A program made the translations under genes and the position numbers. DNA of 64,000 nucleotides from an uncultured delta proteobacterium (lineage in GTDB: Bacteria > Desulfobacterota > RBG-13-43-22). The stretch spans positions 1-64,000 of the forward strand of contig CAVUPH010000030.1 in assembly GCA_963743305.1 (NCBI GenBank), in the 5' to 3' direction. The notes beneath the pieces were generated by a model. It was not told where the DNA came from. It did not search any database and saw nothing but the letters and a program-made list of their open reading frames with translations. Positions 1 to 64,000 of the stretch are shown here, one piece after another (position 1 is the stretch's first letter; every line of letters begins with the position of its first letter).

Positions 1-139
1 TGAACGTGCCCTCTGTAAGGCTCTTAAAAGTGGTGCCCATGGCGCGAAATACAGCCGCGGGATTCTTCGCGGCGGAGGCCAACCTGCTCAGTGCCGGGCT
101 GACGTCGTTGCGAGTTAGTCCAAATGAAAAAGAGGACAT
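1..139 (-). CDS. Phage virion morphogenesis protein (Mu gpG-like), N-terminal part, runs off the window
   Basis: Manual translation from ATG 139: MSSFSFGLTRNDVSPALSRLASAAKNPAAVFRAMGTTFKSLTEGTF. Lies directly downstream of MuF, as in the Mu portal-F-G gene order. Confidence 0.6.
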   Translation of the reverse strand, partial: MSSFSFGLTRNDVSPALSRLASAAKNPAAVFRAMGTTFKSLTEGTF

Positions 140-247
140 GGTTGACAGAATATCACATCGGCGTATTCTATTGCCGATGTCATCGTAGCCGTTGGCGGCG
201 TTCGAAAATGACAGCCTGCGCCGGGTAGCCAACCTTCCGGCGCGGTT

Positions 248-1611
248 CTATTTTCGGTAAACGAGCTCACCGCTTCTGAATTTCTCTAGTGCCTTTGCCC
301 CTTCGGAAAGAACGTTATTACCTCGTCCAGGGACTCGCCCTTTCTGGCCGTGATTACCACGAACCCGAAAAAGTTTCCCAATTTTGAGAATCGCGAGATA
401 TAGCGCCGGCGCAGGCCATCCTGCCACACCTCGACCGGAGCCACAACCGTCCGGATTGCCGAATCAATAAACCGAATCCGTTGATCGAGCTTTACCGCCA
501 ACATCGCTGGGATACTTATACCAGAAAACCTAACCTGGGTTCCGGAAACACTCTTAATAACAAACCCCGCGTCGAGCTTCTGCTTGGCCTGGGGGCTCCA
601 ACCCTACGAGGCAATGGGCGCTCCTAGGTCAAACCCTCGAAACGGACCAAGGCTAAGGCTGGTAGCAGTCCCAGAATCGCCGATTCGGTTGCTCGAGTCC
701 GCTTCAGATGTTTCCTGAGACCGCATCGTGATTCTGTCGGACCGAATCTGTTCGGACTTAGGGCGTGCCTCGGGAGGCTTGGAACTCAACCAATTCCAGA
801 CCGTCGTCTTCTCAGACACGAGGTTCTTGCGTGCCCAACCCGCAAAAGCTTCCCAAACCGGAGGATCATATCGAAGACTTAGCTCGCCAATAGACAGCCG
901 CAGATCATCCGGGTTCCACCGAAACGCATGTTCCTCTCCTGGCTTATCCGCCGGCGCCGTCACATCGAACCGCTGGCCTTTCTGAGCAGCGTGCCATTGC
1001 GGAGTTGGTCGAGCGCAGGCCCTTCGACCACATTCCGGTCCTCGGGCGGGCGATCCTTGTCTTTATCGCGCTCTTCGTCGACCAGGTCGGTGTTCATCGG
1101 CCGGATCCGGCAGCGGCAGCCCCACTCCCATGGAGGCATGTGCTTATCCCAAAACGGATCATTCTTCGGCAGCGTGATGCCATTAAGCGCCAGGTGGCTG
1201 TCACGTACATGCGTGTCCTCCGTGGCAAGGTCATGCATGTGGGTCGTGTCCTCGTCCTCCTGGGCTACGCGCCAATTGGATGCCTGGAAGGCCTCAAACC
1301 CATGCGTGCGGATCAGCAGCGTCGCGCGGCGATCCGCCGCCTATTCCGAAAAGTGCGCGTCCTGGAGTTCGTCCACCACCTGCTGTTTCACCTTATCCCA
1401 GGTGCCCTCCTCGCCGCCCCGCGGCAGCGCCGCGATTGCGTCGCGAATGCGCTGCAGGGCATTCGCGCCCCTCAACGCCAGTCACCGCGAACGCCCGCCC
1501 GCGCAGCTCGGGGAGCAGACCCTTGAAGACTCGCATAGCCACGGGTCTCTTGGAGCGAATCAGCGCAATCGCTTCCTCGTGAGGCGTTGGCTGGAATGAG
1601 GCGTCCGGCAT
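248..1611 (-). pseudogene. Phage Mu gpF (MuF) head morphogenesis protein with C-terminal PBECR2-like nuclease domain; multiple frameshifts and one in-frame TAG
   Basis: N-terminus MPDASFQPTPHEEAIALIRSK...RAFAVTG; MuF motif D.HVRDSHLALNG...DPFWDKHMPPWEWGCRC. The frames join 960-1238, 604-963 and 286-603. A shifted terminal frame reads LEKFRSGELVYRK* with stop at 248-250. Confidence 0.7.
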
Positions 1612-1616
1612 AGTGA

Positions 1617-2143
1617 TCAGCCGAAGCCCGTCGCTACTTCAGCGCTTCCGCCGCGCCGGTAGCCGCGCAGATCTGCAGCGCCCCCTTCCAGCTCAGCCAT
1701 TAGCCGCTCAGGCTTCCAGTCGGAATACGCCCGTGCGAGCTTCATTAGGCATTCCTCACGGCTCTTGCTATCCAGAACGATTTGCCGAAACGGCGCCATG
1801 CTGCCTTTATACGCCGCCGCCAACTGTTTCACCTGTGCTGGCGTATACAAGGCCGGCTCCACTGCCCTGGGCCTGTCTCCGCCGCCAGCGCTAAAATGCA
1901 CCAGCCGCCCTCGCCCGTCGCGCCGCCAGCCATCGTCTCAAGTTCACCTTCAGGATCGACCTCGTCCTCAGCTCCCGCTTTCGGAGGCGCTAATTCCGGC
2001 GCCGCCGGCTGCACGCTCCGCCGCATTTCCATGCCGATCTTCTCTTCGATGATCGGGATAGCCGCGTCCGTTGGCTCCCAGCCGGCATCTTTTGCCGATT
2101 TCAACAGCTCGGCAAACGTCTTGGAGTCCGCCGCCTCCTGCCC
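1617..2143 (-). pseudogene. Mu-like portal protein (DUF935/gp29) C-terminal fragment, frameshifted and truncated
   Basis: ORF pieces 1829-2170 and 1617-1901 lie upstream of MuF, in the position expected for the portal. Family assignment is mainly from gene order. Confidence 0.5.
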
Positions 2144-2977
2144 TTCGAGGGAATCCCTCATCTGCTCCACGAAGTGGTCACCGAACCCAAGATGGCCACC
2201 CGGGTCCTGCGTTGGGCCATCCGGGAGATGGAAGACCGCTATCAGCGCATGGCTGAGAAAGGGGTCCGCAGTATTGACAGCTATAATCAGCGCCTGCTCA
2301 AGGAGAAAAAGGGAACTCCCCAGGGATATCCCGAGGGCTGGCTGCCTTATATCATCGTGGTGATCGATGAATTGGCCGACCTGATGATGGTTTCTTCACG
2401 GGATGTAGAGGAATACCTGACCCGGCTGGCCCAAATGGCCCGGGCCGCCGGGATCCACTTGCTGATCGCCACTCAGAGGCCCTCCGTGGACGTGCTCACC
2501 GGGATCATCAAGGCCAATTTTCCCGCCCGGATCTCATTCCAGGTCTCCTCGAAAACGGATTCCCGGACCATCCTGGATACCAACGGGGCCGAGGCCCTCC
2601 TGGGAGCCGGGGATATGCTCTTTCTGCCGCCCGGTGTTTCCAAATTGCAGCGCATTCACGGGGCCTATGTATCTGAAACGGAGATCAAACGACTGACCGA
2701 TTTCTTGCGAAACCAGCAGAAGCCGGTGTATGATGATTCCATCCTGGCGGTCGAGGAAAACCTGGGTCCCGAGGAGGAAGAGGCCCTGGATGAGAAATAT
2801 GAAGAGGCGGTCCGCTTGGTCAAGGAAACCCGGCAGGTCTCGATTTCCATGATCCAGCGCAAATTACGTATCGGCTATAACCGCGCGGCCCGCTTGGTGG
2901 AGATCATGGAACGGGAGGGCGTTGTCGGCTCGGCGGACGGCGGACGGACCAGAGAGGTATTGGTGAAAAACTTTTAA
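2141..2977 (+). CDS. ftsK: DNA translocase FtsK, C-terminal motor and gamma domain (5' part missing)
   Basis: FEGIPHLLHEVVTEPK, IIVVIDELADLMM (Walker B), ARAAGIHLLIATQRPSVDV, gamma domain SISMIQRKLRIGYNRAARL. Confidence 0.95.
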   Translation, partial: PFEGIPHLLHEVVTEPKMATRVLRWAIREMEDRYQRMAEKGVRSIDSYNQRLLKEKKGTPQGYPEGWLPYIIVVIDELADLMMVSSRDVEEYLTRLAQMARAAGIHLLIATQRPSVDVLTGIIKANFPARISFQVSSKTDSRTILDTNGAEALLGAGDMLFLPPGVSKLQRIHGAYVSETEIKRLTDFLRNQQKPVYDDSILAVEENLGPEEEEALDEKYEEAVRLVKETRQVSISMIQRKLRIGYNRAARLVEIMEREGVVGSADGGRTREVLVKNF

Positions 2978-3050
2978 CCCGGAATGCGTTCCGGGAGTCA
3001 AAAAAGAAGCCGAAAACCCGCGAAGGATGAAAATCTTTTTTATTAATTCT

Positions 3051-3091
3051 CCCTCACCTCCTCCCTCCAAGAAAGAGGGGTGAGGTGAGGG
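3051..3091. repeat. REP-like GC-rich palindrome (CCCTCACC...GGTGAGGG family)
   Basis: ccctcacctc-ctccctc caagaaa gagggg-tgaggtgaggg inverted repeat between ftsK and lolA. Confidence 0.7.
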
Positions 3092-3114
3092 TATCAACCG
3101 CCAGGAGCAACTCC

Positions 3115-3834
3115 ATGAAAAAAATGAAAACCAACGGGATTATCATTTCAATTTTTTTAACTTTCTCCCTGATCCTCTGGGGGGGATTCAAACCAGGCTA
3201 TGCTCAGTCAGATCCAGAGCTCCAATCCCTTTTGGAAAAGCTCAAAGACCGCTTCGGCCTCATCAAAACCTTGAAGGCCGATTACGTTCGGAATCTGCTT
3301 CCCAAGGTATCCAGCGCGCTGCCCGCTGCGACGATGAAGGCCGAAGGGCGGCTCACCTTTGCCTCACCGAACAAGCTACGTCTGGACCAGAGCCAACCTC
3401 GGGCGGAGCTGTTGGTCAGCGATGGGGAAAAAGCCTGGTGGTATATCCCCGGAGAAAAGACGGTCCAGGTTTTTCAGGTGAGCGAGTATGGCCAGACGGT
3501 TAAGCCCATCACCGATTTTTTCTCCGGTCTGGGCGGTTTGGAGAAACATTTTACTGTCCGCCTGGACAAGACTATTTCTGAAGAGGCGCCTTATTACGCG
3601 CTGGTGCTGCAACCTAAAAACCCTCAGCCCGATCTGAACCAGATTCACCTCCGGATCTTAAAGACTACCCTCCTGCCCCTGGAGTTCACCTTTTACAATA
3701 TACTAGGCGACGGGACCCGTTTTCGCCTCAGTCAGGTCCAGACAGGAGTCCAAGTCAGCGACTCGGCCTTCCGGTTCACCCCGCCCAAGGGAGTACAGGT
3801 TATCGCTCAACCTGCGGCTGCACCTAAGAAGTGA
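3115..3834 (+). CDS. lolA: Outer-membrane lipoprotein carrier protein LolA
   Basis: Signal peptide, PNKLRLD...LVSDGEKAWWY, FRFTPPKGVQV; conserved ftsK-lolA synteny. Confidence 0.88.
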   Translation: MKKMKTNGIIISIFLTFSLILWGGFKPGYAQSDPELQSLLEKLKDRFGLIKTLKADYVRNLLPKVSSALPAATMKAEGRLTFASPNKLRLDQSQPRAELLVSDGEKAWWYIPGEKTVQVFQVSEYGQTVKPITDFFSGLGGLEKHFTVRLDKTISEEAPYYALVLQPKNPQPDLNQIHLRILKTTLLPLEFTFYNILGDGTRFRLSQVQTGVQVSDSAFRFTPPKGVQVIAQPAAAPKK

Positions 3835-4105
3835 TTTAGATTCCACCGTCGAATTATTTTTTCAAGTTCCTTGCGGTCGATGATTCGTAAGATGGTCACT
3901 GTGGTGACCTCAAAGCGGTACATAACGCGATAATCTCCGGATCGGAGGCGATAGAGTGGCGGCCTGATGCCTTTTAATTTCTTGATACCGCCAGAGGTGG
4001 ACAGGGGGTTCTTGGAAAGGGATTTTATACTCTTAATGACCTGCTTTCGAAACCGTTCAGGTCTTCGCCGGCCGACTGGGCAAGTTGAACCGCAAAATTG
4101 CCCAT
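3807..4105 (-). pseudogene. RelE/ParE family toxin, frameshifted near the 5' end
   Basis: ATG 4105 gives MGNFAVQLAQSAGEDL, then the frame shifts to IKKLKGIRPPLYRLRSGDYRVMYRF..ILRIIDRKE. Confidence 0.75.
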
Positions 4106-4113
4106 AATCCGGA

Positions 4114-4341
4114 TCAGCCCTTTGAACCGGTGAGATAATCTTCCAGAGAAACGATTCTCCCAGCCTTGATATCTTCGTCCGCCTTGGTAATTTTCTTCCG
4201 GATGGAAGGACTGTTTTCCAGAATGAAATCTTCCGGGTCATCTTCGGTGAGCGGCAACAAAGACGCCTCCGGTTTGCCCCGATAGGTGATGATAACGGGG
4301 TTCCCTTTGACTACTTCACGGAGAAGTTCGTTCGTCTTTGA
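4114..4341 (-). pseudogene. Phd/YefM antitoxin, 5'-truncated
   Basis: KTNELLREVVKGNPVIITYRGKPEASLLP...DIKAGRIVSLEDY; the usual N-terminal strand and start codon are absent. Confidence 0.75.
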
Positions 4342-7306
4342 AAAAATAATCCCGTTTCCTGTGTAACTAAAGGCAGGAAAAGGCGGACATTGGGCATATT
4401 CGGCGATTGAAACAGCCAAGTGCTCGCCTGTAAAAACTCACTGGAGAGGCTTTCATGCCCGGCGGCGTCGACCGCCGTGACCCACCAGGTGTACACTTGA
4501 TTGAGTTCCACCGAATCATAAAACGAGGTCCCGGGTATTAGCGCCGAGGTTCGTTTCTGACCGCTGGTTTCGCCATAGGCTTGCCGGTAAATAGTATACC
4601 CGACCACATCCTGCTCCAGCGGGGGATTCCACTCGATCAAGGCCTGGCCCGCTGCTACCTCCAAACTCAAGCCCTCGGGTCGTGCCGGGGCCGTATCCAA
4701 CGGATTAAGCGGGCCAAACACGAAAGGGACGCCCAACAGCGAATCCACTCCGACCGGGGTCAGGCGATAGAAATAGGTCTCCCCGTTTTGAACTGCTGGA
4801 TCAACATAGCTGCCGGCCTTCACCAGCCCCGTCGGAAGAAGGGCAAAGGGACCCGAAGCCGAACTGCCGCGCTCGATTTGCCAGGCGATCGTCTTTACGG
4901 GAACATCACTTTGTGAAAAAGCAACCTTAGACTCGCCGGCCCGCGCCGTGATGGTGTTAGCGCTGAGCTCGGGCTCAATTCCTGTGCCGCCAAGCTGTGC
5001 CGAGACCGTCGCCGACGCGGCACTCTCATTGCCGTTCGCATCGACCGCGGTCAGATAATAATATCCCTGCGGCAGCGGTGACGTATCAAAATACACTCCG
5101 GGATGGCCACTGATCGTCTCGATCAGGGTAAAACCATCCGCGGCTGCAGCCGAACGATAAATCCGATAGCCGGAGATCTGCGGACTGGTCGCACCGCCCC
5201 AGGTAAGCGCCACCTGGCTCGTTCCCGCAAAAACCGTCACGCGCTGCGGTGTCGGCAGCACCAAAGAACTAACTTGAAACTGAGAATAGGCGGTGCTGCG
5301 CCGGCCGCCCAGGGTCGTAATGGAAGCCTTGACGGTGTTGGCGCCCAAGCGCGAGCGGGGCTTCCGCAGGGGGGCAGTAAACCACTCCCTGCGAAATCGG
5401 GACGAGGACCTGATCGTAAAAGTCCCCCGGGTAGAGATGGTCGCTGACGAGCACCTGATTGAGGCGGACCGTCAGTGAATCAAGAAAAGTCGGGATGTTC
5501 GCAGCCAGCGGATAGTTAATGCGTACACAGCCTAAAGTCGAATCGAGCGTCTCTCCACTTGCCGGTTTAATCTCAATCGGCAGCAGCCCTCCGCTCGGGA
5601 GATTGGCAATTCGCTGGGGAGCACCCGGAAGCATAGTGGAAGGATCAAAAATCACTTGGGTGCCGGAAGGAATGATCGCAGCGGCACCGCTGCTTTTGGC
5701 AACCACCGAACCCGCCCGGCCGGCGACTTTTACGGAACCATCGCTGCGCAGATAGCCTTCCAGCAGGTAACTGCTCTGGTTTCCGGAAGAATCCACACCG
5801 CCTGCCCAGGCATTAGGGACTTTAAGTCTGCGCGGGCTGGGTAGCGGGGCGGGGTAGTCCAGCGCTTTGTTCAGCACATACCTTCATCGTCGTGCCCGCG
5901 GCAGCCTGAGCCAGAAAACCCATCGGGCCAAAGGCCGTTTTGGCCGCAAAACCGGCGCCTTGAATGAAAGCAAAACGCGCCAACTCGGCCGGGTTTTCGG
6001 TTGACTCTTTGACAAAATTCGAAAAGTCGGCAAAAATATTGCAGTCCCTGTTCTCCTCGATGCCCTTAGCCCCTAGTCGCAGGTAAACCCCGGTGTTCTG
6101 ACTCTCGTAAGGCAGCCCCACACCCTGCGCTTCGCCTGAAGAACGGTCGTAGAAGGAAAGTCTGACGTAGGGCAAAACAAGATTGTTTTGGAGATCAAAT
6201 GACGAACGAAGCCTGAGAATCGTTCCCGGCGGAAATTTGGTGTTTCGGGGAAACAACGAATAAGATGTTTCGCCCGGCTTCTTGGCGGTAACATCTCCAT
6301 CGACGGCATCGATATTCACAAAGTAATTCTTAACCAGTGTTTCATAGCGCAACTGCGCTTCGGCTTCGGCAACAATCGCCACGTTGTCGCTAATCCCCGC
6401 AGTGCTCGCCGAGGGATCGATGGGATTATCCAGGCCTGCCGGAAGCGGTGGATCGACTGACGGAACGATCACAAATTGTTCGGGGGTATAGTAGTTAAAC
6501 CGCGCCAGCCCATACCAGGCGAGACTTCCGCCCCCCCAGTATTCCTCGGTGGCAGCCTGGCTGGGGCTAAAGATCATTTTCCCCCCAGCAGCGCTGGGGC
6601 GGATTACCTCTCCAATCACCGGCTTTTCCGTAACACCAACACCAAGGTAAACATTAGCAGCAACAAGACTAAAGGATGAGAGTTTTACCTTCACCACCCG
6701 GTCCTGTTCGTCGATCTCCGTATCCATATATTTGGTTGGGAAAAGAACCAGCCCGGTTTCCAGCGTCGCAGCAAACGTAGAAGGAGGTTGGGCACAACCA
6801 ACGTTTCCATAGGTCGCTGTTCCTTGCAACGTGACCTGGGGAACGATTTCATAGTACCTCTTTGGTATTATCCCGTTGCCATTGGCCGGATCGTAGGGGT
6901 CAAAAGGAAAACGAATCTCGGCCGTGTTGCCGTTGGTAGTAACAGACGCGGTTGTTGGATCGATTGTGGTTACATGAGGATGCTGGGAGCTCGTCGTAAA
7001 AAAATCCACGGCCAACACTTCGAGGGTTTCACCCGCTAAAGAGCAGCCAGTCGGAGGTGAATAACCGAAATGAAATTCAGCTCGCAGCACAAACTCCATT
7101 TTGCCCGCAGCTTGATACACATAGTTGTTTGACCGATCGGTCGAAGAGGTGTTGTATCCGGTATCACTGATAAAATTCGCGCCGATCGCGCTTGGATTCA
7201 GCGACAGGCCATCGATATTCGTTATTACCCGACCGTCCGCCCGGGAATTGTTGGGCAGAAAAAAGGCGCCAAAAAGCATTGCGGCAATCAAGACCAGGTG
7301 TGGCAT
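4311..7306 (-). pseudogene. Large secreted protein with C-terminal fibronectin type III repeats and an FLPLV tail; two frameshifts (~5880, ~5350)
   Basis: RBS and ATG 7306 with signal peptide MPHLVLIAAMLFGAFFL. FN3 motifs GYRIYRS, YYYLTAVDANGNES, YTWWVTAVDAAGHES. Ends NVRLFLPLVTQ. Three consecutive ORFs on the same strand. Confidence 0.75.
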
Positions 7307-7360
7307 TAGACTAAGTACTCCTTTCCTTTCGGACAATCCAGGGGATCTGCTTCGTAGATC

Positions 7361-7480
7361 CTCGGTATCAATCTGGCCCGGATTCGAAGTCCGGAGTAAC
7401 GTTAGAAAACCCATTCGCCGAGACCCGACGGCCATACTTGATAGGCGGAGGTAACCACCTCAAAGGGTGAAGCGTCAATA
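7361..7480. repeat. Copy of repeat family B (...CCAAAAGGGCGAAGCGTC end)
   Basis: Similar to 22022-22160: tcgaag.tccg...cgcc.g..c.g.cggccatac...ggagg..a.c.acc.caaagggtgaagcgtc. Confidence 0.6.
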
Positions 7481-7578
7481 GGGAAATCACCCTTCCCCTC
7501 GCTGTCCGGGCCAATCGCTTCTAAGAATCATCGAACTCGGGGGGCAAAGGCGGTTTTGTGGAGATCGAAACGCCGCGA

Positions 7579-7992
7579 TTATTTTAAAACTTCCGCAATC
7601 CTGGCCCCGGTAGCCTTGATTTTTTCCATCTCCCCGGGTTGCAGACCGTGAGCCCGCATTTCCACCCCGTCATTTTCCCAGCGGGGAACCAGATGGACAT
7701 GGTAATGATCCACGAGCTGGTTGGCTGCCCGACCGTTGAGCTGAAATAGGGTCATTCCGTCCGGTTTCAAGGACGCCTTAATAGCCAGGGCCACCCTTTT
7801 AACCGTCTTGAAGGCGGCCTGCAGGTCTTTTTCTTCAATGTCAAAGAGGGTGGGGGCATGCGTTTTCGGGACGATCAGGCAGTGGCCGTCGGACCGGGGG
7901 TTGATATCCATGAAGGCGATGGTCTGGTCGTCTTCAAAGATTTTCACGCAGGGGATCTGACCGGCAATGATTTTACAGAAGATGCAATCCAT
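7579..7992 (-). CDS. HIT family hydrolase
   Basis: MDCIFCKII, AFMDINP, GHCLIVPK, HYHVHLVPR histidine triad. Confidence 0.95.
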   Translation of the reverse strand: MDCIFCKIIAGQIPCVKIFEDDQTIAFMDINPRSDGHCLIVPKTHAPTLFDIEEKDLQAAFKTVKRVALAIKASLKPDGMTLFQLNGRAANQLVDHYHVHLVPRWENDGVEMRAHGLQPGEMEKIKATGARIAEVLK

Positions 7993-8196
7993 GATTTCAA
8001 TACTCCCTCTTTGGCATTCGGTAACCGCTCCAGGAATTATTATCCGATTGCGGGTTATTTATCAAATAGTTATTTTCTTGTCATCCCGAAGGCTTTCAGC
8101 CGGTCTGGGTTTATCAGGCCGTCGGTTCCCTGCTCCCCGCCATCCAATATTGCCATTGACAGAGCAGACCTTTACGATTATATAAATACTATCAGA

Positions 8197-8273
8197 GCGC
8201 CCATAGCTCAGCTGGATAGAGTGCCGGACTACGAATCCGTAGGTCGGGTGTTCGAATCACCCTGGGCGCGCCA
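8197..8273 (+). tRNA. tRNA-Arg (anticodon ACG)
   Basis: 77-nt cloverleaf GCGCCCA...TGGGCGCGCCA, anticodon loop CT-ACG-AA, TTCGAAT T-loop, encoded CCA. Confidence 0.97.
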
Positions 8274-8279
8274 AATTTC

Positions 8280-8314
8280 AAGGAGTTAGCCGGTTTCGGT
8301 TAGCTCCTTTTTTT
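8280..8314 (+). terminator. Rho-independent terminator after tRNA-Arg
   Basis: aaggagttagcc-ggtttc-ggttagctcctt plus T-run. Confidence 0.8.
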
Positions 8315-8474
8315 ATTGTTTTCGGATAATTCTACCCGGCGGGCAACCGGTCAACCAATTATTCCGCCCGGGCGGCCCACCCAACCGCCGAGGGGGTCGT
8401 CACCCCCAGGAACCAGGCCACGCCCGCTGCGGGATGCCCATTTCATCCAAAACGGATTTACCAAAGGATCATTT

Positions 8475-9170
8475 TCACGTCCCCCAACGGCCGTTCTGTC
8501 TCAGGTAATTCTCGATGTAATGCCGAACCTCTTGCCTGGAATCGAAAATCCCGAAATGCCCTTCACAGAGGATATCGGCTTCCAGCTCCAGGAGCCGGAG
8601 CATCGAATCCTGCCAATCGTCCAGGTCGGCTCCGAATTCTTTTAGAAAGGGGCCATGGATGTCCTGGCCGAAGAGGATCCGCTGTCCGTCGCGGTCAAGA
8701 TAGGGGGAAATCGATCCGGGAGTGTGCCCGGGGGTGTGGAAGCAGATGATGCTCTCTTCATTCCCCATAGGGATTTCTTCGTTTCCCCCGGTTAATACCT
8801 GATCCATTTTTAAAGGTGGCAAGGTTACACCGTACCAGGAGGCCCCGGTGCGGATCGGGTCGCCAAGCTCTATGGCTTCCCGGTCCCCCTGGTGGGCTAC
8901 AATCCGGCACCCGGTTTTATCCTTGAAAAAGGCGGCCCCTCCGATATGGTCCACGTGGCCATGGGTCAGGATGAGCACTGAAATGGTGCTGGGTTCTACT
9001 CCAAGGCCGAGGATATTCTTCCAGATGATCTCGGATCCCCGACCCGCCCCGGCATCAATCAGGACAGCCTGGTTAAGGCCCCGAACCAGGAATACCGAAG
9101 CATCGTTCCCGTGGGATATTTCCGAGCCGCCAACCTGGTAGATGCCTCTCGTCACTTCTATCCGGCCCAT
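8475..9170 (-). CDS. MBL-fold metallo-hydrolase
   Basis: THGHVDHIGG, HTPGHTPGS, LCEGH motifs. Confidence 0.92.
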   Translation of the reverse strand: MGRIEVTRGIYQVGGSEISHGNDASVFLVRGLNQAVLIDAGAGRGSEIIWKNILGLGVEPSTISVLILTHGHVDHIGGAAFFKDKTGCRIVAHQGDREAIELGDPIRTGASWYGVTLPPLKMDQVLTGGNEEIPMGNEESIICFHTPGHTPGSISPYLDRDGQRILFGQDIHGPFLKEFGADLDDWQDSMLRLLELEADILCEGHFGIFDSRQEVRHYIENYLRQNGRWGT

Positions 9171-9267
9171 TTCCCTCCCTTTAATCCTGGCTGAGTGGCG
9201 GACATTCTTCGCTCACTTTTCCTAGTCAATTTCTTTTCTCAGGGCATGGTAATGGACAACGGTTTCC

Positions 9268-10192
9268 CTAATCTGCGCCCAACAGGTTTAAATGGTCGGC
9301 ATAGGACTCAATCAGTTCCCGGTTAGCTATTCGGGATCGCCATTCCTCGGGGATCCCCTCATACCCATAATACGCCCGGCTATCTGGCCGTAAACCGCTC
9401 CGGTGGTGTCGGCGTCGTTTCCCAGGTTGACAGCCAGCAGGGCGCCCTCACTAAAAGAGCTGCTGTTGAAAAAAGTCCAAAGGGCCGCTTCCAGGGATTT
9501 GACCACGTATCCCGACCCGATAATCTGCGGGAGGCTCTTATGCTTGAAGGACCCGCCGGCGATTTCGTCGATCTCATCTCCCAGCGGGTGGGCATCCCAG
9601 TACCCGGGAATAGGGATATAACGATCGGATAACAGGGATTCTTTGTCCACCCCGTTCAGTGCCCCCACGAGTAATCCTCCAAAATACCGGCAGGCATCCC
9701 CGCAGGTTTTGGCCCCGTGGGTGGTGCGGGAGCTTTAATCTGACCGGGCTATAGCCTCCCCTGGGCTCCCAGCATAAAAAATGGGTACCGGGGCCAGGCG
9801 CATGATCGACCCGTTCCCGGCGGCATAAGGGTCGTCTACCTCGCAGTACGGCGCCCCTGTTTTTTCAAAATGAACCAGAGCCGACCGGACGGTGTTCCCG
9901 AGGCCAAAGCACTTTCCGGTGCCGCTCAAATACCCTTTTCGGAACCAGCGGACATAACGCCGGAGCTGATCCGCTGGATCGATGCCCTTACAGGCGATGA
10001 GGCTGTCCGCCAGGCTAAGGGCCATAGCCGTGTCGTCGGTCCACTGCCCGCCTGGAGATTGAAATCACCACCGCCAACCATATCCTCGATAGGTTCAAAT
10101 GTTCCAGGCGGATGAAATTCCAAAGGGGCCCCCAGAGCGTCCCCCACGGCCAGGCGCACCAGGCAGCCAAGATTGCGATCCCGTCTTTGCAC
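9268..10192 (-). pseudogene. ADP-ribosylglycohydrolase (DraG/ARH family), several frameshifts
   Basis: LAVGDALGAPLEF, GNGSIMRLAP and [20 protein letters not shown] are split across three frames. Confidence 0.88.
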
Positions 10193-10196
10193 CAGG

Positions 10197-11021
10197 TTAT
10201 TTGAGGCCAAGAATCCAACCTTCGGTTTGGGCAATTGCTTGTTCTTTTGGTGTCAGTCCGGGTTTGAAGAATTCCGCCAGGGTACCGTTAAAATCGGCAC
10301 GGCGCAGCCAGGCGGCGACTGAGAAGGCATCGTGCTGGTCGGCGGTGCGTTCTTCGCGGGAGAAACTCCGGCTCCAAAGGACAGGATAGACCTCCGCAAC
10401 TACGGATCGTCCGACCGGAATATCCCAGCCATCGAAGGGCCAGAAATGGACTCGATCGCTCACCTCATGTCGAATATATCGTAACCAGGGTAGCCCGGCA
10501 TGGGTGGACTTGGCCACTGAACCCGGGACATCGAAGTGAAAGACTGACTTGGCTGCGCCGGCCCGGATTTCGGTCAAACGGCGCCAGCGTGAATTTCCGG
10601 AACGGGCCTCGGCGTTGCCGCAGGATCCGTTGCGGATGAAATCGACGTAGGTGTTGTCTTGGTCGGTCGGCCAGTGCCGTTGAAAATCATCGAGAAACAC
10701 AGACCAGTCAGGCTGGATGCGGTGAACCTCGAAATAACGCAGCGGAAATGAAAATCCGTGGTCTATTCCGACCAGGGTCAAACGGTCCTCGGCAAGCCGC
10801 TCGACAAGCCATTCGGCCAAGCCCTTGCGGGTCCAATATTTTCGTGGACTGGGAGGAGGTTGTACTTCAATGGGCGGGAACACTCGGTCCGCCTGGTAAA
10901 CCCGAAGCCCCTTCAGACTTGATGTAATGACTTCGGCGCCTGAATAGTCGATGCCTATGTAGCGATCGAAGGCCGGCAGCACCCCTTCAAAACGGTTTTT
11001 TATTGCCTCATGTTTCATCAA
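10197..11021 (-). CDS. DUF429-like predicted nuclease (RNase H-like fold)
   Basis: YIGIDYSGA, LVGIDHGFSFP, HFWPFDGW, AEVYP, DQHDA, EGWILG. Confidence 0.65.
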   Translation of the reverse strand: MMKHEAIKNRFEGVLPAFDRYIGIDYSGAEVITSSLKGLRVYQADRVFPPIEVQPPPSPRKYWTRKGLAEWLVERLAEDRLTLVGIDHGFSFPLRYFEVHRIQPDWSVFLDDFQRHWPTDQDNTYVDFIRNGSCGNAEARSGNSRWRRLTEIRAGAAKSVFHFDVPGSVAKSTHAGLPWLRYIRHEVSDRVHFWPFDGWDIPVGRSVVAEVYPVLWSRSFSREERTADQHDAFSVAAWLRRADFNGTLAEFFKPGLTPKEQAIAQTEGWILGLK

Positions 11022-12573
11022 AATTTCCAGCCTTTATTAGTTGGCGTCCCTTATTTGTAATTCGGTAACGCTGGAAACGGCTGTTGGGTTTTTCGGGGAT
11101 GGTCAACTCGACAAGGCTTTCAATAAGAAGGGCATGGATCCCCCTTTTTAATGCCCCTGAAATATTTTTGTGTCCTATTCTTGTGGCTAATTCGGATTTG
11201 GAAAGGGGGCCATCTGACAATAATCCTAAAATTCGCCCCTCTGTTGACTCGGGCCTCCACTCAGGCCCGATCTTGGTTTTCTTTGCCTTATCCCCTTTGA
11301 TCGATTCCTTCGCCATGGGTTTCTTGGCAGATGGATGAATGAGAAATCTGGCTATAAAATAAGTGCGGTCTTCGTCTGCCTCAAATTGGGGTTTTGGGGA
11401 CCCATTGGTCCTCATTGCCTTGAGGATCTTGGGGATGCCAGTGCCCCGGCCTTCAGCGAGCTTCAATTCTTTTAGAAACTCCCCTATCCTTCGATTCCGA
11501 TAACGCCGGGCCACAAAACGGCCGGTCTCCAGGTCCTCCAGTCGAATGGAACGGTCGGGACCCGGATAGCTGACGACGGTAATGGAATCGGGCAGGACCC
11601 GGACCTCGATGGGTTCCCGGATCTCATAACTGCGGTGATAAACGGCGTTGACCACGGCCTCTTCGATGGCCGCGAAAGGATAATTCTGGAAGCGGTCAGC
11701 TTCGGCGCGGTCGGGTATTTTAATGATAACCTCTTCGATCAGGGCATTTTTTATAAAGGCCAGGGCTTCCTGGACCATGCGGTCCAGAGGTCCATTGAAA
11801 GTCTTTTCCTTGATCACATCCCCACCAGGGCCTTCGGGGAACTGGACGACATCAATCTGGGTCTGAGGGAAAAATTGGTCCGGGTGCTCATTGAAAAACA
11901 TGAGTCCCACATTCCGGGGCTGAATCATTTCAACGGGTCCGGACACAATATTCATCTGACGGCATAGCCGGAAGAATTCGATATCGCCCGATTCCTCATA
12001 AAGATCGCTTTTAACCTTTTTCAGATAGGCCTGAATGAGGAGAAGATCAAGATCCTCCAAAGTAGCTTTGTGACTGAGGCGATCATCAAAAGGGACATTG
12101 GCCGAAAGGTTGAGCAGCTCCACTTCGTCATTTTGGGAGGCCTTGACCGTGGAAGAAGCCTTTCGGATGTAGTAGGCGTATTCCCTGTTGCCCTTACCCA
12201 GGGAGACGGGGGCCTTATAGGGACGGCTTTGCCCGCCCGGGGGCCACAGGACCAGGATGTGTTTCCCCTGAATTATATAGGGGGCGACTACCGGGTGGTA
12301 ATCCGGCCGGATCTTATAACCCATCTCGACTATTTCTTTCTGGATCCTATCCAGTTCTTTTTTGGGCAGGCCAGCCGGCGGCAGGACCGGGCGTCCCTGT
12401 TTGGCTTCGATCCCGATAAAGATGTATCCACCTCCCCAATTGTGGAAGTCATTGGCAAAGGCGCAAAGGGTATGCAGGACGGCCTCCGGGTTCCAGCCTT
12501 TCTTAAACTCCAGCCGTTCCCATTCGACCAGACGGCCTTTGAGGATTTCGTTGATGTTGATAGGTAAGGGCAT
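11008..12573 (-). CDS. AlbA_2/Schlafen-like domain plus ATP-binding (RecG C-terminal/HATPase_c_4) and wHTH protein
   Basis: LEFKKGW...LCAFAN...GGGYIFIG; EAVVNAVYHRSY; RNRRIGEFLKELKLAEGRGTGIPK; C-terminal TIPEKPNSRFQRY. Confidence 0.85.
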   Translation of the reverse strand: MPLPININEILKGRLVEWERLEFKKGWNPEAVLHTLCAFANDFHNWGGGYIFIGIEAKQGRPVLPPAGLPKKELDRIQKEIVEMGYKIRPDYHPVVAPYIIQGKHILVLWPPGGQSRPYKAPVSLGKGNREYAYYIRKASSTVKASQNDEVELLNLSANVPFDDRLSHKATLEDLDLLLIQAYLKKVKSDLYEESGDIEFFRLCRQMNIVSGPVEMIQPRNVGLMFFNEHPDQFFPQTQIDVVQFPEGPGGDVIKEKTFNGPLDRMVQEALAFIKNALIEEVIIKIPDRAEADRFQNYPFAAIEEAVVNAVYHRSYEIREPIEVRVLPDSITVVSYPGPDRSIRLEDLETGRFVARRYRNRRIGEFLKELKLAEGRGTGIPKILKAMRTNGSPKPQFEADEDRTYFIARFLIHPSAKKPMAKESIKGDKAKKTKIGPEWRPESTEGRILGLLSDGPLSKSELATRIGHKNISGALKRGIHALLIESLVELTIPEKPNSRFQRYRITNKGRQLIKAGNFDET

Positions 12574-12644
12574 ACGATTTAATTCACCTTCAGATTATTG
12601 CAGTTTATTCCCCTCAGCATCCAAATCATAACAGAATGCCGAGG

Positions 12645-13658
12645 CTACTTCCGAATAATTTTAACCTGAGGGTACTCGGCCAGGCAATTCCACCGCCCGG
12701 GCGGCCCGCCCCCCACCACCGCCGAGGTGGTCACCCCTAGGAACCGGGCCACGGTGGCCGCGGGATATCCCAGGTCACCCACACCGGCTCGACAATACTC
12801 TCTTCGGGCTTCGGAAACCTTCCGCTTCCGGCTCCCGGAGCGGAGCTCCGTTTCAGTGATCCCCTGTTCCGCGGCGATCTCCCCGGCCAGAGTCTCCAAA
12901 TCCCGGCCCGGACCCTTTCTTCTTAAGTTCTCCTTTTCCAGCTCCGCGGATTCCGACCAGATCTGCTCCACAAAGTCCCCATCGCCCAGGACGCGGTCAT
13001 CGGCGGCCATCCGCAGGCCTTTCCTCCGCAGCGAAAGCACCTGGGACCAGCCTCCCAGGCTGCGGATCAATCCGCCGCCAACCAGCTCCGGCCGCCGGCC
13101 CTGGTCCACTCCTTCGGCCACAAAAGCCTTATACCGCCGAACCGCCTCCTTGGACCTTCCGGCAAAATAGGCCAGGATCGTGCCGGTATCCTGCCAAGCC
13201 CGCTCCACCTGCCCCGTCAGGGCGGAGTGGCCTGACCAGGGATATCGGCCCAAGACCTCCAGGTCCGGGACCAGCCCGGCCCGGAGGGAATTCAAATGAA
13301 TATAACGGGTCAGTTCCAGCAGATAGAGATCTTCCTGGCAGACGATCGACTTATAGCGGTTCTGAAAGAGGTGGCCCCGTCTTTTGTGCCGCAGGTTGAA
13401 GTTGATCGCGTAGCCGGTCATCAGGCGCCGCATGCTCCGGGCCAGGGGCTCTTTTCCAGTTCTCACCAGCAGGTGAAAATGGTTGGGCATCAACGCCCAG
13501 GCGTACACGGACCACCTGCCCGACCGGCACAATTCCGCCAGCCGGTCGATGAAGTCCTCCCGGTCTTTCCTGGTTCTGAATATCTTGCTGGTTTCGATCC
13601 CCCGGCCCATAACGTGATGCAGGGTCCCGGGGGCATCCAGCCGCGGCGGCCTGGGCAT
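12645..13658 (-). mobile_element. REP-associated tyrosine (Y1/HUH) transposase, RAYT-type, with C-terminal DnaA-like HTH
   Basis: MPRPPRLDAPGTLHHVMGRG, YAWALMPNHFHLL (HUH), GHLFQNRYKS, RYIHLN, YPWSGH. Confidence 0.9.
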
Positions 13659-14100
13659 GTTCCCCCTAATAGCGTTTTGAACGGATCCTGTCAAGTTTAT
13701 TCAGCAACTACGTCCCGTATTACAACGGAAAAGTTTTAATCCGGGGGGCGTGAGTGCCGCTGGCGATAAGGGGGCCGGGGGGGACTAAAATTAATATAAT
13801 CCAGCCCTCCTATCTCCCCGACCGAAGGGAGGTGAGTTGGGAGGGTGATACCACCAAATAAAACCCCCCAGGCGGTCTGTCTGGAACAGTGCTGTCCGCC
13901 GTCCGGGGGGCAGGGGGGGGGCTGCTTGAAATAAAGACAAAATGCAAGGCGGATGACAAACGCTTTTAATTGGCGGCCGCCTTGCTACCGCTGAAGTTAT
14001 ATCTTAATTGTAAGAGTCAAAGGCAAATCTGACCCTTTCAAAAAATTATCTATAAGAAAAAAAGGGATCTAATTGATTCGGTCGGTCTGGTCCACTTCAG

Positions 14101-14502
14101 TTAATTTTGGCGGAGTGACTCCAATAACTGTAGCAATTCCTTAGCATTTGTTATGGATTTGGCACAAAGAGATTTGACATTCTCGATATGGGCTTCATAG
14201 TCAGCTTTGTGGCGATCGCTTTTAAGGTTATCGAGCTTGTTTCCAATCTTCTTCCATTCTCTCTCCCCACTTTCCTTGAGCACCCTCGGTACAGCAGTGT
14301 GCGCGCCAGGGCCAGTTGATATCTCGGACTCCTTTCCTTTCGCCTTGAGAAATTCCCAGGACTCGTGGAAGGCCGCATAATATGCACGACTCACAGATGT
14401 TCGCTGACAGGCTTCGTCTGTGGGTTCTTCCCCGATAGTCGCAGCAGCACCTCGTGCTAATATTGTGGCTACTTTCATGAATTCAGACCATTCAAAAGTC
14501 AT
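14101..14502 (-). CDS. HEPN domain protein
   Basis: SRAYYAAFH and R-HKADY signature motifs. Confidence 0.85.
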   Translation of the reverse strand: MTFEWSEFMKVATILARGAAATIGEEPTDEACQRTSVSRAYYAAFHESWEFLKAKGKESEISTGPGAHTAVPRVLKESGEREWKKIGNKLDNLKSDRHKADYEAHIENVKSLCAKSITNAKELLQLLESLRQN

Positions 14503-15197
14503 AGGAATTCAACATCGATCAAAAGTTTATTGTCTGCTCGGCTCAAATTATCTATCCACCACTCCTCTTCAAATTCATCCAGTTGCTCCAAGGTTTCTTC
14601 AACCGGTGCCCGGGTTTCAACATACAAGAGCAATTTCTCATCATCAGACACCTCTGGATCTATACGATACTCAAGACGTAATTTATCTTCAGGAAAAAAT
14701 TTCCTGAGAGCGTCATAAGCTTCTATTAGAATCTGAACAAGGAAAGGGTAATGGTTCAGAAAAAAGTCAACGACCTGAAACTCTTTGATAGAATAAAGCG
14801 ACTGCAATCGTTTTCGGCTGTATATTTGTAGTTCCGCGAGTTCATCGACCTCCGACTGGGAAAGCAGCGGTCGCGATAACTCCCCTCTTTCTAAGGAACG
14901 GAGCCACCTCACCCTTAACAAAAAAAATTTCTGAGCCCACTCTCGTGATTCACCCCCTGGCAAGTTCCAAGCCAAGCAATGAAGCTGCGATTTAGATTCG
15001 GACACGAATTGAGAAAGAAAAACAACAACCTTGTCTATTGCGGGTGTGCCGGTGTCGGTTCTCGGAATCAAATGCTCTTGGAATGCACCATTTTGTATGA
15101 GATTTTGGATTCCCGCGGCAAAGGAGCTACACAGAGCCCATTCGGCAGAAAGCCCTTTATATTGCCCATCGGACACAGAAATAGTCGAAGAGCTCAT
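14499..15197 (-). CDS. Hypothetical protein, putative HEPN partner/antitoxin
   Basis: 4-bp overlap with the HEPN gene; C-terminal DPE...LEQLDEFEEEWW...IDVEF domain of the type seen next to HEPN genes. Confidence 0.6.
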   Translation of the reverse strand: MSSSTISVSDGQYKGLSAEWALCSSFAAGIQNLIQNGAFQEHLIPRTDTGTPAIDKVVVFLSQFVSESKSQLHCLAWNLPGGESREWAQKFFLLRVRWLRSLERGELSRPLLSQSEVDELAELQIYSRKRLQSLYSIKEFQVVDFFLNHYPFLVQILIEAYDALRKFFPEDKLRLEYRIDPEVSDDEKLLLYVETRAPVEETLEQLDEFEEEWWIDNLSRADNKLLIDVEFL

Positions 15198-15854
15198 AAC
15201 GGTTTGTACTCCTCAATGACCCCAGTGACGATTGACTCGGCCAAATTGCCTGCGGTTTCCCATTTGTCCAACAATTCGTGAATCAAAACATTTTTATTTT
15301 CTGGAATTAAGTCAACATGAAAATTAAATGCAAATTGGAGTGCTTGAGTGTTTTTGCCATCGCGATTAATAGTAATAGGTTTAATATCAAGCCTAAGGCG
15401 ACTTCCTAATACATTTTTACTGAGATAAGCTCCGAATAGCGCATCATCTGTATCAAATGTTTTATATAAGGAGGAAGGTGATCTAAAAAAAAGTTGTTTA
15501 CAAAAAATGGGAATGTCCTCATTTGTGGAAAGAAGGTGCCAGGTAAAATTCGCCCCTATTGCCGTGTACGGTGTCTCTGGAAGTTTATCTACAATGAGGC
15601 CTAGCTTTGTCCGAACTACATCCGCTGGTGCATCAATTTCTTTTGCTGGGGAAAATTGAAGTTGATCCGGCAAGACCGTAAGGTTGAACTGCTTGGACCG
15701 CACTTGAGAGACAACCGGAACGGAGAGTACCTCCTTCAAGAAAATCATCCTCTGTCAATACCTTATGCTTGACGAGCCAGAGCCGGTCAATTATTGAGGG
15801 ATTAAACTGGTTGGCTACAATAACGATGTTGGTGTCGATTTTAACTGCCTGCAT
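15194..15854 (-). pseudogene. TIGR04255-like sporadically distributed protein, one frameshift near 15730
   Basis: NIVIVANQFNPSII..WL, PETPYTAIGANF, FAFNFHVD; two frames join; translationally coupled to the downstream gene. Confidence 0.5.
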
Positions 15855-16259
15855 GTTTCAACTGCTCCAATTTATTAACGAAAGCACTGTCCGGTTTCCC
15901 TCTTTGCCCCATGAAAAATTACTTTGATCGGAGATTATAGAATAAGACAAGGGGTGGATCAAGGAGAAAAATAAGGCGGAAGACAAGGCGGAGAAAGACT
16001 AGCCGGTTCTCCTCATAAACCCAGAAAACTTGATCAGGGACTCCCTCGTAGTAAGGAAATTGGGAATCCGTTGACCCTATCTGAAGTTCGAGGGCTTTAG
16101 GTCTGGGGGATGGGGCACTGGTTAGTTTGCTCAATGGTTCAATTCTCCAGCCGTTTTGATAATCATTACAATCAATTGAACCCATGGCTTCTTTCAACAA
16201 GGGAAGTTTGAGGAGGATCAGGATGAAGTTATGGTCCGGATTACGCACCAAGTACTAAC

Positions 16260-16732
16260 CTAAAACATACCCCAATTTTTCCATAAATAAGTTTGGATCC
16301 CCAACCCGGGGGAATAAGGGGGGTATAGTTTAACGAACTCTTGGAATGCCAGCCCGTAACCTTCTGTAGGGAGGGCCCCCAAAACCTTGGCCAGAAACAA
16401 GAGGGCCAGGGATGGAGCCCGAGACTCACACTGATTGCAGTGGATCAATAGGTTTCCCCCACCCTCCCATTGTGCCCTTGCAAATCCTAAAAACTCGGTA
16501 AAAAGTTGGAGCATAAATAATGGACCGGGGGGATCAATCATGTTCAGATAAAGATTTTTATCGCAATCATAAACTAAATATATTGGGGATGGGTTTTTGG
16601 AAGGCTTCCCTGATAACCCACGGCCCTTTGATGGCAGGGGATCTTGCAGGCATGAACCGTAGCCCAGCCTTCTTTTTGATGGAAGCAATCCTGGAGGGAT
16701 CCAACATAGAGGCGATCATAGACTTTAAACAT
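16260..16732 (-). pseudogene. Dual-specificity phosphatase-like protein, frameshift near 16580
   Basis: MFKVYDRLYVGS...HACKIPCHQ joins YLNMID...LIHCNQCESRAPS (HCx5R motif). Confidence 0.75.
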
Positions 16733-16931
16733 ATTTTCCCTCTTCGAGAGGTAAATTTTGGTGTCCATATAGGTGTCCATGGGACCCAAAACAGTGTCTA
16801 TATAGGTGGCTAATAGCGGGATTAATTAATAACAAAGGATGACACTCTATAATAGATAACCAGTTTAAATAATTATAATTAGTAACGATTGGTAGTGACA
16901 AATATTAATCCATAATAAAAAGTCTATCGGC

Positions 16932-16977
16932 ACTACGAATCCGTAGGTCGGGTGTTCGAATCACCCTGGGCGCGCCA
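16932..16977 (+). repeat. att site: duplicated 3' half of tRNA-Arg(ACG)
   Basis: actacgaatccgtaggtcgggtgttcgaatcaccctgggcgcgcca, identical to 8228-8273. Confidence 0.95.
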
Positions 16978-16983
16978 GATTTC

Positions 16984-17019
16984 AAGGAGCTAGCCGAAGA
17001 CGGTTAGCTCCTTTTTTTT
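16984..17019 (+). terminator. Rho-independent terminator after the att repeat
   Basis: aaggagctagcc-gaagac-ggttagctcctt plus T-run; paralogous to 8280-8314. Confidence 0.8.
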
Positions 17020-17306
17020 GCTGCTGCCAAAAGGTAGATCAATCGGACCTTTCTGCCCTTTACTTTCCTTTTAAACTTTTTTGCTTGAGGCTTAAGACGA
17101 TATTATTGCAAAGCAAAGTGGACTTCTAAAATAAAGACAGCCGGTGATATGGATGGGCGACAAAAAATAGAAGGGTGATCTAAAATATAAAAATGAAGGT
17201 TTGAGGTTTGAAACCGGTGGCTTTTAGGATGATAATCTCTTAATATCTATAAAATGGCTGGGTTCGCCCCCGGTTACCGAAAGCGAAAGAACCATAGGAA
17301 ATTCCA

Positions 17307-18110
17307 ATGTTTCATTGGTTTATCGATCGTCGCCGAGAGAAGCTCACCCAGACTCCTTTCCCTTCCTTATGGGAGGACATCATCCGCCGCAACGTTGCCC
17401 ACTACTGCATGCTGGAAGATGCCCAGCGTGCTCATCTGCGTGCCTTGATCCAGGTATTTATCGCCGAAAAAAATTGGGAGGGAGTTGGTGGACTGGAACT
17501 AACTGACGAAATTCGCGTCACGATTTCCGCTCAGGCCTGTCTGCTTTTACTGGGCCTGCCCCACAACTACTACCGTAACGTCGAATCCATCATCGTCTAT
17601 CCCTCCACTGTGGTTCCGCCTCAAAGCAGGCCGGGTTTCTTTGAAAATACATTCGCGCCGGTGGAGCTTGAACATCCCATTATCGGGCAGGCGTTCCGGC
17701 AGGGGCCGGTCATTATTGTCTGGGATGCCGCCCTGCGCGGCGGCCGCCACCCTGAGTCCGGTCACAACGTTATTTACCACGAGTTCGCCCATAAACTGGA
17801 TATGCTCGACGGCGCAGCCGACGGTACACCTCCACTGCGCGACCGGGATGAATACCGTGACTGGGTCATGACCTGTTCGCGCGAATACCTACGTCTCAAA
17901 CACGACATCGAAAAGGGCAAAAAATCTTTCCTCAGTGCCTACGGGGCAATCAACGAAGCGGAATTTTTCGCCGTCGCCACTGAACAATTCTTCGATCAGC
18001 CGCGGTTAATGATTAAGCAGGCACCGGACCTTTATCGTGTTTTACAGGAATACTACCGTCAGGATCCTTCCGAACGTGTGTCCCGGAATTACTGCACGGG
18101 AGAAAATTAA
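17307..18110 (+). CDS. Zinc-dependent peptidase, M90/MtfA family
   Basis: GHNVIYHEFAHKLD (HExxH), YGAINEAEFFAVATEQFF. Confidence 0.9.
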   Translation: MFHWFIDRRREKLTQTPFPSLWEDIIRRNVAHYCMLEDAQRAHLRALIQVFIAEKNWEGVGGLELTDEIRVTISAQACLLLLGLPHNYYRNVESIIVYPSTVVPPQSRPGFFENTFAPVELEHPIIGQAFRQGPVIIVWDAALRGGRHPESGHNVIYHEFAHKLDMLDGAADGTPPLRDRDEYRDWVMTCSREYLRLKHDIEKGKKSFLSAYGAINEAEFFAVATEQFFDQPRLMIKQAPDLYRVLQEYYRQDPSERVSRNYCTGEN

Positions 18111-18148
18111 AATCTTATTCTTATCGGATTTAAGAAAGGAGAACGCAC

Positions 18149-18349
18149 ATGAAAAAGAACATGGGAACCGTTGACCGGGTTATTAGAATAGTACTGGCCA
18201 TTGTGGTGATTGTCCTTTACCTGACCGGCAACCTTACGGGCGTTGCGGCGATTATACTGGGTATTCTGGCGCTGGTATTCCTACTGACGAGCCTGATTGG
18301 TTTTTGCCCGCTCTATGGACCGCTCAAGATTTCGACCATCAGGAAATAA
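18149..18349 (+). CDS. DUF2892 (YgaP-like) membrane protein
   Basis: MKKNMGTVDRVIR...two TM segments...GFCPLY. Confidence 0.9.
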   Translation: MKKNMGTVDRVIRIVLAIVVIVLYLTGNLTGVAAIILGILALVFLLTSLIGFCPLYGPLKISTIRK

Positions 18350-18480
18350 AAAGGCTTGTTGATCCGGCAATCCCTACCGGGGATGGGGAAATGCGCGGGA
18401 AGGACCTCGACAGCCGACATCGCTTGGTAGGGTGTATCCATCTAAAGCCCCTCTTTCCCGATTTTCAATTTGGTATTCTT

Positions 18481-18636
18481 GACAACCTCGCAAAAAGTCC
18501 AAAAACCTGTCATTGCTTCCCCCGGACCTGATCCGGGGGAAGCAATCCCCACCATGGTAACTAACTGATTCTTGGGGATTGCTTCGTCGCTTCACTCCTC
18601 GCAATGACAGCACGGACGACTTTTTGCGAAACCATC
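18481..18636. mobile_element. MITE-like palindromic element, family A
   Basis: Terminal IRs tcgcaaaaagtc/gactttttgcga; internal gtcattgc...gcaatgac and gaagcaatcccc...ggggattgcttc. Confidence 0.75.
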
Positions 18637-18658
18637 ATTCTTAGTCATCACGATAAGT

Positions 18659-18738
18659 GGCTATTCACCCTTTGGGTGGGTAGCCATACCAGATAGTATG
18701 GAGGATACCCACCCAAAAAGGCGAAGCGACCGATAAAT
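18659..18738. repeat. Repeat family B, short copy
   Basis: ttcaccctttgggtgggta...tacccacccaaaaaggcgaagcg hairpin. Confidence 0.65.
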
Positions 18739-18761
18739 AAGGTCAGCGGTGCAGTTCGATC

Positions 18762-19067
18762 CTAAGACCACTTTCCCCCAAGCTTTTCAAGGCCTGCCCG
18801 TCCTAATTCTTCCGGAGTCATGGCAACATGAAATTCGACATCGGCGTTGAACAGCAGAAACCACGGTTCCGCATACTTCGGCACTTCCGACGAGTCATTG
18901 ATGTTGATGATCATAATGGCCCCGCGCTGCCCGTCATACTCGGTAAAATAAACGGCCTCCGCCTTAGTTTCATCGAGAATTTTTTTCATCTTCCCCCCGA
19001 CACTACCGTCCCGAACAGCCGCGTTGAACTCTTCGTGAGGAATCCTCACTTGTAGAATCATTCGCAT
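18762..19067 (-). CDS. Small alpha/beta-barrel protein (DUF3303-like)
   Basis: KAEAVYF...G.RGAIMI...AEPWFLLFNADVEFHVAMT; RBS present. Confidence 0.6.
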   Translation of the reverse strand: MRMILQVRIPHEEFNAAVRDGSVGGKMKKILDETKAEAVYFTEYDGQRGAIMIININDSSEVPKYAEPWFLLFNADVEFHVAMTPEELGRAGLEKLGGKWS

Positions 19068-19111
19068 GGTGGTCTCCTTTCAAATTCAAAGGAATATTTC
19101 CTTATAGGTTG

Positions 19112-19950
19112 TTAGCGACGCCTTCGGCGGTATTCATCACTGTCACGCAGGGCCCGGACGACGTCCTGCTCGGTCCAGCGCTCGCGCAGGACCTTGTCCA
19201 CCCAACCCTCGGCCCCCGGGTCCGGCTCCCGCCCGAGAACGTCGAGATAGGCCCGGCGCACTATCTGTTCCGCCCTTCGCCGGGTCATCTGCCCTCCGCG
19301 CCGGTATTCGTCGCTGTCACGCAGGGCCCGGATGACGTCCTGCTCGGTCCAGCGCTCGCGCAGGACCTTGTCCACCCAACCTTGGGCGCCCGAGTCCGGT
19401 TCCCGCCCGAGAACGTCGAGATAGGCCCGGCGCACCATCCGTTCGGCCTCTCGACGGGACATCCGGTTCTCATGCTGGATATAGCCTTTACTCCGCAGGT
19501 CCTCCCGTACATCGCTTTCCGTCCAACCGTAGTTGAGTCATCCTGCTGCGGTAATAGCGCAAGCTCTCCTCGTCCGGCTCCCGCTGGAGGACGTCGTTAT
19601 AGATCTGACGGATGATCAAATCGAGGTTTCTGTTCTCCTCCCGGGGATAGCGACGGTAGTCCGCTTGCGCTCGGAGGTCTCTGGCGAATATTGTCAGACG
19701 TCCGGTCGTAACCCTCGTTCCCCCTGCGGTCCCCCTGGAGTTCCGATCCGGAGGTTTCCCGGTCAAGCCCGCCCAGGACCGACCGTTGGATCGCCTGGTT
19801 CTGCCGGGAGGACTCCAGCGAATTCGCGATACCGCCCCGAAGATCCGCTAACCAATTATCGCGGGATTCCTGCCCCTGGGCCGGGGCGAAAAGAAGCGTC
19901 ATCTGAACGATCACAGCCGCCAAAACAACCATCGGTCTTCCTTGCTTCAT
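19112..19950 (-). pseudogene. Secreted protein with DUF4214-like repeats (Y..VLGREPD..G...W); frameshifted
   Basis: Signal peptide at 19950; three repeat units over three frames; 174-bp tandem DNA repeat (19128 / 19302). Confidence 0.65.
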
Positions 19951-20007
19951 GCTGAATCTCCGACATTAGTACGAAAATAAAGATTGGTGGTTATTCCAGA
20001 CCCCTAG

Positions 20008-20102
20008 AAATCCCCCTAAATCTCCCTTTGCCAACGCCGGGGGACTTGGACTCCCCCCTTAGAAAAAGGGGGGCAGGGGGGATTTTCATGCTTCGAGGCA
20101 CC
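20008..20102. repeat. REP-like palindrome (AAATCCCCC...GGGGGATTT) with CATGCTTCG end
   Basis: aaatccccctaaatctccctttg...cccccctt agaa aaggggggcagggggatttt catgcttcgaggcacc. Confidence 0.65.
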
Positions 20103-20386
20103 TGCTTGGGTCTTTTGCGTTTGCCAGGAACTTCTTTTACTCTCAAATAATAAAACAATTTGAAGGAGAGTCAAGTGAAAGGCGGATTTGGTGGTGAAGG
20201 TCTGCGGTAATGATCCGGGACATGATCGATTAAACAGCCCTCTTTGACCGGCAGGTAAGGCCTAGCCAAAAATATTTGAAATATTTTTGGCTGTAATAAA
20301 AACCACATAGCAAATTTAAAGACAAATTCTCAGAACAATGGATGTAAGCATCTACGTCTTGATGCATCTCCCCGGGATATTACCGT

Positions 20387-21112
20387 CTATTTTAGAGTAT
20401 ACCCCCGGCCATCAAGGCAGGCACTGATCGCCCGTAAATAGTCCGAACTCTTTTGGGTGGTCTGAGCATCGGGTCGGCCGGCAGGCGGTCTTGACGGATC
20501 GAAGCCTGCCTGACCAACAGCCCAGTTGTGGCAGGCGTCAAAATCCTCGTTCTGCTGCTCCTCACTCTGACCCTGGCGGGGGTAAATGACAATCCGGCCA
20601 CCCGAATTTTCGCTGTCCGACGGCGGTATCTGACTTCCTTCGGTCGGAGGTGGATAATAATTTGACGAAGGCGGAGGTGGATAATAGTAATCCGGTGGAG
20701 GCGGAGATGGATAGTAATAATCCGGAGGCGGCGGGGGAGGATAATAATATGCCGGAGGGTCATAATAATTTGACCACAACCCCCAGCCTAAAACACCACC
20801 GACAAATAATCCGGGAAAGAACCCCCTCTGCCCTCCATGTCCACTATATCTACTCCGCCCACCGGACCGGCCGCTCCCTCTATACTCACCACGCGTGCCA
20901 GATCTTCCACTGCCATCGTAACCGCGTGCTCCACCGGACCTTCCTCCCCGGCTATATCCTCCGTGGCTGTCGGACCCGCTCGACCTGCCTCTCCCACTAT
21001 ACCCTCCATGACCGCCGGATCCTCCACCCCCACGATCAGCTTCCGCCTGATAAGGCGGCACCAATAGGGTCAACAAAAAAAGGAGGCTTAATAAACGCAT
21101 AAACTTTTTCAT
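20387..21112 (-). CDS. Secreted Gly/Arg-rich and Pro/Tyr-rich hypothetical protein
   Basis: Signal peptide, GGSGR-type repeats, (YYPPPPP)n, C-terminal YPRQGQS...C..WA...CLDGRGY domain. Confidence 0.75.
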   Translation of the reverse strand: MKKFMRLLSLLFLLTLLVPPYQAEADRGGGGSGGHGGYSGRGRSSGSDSHGGYSRGGRSGGARGYDGSGRSGTRGEYRGSGRSGGRSRYSGHGGQRGFFPGLFVGGVLGWGLWSNYYDPPAYYYPPPPPPDYYYPSPPPPDYYYPPPPSSNYYPPPTEGSQIPPSDSENSGGRIVIYPRQGQSEEQQNEDFDACHNWAVGQAGFDPSRPPAGRPDAQTTQKSSDYLRAISACLDGRGYTLK

Positions 21113-21525
21113 ATTTTGTTCTCCCCTCTAGCCCGGGATGAGCCACAGGTTCTCTCTAAGGTTTTTATAGCTAAGACTGTCAATGGACAAAAAAGTTAAA
21201 AAACGCCCGACCAAGGCTCGTTGAAGTAAAATTCAAAGAAATATAGATCTACCAATAGCCGTCTGCACTTCACTTAAAAGGAGAAGATCCATGAAAAAGA
21301 ACAACCACGATCTCGTTAAATCCCTGACTCCGACGGATTGAAGAGATGGAGAGGGAAATCGCCGACTATCAAAGGGTCTTCAAGGTTATCCGGGAACTCT
21401 TCAGCAGGGAGATGGATTAAATAGGGGAATGGCTGGGCGTGGTGTTAAAATAATTTTCTCCTCTAAAAAAGGGTTAGCCCCTTCAAGCTAACCCTTCTTT
21501 AGAGGGTGACACTCCGCTTCAAGAA

Positions 21526-21981
21526 TTATTTTTCCACCGGATAGCCGGCCTGGACCCATTCATGGAACTGCGCATTCATCAACACGGCATTCTTATAGCC
21601 GAGATCGTTCAGCGTCTTGGTAGCCAGGGCCGATCGTATGGCCGTTTGACAGTACACATAGATCTTCGCGTTTTGATCAGGGACTTTGTCCCAGATCTTA
21701 AACTCCAAGGTCCCCCGGGAAACGTTAATAGCCCCGGGAAGATGACCGGAGGCAAACTCCCAGGGATCCCGGACATCCAGGAATACGGCCTGCTCCTTCT
21801 TATCCAGGACCTCTTTCACTTCCGCGGCCGTGACCATCCTGATTGCCGCCTTGGCCTTTTCCACCATTTCCAGCACAACCGGCGGGGGCCCCGCGGATTG
21901 GACGACCTGAGTCCAGGTTAGACTCAGTAGTGAGCCGGCCAGGAGTAACGACACCGGGAAAAAGGATTTCATCCGTTTCAT
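21526..21981 (-). CDS. Rhodanese-like domain protein, secreted
   Basis: LDVRDPWEFASGHLPGAINV, VYCQTAIRSALA. Confidence 0.92.
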   Translation of the reverse strand: MKRMKSFFPVSLLLAGSLLSLTWTQVVQSAGPPPVVLEMVEKAKAAIRMVTAAEVKEVLDKKEQAVFLDVRDPWEFASGHLPGAINVSRGTLEFKIWDKVPDQNAKIYVYCQTAIRSALATKTLNDLGYKNAVLMNAQFHEWVQAGYPVEK

Positions 21982-22021
21982 TCTCTTCTACCTCCTTCTT
22001 TTCAAGGGTTGCTTTTTAACT

Positions 22022-22160
22022 GGTTGTCCGCCCTTTGGGGTGGACGGCCAAAACATAGGGTACCTTAGTCAAAAATCGAAGCTCCGTGGCCGCCAGGTCT
22101 CGGCGGCCATACCCGATATGGAGGCTATCTACCCAAAAGGGCGAAGCGTCCTATAACTAG
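22022..22160. repeat. Repeat family B, long copy
   Basis: ggttgtccgccctttggggt...acccaaaagggcgaagcgtcctataac with an internal ggccgcc/ggcggcc hairpin. Confidence 0.7.
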
Positions 22161-22166
22161 ATATCC

Positions 22167-23426
22167 CTACGCCTTTTGGCAAGCATAGTTGCTCCATTCC
22201 TGAATCAGAGGCCCCAGCTTCCCATCCTGGATCGCTGAACGAATTTGCCCCATCAGGATTTCCATGAATTGCAGGTTGTGCCGGACGGCGAGGTGCATCC
22301 CCAGTGGTTCCCCAGCCATAAAAAGATGCCGGAGGTAGGCCCGGGAATAGCCCCGGCAGGTTGCACAGGGGCAGTCCTCCTCGATGGGCCGAAGGTCTGT
22401 CCGAAAAGTTTCATTCCGGATCCGGAGGCGAAAGCGCTTTTCCCGTTTAGCCAGCAGCGTGCCGGTCAGGGCCAGACGGGTGGGTGCAGCGCAGTCCAGG
22501 AGGTCGATCCCCTGTTCGACCGCCTTCAAAACGTCCTCCACCCAGCCGATGCCCAGGAGGTGTCGGGGTTTGAGTTCCGGCAGAGAGGGGATAGTCCACT
22601 CCAAGACCTGTGCCATGCGGGCCCGGGATTGGCCCAGGTAACCGCCAATAGCCAGGCCGTCAAAGACTTGACCGGCAATAAACCGGGCGCTCTCCCGCCG
22701 CAGGTCTTCGAAGTCTCCCCCCTGAATAATGCCGAAGAGGGCCTGCCCCCCGACCGGGCGCCGCTGAAAGGCGACCAGGGACCGCAGTGCCCAGCGGTGA
22801 GTGCGCTCCAGGGCGGCCCGAGTTTCTCCGTATGAATAGAGCGGAGAGGTGCATTCGTCCAGGGGCATGATCAGATCGGCCCCCAAGTCCAGGCCGCTCT
22901 CCACCACCCCTTCGGGGGTGAAGCGATGCCGGGACCCATCCCGATAGGAAATAAACTCGGCCCCGTCCTCATCCAGCCGCACCAAAGATCTGGCCTTTAC
23001 CGCCGGAGGGTGTCGGCCCCGGTCCCCTTCCCCGGTAAATTCGGAGACCACCTTGCTCAAACCGTGTTTCCGGCCGGCGCCCAAGCTGAAGATTTGAAAG
23101 CCGCCGGAGTCGATCATGATCGGCCCCTTCCAGCCCATAAATTGTTGGAGCCCGCCGGCGGCCTGGATCACCTCTTCCCCGGGTTGCAAGTGCAAGTGAA
23201 AGGCGTTGGTGATGAGGACCTGGGAGCCGACGGCCTTCAGATCCTCAGCGGAAAGACCGGAGATGGCGGCCCGGGTGGCCACCGGGACAAAAGCCGGCGT
23301 CTCGATAACGCCGTGAGGCGTGGAAAGACGCCCGGCCCGGGCCCGCCGGTCCCGGGCCGCTATTTCGAAGGAAAAGACCCCCGCCTTCGTCGGGGTGGAC
23401 CTTTCGGCGAGATCATCAGGCTTCAT
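22167..23426 (-). CDS. tgt: Queuine tRNA-ribosyltransferase
   Basis: TPHGVIETPAFVPVAT, DSGGFQIFSL, LDEC, KPRHLLGIG, C.C..C...H zinc site. Confidence 0.93.
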   Translation of the reverse strand: MKPDDLAERSTPTKAGVFSFEIAARDRRARAGRLSTPHGVIETPAFVPVATRAAISGLSAEDLKAVGSQVLITNAFHLHLQPGEEVIQAAGGLQQFMGWKGPIMIDSGGFQIFSLGAGRKHGLSKVVSEFTGEGDRGRHPPAVKARSLVRLDEDGAEFISYRDGSRHRFTPEGVVESGLDLGADLIMPLDECTSPLYSYGETRAALERTHRWALRSLVAFQRRPVGGQALFGIIQGGDFEDLRRESARFIAGQVFDGLAIGGYLGQSRARMAQVLEWTIPSLPELKPRHLLGIGWVEDVLKAVEQGIDLLDCAAPTRLALTGTLLAKREKRFRLRIRNETFRTDLRPIEEDCPCATCRGYSRAYLRHLFMAGEPLGMHLAVRHNLQFMEILMGQIRSAIQDGKLGPLIQEWSNYACQKA

Positions 23427-23733
23427 CCCTGATGATCTCACCGCTCAGGTTATCCACGATCACCGGGGTTTCGAAATAGGTTACGGTCGGCTCCGACCCG
23501 TATTTTTCAAGAATAAACTTTTTCCAATCCTCCGTATACAGCCGTTCCGCGGACTCCCGGGAATTCCACAAATAAACGCCTCCTCCCGTCCCTCCGTCGG
23601 CTGAAAGAATATAGTATTTTCGAATAAGCCCGTCGACCTCCCGGTACTTCGGGGCCGTACCTAAAAAAATCTCCCGGGCTTGAGCGAGGGTAATTGGCTT
23701 TGGCAGCTTAAATTGAATCAGAGCAGTAATCAT
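23416..23733 (-). CDS. YdhR-family putative monooxygenase
   Basis: GLIRKYY, GGGVYLW, PVIVDN. Confidence 0.8.
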   Translation of the reverse strand: MITALIQFKLPKPITLAQAREIFLGTAPKYREVDGLIRKYYILSADGGTGGGVYLWNSRESAERLYTEDWKKFILEKYGSEPTVTYFETPVIVDNLSGEIIRDEA

Positions 23734-23829
23734 GTTTATTCTCCTTTCTATTTAATAGGATCATAGCCCATTGCCGAACAAAATGCACTTATTACCAAGG
23801 GCCCGCTCATCTGGCACCATAGAATTTTT

Positions 23830-23982
23830 TGACGCTTCTCCCTTTTGGGTGGGTACCCCGAAGCATGAAAATAACAGGCCCGATGGTCATTCCGAGGTTA
23901 GATGCGACGAAGCAATCTCCCTGTTGGCTTATAACGCTCCCTCAACTCAATCGGGGGATTGCTTCGCTCCGCTCGCAATGAC
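23830..23982. repeat. Cluster of repeat ends: family B end, CCCCGAAGCATGAAAAT motif, and inner family A palindrome (23886-23982)
   Basis: gacgcttctccttttgggt; gtcattccgag...gaagcaatctc...ggggattgcttc...gcaatgac. Confidence 0.7.
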
Positions 23983-24094
23983 AGAGGCACCTGACGATTC
24001 TCTTTTCGTATTGATGGGGAGGTGGGGGAAGGCCTATGGGCCTTCCCCCGAGGAGGAGGAATGAGCTGAAGCGGTCGGACCTGCCGGGCAAGAA

Positions 24095-24307
24095 TTAGTA
24101 GAGAGAACCCTCTTTCATTCGTTGGGTAACCTGGGAACGCTTTCTCGAAACTTCTTCGAAGCGGCCCAAGGTGGTCTTCCGGAAAAGGGAGCGCATTTCA
24201 TCTCTAACTTTCCGGTAACAGGATAGACAAATTCCGTGGGATATTTCATCTTTTCCCGGAACTCGACTGATCTCCTGGTTGCACCAGGAACAACTTACGA
24301 CAAACAC
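24095..24307 (-). CDS. Small CxxC/HxxCxxC putative zinc-finger protein
   Basis: VVSCSWC...ISHGICLSC; upstream sigma54 promoter. Confidence 0.65.
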   Translation of the reverse strand: MFVVSCSWCNQEISRVPGKDEISHGICLSCYRKVRDEMRSLFRKTTLGRFEEVSRKRSQVTQRMKEGSLY

Positions 24308-24386
24308 CGGACACCATCCTTTCTTCCTTGTTCGAAAACAATAAATCTAAAAGGTGGACCATTTCCTTTCCTTAGCGTTATTTAGA

Positions 24387-24402
24387 AGCAATAAAGATGC
24401 CA
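24387..24402 (-). promoter_or_regulatory. Sigma54 (-24/-12) promoter
   Basis: Minus strand TGGCATCTTTATTGCT = GG-N10-GC, near consensus. Confidence 0.75.
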
Positions 24403-24646
24403 GATAGCCCGGAATAACTTGCAAAAGTGTAACTACCTGAAATAAAATAAATAAAATAAATTGGACGGGGCCTGCCCTTCTTTTTGGAGCCGGACTGGAA
24501 GGGCAAGGCCTTCATCTAAAACCGCCATACTGTATGGATTTGAATATGGGCGCCTGTCACGAAAATAACGATATCCGGCAGGGCAAGGAAAGAATAGAGA
24601 TTTTTTATTGCTGGAGTTTTCTATGCTTTCTTGTTACTAGAAAGGC

Positions 24647-25063
24647 ATGAAACTGCCTCAAGACCTGCTGGATCAATTCAACCGCAACTCCCTTTATACC
24701 ACCATCGGGCTGCGGCTCAAAAAGGCCGAAGAGGGGAGAGCGGAATCCGTTCTGACCCCCGACCCCAAGGTTTGCTGGCCTTTCCCGACGCAACCCCATG
24801 GCGGGATACTGTTCACCATCATGGACACCACCATGGCCTGGGCCATTCAGTCCCTCCTGGACCAAGGTTTAAGTTGCACCACGATCGATCTGCACATCCA
24901 ATACCTGGCCCCGGCCAAGGAAAGTCCCTATACCTGTCTGGCCGAGACGACCCGCCAGAGCCGCCACCTGGCCTTTGTCCGAGCTGAAATTCGGGACGCC
25001 CGCCAGCGGCCGATCGCCTCCGGTCAGGCCACCTTTCGAATTATAAAGATGGAACTGGTTTGA
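24647..25063 (+). CDS. PaaI family thioesterase
   Basis: HGGILFTIMD, TTIDLHIQYLAP. Confidence 0.9.
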   Translation: MKLPQDLLDQFNRNSLYTTIGLRLKKAEEGRAESVLTPDPKVCWPFPTQPHGGILFTIMDTTMAWAIQSLLDQGLSCTTIDLHIQYLAPAKESPYTCLAETTRQSRHLAFVRAEIRDARQRPIASGQATFRIIKMELV

Positions 25064-25146
25064 GGATTTGGTATTAAGGGCGTTGGCCGGATCTTCCCTG
25101 ATTTCCGCACCGGGTTCCGCCGATCGTCTCCACAAAACCCCTTTCC

Positions 25147-26043
25147 TCAGTCGCACTTCTGTTCTTCTTTACAGACGCCCTCGTCGCTGAAAGGACTTGG
25201 AATTGGATGCGGTACGCCCGGAGGAGGAAGAGAAAACAGCGCTCCGGAATCTCCGGATTTTAGGTTCGGTTCCTTTTTTGAGGCAGGGAAGCCCGACTCA
25301 GAAGGAGTGGGCGTCCCTGATGATTGACAGGCGGCGAGATAGCGGCGGATGGACTCCTTTCCGGTCAGCAGGAGTTTTTCGTACCGCCCGTTCACAAAGA
25401 GCGTGGGCACGCTGTCTACGCCCAGGGTCTTAAGGGTCGACGCGTATTCCTTGACCAGCACCGGAGTAATATCGAGATGGCCCTTATCGATCTCTTCCTT
25501 GATCTCCCTGCAATGCGGGCATTCCGTACTGTAGAACAGAATCATTTTTTGGCCGGAGGGCAGCGTCTTGCCTGGCGGCGGGAGGACGAACCCGACAAAA
25601 CACAGGACCACCGCGAAGGCGGCGAAACCCGCCGCCGCCTCTTTCCATCCCGCAAACAGCCGCAGGAGGCCGAGGCAAACAAAAATGCCGAACACGCTCA
25701 AGCAGAGCAGGCATACCTCCATAAGCCAAAACACCTGGTAGCCGACGAAAAATCCCTCGGCGGCCAGGGCCGCGATGAGGGCGAGGTTGATCGCCGAGTC
25801 GAGCGGCCCGCTCCGCCGCCTCCGGTTCAAACCCGACAATAGCGCCAGGAAGGCCATCGCCATAAACCCGATGAGGATTATCGAGAGATCGCCGAAACGG
25901 GCGAACTGGGCCACGAGACCGCATCCGCCGGAGACACAGATGCTCCTTCCGAAGACCTGCAGCCCTGCCTCCACCAATAGAAATAGTGCGCCCAGGACGC
26001 TGACAATAACAAAGGCTGTCATACTCCATTGTCTTTCTCGCAT
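25147..26043 (-). CDS. VKOR-like membrane protein fused to a thioredoxin/glutaredoxin domain
   Basis: C....GC..V, TM CLLC, then FYSTECPHC...SVPTL. Confidence 0.75.
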   Translation of the reverse strand: MRERQWSMTAFVIVSVLGALFLLVEAGLQVFGRSICVSGGCGLVAQFARFGDLSIILIGFMAMAFLALLSGLNRRRRSGPLDSAINLALIAALAAEGFFVGYQVFWLMEVCLLCLSVFGIFVCLGLLRLFAGWKEAAAGFAAFAVVLCFVGFVLPPPGKTLPSGQKMILFYSTECPHCREIKEEIDKGHLDITPVLVKEYASTLKTLGVDSVPTLFVNGRYEKLLLTGKESIRRYLAACQSSGTPTPSESGFPASKKEPNLKSGDSGALFSLPPPGVPHPIPSPFSDEGVCKEEQKCD

Positions 26044-26082
26044 GCGTGCTTTCCTTCTTCGGATTCCTCAGGGTCGGAATGT

Positions 26083-26961
26083 TCAGGCTTTTTTTAGATC
26101 TCGGACCGGGTTTACCAAGGTTTCAAAGCCGTCGATCCGGCACTCCACCCGGTCGCCGTCCTGAATCACCGCCGCCCCCGGGGTACCGGTGGAGATGATG
26201 TCCCCGGGGAGGAGGGTCATGACCTCGGAGTGAAAAGCAACCAGCAAATCAGGAGGAAAAGTCATATTGGCCACCCGGTCGCCGGCCATGACTTGCCCGT
26301 TCAAGACCGTGGAGACGTTCAAATCCCGGACCTCGGTAATTTCATCGGGAGTCAACAGGATCGGACCGAAACTGAAGAAAGTATCGAAACTCTTAGACCG
26401 GGTCAGATAGCGGGGATTGCGGCGCAAAATATCCTCGGCCGTCAGGTCGATGACGGCGGTAAATCCGGCCACCACCGAAAGCCAGTGCTCCCGGGCCACG
26501 TTTTTACAGGCCCGGCCGATGACAATTCCCAGTTCCGCCTCGGCGGTGGTCCGTTCCGACTTCCGGGGGATAAGGATAGTGTCCCCGTGTCCAATAATCG
26601 TGGTATCCGGTTTCATGAAACTGGCCGGTTCGGTCTCCGGGGCCTTTTCCGATAAGTCTCGGGCGTGGGCCTGGTAGTTCAACCCGATGCCCCAGATTTT
26701 CCGGGGGCGGCGGTACAGGGGGGCGAAGGAAATCTCCTTTTCGGGGATTAGGAATTTCTTGAGACCCGCAAGCTCTTTCTCTCCACCGGCCTGATACCAG
26801 TCACGGATCTTTTCCAGCGCTCCCGTTTCAATCAAACCCAACAGGTCAGGGGGATATTTCCAACCGAAATGCTGGTTCAGGAACTCCAAGGATAGGATTC
26901 CACCCGGGACCATTATTCCGGCTTTTTCTTTGCCTTGGTATCTCAACGAGGCCAGTTTCAT
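26083..26961 (-). CDS. Fumarylacetoacetate hydrolase family protein
   Basis: KIWGIGLNY, EAELGIVIG, SKSFDTF, TLLPGDIISTGTPG. Confidence 0.93.
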   Translation of the reverse strand: MKLASLRYQGKEKAGIMVPGGILSLEFLNQHFGWKYPPDLLGLIETGALEKIRDWYQAGGEKELAGLKKFLIPEKEISFAPLYRRPRKIWGIGLNYQAHARDLSEKAPETEPASFMKPDTTIIGHGDTILIPRKSERTTAEAELGIVIGRACKNVAREHWLSVVAGFTAVIDLTAEDILRRNPRYLTRSKSFDTFFSFGPILLTPDEITEVRDLNVSTVLNGQVMAGDRVANMTFPPDLLVAFHSEVMTLLPGDIISTGTPGAAVIQDGDRVECRIDGFETLVNPVRDLKKA

Positions 26962-27344
26962 AGCACAAAAGACCGATCCGTGCTCAAGTGACTCGGGGAG
27001 CAGATAAATAGAGCGCACAAGCGGGTGGTGCCGGTGTTCACCAGTTGGTGGACCTTTTTTTCTGGTATGGAAAAACAATCTCCCTTCTCCACCGGAAATT
27101 CAGATTCCCAGAAGACCCCATCCGTCCCTTCCGGTTTTCCGATCTTCATCAAGCCTCGGCCTTCCAGGATTTGGTAAATCTCGACCCCCTTGCCATGGTA
27201 GTGGGGTTTGACCCATTTCCCTTCGGCGATTTCGGCCACAAAAACGGAGATGGCGTCGTCCCCGGTCAACTTGTCGACCTTGATGCCGGCTTTTTCGTCC
27301 GGGGTTACCTTTTCCAGTTCCCTATAAATGTTCTTGATCTCCAT
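26958..27344 (-). CDS. Cupin domain protein
   Basis: PHYH...EIYQILEGRG, GDCFSIP..VHQLVN. Confidence 0.88.
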   Translation of the reverse strand: MEIKNIYRELEKVTPDEKAGIKVDKLTGDDAISVFVAEIAEGKWVKPHYHGKGVEIYQILEGRGLMKIGKPEGTDGVFWESEFPVEKGDCFSIPEKKVHQLVNTGTTRLCALFICSPSHLSTDRSFVL

Positions 27345-27783
27345 GGTTCTCCTCCTGCTGATTTCACTTTTGGATTGACTTATGGAAGAAGATTCGTCCA
27401 ACCTGCTCGCAGGTAGTCCGATTATAAATAGCATATCTATGGGAGTTCAAAGTATTTTTTTTGGACCACCTCTTGGTGGCCGTGCCAAAGACTTAAAGAC
27501 GACTTTCTACTCGGCGGGTGATCCCGCCTTCAGGGGGACTCCCTCCCCCTCCCTTTGAAGTGAATTCAAAAGGTCCTCCCCTGCCTCAGACCGGGGCTTA
27601 ACCCCGCTTTCGGGGGGGGGGCGGACTTCTGACAAGTCCATCACCCTTGTCCATTATAAATCACAGGAACGCCGGGCTGGTTGTCATAACTAATTGATTT
27701 TATATGAATTGCATTGTAAAATGCTTCCATTGACCAATAGTATCGGCACCGAACCCCTCGGGAGGGGGCTGAAAGGAATCTTT

Positions 27784-29277
27784 GTGAATCTTCTCTTTGC
27801 CGGCCTCAATACCCTTAGACTGGCCGGTCAATTCCAACTTCCTTTGCATCTTTACGACAGCCGGGAGATTTCAGCGAACATCCTTGCCTTTAAACGGGTA
27901 TTCAAGGAAACCGGTTTGGTCGGTGAAGTCCGCTATGCCGTCAAGGCCTGCGGATTTCCGGAAATCATCAGGATTGCGGCCAAGACCGGAGCCGGAGCGG
28001 ATGTGGCCTCGGAGTATGAACTGGCGACGGCCCTGGAGGCCGGCATTCCTCCGGGGAAGCTGGTCATTCACGGCAACGCCAAGAGCGATGCCTATCTGGA
28101 ACAGTCGGTGGCCCTGGAGGCCCTGATCGCGGCCAACCATCATACGGAATTCGACCGGATCGAGGCCGCGGCCGGAAAACAGCGGATAAAAGCGCGGGTG
28201 CTGCTTCGTTTATCCGGTTTTGATTTGGGACCGGTAACAGCTTCGGGGATTTTCACTGCCGGGATCTGGTGCAAGTTCGGGGAACCTGTGGCCCAGGTCC
28301 CCGCATTATTAAAGGTCCTCGGAAAATGGCCCCACATCAATCTGGTCGGTTTCCATGTTCACATCGGGTCCCAGATCACGGAGGTAGAACCGTTCCGGGC
28401 CGTGTTCAAGGTGATGGCCGAGTTGGCTGTCTGGTATCGGGAGGCCTTCGGACGGCCGGTGGAGGTAATCGATTTGGGTGGAGGTTTTCCGCTTTCGTAC
28501 GTGAACCGCAGGAGGTGGAAAGATCTCCTAAAAAATATTCAGCGAGAGACTCGGGGATTCCGCCCTCACCCCGATCCTCCCCCTTCAAGGGGGAGGGAGA
28601 TCAGTGGGAGCGTGGCTCCCCCTGAATTATCAAACCGGAACCAATTCTCGACCTGGGAAGGGATGACGGGCGGATTCAGACCGGATCCCGTAACCGGCAC
28701 AATCAACTGGAAGCACTGGCGCGGCGAAAAATTTTTCTCGCTTTATCCAAAAGAAAAAATGCTGGCCCGGCTCCTGGCAGGGGAGGTCCCTTTTCAGGGA
28801 AAAGAAACGCGGGTAAAAAGGGTATTGGAGCGGATCGGCAATCCTTTACTGATCGTCGAACCGGGCCGGGCGATCGTGGGGGACGCTGGGATCACCCTGG
28901 CCCGGGTCGCAGATGTCTACCCGGTGGCCGGAGGGCATCCTCTGGTGATCTTGGACCTGGGGATCGTCAACCACGGAAACGGGCTGGTGGAGCCGGACCT
29001 CTATTCCTGGACCCTGGCCAACGATATCGAACGAAAAGACCGCCGGCCGTTCAAGGCCTTCGTGGCCGGCCGCCTCTGCTTCTCCGGAGACCTGCTTTCC
29101 CGTTACCGGGTTTTCTTCCCACGGAAACCCGTACCCGGCGATATCGCCGTCATCGAAAAAACCGGCGCCTATGCCCCGACATTTTTCGCCTCCCGGGCCA
29201 ATGGCTTCCCCCTCCCGAATTTCTGTCTGATCGGTCCGGATCGACGTGTCCGGCTACTCACCTCTAAAGTCAATTAG
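27784..29277 (+). CDS. PLP-dependent diaminopimelate/ornithine decarboxylase family (LysA-like)
   Basis: YAVKA (PLP lysine), DVASEYE, HGNAKS, KFG, HVHIGSQI, DLGGGF, EPGRAIV, GRLCFSGD, TGAY. Start codon uncertain (27694-27784). Confidence 0.88.
   Translation: MNLLFAGLNTLRLAGQFQLPLHLYDSREISANILAFKRVFKETGLVGEVRYAVKACGFPEIIRIAAKTGAGADVASEYELATALEAGIPPGKLVIHGNAKSDAYLEQSVALEALIAANHHTEFDRIEAAAGKQRIKARVLLRLSGFDLGPVTASGIFTAGIWCKFGEPVAQVPALLKVLGKWPHINLVGFHVHIGSQITEVEPFRAVFKVMAELAVWYREAFGRPVEVIDLGGGFPLSYVNRRRWKDLLKNIQRETRGFRPHPDPPPSRGREISGSVAPPELSNRNQFSTWEGMTGGFRPDPVTGTINWKHWRGEKFFSLYPKEKMLARLLAGEVPFQGKETRVKRVLERIGNPLLIVEPGRAIVGDAGITLARVADVYPVAGGHPLVILDLGIVNHGNGLVEPDLYSWTLANDIERKDRRPFKAFVAGRLCFSGDLLSRYRVFFPRKPVPGDIAVIEKTGAYAPTFFASRANGFPLPNFCLIGPDRRVRLLTSKVN
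28563..28599. repeat. REP palindrome inside the LysA-like coding sequence
   Basis: ccctcaccccgatcctccccct tcaa gggggagggag; encodes PHPDPPPSRGRE. Confidence 0.7.
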
Positions 29278-29304
29278 CAGGCTTCACCGGAAAACTCAGT
29301 ATCC

Positions 29305-30471
29305 TTAGGTGGTCCGTAAGGCCTCGACGATATTGAGGCGGGCGGCGCGGAAAGCGGGCAGGAAGCCGCCGACCAGGCCCATGATCAGGGCGAAGCCGAG
29401 GGTCTCCAGGGCGATGCGGCCGTTGAGGACAAAACTGAAGGCCAGCTCGGAGAAGGTCTGCCAGTTGATGGTGGAGATAGTCACCCACTGCATGGCGGAA
29501 GCGGCCAGCAGCCCCAGGGTCCCTCCCAGGGCCCCGAGAAATAACGCTTCCAGCAGAAAGGCTCCCAGGATACTTTTTCGTCGGAAACCCAGAGCCCGCA
29601 GGGTGCCGATCTCGATGGTTCGGTTGGCCACCGCCGCATACATGGTCACCATGGCGCCGATCATGGCCCCCACCGAGAAGATGATGGTCATGGACAGCCC
29701 CAGAATCCGGATGAAACGGGCCATGATTTCCGACTGGTCGGCGTAAAACTGCGTTTCCCTTTTGGCCGTTACCGTCAGCCGGGGGTCGGATTCAAGGTGT
29801 TTCTTCAGGCTGCCGAAGGAGGCCGGGTCACGCAATTTCAGGATCAGCGAGGAATAGACCGGCCGACGAAAAGTGTTCATGAGCAGATCGGCATCGGCCC
29901 AAATCTCCGAGTCGAAGCCCGTCCGCCCGGCATCAAAGATTCCCACCACCCGCCAATCCCTTAACCCGAATCGGAGGCTCTGGCCCAAACCGGTCCCTTT
30001 GAATCGCTGGGCAATGCTACCTCCGATCAGGATTTCCGGAACGCCGGGCTTGATGAAGCGCCCGGAACTCAGTTTGACCTGGGGACGGAGCCGCAGAGAG
30101 ATATCAGTGATACCCCGGATGGAAACGTTCCCTGTCGCCTTGGTTCCGACTTTGGGCAGGGCGATCAGGACCAGGACTTCGCGGGCTACCAGAGGGTTCC
30201 CTTCGGTATCCCGGGCGATTTCCGGCCGCGTTTCGACGATGGCGGCCTCCGAACGCTGCACGATGCTGACCACTTCGCTGTCGGCCGACCGGCGGACCAC
30301 CACCACGTTGTCCGGGGACCCGGTTTCCACCAGGGTCTTTTTCAATCCCTCGGCCAGCATAAGGACGGCGGCAAAAACGTAGACGACCAGGGCCATACCG
30401 ACGGCCGTGAGAATCGTGGTCAGCTTACGGGTCCAGAGATTGCGGAAGCTGTAACTAAGCGGAATTTTCAT
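29305..30471 (-). CDS. ABC transporter permease (MacB/FtsX-type)
   Basis: RNLWTRKLTT, periplasmic domain, R..EIGTLRALGF, FLPAFRAARL. Confidence 0.92.
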   Translation of the reverse strand: MKIPLSYSFRNLWTRKLTTILTAVGMALVVYVFAAVLMLAEGLKKTLVETGSPDNVVVVRRSADSEVVSIVQRSEAAIVETRPEIARDTEGNPLVAREVLVLIALPKVGTKATGNVSIRGITDISLRLRPQVKLSSGRFIKPGVPEILIGGSIAQRFKGTGLGQSLRFGLRDWRVVGIFDAGRTGFDSEIWADADLLMNTFRRPVYSSLILKLRDPASFGSLKKHLESDPRLTVTAKRETQFYADQSEIMARFIRILGLSMTIIFSVGAMIGAMVTMYAAVANRTIEIGTLRALGFRRKSILGAFLLEALFLGALGGTLGLLAASAMQWVTISTINWQTFSELAFSFVLNGRIALETLGFALIMGLVGGFLPAFRAARLNIVEALRTT

Positions 30472-30564
30472 GTATCGGATTACTGGTCGCCGATTGCAGT
30501 TTGCCTGTTAAACCGTCTTGCACTGGCACCCCGAAGCATGAAAATTCGGAATTGGGTCGCAGGC

Positions 30565-31788
30565 TTACTTCTCCGCAATCTTGACTCGGCTCCCATCCTT
30601 CAGCCCCTTGGGGGGATTGAGGACCACCCGGTCGCCGGCCCGGAGTCCCCGGGTAATCTGCACCAGATCCGCCAGGAGAGGTCCCTTATCGATGGGGACT
30701 TCTTGAACCTGGTCCCCTTTGAGTTGATAAACTATGGCCCGGCCGTTCTTGGAAACGAGGGCCGAGGGGTTCACCCCGAGTTTGGGTTTTTCATCCCGGG
30801 CAATGGGCCTGGAAAGAAAGGCCACCTTGGCGCTCATCTCCGGCAGAACGCGGTCATCTTTTTTAAGAAATTTCACTTTGGTCTGGACCGTGGCCTTCGT
30901 CCGGTCAGCCGTGGGAACGACCATGTGAACCTCCCCCGGGAAACGTTCCTCCGGGAAGGCGTCCAGGGTGATTTCACAGGGCTGGCCGGCTTTCACTTTT
31001 TCCAGGTTGATCTCGGAGACATCGGCTTCCACGATCAATGATTCCATGTCGGCCATGGTCACCACCGCCGCCTTGGCGTTGACCGAAGAGCCGAAAGGGG
31101 CAACCACCTCTCCCACGTCGGCATTCTTGGTTAAAATCACCCCGTCGAACGGAGCCCGGATCAGGGTGTATTCCAGGCCCACCCGCACGGCCTGGAGAGC
31201 CGCCTCGGCCGCTTTGATCTGAGAGCGCGCGGCCGCTTCGGCCGCCAACGACTGCTGAAATTTGGCTTCGGCGGCATCGTAATCGGACTGGGAGACGGCC
31301 TGGGCCTGGATCAATTTTTGATACCGTTCGAATCGCAGGCGATCGTTGCTGACACCGGCCCGAACCTGGTTCAGGTTGGCCTGGGCGGCGTTGAGGTTGG
31401 CCTGGGCCTGGGCGGCCTGGGCCTGGAGGTCGGCATTTTCCAGCCGGGCCAGGATTTGCCCTTTTTTGACCCGCGACCCTTCCTCCACGGCCAGGGTTTC
31501 CAGCCGACCGGTGCCTTTGGAGGCCACGGCTGCTTTTCGCTGGGCCACCACATACCCGCTGGCGTTAAGGAGGGTAACCGGCTGAGAGGGATAAATCAGG
31601 GAAACCGTAGTGACCGAGACTTCCTGGGCCGGACGCAGATAGCCCCGGACATACCCTAATCCGATCAATCCCAACAAGAGCAAGAACAAGAGGACCCAGA
31701 CAATTCTTTTTCTCTTGGACCGTCGATAAGGTACCGGTTCTTTTTCGGACCGGGGAATTTTAAGTTGGGCCAGATCTTCCTTTTCCAT
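30565..31788 (-). CDS. Efflux periplasmic adaptor subunit (MacA/HlyD-type)
   Basis: ASGYVVAQRKAAVASK, VEEGSRVKKGQ, coiled coil, IRAPFDG. Confidence 0.92.
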   Translation of the reverse strand: MEKEDLAQLKIPRSEKEPVPYRRSKRKRIVWVLLFLLLLGLIGLGYVRGYLRPAQEVSVTTVSLIYPSQPVTLLNASGYVVAQRKAAVASKGTGRLETLAVEEGSRVKKGQILARLENADLQAQAAQAQANLNAAQANLNQVRAGVSNDRLRFERYQKLIQAQAVSQSDYDAAEAKFQQSLAAEAAARSQIKAAEAALQAVRVGLEYTLIRAPFDGVILTKNADVGEVVAPFGSSVNAKAAVVTMADMESLIVEADVSEINLEKVKAGQPCEITLDAFPEERFPGEVHMVVPTADRTKATVQTKVKFLKKDDRVLPEMSAKVAFLSRPIARDEKPKLGVNPSALVSKNGRAIVYQLKGDQVQEVPIDKGPLLADLVQITRGLRAGDRVVLNPPKGLKDGSRVKIAEK

Positions 31789-31887
31789 TTTGCGGTTGCC
31801 TTTTAGTTGACTTTAGGCTATAATTATTATTTTCTATCTAAAATAGAAGTATTGTTTAGTCTGTCATTCTCCCTGATCCCTCATCGT

Positions 31888-31964
31888 GGGCGATTAGCTC
31901 AGTTGGATAGAGCGTTGGTCTCCGGAACCAAAGGCCGTGGGTTCAAGTCCCGCATCGCCCACCA
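31888..31964 (+). tRNA. tRNA-Arg (anticodon CCG)
   Basis: GGGCGAT...ATCGCCCACCA, loop CT-CCG-GA, TTCAAGT T-loop, 77 nt. Confidence 0.96.
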
Positions 31965-32375
31965 TTAAAATATAAATCCTTACCCCGTTCGGGGCCTGAT
32001 TTTTGATCGATTCTAAGCTATTTCCCAACGTTTTGCTAACGGAATTTCAAGGTCCCCTGCTGACGGTTGAAGGTCGTGTCCGTGAACAAATGCCCATTTT
32101 TAAGCGATTTGGGTAATCCGCGCCTTCTTTTCCCCGTATTTCGCTTTGTTTTTGAAATTACGATCCCAAAGGGGCACCTTTCCCCCCGGAAGATCCCTCT
32201 GCCCCCTCATCTTGGCCCTGTTTGTCTTCTTGTTTTTATTCTTGACCTTACCTTTTTCTTTTTCTTATACTCAACCTTTGATGGCCGGGCTTCGACTGGT
32301 TGCCTTTTTAAGCTGCGAGTCGGCCCGCTTCCGGCAAACCTTAGCAATTAATCGGCCCCCAGGAGGGAAAAGAAA

Positions 32376-32999
32376 ATGCCTTTCGACAACATCAGACCCA
32401 ATCTAGTGGGAGATCGGCCAAGAATCCATCCGGACTCGCTAATCGATCCTTCGGCCCAAATCATTGGCAACGTCATAATCGAAAAGGATGTCTTTGTGGG
32501 GCCCCTGGCCGTCATCAGGGCCGATGAACGCGGTCGCGACGGAAAAGTCATGCCCATCATCATCGGCGAAGAGGTCAATATCCAAGACGGGGTAATCATC
32601 CACAGTCACGGAGGCACCTCGGTGAGAATAGGGGCCAGGTCTTCCATCGCTCACGGCGTCACAATTCACGGTCCGTGCACCATAGGCGAGGAATGCTTTT
32701 TGGCCGTCAGGGCCACCATCTACAACACCACCCTCGAAGACAACGTTTGGATCGGCATGGCCGCCGCGGTCATGAGATCTAAGCTCGAGCAATTTACCTA
32801 TGTGCCCTCTGGAGCCATCGTCCGCTCCAAACATGACCTGGGAGTTGTCAGGATCGTTTCCGATAGTGAGCGGCAATATATGATGGAAGTACGGGATGCC
32901 GCCACCCAACTCAGAAAGGATTATCTCGAAGCAAGGGCGCGGGTGCAGGAATACCTGAATTCCAAGACGTCCCCCAAAAAAGAAAGAAAAGAAAGATAG
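32376..32999 (+). CDS. Gamma-class carbonic anhydrase family protein
   Basis: Hexapeptide repeats, IRADE, NIQDGVIIH, IAHGVTIHGP. Confidence 0.9.
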   Translation: MPFDNIRPNLVGDRPRIHPDSLIDPSAQIIGNVIIEKDVFVGPLAVIRADERGRDGKVMPIIIGEEVNIQDGVIIHSHGGTSVRIGARSSIAHGVTIHGPCTIGEECFLAVRATIYNTTLEDNVWIGMAAAVMRSKLEQFTYVPSGAIVRSKHDLGVVRIVSDSERQYMMEVRDAATQLRKDYLEARARVQEYLNSKTSPKKERKER

Positions 33000-33052
33000 A
33001 TAGATTAACGGAACCCAACGCCAATTTTCTTAGGGTAACCCTCGAGCCAGTA

Positions 33053-33106
33053 AAAAAATTCCGGATCAGACCCGCAAGTCTAGGGCCTGTCCGGATTTAT
33101 TTTTTT
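33053..33106. terminator. Bidirectional terminator
   Basis: A-run, tccgga...tccgga stem, T-run between convergent genes. Confidence 0.6.
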
Positions 33107-33130
33107 AGCTTCGGAATGGTTTGCGGTAAG

Positions 33131-34249
33131 TTAGGCCTTGGGCGGAACCGCGACCAACTCGTATTGACGAGTCCCAAGACCGATTTCCTCCCCGTAGACC
33201 AATTGCCTCTCCCAGTCAATTTGGGGGTAGACTCCCCGGAACTTGTCTTCCCCGGCCTCGAAGTTCTTGGTCAAAGCGGAATCCCGGTTGCCCGGTTCCC
33301 GGTTGACCAGGTCAACCGAGGCCTGATCGATGGCTACTGGATCGGTGGAAGCCAGGATACCGATGTCCCGGACGATGGGCCGGTCGGCGTGGCCGTAGCA
33401 GTCGCAGGCCGGGGAGATATCGGTCAAAAAATTCAGGAACAGGGCCCTGCCCTCTTTGCCTTTTAAGACCCCCGCCGCGTGCTCCACCATCTTCTGCTGA
33501 AAAATGGGGATGGATTCGTTCCACTGAATTTGAATGGCCCCCTGGGGGCAGGTCAGGATACATTCGCCGCAGCCCACGCAGGTTTCCGGATTGATCACCG
33601 ATTTTTCGTCTTCCAGGGCGATGGCGCTCTGGGCGCAGTGACTAACGCACTCCCCGCAGCCGATGCATTTCTTCCGGGTCACCTTGGGCGCGATATTGGA
33701 ATGCTGGCTGAGTTTCCCTTCCCGCGAAGCGCAGCCCATGCCCACATTTTTGATGGTCCCGCCGAAACCGGCCAGTTCATGCCCTTTAAAATGGGCCACG
33801 CTGATGAAGGCGTCGGCCGCAACGATGTCGGCGGCAATAGAAACGGACTTAAAATTCTTTTTATTAATGGTCACCTTGGCGGCGGATTTTCCCTTGAGCC
33901 CATCGGCAATAATCAGGGGGGCCCCGACCGTGTCGTAAGAAAACCCGTTTCCCAGGGCCGTCAGCAGGTGAGAAACGCTTTCGGCGCGGGTACCGACATA
34001 AAGGGTATTGGCATCGGTGATAAAGGGCTTGCCGCCCCAGGCCTTGACTTTATCGGTAATGGGGCGCACATAGATGGGGCGCACATAGGCTGTATTGCCC
34101 TTTTCCCCGAAATGGATTTTAATTGCCACCAGGTTGTTTTTGGCCAGTGCTCTGGAAAAGGGCACTTTGTCCAGCAGTTGACTGATCCGCTGTAGCCGAT
34201 TCTCCTTCAACGAAGTCTTCAAGTCGACGAAATAAACGGGTGATGCCAT
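33131..34249 (-). CDS. DUF362 domain protein with 2x[4Fe-4S] ferredoxin domain
   Basis: KIHFGEKGN, HFKGH, CIGCGEC...CVGCGECILTCP, DPVAIDQAS. Confidence 0.92.
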   Translation of the reverse strand: MASPVYFVDLKTSLKENRLQRISQLLDKVPFSRALAKNNLVAIKIHFGEKGNTAYVRPIYVRPITDKVKAWGGKPFITDANTLYVGTRAESVSHLLTALGNGFSYDTVGAPLIIADGLKGKSAAKVTINKKNFKSVSIAADIVAADAFISVAHFKGHELAGFGGTIKNVGMGCASREGKLSQHSNIAPKVTRKKCIGCGECVSHCAQSAIALEDEKSVINPETCVGCGECILTCPQGAIQIQWNESIPIFQQKMVEHAAGVLKGKEGRALFLNFLTDISPACDCYGHADRPIVRDIGILASTDPVAIDQASVDLVNREPGNRDSALTKNFEAGEDKFRGVYPQIDWERQLVYGEEIGLGTRQYELVAVPPKA

Positions 34250-34266
34250 AAATCCCTCCTAAAGAT

Positions 34267-34400
34267 GGGCGGAGCGCAGGGCGCAAAGCGCGGAGCGTTA
34301 AAAACTTCAATCAAACGCCCAACCAGTTTTTTTACACCCTTGACGGTGAAACCATCTTTTGTATTTATTACGCTCTGCGCTCGGCGCTCAGCGCTCTGCC
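34267..34400. repeat. Inverted arrays of GCGC-rich heptamer tandem repeats
   Basis: gcggagc-gcagggc-gcaaagc-gcggagc ... gctctgc-gctcggc-gctcagc-gctctgc. Confidence 0.7.
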
Positions 34401-35540
34401 TCAGATGATTCCCATCCCCTTTAATACCGAAAGCATGACCGCCGCGGCCAAGACCGAACCGACCTGGCCGCCGGCATTGGCACCCATGGCGTGCATCAGC
34501 AGGTAATTTCTCTTGTTGTATTTGAATCCTTCTTTTTGGACCACCCGGGCCGACATGGGGAAGGCGGAAATCCCGGCTGCCCCGATCAAAGGATTCACCT
34601 TGCCGCCGGTCAACATCATCAAGGCCTTTCCAAAAAGGACCCCGCAGGCCGTGTCTAGGCAAATGGCCAACAGACCCAGGGCCAGGATAATTAAGGTTTG
34701 GGACTTGACGAATTCCGGCCCACTCATGGTGGCCCCGATGGAAATACCCAGGAGTAAAGTAACAATATTCGAAATTTCATTTTCCGAGGCCTTGGTCAAC
34801 CGGCTGACCGCCCCGGATTCCTTCATCAGGTTCCCCAGCATGATGGTGGCCAAAAGGGGCAAGCCTTTGGGGGCAATAAAGCCTCCCACTATGGTAATGA
34901 CGATGGGAAAGAGGATTCGGGTTGTTTTAGAAACGGTCTTTTTATGGGTTTTCATAACAATCTGCCGCTCTTTTTCGGTGGTCAGCATTCTCATAATCGG
35001 CGGCTGAAGCACAGGAACCAGGGACATATATGAATAAGCCGCCACCGAAACCGCCCCCAGCAAATGAGGGGCATACTGGGAGGCGACGTAAATAACCGTG
35101 GGGCCGTCACAGGCCCCGATGATCCCGATGGTCACCGCGTCCAGCTTACTGAATCCCAGCGCCAATGCCAGGAGCAAGGTCAAGAAAATTCCGCATTGAC
35201 CGGCGGCCCCCAGGAGAAAAGTATAGGGATTCTCCAGAACGGGGCCGAAATCGGTCATGGCCCCGATACCGACAAAAATAAGCAACGGAAACAATTCCGT
35301 TATAACGCCGGCATCATAAATAATCCGCAGGAAGCCGTCCTTACCCATAAGCTCCGCCAGGGGAATGTTGACGATAATGGCCCCAAATCCGATGGGCAGT
35401 AAAAGCAGTGGCTCAAAATCCTTTTTTATTCCCAAATAAAGGAGAAGACAACCAACAGCGATCATAATCACGTTAGACCACTGGAGATACACAAACCCGG
35501 CAATGAGCCCGGACAATCCACTTAAAATGGCTTCGAGCAT
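34401..35540 (-). CDS. oadB: Na+-translocating decarboxylase subunit beta
   Basis: FEPLLLLPIGFG, GAMTDFGP, IGIIGACDGPT, VAAYSYMSLVP, NPLIGAAGISAFPMSARV, LLMHAMGAN. Confidence 0.95.
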   Translation of the reverse strand: MLEAILSGLSGLIAGFVYLQWSNVIMIAVGCLLLYLGIKKDFEPLLLLPIGFGAIIVNIPLAELMGKDGFLRIIYDAGVITELFPLLIFVGIGAMTDFGPVLENPYTFLLGAAGQCGIFLTLLLALALGFSKLDAVTIGIIGACDGPTVIYVASQYAPHLLGAVSVAAYSYMSLVPVLQPPIMRMLTTEKERQIVMKTHKKTVSKTTRILFPIVITIVGGFIAPKGLPLLATIMLGNLMKESGAVSRLTKASENEISNIVTLLLGISIGATMSGPEFVKSQTLIILALGLLAICLDTACGVLFGKALMMLTGGKVNPLIGAAGISAFPMSARVVQKEGFKYNKRNYLLMHAMGANAGGQVGSVLAAAVMLSVLKGMGII

Positions 35541-35558
35541 TATTCTTGTTCCCCTTTC

Positions 35559-35693
35559 TTATTCTTCTTCCCCTTCTTTAATAGGAAAAATTCTCTTTAA
35601 AACTCCCATCAACGTGCTCATGATCATTAAGGTGAGTAGCGTGCCTCCCATGCCGACGATGAGCATGCTCAGGCCAAAGGTCCAGTTATCCAT
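35559..35693 (-). CDS. oadG: Na+-translocating decarboxylase gamma/delta-like small subunit (44 aa; not in the ORF track)
   Basis: RBS AAGGGAGG; MDNWTFGLSMLIVGMGGTLLTLMIMSTLMGVLKRIFPIKEGEEE; single TM with GMG motif, directly upstream of oadB. Confidence 0.8.
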   Translation of the reverse strand: MDNWTFGLSMLIVGMGGTLLTLMIMSTLMGVLKRIFPIKEGEEE

Positions 35694-35806
35694 AGCTTAC
35701 CTCCCTTAGATAAAAGAAATTTTCTCACTGGGGTCCTGAAGATTCAAAACCCTATTTTCGATTGGGTGAAGCCGAAATCCAGGTGATGGATATCGATCTA
35801 TTAAGA

Positions 35807-36619
35807 TCAGCCTTTCCCTCCCCGGTAATGCAACTCGTTGCGGATGGTCAGGTCGGCGGCGAATTTTCGGGCCTTTTCTTCGAGGTAATTATTTTCTTCC
35901 GCCGAATGAACTACCCCCCGGAGGACAATGGCCGTGCCATCATGAAAAACCTCCAGGGTGGGGACGAACACCTTGGTATCGGTAACCAACCGGGCCTTGA
36001 TTTTGGCGGCCGCGGCTTGCTCCCGGAGTCTCTGTTCGGCTTCCGGGGTGACCCGGAGGTCCAACTCTTGCAGAGCGTTAACGAGTAATTTCACCACCTG
36101 CTCGTACGATTGAAGACCGGTGTTAAAGACCAGGTCATAAAACCGGGTGTTGCTCCATTCCTCGCCGTAGTTGGCCTTGATATAGCCGGCCCGGGCCCGA
36201 TCCGTCTTCTCAACCATCCACTGGGCCGTCCTGGGATCCAATCGGTCCTGATTTATAGCCCGCTCGATCCGTTTTTCCAAGGGGGCTACAATTCGGACCT
36301 TCAAGGCATAAGGAACATCCCGGAGAAGGAGATGGCTGCCCCGACCCAGGATGACCACACGGTTCCGGAGGGCATGTTCAAAGATATGAGCCTCCACCAA
36401 GGCCACATATCCTCGATATTGCCAGTCATAACGCTCCCAAAGGGAGGGGGTGTTCTCATCCACTTCCTGAACAAGGTTCTCCCATTTTTCCCCGGCGCTG
36501 CGGATGTCGTGGATCAATCGTTCCTTATCCACGTAAACATAGTGCAGTTCTTCAGCCACCGATCGGCCGATCTCTTCTCCGCCGCTGCGATATTCCCTGG
36601 AAATCGACAAAATGGCCAT
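35807..36619 (-). CDS. Cytidylate kinase-like family protein with C-terminal BON-like domain
   Basis: ISREYRSGGEEIG, VVILGRG, D..RA.Y...YG, YDLVFNT; C-terminal IVLRGVVHS...IRNEL. Confidence 0.85.
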   Translation of the reverse strand: MAILSISREYRSGGEEIGRSVAEELHYVYVDKERLIHDIRSAGEKWENLVQEVDENTPSLWERYDWQYRGYVALVEAHIFEHALRNRVVILGRGSHLLLRDVPYALKVRIVAPLEKRIERAINQDRLDPRTAQWMVEKTDRARAGYIKANYGEEWSNTRFYDLVFNTGLQSYEQVVKLLVNALQELDLRVTPEAEQRLREQAAAAKIKARLVTDTKVFVPTLEVFHDGTAIVLRGVVHSAEENNYLEEKARKFAADLTIRNELHYRGGKG

Positions 36620-36624
36620 ACCGT

Positions 36625-37380
36625 TTACTCCCTATCTCCCGAAGCCGAGGGAAGCGAAGGGGGGACACTCGGATGCCCTTTTCCCGTCCGGGAGATCCGG
36701 TGCCTAAGCCAGAGTTTGCCGGCCGCCAGCACCCCGACGAGGAAAAACCCTTCCATGGCATATTGAAGCCACGGGGAAGGCTCCAGCAGTTTGGCGACGA
36801 AGGGGTCGGTGATCATCATTTCCCCGCCGACCCGGCCCAGAACCGCAGCGCCGATATAAATGATGGCCGGGTACTTGTCCATCAGCAGGGAAAGAAGGGT
36901 GCTGGTAAAAACCACGAAAGGGATGCTCAGGGCCAGCCCGAAGATCAGCAGAAGCAGATTGCCTTTGGAAGCCCCGGCCACCGCCAGCACGTTGTCGGTG
37001 GACATGGTTAGATCGGCGATAATGATAACCCAGATAGCCTGGGCCAGGGTTTTGGCTTCTTGTTTGATCTCTTCCTGGGGCGCACCCTCCACGAAGAGCC
37101 TGAAGGCGATCCAGATGATGACCGCTCCGCCGATGAATTTGATAAAATTGATTTGCAGCAATTGCGAGGCGAAAAACGTTAAGATCACCCGCAGGAGTAC
37201 CGCCGCCCCGGCTCCGATGGCGATGCCGCGCGTTCGCTGCTTCCGCGGCAAGGAGCGCACCGCCATGGCGATGACCACGGCATTATCCCCGGCCAGAATG
37301 AGGTCGATGAGCACAATGCTCAGAAAACCGGTAACAAACTCCCAGTTAAAATGAAGCTGCCCGAAAACGCCTATGTCCAA
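36625..37380 (-). CDS. TerC family (YjbE-like) membrane protein
   Basis: IDLILAGDNAVVIAMA, ADLTMSTDNVLAVAGAS. Confidence 0.93.
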   Translation of the reverse strand: MDIGVFGQLHFNWEFVTGFLSIVLIDLILAGDNAVVIAMAVRSLPRKQRTRGIAIGAGAAVLLRVILTFFASQLLQINFIKFIGGAVIIWIAFRLFVEGAPQEEIKQEAKTLAQAIWVIIIADLTMSTDNVLAVAGASKGNLLLLIFGLALSIPFVVFTSTLLSLLMDKYPAIIYIGAAVLGRVGGEMMITDPFVAKLLEPSPWLQYAMEGFFLVGVLAAGKLWLRHRISRTGKGHPSVPPSLPSASGDRE

Positions 37381-37767
37381 GAGGGGTTCGCCTATCGTTA
37401 CGGTTTTTTTCCCGGTACGGCTCCGGCTTTAGGCCGGACTAACCCTCTTAATACCCTGGTCGATGAAATCATACAATAATTTTTACTGATGTCAATTAAA
37501 TATAGCTATATTTTGATTATAATATAATTATTTTCCCCCGGTGGGGGTCTGGAGGACCGCGGGAAATTAAAGTTCTTGAATAAAAGCCCAATTAATGGCT
37601 TAATTGGCCAATTTTAACTATACGAACCAATCGGACCGCCGATCCGTCCGTCAAGGATTCGAAGCAGTCAGTGCGGTATTTTTTTTGTTCCTGATAATAT
37701 CTTTAGCCCCGCGTAGCCGGGCTCGACTATTTAAAAAGTCAATTCTGGAAGAAAAAAGGAATCAACC

Positions 37768-39099
37768 ATGGACTCCCTTCAGGTTGCAACCGTTCTTATT
37801 TTTTTAGTGAGTATCATCCTGATCATTACCGGTTGGATCGATAGTGTGATCGCCGCCCTCTTGGGAATTGTAATGATGATCTTCATCGGGGTTATGTCCG
37901 AAGTTCAAGCCTTTCAGAAGGTCGATTGGAACGTGATTCTCATCCTGCTCAGTATCTGGATCGTCTCGGGATACTTCGGGAAGTCCGGCGTGCCGGATTT
38001 CTTGTCGGCGGTGATCCTTAAAAAATCCAAAGGCAACGTGGCGGTTTTTGTAACTTTCATAGGGACCTTGGCTGGATTTATTTCCATGCTGATTGACAAC
38101 GTCGTGGTAGTCCTCATGTTCGCCCCGGTCCTCTTTCACGCTTCTCGGCGGTTCAAATTCTCCCCCTTTGTCCCCCTTCTATTTATCGGCCTCTGCGCCA
38201 ATTTTATGGGAACCGCTATGCTTTTGGGGGACCTGCCGCCCCAGATGCTGCACAGTGTAGCCGGGATCGAATTCAGCGGCTTTATTTGGCAGCAGGGACG
38301 CCCTTCTTCTTTCTTCATTCTGTTGATTTCTTATTGCTTTACCGTTTCCTTCTTTTACTGGAAATTTTCCAAGCTCTATAAAGGGAAGGTGATGGATATC
38401 TCCACCCTCGATGAACGCCCGCTGGATCATATCAAAGATAAACCCTTTGCGATCGTTACCTGTTCGATTTTCTGTCTCACTATTACGGCCATGGCCTTTC
38501 GGCCCTTTTTTGGCTACTATCTCGGGTTTATTGCTTTATGGGGGGCCTTGGTCCTGATCCTGATTTTTGAGATTTTTAATAACGCCTTCACTTTGGAGAT
38601 ACCCAATTTAGAACAGGTGTTCGCCGAATTGGATTGGAGAGCGATCTTTTTTTATATCTCCCTTTTTGCCCTGGTCGGCGGATTGGAACACGCCGGGGTC
38701 ATTAAATGGCTTTCCAATGGAATTACCCCCTATATCAAACAGAGTATGGTGGTCGGGAGCACTCTGCTGTTTTGGATTACGGCGCCGATTGTCGGGGTGG
38801 TGGAACACGACGCTTACATCCTGACTATGCTCTATGTCATCCGAGACCTGGGAAGGGAACAAGCCATTAACCCCTGGCCCTTTTACTGGATGTTGCTCTG
38901 GGCCGGAACCCTGGGGAGCAACCTGACGGTGGCCGGGGCCCCGGCCTTGTTCGTGGCCAAGAATTTGGCGGACAAAGAGGAGCAAAGAAAAACCAGTCTG
39001 AAGGAATTCTTGAGTATAACAGGGCCCTACGTAATCGTCTCTTTGGTATTTTGTTATTTGCCGGCCATGCTGATCTGGGTTCTTCCTTTTCAAAAATAA
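37768..39099 (+). CDS. ArsB/NhaD/SLC13 ion transporter (IT superfamily)
   Basis: VDWNVI, IDNVVVV, ANFMGTAMLLGDLPP, AGTLGSNLTVAGAPA. Confidence 0.9.
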   Translation: MDSLQVATVLIFLVSIILIITGWIDSVIAALLGIVMMIFIGVMSEVQAFQKVDWNVILILLSIWIVSGYFGKSGVPDFLSAVILKKSKGNVAVFVTFIGTLAGFISMLIDNVVVVLMFAPVLFHASRRFKFSPFVPLLFIGLCANFMGTAMLLGDLPPQMLHSVAGIEFSGFIWQQGRPSSFFILLISYCFTVSFFYWKFSKLYKGKVMDISTLDERPLDHIKDKPFAIVTCSIFCLTITAMAFRPFFGYYLGFIALWGALVLILIFEIFNNAFTLEIPNLEQVFAELDWRAIFFYISLFALVGGLEHAGVIKWLSNGITPYIKQSMVVGSTLLFWITAPIVGVVEHDAYILTMLYVIRDLGREQAINPWPFYWMLLWAGTLGSNLTVAGAPALFVAKNLADKEEQRKTSLKEFLSITGPYVIVSLVFCYLPAMLIWVLPFQK

Positions 39100-39110
39100 A
39101 GGAGGTTTTT

Positions 39111-39959
39111 ATGGCCATTTTGACGGTCGCCAGGCAATTGGAAAGTGGGGGGAGAGATCTGGGGCGGGAAATCGCCGACCGGATGGGCTATAAATTGATC
39201 AACCGAAAAACTATATTCGAGGAAATGCAGTCCGTGGGAGATCAATGGGAGGAATGGGCCCGGTATTTCAAGGAACAAGCCCCCAATGTCTGGGAACGAC
39301 ACGATTGGTCTTACCAGGGGTTCATTGCCCTCACCCATAGTTATGTGCTGAATCATGCCCTCCAAAATAACGTGGTCATCATGGGACGGGAGGGTAATTT
39401 TTTACTGAAACGGGTCCCCTATGCCCTTAGAATTCGAACCGAGGCCCCCCTGCCTTTCCGGATAGAGAGGGTCTTGCGCCGGGAAGAAATAAGCCGGGAG
39501 ATGGCTCAGTGGATGCTGGAAAAAGTGGATGACGACATCGCCCGGTCGGTGTACTTAGTCTATGGCAAGGACTGGGCGGATCCGGCGGAATATGACCACG
39601 TTTTCGATATGAGCAGCCGACCGTTCGAAGAAGTCGTTGCCTTTGTTCAAGAGGCCCTCTCTAAAAAAGATAAGTTCTATACCCAGGAGGTCAGGGAGAT
39701 TCTTCAGTTGAGGGCCTTGGCGGCCAAGATTAAAGCCGCGTTGGTCGTTGATCCCACCTTTTCCATTTCCAAACTGGACGTGACGCCCAAAGAAGAAGGG
39801 CTGGTTGAATACGGACTGATCGTTCAGGGAATCGTCTACAATCGCGAGGATATTAAACGGATTCAGGAGACCGCTCGAAAACTGGCCGGGGAAACGCCCG
39901 TTGAAGTTGAAGTCACTTATCGGATGTCCCCCCGGCTTTCCCAATGGCAGTATAAATGA
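39111..39959 (+). CDS. Cytidylate kinase-like family protein with C-terminal BON-like domain (paralog)
   Basis: GGAGG RBS, VARQLESGG, NVVIMGRE, YDHVFD, AAKIKAALVVDP. Confidence 0.85.
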   Translation: MAILTVARQLESGGRDLGREIADRMGYKLINRKTIFEEMQSVGDQWEEWARYFKEQAPNVWERHDWSYQGFIALTHSYVLNHALQNNVVIMGREGNFLLKRVPYALRIRTEAPLPFRIERVLRREEISREMAQWMLEKVDDDIARSVYLVYGKDWADPAEYDHVFDMSSRPFEEVVAFVQEALSKKDKFYTQEVREILQLRALAAKIKAALVVDPTFSISKLDVTPKEEGLVEYGLIVQGIVYNREDIKRIQETARKLAGETPVEVEVTYRMSPRLSQWQYK

Positions 39960-39974
39960 CGACCACTTATTACT

Positions 39975-41882
39975 ATGGACCCCGTTCAACACCTCCCTAA
40001 TTCCGAAATAGAAGAAAACCGCGAGCCGGGTCTGATGGTTCTGGCCCTGGGCGCTTTGGGCGTGGTTTACGGCGACATCGGCACCAGCCCGCTGTATGCC
40101 ATCCGGGAGTGTTTCCACGGGCAGCATGCCGTCGACCTGAACCCGATGAATATTCTGGGGGTGCTTTCTCTGGTCTTCTGGTCTCTGACGATGGTGGTCA
40201 GTGTCAAGTACGTGGGCTTTATCCTGAAGGCGGACAACCGGGGGGAGGGAGGTATTTTCGCCCTCCTGGCGTTGCTGCTGCAGGCCAGGGATAAGATGTC
40301 GGCCCGAAGTTACGGTGTGGCCGTTCTGGCCGCGGTCTTCGGGGCAGCCTTACTGTATGGAGACGGTCTGATCACCCCGGCCATATCGGTTCTTTCGGCC
40401 ATCGAGGGGCTGGAGGTGGCCACCAAGGCCTCCAAGCCCTTTATCATCCCGCTGACCTGCCTCGTTCTGTTCCTGTTTTTTCTAGTCCAGCGCCGCGGGA
40501 CTGCGGACATCGGCCGCTTCTTCGGCCCCATCATGATCCTCTGGTTTCTGACTATCGGGACCTTCGGGCTGTTCGCCATTGTCGAGAGTCCCCAGGTGGT
40601 GTCGTCTTTAAACCCCTGGCGGGCCGTGGAATTTTTCCGGGCCAACCATCTGCACGGGATGGTGGTTTTAGGTTCGGTGGTGCTTTGCATCACCGGAGGG
40701 GAGGCGCTTTACGCCGACATGGGCCATTTCAGCCCCCGGGCCATCAAAATCTCCTGGCTGGGGCTGGCCTACCCGGCCCTGCTGCTCAATTATTTCGGCC
40801 AGGGGGCCTTGCTGCTTTCCCATCCGGAAGAATCCTTTTATCCTTTTTACGGTCTGGTTCCTAAGCTGCTGCTCTACCCGGCCGTGATGCTGGCGACCAT
40901 CGCCACCATCATTGCCTCCCAGGCGATGGTTTCCGGGGTTTATTCTCTCACGCAGCAGGCTATCCAGTTGGGGTATCTGCCCCGGGTTCGGGTGCTCCAT
41001 ACCTCGGCCGGACATCGGGGCCAGATTTATCTTCCCGGGGTCAACTGGGCCATGATGGTCGGCTGTATCGCTTTGGTCCTGGCCTTTCGCGAATCCACCA
41101 ATCTTGCCGGGGCTTACGGTATTGCCGTGACCGCCACCATGGGCATCACCTCGATCATTTACTATCTGGTTGTGACCCGGCTCTGGAACTGGTCGTTCTG
41201 GAAGGCGGGATTGCTGGTTGGATTATTCCTCTTCTTTGATGTCAGTTACTTAAGCGCCAACCTGCTAAAAATCCTTGATGGCGGATGGTTTACCCTTGGG
41301 GTGGCCATCCTGATAACCCTCAGCATGACCACCTGGCGGGAAGGGCGCAAGTCCTTGTCTGAATTGTTGACCCCCCGCCTGACCATGGATCTTTTTTTAA
41401 AAGACATCGAGCAGAGAAATCCCTACCGGATTCCCGGGACGGCCGTTTTCATGTCCGTGAACCCCAAAGGGGTCCCGGTGGCCCTGCTCCACCATTTCAA
41501 ACACCACAAGGTGCTATTTGAGCAGGTGATCCTGTTGTCCATCGTGACCCAGGACCTACCCCGCATCGATCCGAAGGAGCGCCTGACGCTGGAAGAATTC
41601 GGCCAGGGATTTTATCGAATCACCGCCCAATACGGTTTTATGGAAACCCCCCGGGTCCCGGAGATCATGGCCCTGGCCGGCAGATTGGGGGTTAAAACGC
41701 AAATGGCCGCGACCACTTTTTTCTTAGGTCGGGAATCTCTCTTTACCAGCGGAAAGTCCAGAATGGCGCAGTGGCGGAAAGTTCTGTTTTCCATGATGTC
41801 CCGCAACGCCATGAATCCCACCAATTATTTTGAGATACCGCCGGGTCGAGTCATCGAGATCGGGACACAAATTCAGCTCTGA
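39975..41882 (+). CDS. kup: Potassium transporter Kup
   Basis: GVVYGDIGTSPLY, ADNRGEGG, YGDGLITPAISVLSA, GGEALYADMGHF, YGFMETP. Confidence 0.97.
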   Translation: MDPVQHLPNSEIEENREPGLMVLALGALGVVYGDIGTSPLYAIRECFHGQHAVDLNPMNILGVLSLVFWSLTMVVSVKYVGFILKADNRGEGGIFALLALLLQARDKMSARSYGVAVLAAVFGAALLYGDGLITPAISVLSAIEGLEVATKASKPFIIPLTCLVLFLFFLVQRRGTADIGRFFGPIMILWFLTIGTFGLFAIVESPQVVSSLNPWRAVEFFRANHLHGMVVLGSVVLCITGGEALYADMGHFSPRAIKISWLGLAYPALLLNYFGQGALLLSHPEESFYPFYGLVPKLLLYPAVMLATIATIIASQAMVSGVYSLTQQAIQLGYLPRVRVLHTSAGHRGQIYLPGVNWAMMVGCIALVLAFRESTNLAGAYGIAVTATMGITSIIYYLVVTRLWNWSFWKAGLLVGLFLFFDVSYLSANLLKILDGGWFTLGVAILITLSMTTWREGRKSLSELLTPRLTMDLFLKDIEQRNPYRIPGTAVFMSVNPKGVPVALLHHFKHHKVLFEQVILLSIVTQDLPRIDPKERLTLEEFGQGFYRITAQYGFMETPRVPEIMALAGRLGVKTQMAATTFFLGRESLFTSGKSRMAQWRKVLFSMMSRNAMNPTNYFEIPPGRVIEIGTQIQL

Positions 41883-42042
41883 GAAAAAAGAATGGATTAA
41901 GCAATGATCTCGGGTTCCATTTCTCTTCTTATGGGTGGGATTCGGGGCCGGGAAATCGACGCTGACCGTTGAGTTTATCGAAAAAACGCTACTGATTTGA
42001 TGGGAGGTGCCCCTGACCCGTTCGGGCCAGGGGCCTTGAATT

Positions 42043-42564
42043 CTATTTCCAGTGGCCGGGTCTCCAATGGCCCTTAGGGCCCCAATGCCCCTGTACCCAA
42101 TGCGCACCCGGCCTCGGAGCCGGGTGCGCGGCCCAATGCCCGGCGATCCAGCCATTGGGGGTCCACTGCCCGGCGACCCATTTGGCCCCCTCAGGCGGGG
42201 GAGCGGAATCAATAACCCAGACCGTTCCATTCCAGAGATAAGGGCCTTCTCCAGGGGGAGGCGGTACGGCCACCCAGCCACCTTCAAGATGGAACCAGAC
42301 TTTTCCCGGAGGGGGCGGGCCCATGGCCTTCCAGGGGGCCGGAGGTCCTGAAACAACCGCCGGTGGCGGCCCGGCAGGACCGGGTGGCAACGGCCCGGGA
42401 GGAATTGGACCCGGGGGCGGGCCCGGTGGATGACCGGGAGGCGGACCATAGCGGGGCTGATGCGGCGGCGCCGCCATGGCGCCGTTAAAGGAATAAACCA
42501 TAACCGAAGCAGTCACCAGAACAACAATAACCATCCAATTCCCATGTCCTTTTTTTCTATTCAT
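42043..42564 (-). CDS. Secreted proline-rich protein with WXXGXW repeats
   Basis: Signal peptide, (GPPP)n, WVAGQW/WIAGHW/WVQGHW/WRPGHW. Confidence 0.8.
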   Translation of the reverse strand: MNRKKGHGNWMVIVVLVTASVMVYSFNGAMAAPPHQPRYGPPPGHPPGPPPGPIPPGPLPPGPAGPPPAVVSGPPAPWKAMGPPPPGKVWFHLEGGWVAVPPPPGEGPYLWNGTVWVIDSAPPPEGAKWVAGQWTPNGWIAGHWAAHPAPRPGAHWVQGHWGPKGHWRPGHWK

Positions 42565-42647
42565 ACTCCCTCCTTTTTGAGAATTTTCGGTCGAAAATTC
42601 TCAAATCTTTAGAAATATGATATTATTTAATCCGTTCCCAATTTTTT

Positions 42648-42686
42648 AAAAATCCCTCCCAACCTCCCTTCGATAAAGGGAGGGGT
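42648..42686. repeat. REP-like palindrome
   Basis: aaaatccctcccaacctccctt cgat aaagggagg. Confidence 0.6.
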
Positions 42687-42732
42687 CTTTCGGGAAAAGG
42701 CCTTATTATTTTGGTTGGAGGTTTAATCGGTA

Positions 42733-43254
42733 GTGAAAATATTGGACATTGGCTGTGGGAATAGAAAAGTGGCCGGAGCCGTGGGGATTGACCTCAGCCC
42801 GGATTCCCAGGCCGATATCATTCACGATCTGAATAGCTTTCCTTATCCTTTTCCAGACAGTGAATTTGATCGAATTTACTGTCTGGATGTCTTGGAACAC
42901 CTAAAGGACGTTATCCGGACCCTGGAGGAAATTCACCGTCTGGCCCGGAAAGGGACCCGGGTATTCATTCGGGTCCCCCATTTTACCAGCACTCTGGCCT
43001 ATGGGGATCCTACCCACCGGCATTTTTTTAATACCCAGTCCCTGGATTATTTTTGTGGTGGATTCAAGGAATATGATTTTTATTCTAAGGTTGCCTTTAA
43101 AAAAAACAGGGCGCGCCTGAATTTCTGGAAATTCCATCGCCTTAATGGGATCTCCCTTTTAGCCAATCGCTTTCCGCTCTATTATGAAAAACTTTTTGCC
43201 TTTATTTTTCCGGCCATGAATATTGAATTTGAACTGGAAGTCATTAAAGACTGA
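42733..43254 (+). CDS. SAM-dependent methyltransferase (type 11)
   Basis: ILDIGCG, DVLEHL, DPTH. Confidence 0.88.
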   Translation: MKILDIGCGNRKVAGAVGIDLSPDSQADIIHDLNSFPYPFPDSEFDRIYCLDVLEHLKDVIRTLEEIHRLARKGTRVFIRVPHFTSTLAYGDPTHRHFFNTQSLDYFCGGFKEYDFYSKVAFKKNRARLNFWKFHRLNGISLLANRFPLYYEKLFAFIFPAMNIEFELEVIKD

Positions 43255-43447
43255 TTTTTTGCCCAGCCGTCAGCAGATAGTGATCGGGGTACGTGAATTA
43301 CGACTGGATATTCATACAGCTCGGTTCAATTCATCTGGCCATAAAAAAACTTTTTAAATTAAATCAATAGGTTTAAAGTTAGCTGACTACTGGCATAAGG
43401 ATTGCTGTCCTACCTTCCATATCAATTCAGGGAAGGGAGACAGGGAT

Positions 43448-44254
43448 ATGAAACGTGTAGCTTTTTTGTTGATATTGTTATTGGGGACGCTTTTTATTTG
43501 GGGGTGTGCCGGGGAGCCGAAAATGCTGCCCATGCGGGATACCAGTCTGGATCCGGCTGGAGCGGAAAAAGGGATGAAGACGGTTGAGTTCCCCAAGGGA
43601 ACCTGGACCGGCACGGCCTCCACCGAGCAGGCCGGCGTCCTGGCCGCGACATTTGTTAATTCCCACAATATGGCCATGCGGGAATTTGACCAGGTGAAGG
43701 ATAACCAGGAAAAGATCAAGGGGTCCTTGCAAAACTTGAAGGAGGCCGCTCAGAGGCTGGAGGAGTCCAACCAGAAAATCCTGGCCTCAGCCCAAAAAAA
43801 TCAGGATACGGCCGAGAAAAGCTTGATGCGCATTGAAAAGATGTCTAAGGAGCAGGGATCCGGGGAGATCACCTTGTTCTATCCCACCGGGTCAGGAAAA
43901 ATTGCCGAAGGTTCTCTGGAATACCGTCGACTGGTCCAGTTCGTGGATTACCTCTCTCGGGAGAGCCGGGGCCGAAAGGTGTTGTTGGTCAATATCGGCA
44001 GCGCTTCGGCGACCGGTCCTCAGAGGACCAATATGAAACTGGCCAAGGCCCGTTCGGAATTTCCCCTTCAAGTAATCGATAAATATTTGATCAATATCCC
44101 CCACGAGTATTATAAAGTCTATGGCGTCGGAGACCAGTACAGCCCCAAAAAAGCAGCCAGGAAGGAACACCTCCGCTACCAGCATAACCGGTTGATCGCC
44201 GTTTTTGAAACGGATCAGTTGCCGGCGGTACCGGAAGAGCCGCTGAAAAAATAA
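43448..44254 (+). CDS. Lipoprotein with coiled coil and OmpA-like C-terminal domain
   Basis: Lipobox IWGC; IGSASATG...NMKLAKARS resembles the OmpA_C motif. Confidence 0.65.
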   Translation: MKRVAFLLILLLGTLFIWGCAGEPKMLPMRDTSLDPAGAEKGMKTVEFPKGTWTGTASTEQAGVLAATFVNSHNMAMREFDQVKDNQEKIKGSLQNLKEAAQRLEESNQKILASAQKNQDTAEKSLMRIEKMSKEQGSGEITLFYPTGSGKIAEGSLEYRRLVQFVDYLSRESRGRKVLLVNIGSASATGPQRTNMKLAKARSEFPLQVIDKYLINIPHEYYKVYGVGDQYSPKKAARKEHLRYQHNRLIAVFETDQLPAVPEEPLKK

Positions 44255-44326
44255 TTTTTACAAATCGAACAAACCCTACTATAAGAAAGGGAGGCGGTTT
44301 ATTTCCATATCGCCTCCCTTTTTTTT

Positions 44327-44390
44327 GGTTGTTCTCCCTTTTGGGTGGGCACCCCTCCTTACCTGTCATGGCCAAAAGTGCGAAGCGTTT
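44327..44390. repeat. Repeat family B, short copy
   Basis: ggttgttctcccttttgggtgg...ccaaaagtgcgaagcg. Confidence 0.55.
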
Positions 44391-44394
44391 TTTT

Positions 44395-45465
44395 ATGACC
44401 ACCCCGTCCCTTTTTCCTATGAGAAAGTTAGTCTCCTGGTTTAATAAAAATCAGCGAACGATGCCCTGGCGCAGCGACCGCCATCCCTATACCGTTTGGG
44501 TGTCGGAGATAATGCTCCAGCAGACCCGGGTAGACCAGGTGGAGCCCTATTACCGACGGTTCATGGACCGGTTCCCCGATACTCGGGCGCTGGCGCGGGC
44601 GCCGCTGGAGAAAGTGCTGAAGGTTTGGGAGGGACTGGGATATTACAGCCGGGCCCGTCACCTGCACCAGAGCGCCGGTGAAATAGTCAACCAGCACGGC
44701 GGAATCTTCCCGGACCGCTATGCCGACCTGGTTGCGCTTCCCGGCATCGGACGCTCGACCGCCGGCGCCATCTTAAGCCTGGCCTTTGACCGGCCCTATC
44801 CGGTGTTGGACGGCAATATCAAACGGGTCCTGATCCGTTTTTACCATATTCGTCGGCCGGTGGGCGAGGCGGCCACGTTAAACGAATTGTGGCGGAAAGC
44901 CGAAGAGTTGCTCCCTTCCCGGAAACCCGGCCGGTTCAATGAAGCTCTGATGGAACTGGGCGCCCTGGTCTGCCTGCCGAGGAACCCGGCTTGCGGTCAC
45001 TGTCCTTTGCGGAAGACCTGCCTGGCCTTTCTCCACGGAAATCCTGAAAAACTGCCGCTTAAGACGCCGCGCCGGAAAATTCCCCATTACCAGGTCACGG
45101 CGGCCGTGATCCGGAAGGGCAAAAAGATTTTGATCACCCGGCGGCCGGAAAAAGGGCTTTTGGGCGGATTATGGGAATTCCCCGGGGGCAAGCAAAATCC
45201 GGGGGAATCCTTAGAAGAATGTCTGCGGCGGGAAATTGAAGAAGAGTTGGGGATTGAGATCTCGGTGGGCGAGTCGTTTATGCAGGTCAACCACGCCTAC
45301 AGTCATTTCAAAATTACCCTGCACCCCTTTTTCTGCCGTCACCTGAAAGGCCGCATTCAAAAAATAGGGGTTATGGATTACCGCTGGGTGACTTCGGCGG
45401 AACTAAGTGACTATGCCTTTCCCCGGGCCGACCGGAGAGTGATCGCCTACCTGACAAAATCCTGA
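44395..45465 (+). CDS. mutY: A/G-specific adenine glycosylase
   Basis: WVSEIMLQQT, WEGLGYYSRAR, LPGIGRSTAGA, LDGN, C-x6-C-x2-C-x5-C, C-terminal NUDIX-like domain. Confidence 0.97.
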   Translation: MTTPSLFPMRKLVSWFNKNQRTMPWRSDRHPYTVWVSEIMLQQTRVDQVEPYYRRFMDRFPDTRALARAPLEKVLKVWEGLGYYSRARHLHQSAGEIVNQHGGIFPDRYADLVALPGIGRSTAGAILSLAFDRPYPVLDGNIKRVLIRFYHIRRPVGEAATLNELWRKAEELLPSRKPGRFNEALMELGALVCLPRNPACGHCPLRKTCLAFLHGNPEKLPLKTPRRKIPHYQVTAAVIRKGKKILITRRPEKGLLGGLWEFPGGKQNPGESLEECLRREIEEELGIEISVGESFMQVNHAYSHFKITLHPFFCRHLKGRIQKIGVMDYRWVTSAELSDYAFPRADRRVIAYLTKS

Positions 45466-45539
45466 ATGGGGTGGGGGGGATTTTTTTGTGAATCCGGCTG
45501 TTTGGGTATTGGGCCGTTCTTGTTTATCGCCCCCCCCAC

Positions 45540-45732
45540 CGCTAATAGCGACGGTAACGGTAGCTTCCGCAACCAAAAGGGAGGCATCATCGAGGACTTC
45601 CACCTTCCACAGGGAAACGTTACGGCCTTGGGCTAATATCCTTCCATAGGAGTAGATTAACGTCGATCCGATCAAAAGGGCCAACAGCACGGGCATACAA
45701 ACGGCAAAGATTAATTTTGAACTGATTTTCAT
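45540..45732 (-). pseudogene. Chimeric remnant: sensor-kinase N-terminal TM fused to a hotdog thioesterase C-terminus
   Basis: MKISSKLIFAVCMPVLLALLIGSTLIYSY followed by GRILAQGRNVSLWKVEVLDDASLLVAEATVT. Confidence 0.45.
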
Positions 45733-45741
45733 TAATTTTTC

Positions 45742-45981
45742 CTATCTCCCGGCAATGCCGACAGCCCCGGGCTTGACCGCCTTTAAAGCCGCCGTATGGA
45801 TGAAATCAAGGTAATTCGGTATGGTGTCTGCGTCCGTCAATCGGTTTCTTATGGCCCATCTGGCCTCGTCCTCCATAGACGTCAGGAGGGACTGATCCAA
45901 GAATAATCTAAATCGGAAATCGTCCCAGGAGGCGGTGACAACTTTTCGATCCATTTTTAATTTCTGCACGATAATATCCAT
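45742..45981 (-). pseudogene. C-terminal fragment of an SsuA/NrtA-type ABC substrate-binding protein
   Basis: LDQSLLTSMEDEARWAI...IPNYLDFI...LKAVKP; the 5' part is replaced by a 30-bp repeat. Confidence 0.7.
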
Positions 45982-46011
45982 GAAGAGGGGACGTTGGTTC
46001 TAAATTGCATT
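45982..46011. repeat. 30-bp direct repeat, putative HUH/RAYT element end
   Basis: gaagaggggacgttggttctaaattgcatt, identical at 52706-52735. Confidence 0.85.
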
Positions 46012-46081
46012 GCCCCTATTAAACAAAAAAAACTTTGGGAAAAGCCTGATTTCCTGTACAGTCGTAGGGGGAGGAAAGCCG

Positions 46082-46723
46082 GTGTCTATTCTGATAAGAA
46101 ATGCCCGAACCGAGGATGCGGATTTCCTGGCGGCTGTCATCCTCAGGGCCGGCAGGGCCCATGTCCAGAAGGGGATTTGGGACGTCATCCTCGGAGGGAC
46201 GGATGACGAAAATCGATCCTTCCTCCGTCTTCTAACCGTGACCGGCAAACCCCATTTATTCCACCATTCTTTTTACCAAATCGCCGAGGTGGATCGAACT
46301 CCGTCTGCGGCCCTGGGAGGTTATGATCCCCGGACCGCCGGATACATCGCCTTGCGGGAAGCCATGCCGGAGGCCCTCCGAGGAAGCGGCCGGAACGGCC
46401 TGGGCCCCGAATCCCAGGATCGTATGGCCCGGGTGCTGCCCTGCATCCCGGAAAGCCTGGCGGGGGCTTGGATCATCGACAGCGTGGCCACTCTCCCCGA
46501 ATACTGCGGCCGGGGACTGGCCGGCAAGCTGTTGGACTCGATCATGGACCGTGGGCGGGAACTGGGCTTCCGTCTGGCTCAAATCAATATTTATATCGGC
46601 AATACCCCGGCCCAGAAGCTCTACGAAAAACATGGGTTTAGGATAATCGATGAAAACCGCTGTGCCGATTTTAAGCAGGAAATCGGCTCACCGGGCATGG
46701 CCCGGATGACCCGGGCACTTTAA
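46082..46723 (+). CDS. GNAT family acetyltransferase
   Basis: GGAGGA RBS and GTG start; SVATLPEYCGRGLAGKLL, NTPAQKLYEKHGF. Confidence 0.9.
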   Translation: MSILIRNARTEDADFLAAVILRAGRAHVQKGIWDVILGGTDDENRSFLRLLTVTGKPHLFHHSFYQIAEVDRTPSAALGGYDPRTAGYIALREAMPEALRGSGRNGLGPESQDRMARVLPCIPESLAGAWIIDSVATLPEYCGRGLAGKLLDSIMDRGRELGFRLAQINIYIGNTPAQKLYEKHGFRIIDENRCADFKQEIGSPGMARMTRAL

Positions 46724-46729
46724 GAGAAA

Positions 46730-47797
46730 ATGGGAAAAAGATTTCTCAAGTTACTGGGCCTGCTCATTCTGATCGTAGTGATCTATCTATTCACCCAAAA
46801 AGCCCCGATCGACCCGGCCGCCTACAACCCGCCTCCCCAACTGCCGATGACCGGCGTCCTGGCCCCCAATAACTTGCTGAAAAAAGCCGACTTGCTGGCC
46901 CTGGGGAAAATCAAAGGGCCGGAGGAAGTAGCCGTGGATCCCCAGGGACGAATCTACGGCGGGACCCAGGACGGAAAGATCCTGCGTCTCCGGCCCGATG
47001 GGCAGTTGGAAACGTTTGCCCAAACGGGAGGACGCCCTTTGGGAATGCAGTTCGAGCGGAATCAAAATCTCATCGTCTGCGACTCCTATCAGGGGCTGTT
47101 GTCAATCAACCCTGCCGGCAAGATCACCATTCTGGTCACCTCGGTCAACGGCGTCCCCTTCAAATTTACCGATGCCCTGGATATCTCCCGGGACGGGGTC
47201 ATCTATTTCACCGATGCCAGCTCTAAATACGGCCAGAACGAATACCTTTACGACCTGCTGGAAGCCAGGCCCCATGGACGACTGATCCGGCTGGACCCGA
47301 GCACTGGGCAAATCAACATACTCCTCGACAAACTGTTTTTCGCCAACGGGGTGGCCCTCTCCGCTGCGGAGGATTTCGTCCTGGTCAATGAAACCTACCA
47401 CTACCGCATTACCCGCTATTGGCTGAAAGGCCCCAAGAGCGGGACCAGCGACATCTTCATCGACAATTTACCGGGATTCCCCGACAACATCACCTCCAAC
47501 CACCGGGGGACCTTCTGGCTGGCGCTCTTCACCGTTCGCAACGGTGCGGTCGACCGGCTGCACCCTTATCCGTTCCTCAAATCCCTGCTGTCCAAACTTC
47601 CCAAGGCCCTCTGGCCCAGACCCAAACCCTACGGGCTGGTGCTCGCTTTGGATGAAAACGGGAAGATAGTCAAAAGCCTCCAAGAGCCTACCGGGAAACA
47701 TCTCTGGGAAATCACCTCGGCCCGGGAGTATAACGGGAACCTCTACCTCGGGAGCCTGCACGCCGATCGGATCGGGCGGTATACGTTGTCTGATTAG
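46730..47797 (+). CDS. SMP-30/gluconolactonase/strictosidine synthase family protein
   Basis: GPEEVAVD, GGRPLG, IYFTDAS, FANGVALS, LPGFPDNI. Confidence 0.92.
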   Translation: MGKRFLKLLGLLILIVVIYLFTQKAPIDPAAYNPPPQLPMTGVLAPNNLLKKADLLALGKIKGPEEVAVDPQGRIYGGTQDGKILRLRPDGQLETFAQTGGRPLGMQFERNQNLIVCDSYQGLLSINPAGKITILVTSVNGVPFKFTDALDISRDGVIYFTDASSKYGQNEYLYDLLEARPHGRLIRLDPSTGQINILLDKLFFANGVALSAAEDFVLVNETYHYRITRYWLKGPKSGTSDIFIDNLPGFPDNITSNHRGTFWLALFTVRNGAVDRLHPYPFLKSLLSKLPKALWPRPKPYGLVLALDENGKIVKSLQEPTGKHLWEITSAREYNGNLYLGSLHADRIGRYTLSD

Positions 47798-48188
47798 AGG
47801 CCTGTCAGGCATCGGGACGGTCTGGTGCAACCCCATGCCGTTAGGAGTCAGTCTCGATCTTGAATCATGCTGTCCTGGTCCGGTCCCCCCCTGTTTCCGT
47901 TTTAACCGGGCTCTCCGGGACGTTAGTCCGCCCAGGCACCAGCCCAATAGTCGGTTGGACTTGGCGAAATCCAGGTCACCCGGGCCTGGTGGACGGTCCA
48001 GGGGCTTCCATAGGCCTCGTGTTCTCCTGGGGTAAGCTAACTGCGTTGGAATAGCCCTTGTTTTTGGCTATCCAGACCGGTAGGAGCTCTCGTCTACGTC
48101 CCAAAGACGGTTTTCTCAGTCCGCTGCGGCGCCTTTTGGCTGCAACCGGTGATGAGCAAAAGGAGCATTAATGGCGTCAGCGTTCTTG

Positions 48189-48551
48189 TCAGGCCAGCGA
48201 TTTAATCAGGGTCTCGATTTCATTCCAGGGCAACGATTCCTTGACAAAGAAACGATCCGCTCCGTTTTGAAAGGCGGCTTGGCGGTATTCCGGCAGATCG
48301 TAACCGGTCAGCACGGCAATCGTGATGTCCGGAAAATCCCTTTTTATCCTTTGGGTCAACTTCAAACCGTTTACGCCGGGCAGGTGGATATCCATGAAGA
48401 TGAGCCGGGGGAGACCTCCGTTGAGCTTCTGCAGGGCTTCTTCCCCGGTGGTCGCCTCTTCGATGATTAGGGATGGGAAATGCTCTTGGAGACTGTGCCT
48501 GAATGTTTCCCGGAAGTGACGATTGTCTTCGACCAGCAGTACTTTTAGCAT
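48189..48551 (-). CDS. Single-domain response regulator
   Basis: LLVEDN, FMDIHLPGVNGL, VLTG, FFVK. Confidence 0.92.
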   Translation of the reverse strand: MLKVLLVEDNRHFRETFRHSLQEHFPSLIIEEATTGEEALQKLNGGLPRLIFMDIHLPGVNGLKLTQRIKRDFPDITIAVLTGYDLPEYRQAAFQNGADRFFVKESLPWNEIETLIKSLA

Positions 48552-48580
48552 GCCTATACCTCCCCTTCTCCCTTCCCGCT

Positions 48581-51500
48581 TCAGATTGGCCAAGAGGAAC
48601 GAACCGTCGTTCCCTGCCCCGGAGCCGACTCCACTTCAAAGCGACCGCCGGAAAGTTCCGTTCGGGCTTTTAGGCTTAAAAGCCCCAATCCTCCCCAGGG
48701 AGATTTCTTGGCGATCGTCTCCTCCAGGTCAAAGCCCTGCCCGTTGTCCGTCACGGTGAACTCCATCCGGTTGTCTTTCTTCAGAAGGCGAAGGAAGACC
48801 CGGTTCGCCTGGCTGTGTTGGGCGACGTTATTCAGTGTTTCCAGCAGGATTCTATAGATGACGATCTTGGCCGATGAGATGATCTCATGTTCAGCCAAGC
48901 CGTCCTGCCTCTCAGTGGTCAGGCCAGGATGGTTCTTTTCAAATTCTCGACAATACCAATCTATGGTGGCCAGGATGCCGATATCGTCGAGGACATAGGG
49001 CCACAGATCTCCCTGCATGGAACGGATTTTTCCCACCGCCTCGAGGAGGGCCGCCATGATGTTCTTCGATGTATCCTGTAAAACGGCCCGGTCCATCCGG
49101 TCCTGGTCCGCAAAGAGGCGTTCAACATCAAACCGGATGGCCACCAGCGTTTGCCAGACGTTATCATGGAGCTCATAAGAAACCCGCTTTCTTTCATTCT
49201 CCTGGGCGAAAACAAGCTGGGAAGATAGATCGGCCAGTTCCGCGGTCCGTTCCTTCACCCGATCTTCCAGCGTCTCGGTCAAATGTTGGAGTTCCGACGA
49301 TCGCTTTTGCAGTGCCTCTTCCGTTCGCTTGCGATCGGTAATGTCCTGTGACAGCACGGCGATATCCTGGCCCATAGAGACCACCGCGACCCGGAACCAA
49401 CGTTGCGGCAGAACGCCATCGGCTTCGTAGAGCATCTCCTGGACGCGGGTTTTCCCAGTCTCGGCCACCTGCTGATAGGTTTCTACGAACGCCGATCCAC
49501 GGTGGCCGGGAAACAGTTCCAGCAGGCTCCTTCCCGCCAGCGCGGACAGTTTCATGCCGACGATGTGTTCCATCGCGGCATTCGCATAGACCCAGGTGAA
49601 GTCCACGACGCGCCTCCGGGTATCGCGCACCGGCCGCAAGATGGAGAACCCGTCTGGCATAAGCTCCTGCGCGACGCGGAAGCGTTCTTCGCTCGCACGC
49701 AGCGCTATCTCGGCTTTGCGCTGCTCAGTAATCTCACGAATGGTGATGAAGCCGAGGACCATCTTGCCAGCGGCGTCGAAGATCGGGCAGCCGTTGTAGC
49801 TGGCATCGAACTCCAGGCCCGTGTCCTGGCGGTGCGCGTGAAACACCTGATTTTGGAAACGCTCGCCGCGCACGACGCGGGAAATCGGCCAATGGTCGAA
49901 GGAAAGAGGGCAGCCCTGGTCGTCCCAGCCCTGCCACGTGGCGGGCAGTTTTTCGAGAGCGATGCGCCCATCCTCTTGAACGGAATAGCCATGGAGGCGC
50001 AAGGACGCGGGGTTCTGGTAAATCATTCCCTGTGCATCAAAAAGCATCAACCCCTCGGACATATTTTCCGCGACCGAGCGGAATCGCTCCTCGCTCTCGC
50101 GCTGCGCCGCCTCGGCCTCTCGCAGTTTTGTTGAATCGAAGTAATAGCAGGTGACGCCGTATTGCCCTTCCGCTAGCATCATGCGGTGCAGTTCCCATTC
50201 GTAGGCTTCCTCGATTTCCACATCCTGGCGCGGGTTGATGAAATTCCGCGAGTAGTATGGCTCGCCGGTGTCGAGGGTGTGGCGGAAGTGGGCGATAATT
50301 TCCGCGGCGACGGGTTCGGGCCAGAGGATGCGCATGACCTCGTTAAAATCGCGTCCGATCACGGGCCGCACGTTCTGGAACGCGCCGGTTTGCGAACCGA
50401 TGTTCATCTGAGCGATCCGGAATTGTGAATCAACGACGTAGATGCCGAAGGGAGCCCGCTCGACCAATTCGGAAAACGTCTTCTGGCTCCGGCTGAACGC
50501 CGCCTCGGCGTGCTTGCGCTCAGTGATGTCGTGGAAGACGAGCACCACACCCGAGAGTCTGCCGTCCTCATCTCGTATCGGCGCCCCGCTATCATCGATC
50601 GGAATCTCTTTCCCGCTCTTTCCTACGAGAACCGTGTGATTCGCAAGACCTACAACAACACCTTCCTTGAGCACTTTGGCAACGGGGTCTTCAACTCGAT
50701 TACGGGTGTGCTCATTGATGATGTGAAATACATCGGCCACCGGCATCGCCGAGGCCTCGGAGATTGCCCAGCCCGTCAACTCTTCAGCGATCTTGTTCAT
50801 GAAAGTGATTTTACCCGAAAGATCGGTGGCAATAACCGCATCACCGACACTCGCCAGAATAGTACGATACTTCTCCTCACTTTCGCGAAGAGACATTTCA
50901 CGTTCCCGCACCTTCTCGGCCATCGATTCAAAAACATCCGCCAAGTCCTGGAATTCCGAAATCTTGTGGATGAGAAGGCTGCCTATTTTCCTCTCCGCGC
51001 CCGAGGGCCAGGGCGAAATTCCGCAGAGCCGCAATTGGGCTGGAGATTGTCCGGGAAAGGATCAGGGCAACTAAGAAGCCGAGTATTGAAACGGATAGAA
51101 AAAGAATCCCACTTTTTGAAATGTCCGATAGAATTGGGTTCACGACCTCTTCTTCTCTGGTCCCCGCAGTGGCGGCCCAGCCGATGGAGGTAACAGGGGT
51201 GAAACCGACCAACCGTTTCTTCCCTTCGAAAGGGGCATAAACTGTTGCGGCAACCTCTTTCCCTTTAAATACATCTTCAAGCTCGAGGATACTGCTTAAG
51301 CCAATTGCGTTCCTCCCACGTTGCTTCAATAGTGGGATAACGATAAACCAGGATGCCTTTCCGATCGACCAGGGCAAGGCCCCCTCCCGTGAATCGTTTG
51401 ACCCCTAACTCCTCATCAAGGAGCTCAGGTAAGATGCCTGCTATAATAATGCCAAGCAGCACGCCCTTTTCATTTCGAATCCCCCGGCTAATGGTAAAGC

Positions 51501-51972
51501 TCGGTTTTCCCGTTGTTCTGGACAGGAGCAAGTCGCTTATCACATAATCCTGTCCGGCAACAATTTGCTTGAAATAGTCACGGTCGTCTAACCGCATTCC
51601 AATAAACTGAGACCCGGTGGCTGAAAGGACGACCCCCGAAGGGTTCAACCAAAAAAACTGCCATATCCCTGGGTTGTCTGCCTGGCTTCTTAAAAGGATC
51701 CGGTCTCGATGCTCGGAGGATAATCCTGGGGACGAAGTCAACGCAAGTCCAATGGCTAATTCCTGGTGGAGAACATCTTTGACAAATCTTTCAAATGTCT
51801 TCCCGACTGCACGGGCGATTTCCAAATTGGCCTGAAGTCCCGAAGCCCGCCGCGCCTGAAAAGACTGATAGTAAAAATAAGCCTGAATACCCAAGACAGG
51901 GATGAGAACCAAAAGGAGGAGCAGGATCAACCTCTTTCGAATACTTCGCCCTCCTCTTTTTTTTGCCGCCAT
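48581..51972 (-). pseudogene. Cache/HAMP/multi-PAS NarX-type (HisKA_3) sensor histidine kinase; frameshifts near 51300 and 50990 (3' 817-aa frame intact)
   Basis: Three consecutive frames; ERKRVSYELHD, NVAQHS, DNGQGF, GLGLLSLKAR. Confidence 0.85.
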
Positions 51973-52089
51973 GCTCGACCTCCTTGCTCCAGATCCTCCG
52001 CACGCCCCGAACGTCATTGAGGTGAGTTGAGGGCGGAATATTCAATTCACCTCAAACGGGGTTCGTTTCCTTTATCCCACAGCCGGTGT

Positions 52090-52705
52090 TCAAATGGGCC
52101 ATGATACCCTGATAGCCGTCCCTTTCCCCAGGGCGGATTCAAGGTTGAAAGCCCCCCCTGAAAGCTGGGCTCGTTCTCTCATGGTGGAAAGACCCATTCG
52201 GCTTTTCGCGGTATCCAGGTTGAACCCTTTACCGTTGTCCTGTATCGCTAAACGTATCTTGCCCTCCTCTTTTTGAAGAGAGAGATGCACGAGGGTTGCC
52301 TGGCTATATTTTGCGACATTGTTCATGGCTTCCTGACAGATGCGAAAGATCGGCGTTTTTAGAGAATCAGCCACGTCAGGTTCTACTATTCCAATCTGAC
52401 TCTCCACCGAAATATGAGAATAGGTCTTTTGGTATTCCCGGCAGAACCAGTTGATGGCGGGAATAATCCCCAGGTCATCGAGGATCGATGGCCGAAGATC
52501 GGCCATGATCCGCCTGACTTCATTAATAATCTCGGTGACCTTCGAGCCGAGATCCTGCAGAGATTCAGGGCTGCTATTCCACTGTTTCATATCTTCAGCG
52601 ATTTTGTCAATTCTGAATCTCATTGCACCAAGAGAGGCCACGATGCTGTCATGAAGCTCCCCGGCAACCCTTTTCCTCTCATCCTCCTGGGCCGAGAGGA
52701 GAGCA
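52090..52705 (-). pseudogene. HisKA_3/HATPase histidine kinase, C-terminal fragment
   Basis: QEDERKRVAGELHD, NNVAKYS, DNGKGF; the 5' end stops at the 30-bp repeat. Confidence 0.85.
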
Positions 52706-52735
52706 GAAGAGGGGACGTTGGTTCTAAATTGCATT
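52706..52735. repeat. 30-bp direct repeat, second copy
   Basis: Identical to 45982-46011. Confidence 0.85.
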
Positions 52736-52825
52736 ATATGGAGGCTTGATAGGGTACCTAGTCGTCCAGGGCTGGGGCAAAGTCGCTGAAATGACTCCAG
52801 GGGCAGAGCGCAGAAGGAAAGGAGA

Positions 52826-53480
52826 GATGAAAACCGCTGCACCGATTTTGAGCAGGAAATCGGCTCTCCGGGCATGGCCCGGATAACCCGGGTAGACCAG
52901 GTGGAGCCCTATTACCGGCGGTTCATGGACCGGTTCCCCGATACTCGGACGCTGGCGCGGGCGCCGCTGGAGAAAGTGCTGAAGGCTTGGGAGGGGCTGG
53001 GATATTACAGCCGGGCCCTTCACCTGCACCAGAGCGCCCAAAAAATAGTCAACCAGCACGGCGGAATCTTCCCGGACCGCTATGCCGACTTGGTTGCGCT
53101 TCCCGGCATCGGACGCTCGACCGCCGGAGCCGTCTTAAGCCTGGCCTTTGACCGGCCCTATCCGGTGTTCGACGGCAATATCAAACGGGTCCTGATCCGT
53201 TTTTACCATATTCGTCGGCCGGTGGGCGAGGCGGCCACGTTAAACGAATTGTGGCGGAAAGCCGAAGAGTTGCTCCCTTCCCGGAAACCCGGCCGGTTCA
53301 ATGAAGCCCTGATGGAAAAAGGGCTTTTGGGCGGGTTATGGGAATTCCCCGGGGGCAAGCAAAATCCGGGGGAATCCTTATTCAAAAAATAGGGATTATG
53401 GATTATCGCTGGGTGACTTCGGCGGAGTTGGGCGAATACGCCTTTCCCCGAGCCGATCGGCGGGTGATCGCCTATCTGAC
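52826..53480 (+). pseudogene. mutY: Degraded duplicate: GNAT 3' fragment (52826-52892) fused to an internally deleted mutY copy
   Basis: Near-identical to 46649-46715 and 44524-45455, with deletions of about 195 bp and 142 bp. Confidence 0.92.
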
Positions 53481-53607
53481 GACGGGTGAAATGCCAGCCA
53501 AAGATATTTAATTTTTCTTGAACCATCCAGGAAACCCTGTAGAATGACCTTCGCGGGAATTTGGGCGACTTCCCGACACCTCCCAGACCGAAGGAGCCTC
53601 CCCTCCC

Positions 53608-56124
53608 TTGAAAATGTCTCAGCGCCTGGTCCAATGGGCGGGTTTTTTTCTTATCCTGGCCATCGCCCTGTATGGTGTTGATCGGCTCCTGCTTTTTATC
53701 AGAACGCCGCAAACCGGCATTTATGGGGTCTTCCGTTCCGGAGGCTATACCGTCCAGACCCTTGCCGACGCCCAGACTTCCCCTCTTCTGGAGGCCGGGC
53801 AGCGTATCATCGCCGTTGGCGGAATCCCCGTCTCGGCCTGGTTTCAATCGCTGCTTCGTATACCCCCGGGGGAAGGGCCCTCCTGGTCTATAGACCGGCC
53901 GCCATCTATCCTGGTAGCGGATCAAAAGGGCCGGAGCCGGACCACCATCCTTTATTTGAAACCTTTCTCGGCGAAGGACCTCTGGGGCCCTTTCCGGATC
54001 TGGTTTCTGGCCTGGTTTATTTTTTTCAGCGGGACGTACCTCTTTTTTCGTTTCCCCGATCAACTCCGGGTCCGTCTCCTTTCCCTGCTGCTGCTGGTGT
54101 CGGCCTTAAGTGTTTTCAATCACTCCGGCCGTCACCTGGCCATTGAAATGAGTTCCCGTCTGCCGCTGCTGACAGCCATCCGGTTCGGGACCCTTTCGTT
54201 CATCTTCTCCTCTTGGTTGTACCTCATCATTATTTTTCTAAATATCCGGGAGCATCTCCGCATCCATTCCTGGGTTCCCTGGGCAGTCTTTTTATTACCC
54301 CCCGCTTCGGCTCTCGGTGCCGTCTTTTTATCCGGCGGGGATCCCCTCTTTGGCTTCGAGTGGTCTTTACGGTTACTCCATCTGAACGCCGGGCTCGTTG
54401 TCGCTTTAACCATCACCATCCTCCTCCATTCTTTTTACACCACCCGAGATGCCGTCCTGAAGGCCCAGCTCAAATGGCTCATCTGGGGACATCTGCTGGG
54501 CATGTCCCCCTATATTCTGCTATATTCCCTGCCGATCGCCCTGGTCGGCGTTCCCGTGATTAATTACGGTATCAGTCTGGCCCCGCTGCCCTTGATCGTT
54601 TTTTCCTATTTTTTCGCCTTTTACCGCTACCGGATAATGGATGTTGACCGGGTTTTGGAAGGAAGCCTGGTATACGGCATCTCCGCCGCCATCCTTTCGC
54701 TGGTCTATCTGGCCACCTTATGGCTGATCAAAGAAAAATTCCTGGGCAGCCTGGCACCGGGCTCCTGGTTTCGCTCGGACTTTTTGATCCTGATCGGGCT
54801 GGCCTTCGGGTTCAATCCCTTGAAAAACCAGGTCCAGCGGGGGATTGAAAAGGCGCTCTTTCCGGAACGCATCGCCCTGCCGGCGCTGTTGCTGGAGGAG
54901 AGCGACCAATTATCCCGATCCTTCGACTTGAATGATCTGGCCACGGTGTTGCTCAGCAGCCTGCCCCAGAAACTGGCGATCGATCAGGCCGCCCTGTATT
55001 TGCGGAAGCCCTTTTCGGAAGACTGGGAACTCCGGACAAACCCCGGACGATGGCTGGCGGAAGTTCCTCAGGTCATAACTACCCTGGAGAACATGAGCAG
55101 AGAAGAACCGCTGAAACCGTTTTGGGACATCATCGGCTCCCATAAAGATCCCTCGGGTACGGAGAAAGCATTCGAATTTTTGGAAAAAAGCGGAGTGGCC
55201 TCCATTTTCCCCCTGATGAGCGGCGACGAACCCTGGGGCTTTTACCTGCTCGGAGGAAAGCGGACCAACCGCCTGCTGAACTCCGAAGAGGTCCACGTAA
55301 TCCGCACCCTGGCCACCCAGGCTGCCCATCAGGTGGGCAACGCCCGGCTGCTGGAAGGATTCCGGCAGACCAACCTCTCCCTGAGCGAGTTGACCGGCCG
55401 GCTGATGCAGGCTGAAAAAATGGCCAGTCTCGGCGAAGGGTCCGCCGTACTGGCTCACGAACTCAAAAACCCGCTGGGGATCATTCGGGGTTCCGCCGAA
55501 ATACTCCTTAAAAATCAAGACCCGGCCGGAAATGCCGAAGTACTGCATTTCATCCTCGATGAAACCGACCGCCTGACGGCCCTGGTGGAGGAGTTCATGC
55601 AGTTCGCCCGCATAGCCCCGCCGCAGAAGACTTATACCGACTTGAACGAACTGGTCCAGTCCGTAGCCTTTCTCTGGGAATCCAGGCGGAAAAGCGCGGT
55701 CCCGCTGACTATCCATTTTCGACTGGACCTCCCGGCGGGGAAAGTCCTCCTCGATTCCCGGCAGGTCTATCAGATTCTGTTGAACCTCTTCTCCAACGCC
55801 GAAGAGGCCATGCCCCTGGGAGGCGAATTGCTTCTGGCCACCGGAACGGATGAGTCTTCCGGGATGGCTTGGGCCTCCATCCAGGACACCGGAAAGGGAA
55901 TCCCGGAAAAAGATCTTCCCCGGGTATTGGACCGCTTTTTTACTACCAAGGAGTCCGGACTTGGCTTGGGTCTTGCTATAGCGAAAAAAGTTATGGAGGC
56001 CCACGGGGGTTCTATCCGGATAGAATCCACTCCAGGCAAAGGAACCCGGGTCACCCTGTTTTTTTCCCGGCAGGAAGATGTTGGGCCTTCACCCCCATCT
56101 TCCGATTTGAAAGGAGTATTTTGA
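53608..56124 (+). CDS. Membrane sensor histidine kinase: PDZ-like periplasmic domain, multi-TM, GAF, HisKA/HATPase
   Basis: LEAGQRIIAVGGIPV, about 8-9 TMs, RYRIMDVD, GAF-like WGFYLLGGK, LAHELKNPL, NAEEAM, DTGKGI, FFTTK.GLGLGLA. Confidence 0.92.
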   Translation: MKMSQRLVQWAGFFLILAIALYGVDRLLLFIRTPQTGIYGVFRSGGYTVQTLADAQTSPLLEAGQRIIAVGGIPVSAWFQSLLRIPPGEGPSWSIDRPPSILVADQKGRSRTTILYLKPFSAKDLWGPFRIWFLAWFIFFSGTYLFFRFPDQLRVRLLSLLLLVSALSVFNHSGRHLAIEMSSRLPLLTAIRFGTLSFIFSSWLYLIIIFLNIREHLRIHSWVPWAVFLLPPASALGAVFLSGGDPLFGFEWSLRLLHLNAGLVVALTITILLHSFYTTRDAVLKAQLKWLIWGHLLGMSPYILLYSLPIALVGVPVINYGISLAPLPLIVFSYFFAFYRYRIMDVDRVLEGSLVYGISAAILSLVYLATLWLIKEKFLGSLAPGSWFRSDFLILIGLAFGFNPLKNQVQRGIEKALFPERIALPALLLEESDQLSRSFDLNDLATVLLSSLPQKLAIDQAALYLRKPFSEDWELRTNPGRWLAEVPQVITTLENMSREEPLKPFWDIIGSHKDPSGTEKAFEFLEKSGVASIFPLMSGDEPWGFYLLGGKRTNRLLNSEEVHVIRTLATQAAHQVGNARLLEGFRQTNLSLSELTGRLMQAEKMASLGEGSAVLAHELKNPLGIIRGSAEILLKNQDPAGNAEVLHFILDETDRLTALVEEFMQFARIAPPQKTYTDLNELVQSVAFLWESRRKSAVPLTIHFRLDLPAGKVLLDSRQVYQILLNLFSNAEEAMPLGGELLLATGTDESSGMAWASIQDTGKGIPEKDLPRVLDRFFTTKESGLGLGLAIAKKVMEAHGGSIRIESTPGKGTRVTLFFSRQEDVGPSPPSSDLKGVF

Positions 56125-57485
56125 TGCCTCGCATCTTGGTGGTGGACGACGAAAATCGGTATTGCCGGATTTTAACTATGATGCTGCGGCCCGAACAGTA
56201 TGAAGTCGTGACGACGACCGAGGGAAAAGAAGCGGCCCGCCTGCTGGACGAACAGCCTTTCGACCTGATTCTTTCCGATTTGTTCATGGAGCCTTTCAGC
56301 GGTCTCGACCTCCTGCGACACCGCAATACCGTTTCTCCGGAGGTCCCTTTTATCGCCCTGACCGCCTTCGGTTCCATCCCCTCGGCCGTGGAGTTGATCA
56401 AGGGAGGGGCCTTTGACTACCTGGCCAAGCCCTTTCAGGAAGAAACCCTTTTGGCCGCCGTACGCAGCGCCCTGAAAGTCAAAGCCCTGGCCGAAGAAAA
56501 CCGCAACCTCCGGCAACTACTCCGGGAAAGCTTGGGCGATCCCCAATTTATTGGGGAATCCTCCGTCATTCAAACGCTATTGGAGCGGGTGAAGACCGTG
56601 GCCCGGACCGATTACACCGTCTTGCTCCTGGGGGAAACCGGCACCGGCAAGGACCTGATCGCCCAAATCATCCACCGGTTGGGGCCTTCCAAGGACGGCC
56701 CTTTCGTCAAGATCAACTGCGCCGCCATCCCCTCCGCGCTCCTGGAAAGCGAGCTCTTCGGGCATGAGAAGGGCGCCTTCACCGGGGCCGTTGCCCGGGC
56801 CAAGGGAAAATTCCAGTTGGCCCAAGGCGGAACCCTATTTCTGGATGAGATCAGTGAGTTGGATCTCCCTCTGCAGGCCAAGACCCTGCAGGCCATCGAG
56901 GATAAGCGCTTCTATCCTGTCGGGTCCACTAAACTGGCCGATGTCAACTGCCGGATCGTGGCCTCCAGCAACCGCTCCCTCAAAGAACTGTCCGAGCAGG
57001 GAAAATTCCGGCCGGACCTGCTGCACCGGCTCATGGCTTTTCCCCTTCATCTTCCTCCGCTGCGCGAGCGGAAAGAAGATATCCTGCCCCTGGCCGAACA
57101 CTATCTGCAGGTATTCGGAAAGGAGCTGGGCCTGGCCGGTTTGCGCCTTGGTGAACGGGCCTTGACGCTGTTGACGGCCTATCCCTGGCCGGGGAACGTG
57201 CGGGAACTGATGAACGTCCTCCGGTCGGCGGCCCTTTTGAACCGGGGGGAAACCATCGGCTTGGAGGCCCTGGCCGCCTACCCCGGGATCTGGGAAGAAA
57301 CCGAGGTGGAGGATATCCCCGCCAAATCCGAATCAATCGGCTCTCTCCCCACCTTGGCCGAAGCCGAGCGGGACCTGATTCGCCGGACCCTGGAGCACTG
57401 TAAAGGCAATAAAAGCCAGGCCGCCCGCACCCTGGACATCAGCCGCAGCCACTTGCGGTATCGGATGATGCTCCATGACCTGTGA
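56124..57485 (+). CDS. Sigma54-dependent response regulator (NtrC family)
   Basis: REC domain, GETGTGKD, ESELFGHEKGAFTGA, LFLDEI, WPGNVREL, Fis HTH; start overlaps the kinase stop. Confidence 0.96.
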   Translation: MPRILVVDDENRYCRILTMMLRPEQYEVVTTTEGKEAARLLDEQPFDLILSDLFMEPFSGLDLLRHRNTVSPEVPFIALTAFGSIPSAVELIKGGAFDYLAKPFQEETLLAAVRSALKVKALAEENRNLRQLLRESLGDPQFIGESSVIQTLLERVKTVARTDYTVLLLGETGTGKDLIAQIIHRLGPSKDGPFVKINCAAIPSALLESELFGHEKGAFTGAVARAKGKFQLAQGGTLFLDEISELDLPLQAKTLQAIEDKRFYPVGSTKLADVNCRIVASSNRSLKELSEQGKFRPDLLHRLMAFPLHLPPLRERKEDILPLAEHYLQVFGKELGLAGLRLGERALTLLTAYPWPGNVRELMNVLRSAALLNRGETIGLEALAAYPGIWEETEVEDIPAKSESIGSLPTLAEAERDLIRRTLEHCKGNKSQAARTLDISRSHLRYRMMLHDL

Positions 57486-57496
57486 TACCCTGTGGC

Positions 57497-57541
57497 GGTT
57501 GATATCAACCAGCATCTATTTTTTATTGGTTTATTTCAACC
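57497..57541. promoter_or_regulatory. Tandem palindromic enhancer (UAS) candidate
   Basis: Perfect GGTTGATATCAACC at 57497-57510 and GGTTTATTTCAACC at 57528-57541 (31-bp spacing). Confidence 0.65.
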
Positions 57542-57628
57542 GCCCACCATCTGTTTATCACCATCTTAAATTGTAATCGATCAGCCTTCTCCTGGGTAAT
57601 CTTTTAATTCTCCCCTTTTAGTGACCAT

Positions 57629-57782
57629 AATAAACTCGCAATAAGTCCCCGGGACAGCCATTGCGAGGAGTGAAGCGACGAAGCAATCCCCAATAATCAT
57701 CTACTTACCGAGGTGGGGATTGTTTCCCCCGGATCAAGTCTCGAGGTGCCATGACGGGTTTTCGACTTTTTGCGAAACCATC
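57629..57782. mobile_element. MITE-like palindromic element, family A
   Basis: ctcgcaataagtc...gactttttgcgaaaccatc ends; inner cattgcgaggagtgaagcgacgaagcaatcccc; homologous to 18481-18636. Confidence 0.75.
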
Positions 57783-57819
57783 GAATAATCATTCCTGAAT
57801 TCTAAATCTCTTGCCGACC

Positions 57820-57835
57820 GGGTATGAGATTTGCT
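57820..57835 (+). promoter_or_regulatory. Sigma54 -24/-12 promoter candidate
   Basis: GGGTATGAGATTTGCT (GG-N10-GC, TTGC). Confidence 0.6.
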
Positions 57836-57847
57836 TATATTTTCAAT

Positions 57848-60800
57848 ATGAGAATAAAAATAAGTCTGATGTTGTTTTTGGTTTTTACGGGTTTGAATTT
57901 TCTGGGGGCTTCTCCCGGTTCCTGCCTGGACATCATCGCCCAGGATGCCGGATTCGATCACACGGTAGCCTTGCGCAAGGATGGGACCGTTTGGACCTGG
58001 GGTTTAAATGGGTCAGGACAACTTGGCGACGGGTCCTGGACCAACAAAAACGTTCCGACCCGAGTGGCCGTGTTGACGGATATTATCCGGATTGCCGCCG
58101 GTTATTATCATAGCCTGGCCATAAAAAAGGACGGGACCCTCTGGGCCTGGGGCGCGAATGGAAACGGTCAACTGGGTGACGGCACCATAGATAACCGATC
58201 CACACCGATACAGGTGAAAGACCCTTCCGATCCTTCAACCTTTCTCACCAATGTCATCGCCGTGGCGGCGGGAGAGAGACATTCCCTGGTGCTCAAAGCC
58301 GATGGAACGGTCTGGTCCTGGGGTTACAACGGGAACGGCCGCCTTGGCGACGGGTCCTATACCGATAGCCGAATTCCTGTCAAAGTCAAGGACCCGACCG
58401 ATGCCTCGGGTTTTCTAACGGGGGTGAAGGCCATCGCAGCAGGCGCCGCGCATTCCATCGCTCTGAAAACCACCCAGACGGTTTGGACTTGGGGCAACCG
58501 GGATTATATGCAGATCGGACGAGACTTCCTGAACACGAATCCTCCCCAGAATGTGAGCGGCCAGGTGGCAGGTTTAACGAATATTATCGCCATCGCGGGA
58601 GGATGGGAACATACGGTGGTCCTCAAGGAGGGCGGTACGGTCTGGGCCGCCGGCCGCAACTTGGAGGGCCAGCTTGGAGATGGTACGACGATAGGATCCA
58701 CCCTGTCGTCTCCTATCAAGTTGTTTGTTCAAGTCATCGATTCCGCCGATCCCACCGGATACCTAACCGGGATCGTGGCCATCGATGCGGATGACCGGCA
58801 TACGGTGGCGGTGAAACAGAACGGGACGGTGTACGGATGGGGATGGAATTATGGGGGTAAGCTATGCGACAGTATTACTGACAACAAAATCACCCCCATA
58901 AAAATGAAAGATCCTTCCGACCCGACGACCTTCCTTTCGGGAGTATATAACGCAACCGCCGGTTCTAATTTCAACTTGATGCTCAAAACGGACGGCACAA
59001 TCTGGGGATGCGGCTATAACTACGCGGGACAACTTGGCACCGGTGCCTCCTCGGGGAACCCCATATCGACCCCGGTTCAAACCGTGATGCCGCCGCTCAA
59101 GTTGGTCTACCTCTGGGGCCTGGATTACATCGTCCCCGGGGAGGAAGCCACTTTTCTAGTGGCTTTTGAAAACCTCACCGCAACGGTCCTGGACCAGGCG
59201 GTGGTGGTCGTAGACTTTCCCAAGCAATTCAGGTACGTGTCCAGTACCGGAGGGGGAATCCATCGGGATGATCAGCCGACCAACCAGGTTTTCTGGAAGT
59301 TAGGCAATCTCCCCGCCGGGGCCAAGGGGCAGGTGACTTTAAAAGCCGAGGTCCCCTGGGGCATGCCGCTGCATAACTTCAACTTGGCCGCAGTGGAGAT
59401 CGGTGCCCGCAACACGACCCCTCGTTTTGACCTGGAGGAATACCTGATTTGGCAACCGAACCTGGTCTCCGAAACAAAAATGACTCCGGCGGAGATTCAA
59501 CAGCAATTAACCCAGGACCCCAACCTGCAGCCGTTGCTCCAGTACGCGACCCAGACCATGGGCCGCTTCATATTTTTAAACGTGGCCAAACGGTTTGAAT
59601 ACCGGGATGGAACCGAGATGACCTGTTTTACCCTGCTGGATACCCAAAGCTTCGGACCAGCCTTTCTTTACAGCAACGGGCGGGCGGCGTTCATCGAAAA
59701 ATTCGACGGATCGAAAATAATCCGTTTTGACTCCCAGGGGGGGTATAGCGAGGACCTGGTGGACGGATCTTTTCGGGTCTGGGGGCGCTGGGCGGAAACC
59801 ACCGGCATTTTGTCCGAATCTCGGGCCTCCGCAACGGCGCCGAGTCTAAACGATGATGTCACCCCCGCTCATAACGTTGCCCTCTGCATGACGAACTGCA
59901 TGGTGAACCGTGGCTTTCGCTCACTATCGAGGCTGAGGGATTTAATTTATGAGGAGGAAATCAACCTTACTAGCGATTGTCAGGTCTGTCTCGTGTCCTT
60001 GGGATATAATGTGTTGTCTGAAGACGCCTGCATTAAATGCATGGGGGCCTGGGATGATTCCAGAGAAAACAATACTGGAATAGCCGGGGAATGCCTTTAC
60101 GATTGCAAGAAAAATCCCCTTCATCATATCTGCACCCAGGACAGCCGGTATTGTGAACAATCTCTCGATGACCTGGATATGGGAGAGGACTACTTTGGGA
60201 TGGTTGCCGCATTAAGACGTTGTGACCCCAAAACCGGAACTTATGAAAACTTCACCTGGAAGCTAAACTGTTCCTATTCACTTCTCGAAGAATGCCGTGG
60301 CGGGGTCTGTATATCAGGCAAGCCGAATTGCCCCGGTCGACAGCCGGAGGCGAATACGCCGCTTCCCCTGAACCTTCCCGGTTTGATTGCTAATGGCAAT
60401 CTCACCGGAACTGCCGGATGTCCCATTGAATTCATGAATACTTTGCTCTTTGAGACCCGGACGGCCCATGACCCGAATATCAAGTCATCCAATGTAAAAG
60501 GAGACGTTTTGCCCGGAGAAAGCGTCACCTACACGGTGGAATACGAAAACCTGGGGGCCGGAACGGCCTACGGGGTGTATATCCTCGACCCGCTGGATAC
60601 CAACCTGGATGAAAGCACCCTGGCGATCAACAACGGCGGATCGTACCAGGCTCCAATCCACTTGCTGACCTGGGATATCGGCACCGTTGTCCCCGGCGGC
60701 AAAGGTTCCGTTTCCTTCAGCGTCAAGGTCAAGGCCGGAGTGGCCGCCGGGACCAGCATCGTCAACCAGGCGCAGGTCTATTTCCCCAGCGCCAATGAAG

Positions 60801-61843
60801 TGACGCCCACCAATGCGGTCATCCATCAGGTGAGAGGCCTGGTAGCCAACCCTCAGATACTAAATGCCATTTCCGGTTCACCCCTGTCCCTTACCTTGAC
60901 CGGAAAAGACTCCGGTTCGAAACCCCTTACCTTTCAGATAACCTCCCCGCCGGGATTTGGAACACTAAGCGGTACACCGCCGGCTTTGATCTATACTTCC
61001 ATGGAAGAATTCATCGGTCAGGACATCTTTACCTTTGCGGTGAATAACGGACTTGAGACCAGCCCCCCGGCACTGGTCAAGGTCAATGTTTCCGTCAACC
61101 CGCAGGATATTAAGCCCCCGAAAGTCACCGACACGTCGCCCAAGACAGGGGCCGCCGGCGTTCACCTGACCGCTATCCCCATCCAGTCCAACCCGGATCG
61201 TTTTGCCCCGCGGATTACGGCCGTTTTCTCAGAGCCCCTGGACGGTTCGACCGTTACCGGCAACACCTTCATCCTTAACGGGGGGCTCACCGGTCAGATC
61301 CTCTATAACGACCTCACCAGGACGGCCTATTATATCCCCACCAAGGCCCTCAACTACTCTACTACCTATACCGCCCGGCTCACGACCGGCATTAAAGACA
61401 AAAAAGGGAACCCCCTGGCCGCGGAGTATTCCTGGCAGTTTACCACCGAGAGCCCGATTAATCTCCAGGTCGCCCTTCCGGATCTGGCGAACGAGATTAA
61501 TTTTGGGGATCAGGCGGTCAACGTCCTTTCCCTGGCCAAAACAGTTTCCCTGGCCAGCACCGGCATGGCCAACTTAAATTTGGGAACCGCGTCTTTGACC
61601 GGAACAAACGGTGCAGATTTTAGAATTCTAGCAGATTCCTGTTCGGGGAAAACCTTAGCGCCTTCCCGGGAATGCGCGATCCAGATGGCCTTCCAGCCCC
61701 TTTCCGCCGGTCAGAGGAGCGGGTCCCTTTCCATCCCTTCCAATGACCCGGACCTGCCTTCGACAAATATACTTTTAAAAGGACAGGGGATCGGTTCAGG
61801 CCCCCCCTGGTTCATTTGGCTGCCGCTCATAATGCGGCCTTAG
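57848..61843 (+). CDS. Large secreted protein: RCC1 beta-propeller, DUF11, Cys-rich region, DUF11-like, Ig-like (Big) domains, ASH/choice-of-anchor D-like domain, WLPLIMR tail
   Basis: About 7 repeats of H.....DGTVWxWG.N..GQLGDG; YTVEYENLG; PPKVTDTSP...AVFSEPLD; GSLSIPSNDPD; ends WFIWLPLIMRP. Start moved downstream of the promoter. Confidence 0.9.
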   Translation: MRIKISLMLFLVFTGLNFLGASPGSCLDIIAQDAGFDHTVALRKDGTVWTWGLNGSGQLGDGSWTNKNVPTRVAVLTDIIRIAAGYYHSLAIKKDGTLWAWGANGNGQLGDGTIDNRSTPIQVKDPSDPSTFLTNVIAVAAGERHSLVLKADGTVWSWGYNGNGRLGDGSYTDSRIPVKVKDPTDASGFLTGVKAIAAGAAHSIALKTTQTVWTWGNRDYMQIGRDFLNTNPPQNVSGQVAGLTNIIAIAGGWEHTVVLKEGGTVWAAGRNLEGQLGDGTTIGSTLSSPIKLFVQVIDSADPTGYLTGIVAIDADDRHTVAVKQNGTVYGWGWNYGGKLCDSITDNKITPIKMKDPSDPTTFLSGVYNATAGSNFNLMLKTDGTIWGCGYNYAGQLGTGASSGNPISTPVQTVMPPLKLVYLWGLDYIVPGEEATFLVAFENLTATVLDQAVVVVDFPKQFRYVSSTGGGIHRDDQPTNQVFWKLGNLPAGAKGQVTLKAEVPWGMPLHNFNLAAVEIGARNTTPRFDLEEYLIWQPNLVSETKMTPAEIQQQLTQDPNLQPLLQYATQTMGRFIFLNVAKRFEYRDGTEMTCFTLLDTQSFGPAFLYSNGRAAFIEKFDGSKIIRFDSQGGYSEDLVDGSFRVWGRWAETTGILSESRASATAPSLNDDVTPAHNVALCMTNCMVNRGFRSLSRLRDLIYEEEINLTSDCQVCLVSLGYNVLSEDACIKCMGAWDDSRENNTGIAGECLYDCKKNPLHHICTQDSRYCEQSLDDLDMGEDYFGMVAALRRCDPKTGTYENFTWKLNCSYSLLEECRGGVCISGKPNCPGRQPEANTPLPLNLPGLIANGNLTGTAGCPIEFMNTLLFETRTAHDPNIKSSNVKGDVLPGESVTYTVEYENLGAGTAYGVYILDPLDTNLDESTLAINNGGSYQAPIHLLTWDIGTVVPGGKGSVSFSVKVKAGVAAGTSIVNQAQVYFPSANEVTPTNAVIHQVRGLVANPQILNAISGSPLSLTLTGKDSGSKPLTFQITSPPGFGTLSGTPPALIYTSMEEFIGQDIFTFAVNNGLETSPPALVKVNVSVNPQDIKPPKVTDTSPKTGAAGVHLTAIPIQSNPDRFAPRITAVFSEPLDGSTVTGNTFILNGGLTGQILYNDLTRTAYYIPTKALNYSTTYTARLTTGIKDKKGNPLAAEYSWQFTTESPINLQVALPDLANEINFGDQAVNVLSLAKTVSLASTGMANLNLGTASLTGTNGADFRILADSCSGKTLAPSRECAIQMAFQPLSAGQRSGSLSIPSNDPDLPSTNILLKGQGIGSGPPWFIWLPLIMRP

Positions 61844-61939
61844 GGAAAACCTGATCGGAGGCCTCTGCCTCTGATCCTGAAAAAACCCTAACGCCGGACG
61901 GTCCGTCTGTTCCGAGGACCGGTCGGGACTTCTGCCTTC

Positions 61940-62079
61940 CCCTCTCTGGCCGAGGCCGAGCGGGACCTGATCCGCCGTGCCCTGGAGCACTTCAAAGGGA
62001 AGAAGAACCAAGCCGCCAAACTGCTGGGCATCAGCCGCAGCCATCTGCGCTACCGGATGAAGCTGCATAATTCGCCCTG
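61940..62079 (+). pseudogene. Diverged copy of the response-regulator 3' end (Fis-type HTH only)
   Basis: PSLAEAERDLIRRALEHFKGKKNQAAKLLGISRSHLRYRMKLH versus PTLAEAERDLIRRTLEHCKGNKSQAARTLDISRSHLRYRMMLH at 57347-57485. Confidence 0.85.
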
Positions 62080-62128
62080 ATTTCCCATGGACCAATCGGT
62101 TCAAATCGGCCAGAAGAAAAGATGAACT

Positions 62129-62173
62129 GGTTGATATCAACCGACTTGAAAATCGGCTCTTCCTTTATCAACA
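62129..62173. promoter_or_regulatory. Second palindromic enhancer candidate
   Basis: Perfect GGTTGATATCAACC at 62129-62142; TATCAAC half-site offset by 31 bp, as in the first copy. Confidence 0.65.
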
Positions 62174-62224
62174 TTTACTATTGGATTTTATTAAGTTTTC
62201 CAACTGCCGCCGCTTCTCTGATTC

Positions 62225-62240
62225 CGGCGCAGAAAATGCA
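62225..62240 (+). promoter_or_regulatory. Sigma54 -24/-12 promoter candidate
   Basis: CGGCGCAGAAAATGCA (GG-N10-GC). Confidence 0.55.
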
Positions 62241-62356
62241 TTACATCGGAAGTGAAGGCGTGTAGCCTATAGCTTGAAGCAACCGTCAGCTTGTTTTCAG
62301 CCATCTTTTTTAGAAGCCAGTTCATAAGAAAACTCATCTGAATGGGAGGAGATTTT

Positions 62357-62896
62357 ATGAATGCTAATCGATCCGCGGCAGGACGTATTCTTCGTTTCGC
62401 GGTACTGGGTATGGTTTTTCATTTATTCGTTTTTACCATGAACGGTGACGCGGGAAAATTACAAAATGGTTCTACCTGGAAAATTTTCCTCCCTCTATTA
62501 AGCACAGAACCCCTTTCTCCTGCTCAGTTGGCTTTTATAGGGCAAATCGGCTATCCACAACAATTTGTTAAAATGTTTTCGCATGAAGGATCAAAAGCGC
62601 GAGTCGATGAAATCTGGGTATATACCCCGCAAAAGATAGCGGAGCATTTCATCAACGGAGTATTTGTCAAAGAATCGACCTTTTCCGGCACCTATGCCGC
62701 CAGCGCTCCCTCTGTTTATAAACCCCAGGACTTTCATCATGGCACAGCGATTCAGGATATCGTTGCCCGATTCGGTCAACCTTCCTCTCAAAAACAAGAA
62801 ACCGTCTGGAACGGCACCCTGAAAACCTATGTGTATCCATCCATTTTTTTTGTCTTTAATAACGATCTGTTAGTCTCTCTAACCGCCCTGCGATAA
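62357..62896 (+). CDS. Secreted hypothetical protein with an IFLPLL motif after the signal peptide
   Basis: GGAG RBS, signal peptide, WKIFLPLLS, C-terminal DIVARFGQPS (SmpA/OmlA-like fold hint). Confidence 0.75.
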   Translation: MNANRSAAGRILRFAVLGMVFHLFVFTMNGDAGKLQNGSTWKIFLPLLSTEPLSPAQLAFIGQIGYPQQFVKMFSHEGSKARVDEIWVYTPQKIAEHFINGVFVKESTFSGTYAASAPSVYKPQDFHHGTAIQDIVARFGQPSSQKQETVWNGTLKTYVYPSIFFVFNNDLLVSLTALR

Positions 62897-62923
62897 GTTT
62901 TCATTTCCGGAGGACATTTCAAC

Positions 62924-64000
62924 ATGAAACCCAACCGAATCTTTTTGGGACAAGAAGGACTGATCGGGGTCGTCGTCGTGGTCACCCTCTCCATAATCGG
63001 CACCCTGGGGCTACTGGTTATGAATGGCCCGGATGCCGTTAATCAATACAATAACTCTTTACACCGTATCCGGACTGAAAGCCCAACGAATGAAGATATG
63101 CAATACGTAGCCGATAATCTCGGTAGCCTTACCGATGCCGCCGGAGGGATTACCTATACCAACGGGTGCGGATGATGTTCTCGCCACACCACTGCTAGTC
63201 ATAATAAATGGCTCGGTGGAAATGGGCAGCAAGCCTATTCCAGACCGCACTCAGGGATTCGGCCAACGTGGCCAGGTGGTTGCATGCGGCATAACGGTCG
63301 ACAAAACACTCGCCAAACCCGGAGATTATGTTACGGCTACGATTGCCATCCCCACACCCTTTCAAAGTAAAATAAGCAGAATCGTCGGGGAAGCCGGTGC
63401 GGAAGGTTTTGGAGTATCTCCCGCCGGCGGAACGAATACTTTTAGTATTCCTTGCTCCAATGAAACAAGTCTTTTCCAGGTCCGTTTTGATGCTTATGAC
63501 CATCAGGGGGGGATTGCCTGCTCAGGATCCGTTTCGGTGAATATTGATTTTTCCACGCTTTTGACCACGCTGATATCTCCCACGGGGACCATCGATTCTC
63601 ACCTGCCAACTTATAAATGGAATGCGATTTGCGGCGCCAAATCGTATTGGTTACAGGTAGATGATACCACCAAAAGGGGTAAGATCTACGAGGGTTATTC
63701 CTCTTCGGAAGCGGGTTGTGCTTCGGGGACCGGCACCTGTTCCGTGACGCCATCGGTCAGCATAGCAGATGGGAATGCGACCTGGTGGGTAGCCGCCTGC
63801 CATGCGGTAGCCTGCGGAGCCTGGAGCAATGCCCTGGGATTCATTGTTGGTGCAGCCCAGGATCCCATCGTGGGACTCTGGAGCACAGGTGACGGGGGAC
63901 AGGCCCTGATGGCGAAAGGCACTAACTATCAATTTGAGGCCAAGGTCACCCAGCAGGGAACCTGGTGGACCGAACGCGGCATCATGGTAGGGAACGTGGT
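62924..64000 (+). CDS. Secreted protein with prepilin-like N-terminus and FN3-like domain; one frameshift near 63146; runs off the window
   Basis: GQEG|LIGVVVVVTL. The shifted frame is open from ~63150 to 64000: ...LISPTGTI...PTYKWNAICGAKSYWLQVDD...GCASGTGTCSVTP...WWVAAC. Confidence 0.7.

Follow-up and report, generated by a model that had tools for sequence, protein, structure and literature searches.

Organization of the locus

In an uncultured sulfate-reducer-type bacterium, genes for a membrane sensor and a sigma-54 activator are followed by repeated operator-promoter cassettes, and in every cassette unit the operator and promoter lie 5' of a large secreted protein. The features below are numbered in the stretch of 64,000 nucleotides that was analysed (the window).

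53608/53614-56124, + strand: sensor histidine kinase, HisKA + HATPase_c (Pfam), with NCBIfam, AF2 models and Foldseek
56124..57485, + strand: NtrC-family sigma-54 activator with REC, AAA+ (GAFTGA) and Fis-type HTH
57497..57541: cassette 1 enhancer, site A GGTTGATATCAACC at 57497-57510 and site B GGTTTATTTCAACC at 57528-57541, 31 bp start to start
57635..57778, + strand: repeat element of about 144 bp, between the cassette 1 enhancer and promoter
57820..57835, + strand: sigma-54-type promoter 1, GGGTATGAGATTTGCT, GG at 57821-22 and GC at 57833-34
57848..61843, + strand: cargo 1, secreted, about 1331-1339 aa, with signal peptide, RCC1 propeller, DUF11, Ig-like domains and choice-of-anchor D
61844..61937, + strand: left flank of the cassette junction
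61938..62080, + strand: activator-tail scar, a non-coding copy of activator codons ~407-453 (HTH)
62097..62142: cassette 2 enhancer, degenerate site A GGTTCAAATCGGCC at 62097-62110 and perfect site B GGTTGATATCAACC at 62129-62142, 32 bp apart
62225..62240, + strand: sigma-54-type promoter 2, CGGCGCAGAAAATGCA, 96 bp 3' of site B
62357..62896, + strand: cargo 2a, 179 aa, secreted or anchored, with the Shine-Dalgarno sequence GGGAGGAG upstream
62924..63998, + strand: two more ORFs of cassette 2, one for an 83-aa single-TM protein (62924-63175) and one of at least 288 aa (63135-63998) that leaves the window

Each element that the original prediction had described was found at or near the position it had been assigned. 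The true start of the activator is the ATG at 56124, which overlaps the kinase stop codon in TGATG and has AAAGGAG just 5' of it; the database copy of the kinase starts at the ATG at 53614 and has 836 aa.

Related loci were taken with 10-kb flanks from MAG contigs of a genome collection. Two of the 12 loci in the kinase alignment were left out, L012 for matching in the kinase core alone and L008 for being too short. The many frameshifts of one locus, L010, may mean that it is a low-quality copy or a strain variant. In all ten remaining loci, from Thermodesulfobacteriota MAGs, kinase and activator are followed by the site pair and a -24/-12 promoter, contrary to the proviso in the original prediction that the palindrome might occur only here or apart from sigma-54 promoters. 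Since the layout is kept in related genomes, the regulatory module is, judged from sequence, real but conventional in mechanism, an enhancer system of the NtrC/PrsR type. Of the interpretation first put on it, the conserved module, the cassettes with tail copies and the secreted cargo stand, whereas membership of PrsK/PrsR and a new or general sorting tag do not.

Paired operator sites and sigma-54 promoters

In cassettes 1 and 2 alike, two GGTTGA-NN-TCAACC sites are spaced about 31 bp from each other. The palindrome is exact at 57497 and 62129, and the copy at 57528 has 2 mismatches. A perfect palindrome with a second site had been claimed for each cassette, and both have one, but the partner in cassette 2 lies upstream, at 62097, and is degenerate. 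The cassette 2 enhancer is orthologous to the sites at 22406/22437 of L001. Allowing up to 3 mismatches, the palindrome matches 8 times in the 64 kb, compared with a mean of 2.66 in shuffled sequence, and 8 matches were reached in 0 of 100 shuffles. Moreover, 14 of the 17 cassettes hold a strict pair, with both sites at ≤2 mismatches and a spacing of 29-33 bp; these 14 pairs in 273,191 nt compare with 0 in 100 Markov resamplings. Degenerate sites are found in window cassette 2 (site A) and, one each, in L005 and L007. We know of no characterised family member with a GGTTGA-WW-TCAACC operator.

Promoters were scored as GG-N10-GC with at least 4 of 7 extra consensus positions, for which the background is 0.48 per kb per strand. 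Sixteen cassettes extend far enough to be scored, and 15 of them have a GG-N10-GC 96-292 nt 3' of site B, 12 at a distance of 126-155 nt; in cassette 1 of L001 it was looked for 3' of site B and not found. The match to the promoter consensus is weak in the window's clade (4-5/7), compared with 6-7/7 in distant loci. Paired dyad sites 5' of a -24/-12 promoter are the classic NtrC-type geometry, and the arrangement here, two dyad sites about three turns apart and roughly 100-150 bp 5' of the promoter, appears to follow it.

The palindromes could instead be an activator terminator, an autoregulatory operator or recombination sites of mobile or integron-like cassettes, given that site A begins 11 nt past the activator stop, that a 5-bp hairpin is possible, that a terminator scan picked out 62142-62129 (minus strand), and that cassettes do change position. 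We consider this distinctly unlikely. The sites are always paired with a spacing of about three helical turns, their distance to the -24/-12 promoter is conserved, pair and promoter also occur in cassettes that do not follow a live activator gene, and the pair is kept in single-cassette loci; furthermore, the stem is short, the plus strand has no T-run within 2 nt at 57511 or 62143, and no integrase or recombinase was seen beside the array in the window. An enhancer remains the reading that we adopt.

Promoter 1 is homologous to GGGTATGGGATTTGCT of L001 and L002. Through insertion of the repeat element, the gap between enhancer and promoter in cassette 1 is 292 bp instead of the usual ~130 bp. 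The repeat shares an exact 28-mer with a second copy at 18577-18604 on the minus strand and is absent from the orthologous cassettes of L001, L002 and L010. Because the leader of L001/L002 is missing, the predicted transcription start of cassette 1 falls about 2 nt 5' of 57848, and the promoter adjoins the ATG. The alternative upstream ATG, at 57824, sits inside the promoter, which makes 57848 the likelier start of cargo 1. Cassette 1 of the window may be an impaired or leaderless copy.

Copies of the activator tail at cassette junctions

Over 131 gapless nt, the scar (61938-62068) is 79% identical to the end of the activator gene (57346-57476); its translation matches activator residues 407-452 at 74% identity (E 1.4e-15), and the homology runs on through both operator sites. 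Cassettes with such a tail copy, as first described in the window, were found again in L001, L002 and L010. The 6 scar junctions have the same breakpoint and, in the alignment, all share a left flank that is foreign to the activator gene. The window copy has no in-frame ATG, GTG or TTG, and a TAA stop lies in frame 16 codons 5', at 61889-61891. Two of the 6 copies are frameshifted, with 1-nt deletions in cassette 2 of L002 and cassette 2 of L010; of the 4 intact copies, 2 have a stop just 5' and no start codon, and in L001 cassette 2 the stop is directly 5' of the tail copy. Because of the missing start codon and the frameshifts in 2 of 6 copies, we interpret the tail copy as a duplication scar.

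If the copy at 61938-62080 were instead a working small gene, it would encode a free-standing Fis-like HTH protein acting at the operator as a competitor or modulator. This would account for an open frame with its stop in roughly the same position in 4 of the 6 copies, for the 74-87% protein identity of the copies to the live tail, and for scar-to-scar dN/dS values below 1 in 3 of 4 comparisons. However, these values range from 0.35 to 1, compared with 0.08-0.18 for live activators (39 codons only), and the HTH of the copies in L001 cassettes 2 and 3 has Leu-to-Pro changes, in addition to the lesions described above. The very high identity of a copy to the live gene of its own genome also fits gene conversion: the scar of L001 cassette 3 shares 97% identity with the activator tail of L001 itself but only 86% with the window scar that is orthologous by position. 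We regard a functional small gene as highly improbable and retain the reading as a scar.

All data come from MAG contigs and L010 is rich in frameshifts, yet it is scarcely credible that the repeated layout arose through faulty assembly or through chance resemblance within a metagenome bin. The window copies differ as old paralogues are expected to (79% identity) and not as collapsed repeats would, and the junction is found with orthologous flanks on four separate contigs, representing three MAGs (window, L001, L002/L010). The shuffle (0/100) and Markov resampling (0 pairs in 100) statistics speak against chance.

In the left flank, past the cargo stop, positions 61853-61876 can pair as a conserved 10-bp stem-loop, and the fold z-score over 61835-61945 is -4.5. 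As a terminator or RNA element it was rejected, having no U-tract and being broken in L001 cassette 3 and L002 cassette 3; Rfam gave 0 matches at E≤1 in 53000-64000. Cassette order varies between genomes, and the RCC1 cassette ranks first in the window and L010, second in L001 and third in L002.

The sensor kinase and the activator

The kinase is ordered as TM1, a PDZ-like extracytoplasmic domain (about aa 35-120), a multi-helix membrane bundle, a weak GAF-like region, HisKA and HATPase_c. Its N-terminus gave a confident AF2 model with TM1 at 5-32, a beta domain at 38-116 and a helical bundle at 122-339, and of 17 aligned orthologues, 7 match Pfam GAF families (best E 8e-5). There are 24 close homologues at 47-100% identity, and the next drop to ≤34%. 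Since the whole-kinase model returned kinase cores alone in Foldseek, the beta domain was modelled separately (pLDDT 85). Its top PDB matches are all PDZ domains, from DegS, CtpA, DegP and HtrA, and the first-ranked, DegS, is a structure with a bound YQF peptide. The model suggests that the outer domain has the fold of the PDZ domains of peptide-reading envelope proteases (DegS, CtpA/Prc, DegP). It differs from these in being fused to a kinase, with no protease domain, in escaping sequence models (no Pfam PDZ match even at E≤1 across 17 orthologues) and in the modest structural match (best E 1.5e-3, TMq 0.58). A G-x-[YF]-G-x-F stretch is conserved in the alignment of the outer domain, at what we infer to be the position expected for a carboxylate-binding loop. 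The predicted complex of the PDZ-like domain with the final 40 residues of the RCC1 cargo scored 0.02, which is not evidence either way.

The activator comprises REC, Sigma54_activat and HTH_8 domains (PF00072, PF00158, PF25601, PF02954), with GAFTGA present in the translation. Ten orthologues show almost no variation in the HTH sequence NKSQAAR.LGISRSHLRYRM, and this near-invariance of the recognition region accompanies the conserved operator site.

The original prediction had likened the pair to PrsK and PrsR. The kinase scores 103.9 bits with TIGR02916 (cutoff 300), aa 340-818 aligning to model positions 214-677, and the activator scores 326.6 bits with TIGR02915 (cutoff 502.6), below AtoC (377.7) and NtrC (369.5). 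Among the best 25 of 79 NCBIfam matches, TIGR02916 is the sole model that reaches the sensor region of the kinase. With both models below cutoff, a different operator and no PEP-CTERM (NCBIfam gave no PEP-CTERM match on the four window cargo ORFs), we rejected an assignment of the module to PrsK/PrsR.

A likeness to that system does exist. In the available portion of Haft et al. 2006 (PMC1569441), PrsK/PrsR/PrsT likewise include a membrane kinase and a sigma-54 activator proposed for sorted surface proteins, and the targets are many single-gene operons whose upstream element combines a TTTACA-containing motif with a sigma-54 motif. The sigma-54 motif is shared, whereas the operator here is GGTTGA-WW-TCAACC in place of motif 1 (TTTACA). 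The conserved upstream palindrome that had been ascribed to PEP-CTERM systems was not borne out by the same portion of that text, where 'palindrom' occurs 0 times. No gene is conserved 5' of the kinase across loci, and therefore there is no PrsT-like partner; neither a PrsT TPR lipoprotein nor the exosortase EpsH was found within the 64-kb window. The targets are also cis-linked and not dispersed, within the loci examined.

The module is closer to the NtrC-type enhancer-binding regulators (NtrC at glnAp2, XylR/DmpR, AtoSC, ZraSR), with which it shares the REC, AAA+ (GAFTGA) and Fis-type HTH architecture. In NCBIfam the activator scores highest with AtoC (378 bits) and NtrC (370 bits) and the kinase core with AtoS, all equivalog cutoffs being missed. 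It differs from NtrC-type systems in the PDZ-like outer domain and large membrane bundle of the kinase, and in targets that are surface proteins in a scar-marked cassette array.

Cargo proteins and their YLP-like motif

The cargo, described as secreted in the original prediction, is a large secreted protein in all cases, with varied folds: RCC1, DUF5122 or Kelch propellers, beta-helix/PMP, DUF11/CARDB and SLH-ended proteins, and also RHS with a CsgG-like lipoprotein. The cassette 2 ORFs at 62924-63175 and 63135-63998 have no family match in Pfam or NCBIfam.

Cargo 1 has the YLP-like C-terminal tail PPWFIWLPLIMRP. In cargo 2a a similar motif lies at the opposite end, on the N-terminal side at T40-L48 (KIFLPLLS; nt ~62474-62500), immediately past the signal anchor. 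The tail occurs in 5 of 1237 frames, all 5 of them cassette cargo, and 4 RCC1 cargo orthologues keep it; its codons in L001 and L002 show 5 synonymous versus 2 replacement differences. Small cargo 2a homologues have FLP(L/A) or (V/I)Y(Q/G)LL(L/F) at the equivalent place. The LPL motif of the original prediction is thus a real, selected feature at protein ends, but the tag is neither new nor general to the system. It resembles NF050076 ('sort_motif_YLP') and NF053834 ('ultrashort_CTERM'), described as a 'YLP-box putative sorting motif', models that are known here by name alone. The 11-position model is matched over its full or nearly full length, and the ends concerned read ...WLPLIMRP, ...FLPLILR and ...YLPHILR, each directly before the stop, with ...IFLPLL... 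at the N-terminal side. The window motifs score under the NF050076 cutoff of 15 (13.4 bits for the cargo 1 tail, 12.1 bits for cargo 2a), and the tails of L001, L002 and L010 gave no match to NF050076 or NF053834. Similar ends are found in about 10 of 120 Ig-repeat proteins (5 by script, the others by reading the list), and an unrelated one, P0237, ending in ...IYLPLVFR, passes NF053834 at 15.0 bits (cutoff 10). Moreover, the tag is confined to the window's clade, as cargo proteins from distant loci carry SLH domains or unrelated tails at their ends. A sorting enzyme was looked for in the window and not found. A literature search found nothing on a bacterial YLP-box, and LPLILR-type strings returned hornet and frog antimicrobial peptides alone.

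Proposed mechanism and significance

The locus probably encodes a two-component switch, enhancer-dependent and dedicated to large proteins that are secreted or lie at the cell surface, the genes for which form a cis-linked cassette array. The membrane kinase would respond to a signal in the envelope, perceived by the PDZ-like domain, the membrane bundle, the GAF-like domain or a combination of these, and would phosphorylate the NtrC-type activator. Family knowledge and conservation suggest that activator dimers would then occupy the two GGTTGA-WW-TCAACC sites, three helical turns apart, and that the AAA+ ring would loop to the -24/-12 promoter about 130-155 bp 3' and open the sigma-54 holoenzyme complex. 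In the DNA itself the unit of enhancer pair and promoter is seen to be repeated before successive cargo genes, and the extra units each carry a dead copy of the activator's final ~46 codons together with the common left flank. These scars mark one ancestral tandem duplication with its left breakpoint inside the activator gene. Gene conversion may keep them near the live gene, so that they could serve as homology arms for the duplication, deletion and reordering of cassettes. In the window's clade, the cargo bears the short YLP-box-like putative sorting tag.

A bolder reading, which we hold to be unlikely, is that the PDZ-sensing kinase and one enhancer-binding protein govern a recombining surface-protein repertoire in which the scars, refreshed by gene conversion, are portable homology arms for the gain, loss and reordering of cassettes between strains, and the PDZ domain reads YLP-box-like cargo ends in a feedback loop. 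The ends read might belong to exported or unassembled cargo and, if so, this would be the first dedicated regulator for the uncharacterised YLP-box tag.

For the switch that we favour, the proposed outputs are the largest surface proteins of the cell. The locus offers a candidate case of a histidine kinase with a PDZ-like sensor domain, none having been characterised among the full-text literature matches listed, and it places the curated but unstudied YLP-box putative sorting motif in a defined regulatory setting within one clade. For an uncharacterised two-component family of uncultured Thermodesulfobacteriota, it also supplies a set of operator (GGTTGA-WW-TCAACC x2), promoter and regulators that lends itself to testing. 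Finally, it suggests a simple route by which an enhancer-dependent regulon may grow in cis, a tandem duplication with one breakpoint in the regulator gene, the scar of which would then favour further cassette exchange.

A kinase-activator pair followed by two cassettes

The locus consists of a histidine kinase gene, an activator gene and two cassettes, each comprising a pair of putative enhancer sites (A and B), a predicted sigma-54-type -24/-12 promoter and cargo. The two-cassette layout described in the original prediction is confirmed.

53608-56124, +, histidine kinase (Pfam HisKA and HATPase_c)
from 56124, +, activator of 453 aa (REC, AAA+ and HTH_8, with GAFTGA), its start overlapping the kinase stop as TGATG with AAAGGAG ahead
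57497, cassette 1 site A, GGTTGATATCAACC, eleven bases past the activator stop
57528, cassette 1 site B, GGTTTATTTCAACC, 31 bp on from site A
57820, cassette 1, predicted GG-N10-GC promoter match
ATG 57848, +, cargo 1, ~1331 aa, with signal peptide, RCC1 propeller, DUF11, Ig-like and choice-of-anchor D regions, ending in PPWFIWLPLIMRP
62097, cassette 2 site A, degenerate
62129, cassette 2 site B, a perfect palindrome
62225, cassette 2, predicted GG-N10-GC promoter match
cassette 2, first cargo protein, 179 aa, with IFLPLL just past its signal anchor

The database copy of the kinase has 836 aa and starts at the ATG at 53614. No Pfam family matches its first ~600 residues at E<=0.01, and GAF models match weakly in 7 of the 17 aligned orthologues (best E 8e-5). 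The AlphaFold model, based on the 17 orthologues, is confident for residues 1-340 only; there it predicts a single TM helix, then a small beta domain at 38-116, and behind it a set of long bundled helices. A separate model of the beta domain from 9 orthologues has a pLDDT of 85, and the best-ranked PDB structures for it are PDZ domains without exception (DegS, CtpA, DegP, HtrA), with modest scores (best E 1.5e-3, TMq 0.58). Together, the domain matches, the AlphaFold model and the PDZ fold matches make "PDZ/multi-TM/GAF kinase" a reasonable label, its PDZ part being read from the predicted fold alone.

Immediately ahead of the kinase gene is a truncated MutY-like copy (52874-53392, +) whose counterpart is found 8 kb away (44329-45465, +); it keeps 87% identity over 165 aa, then jumps to a NUDIX-part piece, and resembles the trace of a rearrangement at the locus edge. 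Three neighbouring ORFs (48581-52875, -) are pieces of HisKA_3-type sensor kinases (three PAS domains plus kinase; dCache alone; kinase core alone) and may represent a split or decayed kinase gene. Elsewhere in the window, an IS200-like (Y1_Tnp) ORF (12645-13694, -) adjoins a low-GC stretch at 14000-18000 (GC 0.43-0.47, compared with about 0.55) crowded with ORFs that match no family.

Conservation of the predicted operator and promoter

From the 17 kinase orthologues aligned, 12 related loci (L001-L012) were fetched from one-genome-per-species contigs; L012 (a kinase core match only) and L008 (a 2.5-kb contig) were left out of the module count. In all 10 remaining loci, from Thermodesulfobacteriota or "delta proteobacterium" MAGs, kinase is followed by activator, the HTH recognition region of the activator is nearly invariant, and a GGTTGA-NN-TCAACC pair spaced 29-33 bp apart follows the activator stop. 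Counting the window, 14 of 17 cassettes carry both sites with <=2 mismatches, and 100 rounds of first-order Markov resampling of the same 273,191 nt returned no site pairs. A sigma-54-type match lies 96-292 nt past site B in 15 of the 16 cassettes with enough DNA (126-155 nt in 12), against a background density of 0.48 per kb per strand, and distant loci have near-perfect promoters, e.g. TGGCACAGGGGTTGCA in L011. The proposed tie between palindrome and sigma-54 promoters holds in relatives, with pairs and predicted promoters in 10 of 10 loci. That the kinase and activator switch the cassettes is, at the sequence level, a well-supported and probable reading.

Several distant loci, which have a gap between the kinase and activator genes, also carry a near-perfect sigma-54 consensus, TGGCACGRRAGTTGCT, within the final 36-84 nt of the kinase coding sequence (L004 12424, L005 12412, L006 12403, L009 12394, L011 12366, L007 10139; 7/7 consensus positions in five loci and 6/7 in L007). 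It may be an internal activator promoter, or mere coding of a conserved G-T-x-V-A; no such consensus is present at the kinase 3' end in the window's clade.

In the window, a ~144-bp repeat (57635-57778) lies between enhancer 1 and promoter 1 of cassette 1, and its other copy (about 18470-18610, -) shares an identical 28-mer core, TTGCGAGGAGTGAAGCGACGAAGCAATC, near 18577. Short repeats of this kind are present in many anaerobe genomes. Cassette 1 also lacks the 60-130-nt leader found in the orthologous L001, L002 and L010 cassettes, so that ATG 57848 falls only ~2 nt past the predicted transcription start. Given the inserted repeat and the leaderless predicted start, expression of this cassette is uncertain.

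Activator-tail scars and cassette order

Extra cassettes begin with a scar, a non-coding copy of the activator's HTH-coding 3' end. The window scar (61938-62068) is an ungapped 131-nt copy of 57346-57476 with 79% identity (74% at the protein level, to activator residues 407-452), and the alignment between the window cassettes extends through both sites. A tblastn search with the activator picked up further tail copies, two in L001 and one each in L002 and L010, and a six-junction alignment added a decayed one in L002 cassette 2. All six junctions have the same right-hand content (tail and both sites), and to the left they share about 60 nt or more of flank that the activator gene lacks; they therefore descend from one event.

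We rejected the scars as genes on the strength of stops, missing starts, deletions and Leu-to-Pro changes: the window and L001 cassette 2 scars lack a start codon and are closely preceded by in-frame stops, 1-nt deletions are present in two copies, and in the HTH of the L001 cassette 2 and cassette 3 scars Leu has changed to Pro. Over a small sample of 39 codons, dN/dS is 0.08-0.18 among live activators and 0.35-1 between scars, which fits relaxed constraint. In L001, the cassette 3 scar matches the locus's own activator tail at 97% identity but the orthologue at the same position in the window at only 86%, a difference that points to gene conversion. A 10-bp stem-loop without a U-tract lies right past the cargo stop (61853-61876; fold z-score of 61835-61945, -4.5) and recurs at the matching position in cassette 2 of L002 and of L010; in cassette 3 of both L001 and L002 an insertion breaks it.

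The RCC1 cassette ranks first in the window, right behind the activator, second in L001, where a DUF5122-propeller cassette precedes it, third in L002 and first in L010. L002 and L010 come from one MAG, with 92% nucleotide identity in the kinase-activator block and permuted cassette order; given its many frameshifts, L010 may be of low quality or a strain variant. Within 10 kb, the loci more distantly related to the window show one cassette and are free of scars.

Relation to known systems and the LPL motif

The system would work in like manner to NtrC-type enhancer systems and resembles PrsK/PrsR (Haft 2006, PMC1569441) in purpose. The PrsK/PrsR likeness originally drawn does not amount to membership, because kinase and activator both score under the model cutoffs, the operator differs, and PEP-CTERM and a conserved PrsT-like neighbour are lacking. 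No sorting enzyme was found within the 64-kb window.

Among the 1237 stop-to-stop frames of >=80 aa from the window and the 12 loci, 5 carry a C-terminal LP-x-[ILVM][ILVM]-[RK] tail, and all five are cassette cargo. The L001 (LFLPLILR*) and L002 (LYLPHILR*) tails are separated by five synonymous codon changes and two replacements, a sign that the peptide is under selection. Four RCC1 orthologues keep the tail at identities down to 54%; other choice-of-anchor-D relatives have classic TM-plus-basic anchors in its place, and L009 cargo, 65-69% identical to that of L002 cassette 2, ends in SLH domains instead. About 10 of 120 Ig-repeat relatives of L001 cargo end in ...[YF]LP..R (5 by pattern match, the rest by eye). 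Small homologues of the 179-aa protein show, by eye, FLP(L/A) or (V/I)Y(Q/G)LL(L/F) at the same post-signal position, a regular expression flagging the motif in only 1 of 47. Two short NCBIfam models, NF050076 and NF053834, bear the name "YLP-box putative sorting motif". The window tail (13.4 bits) and N-terminal motif (12.1 bits) both fall under the 15-bit cutoff of NF050076, and one database tail passes the "ultrashort_CTERM" model (NF053834). A literature search gave no paper on the motif. On the tail counts, codon differences, orthologue tails and NCBIfam matches, the LPL motif is real and has already been catalogued as a putative tag; it is confined to the window's clade. The proposed new sorting system is supported only in part.

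Cargo diversity

Pfam matches across 22 downstream ORFs show secreted proteins that are large and diverse in fold.

RCC1, DUF5122 or Kelch propellers with Ig-like domains
right-handed beta-helix/PMP (L003, L006, L011, L009/L002 cassette 2 family)
RHS proteins preceded by a CsgG-like lipoprotein (L004, L005)
DUF11/CARDB proteins
SLH-ended proteins (L009)

The first cassette of L002 (4573-6020) has three small ORFs instead of one large protein; their N-termini resemble lipoprotein signal sequences ending in Cys, and the middle one is DUF2846. Between L003 (6517-7119), L006 (14175-14774) and L011 (14154-14672), the beta-helix cargo shares 80-85% identity over its N-terminal ~200 aa, more than the kinases of these loci do (only about 48-50%), which suggests cargo exchange or very strong constraint. 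Across the loci compared, the conserved part of the system is the predicted switch, and the cargo varies.
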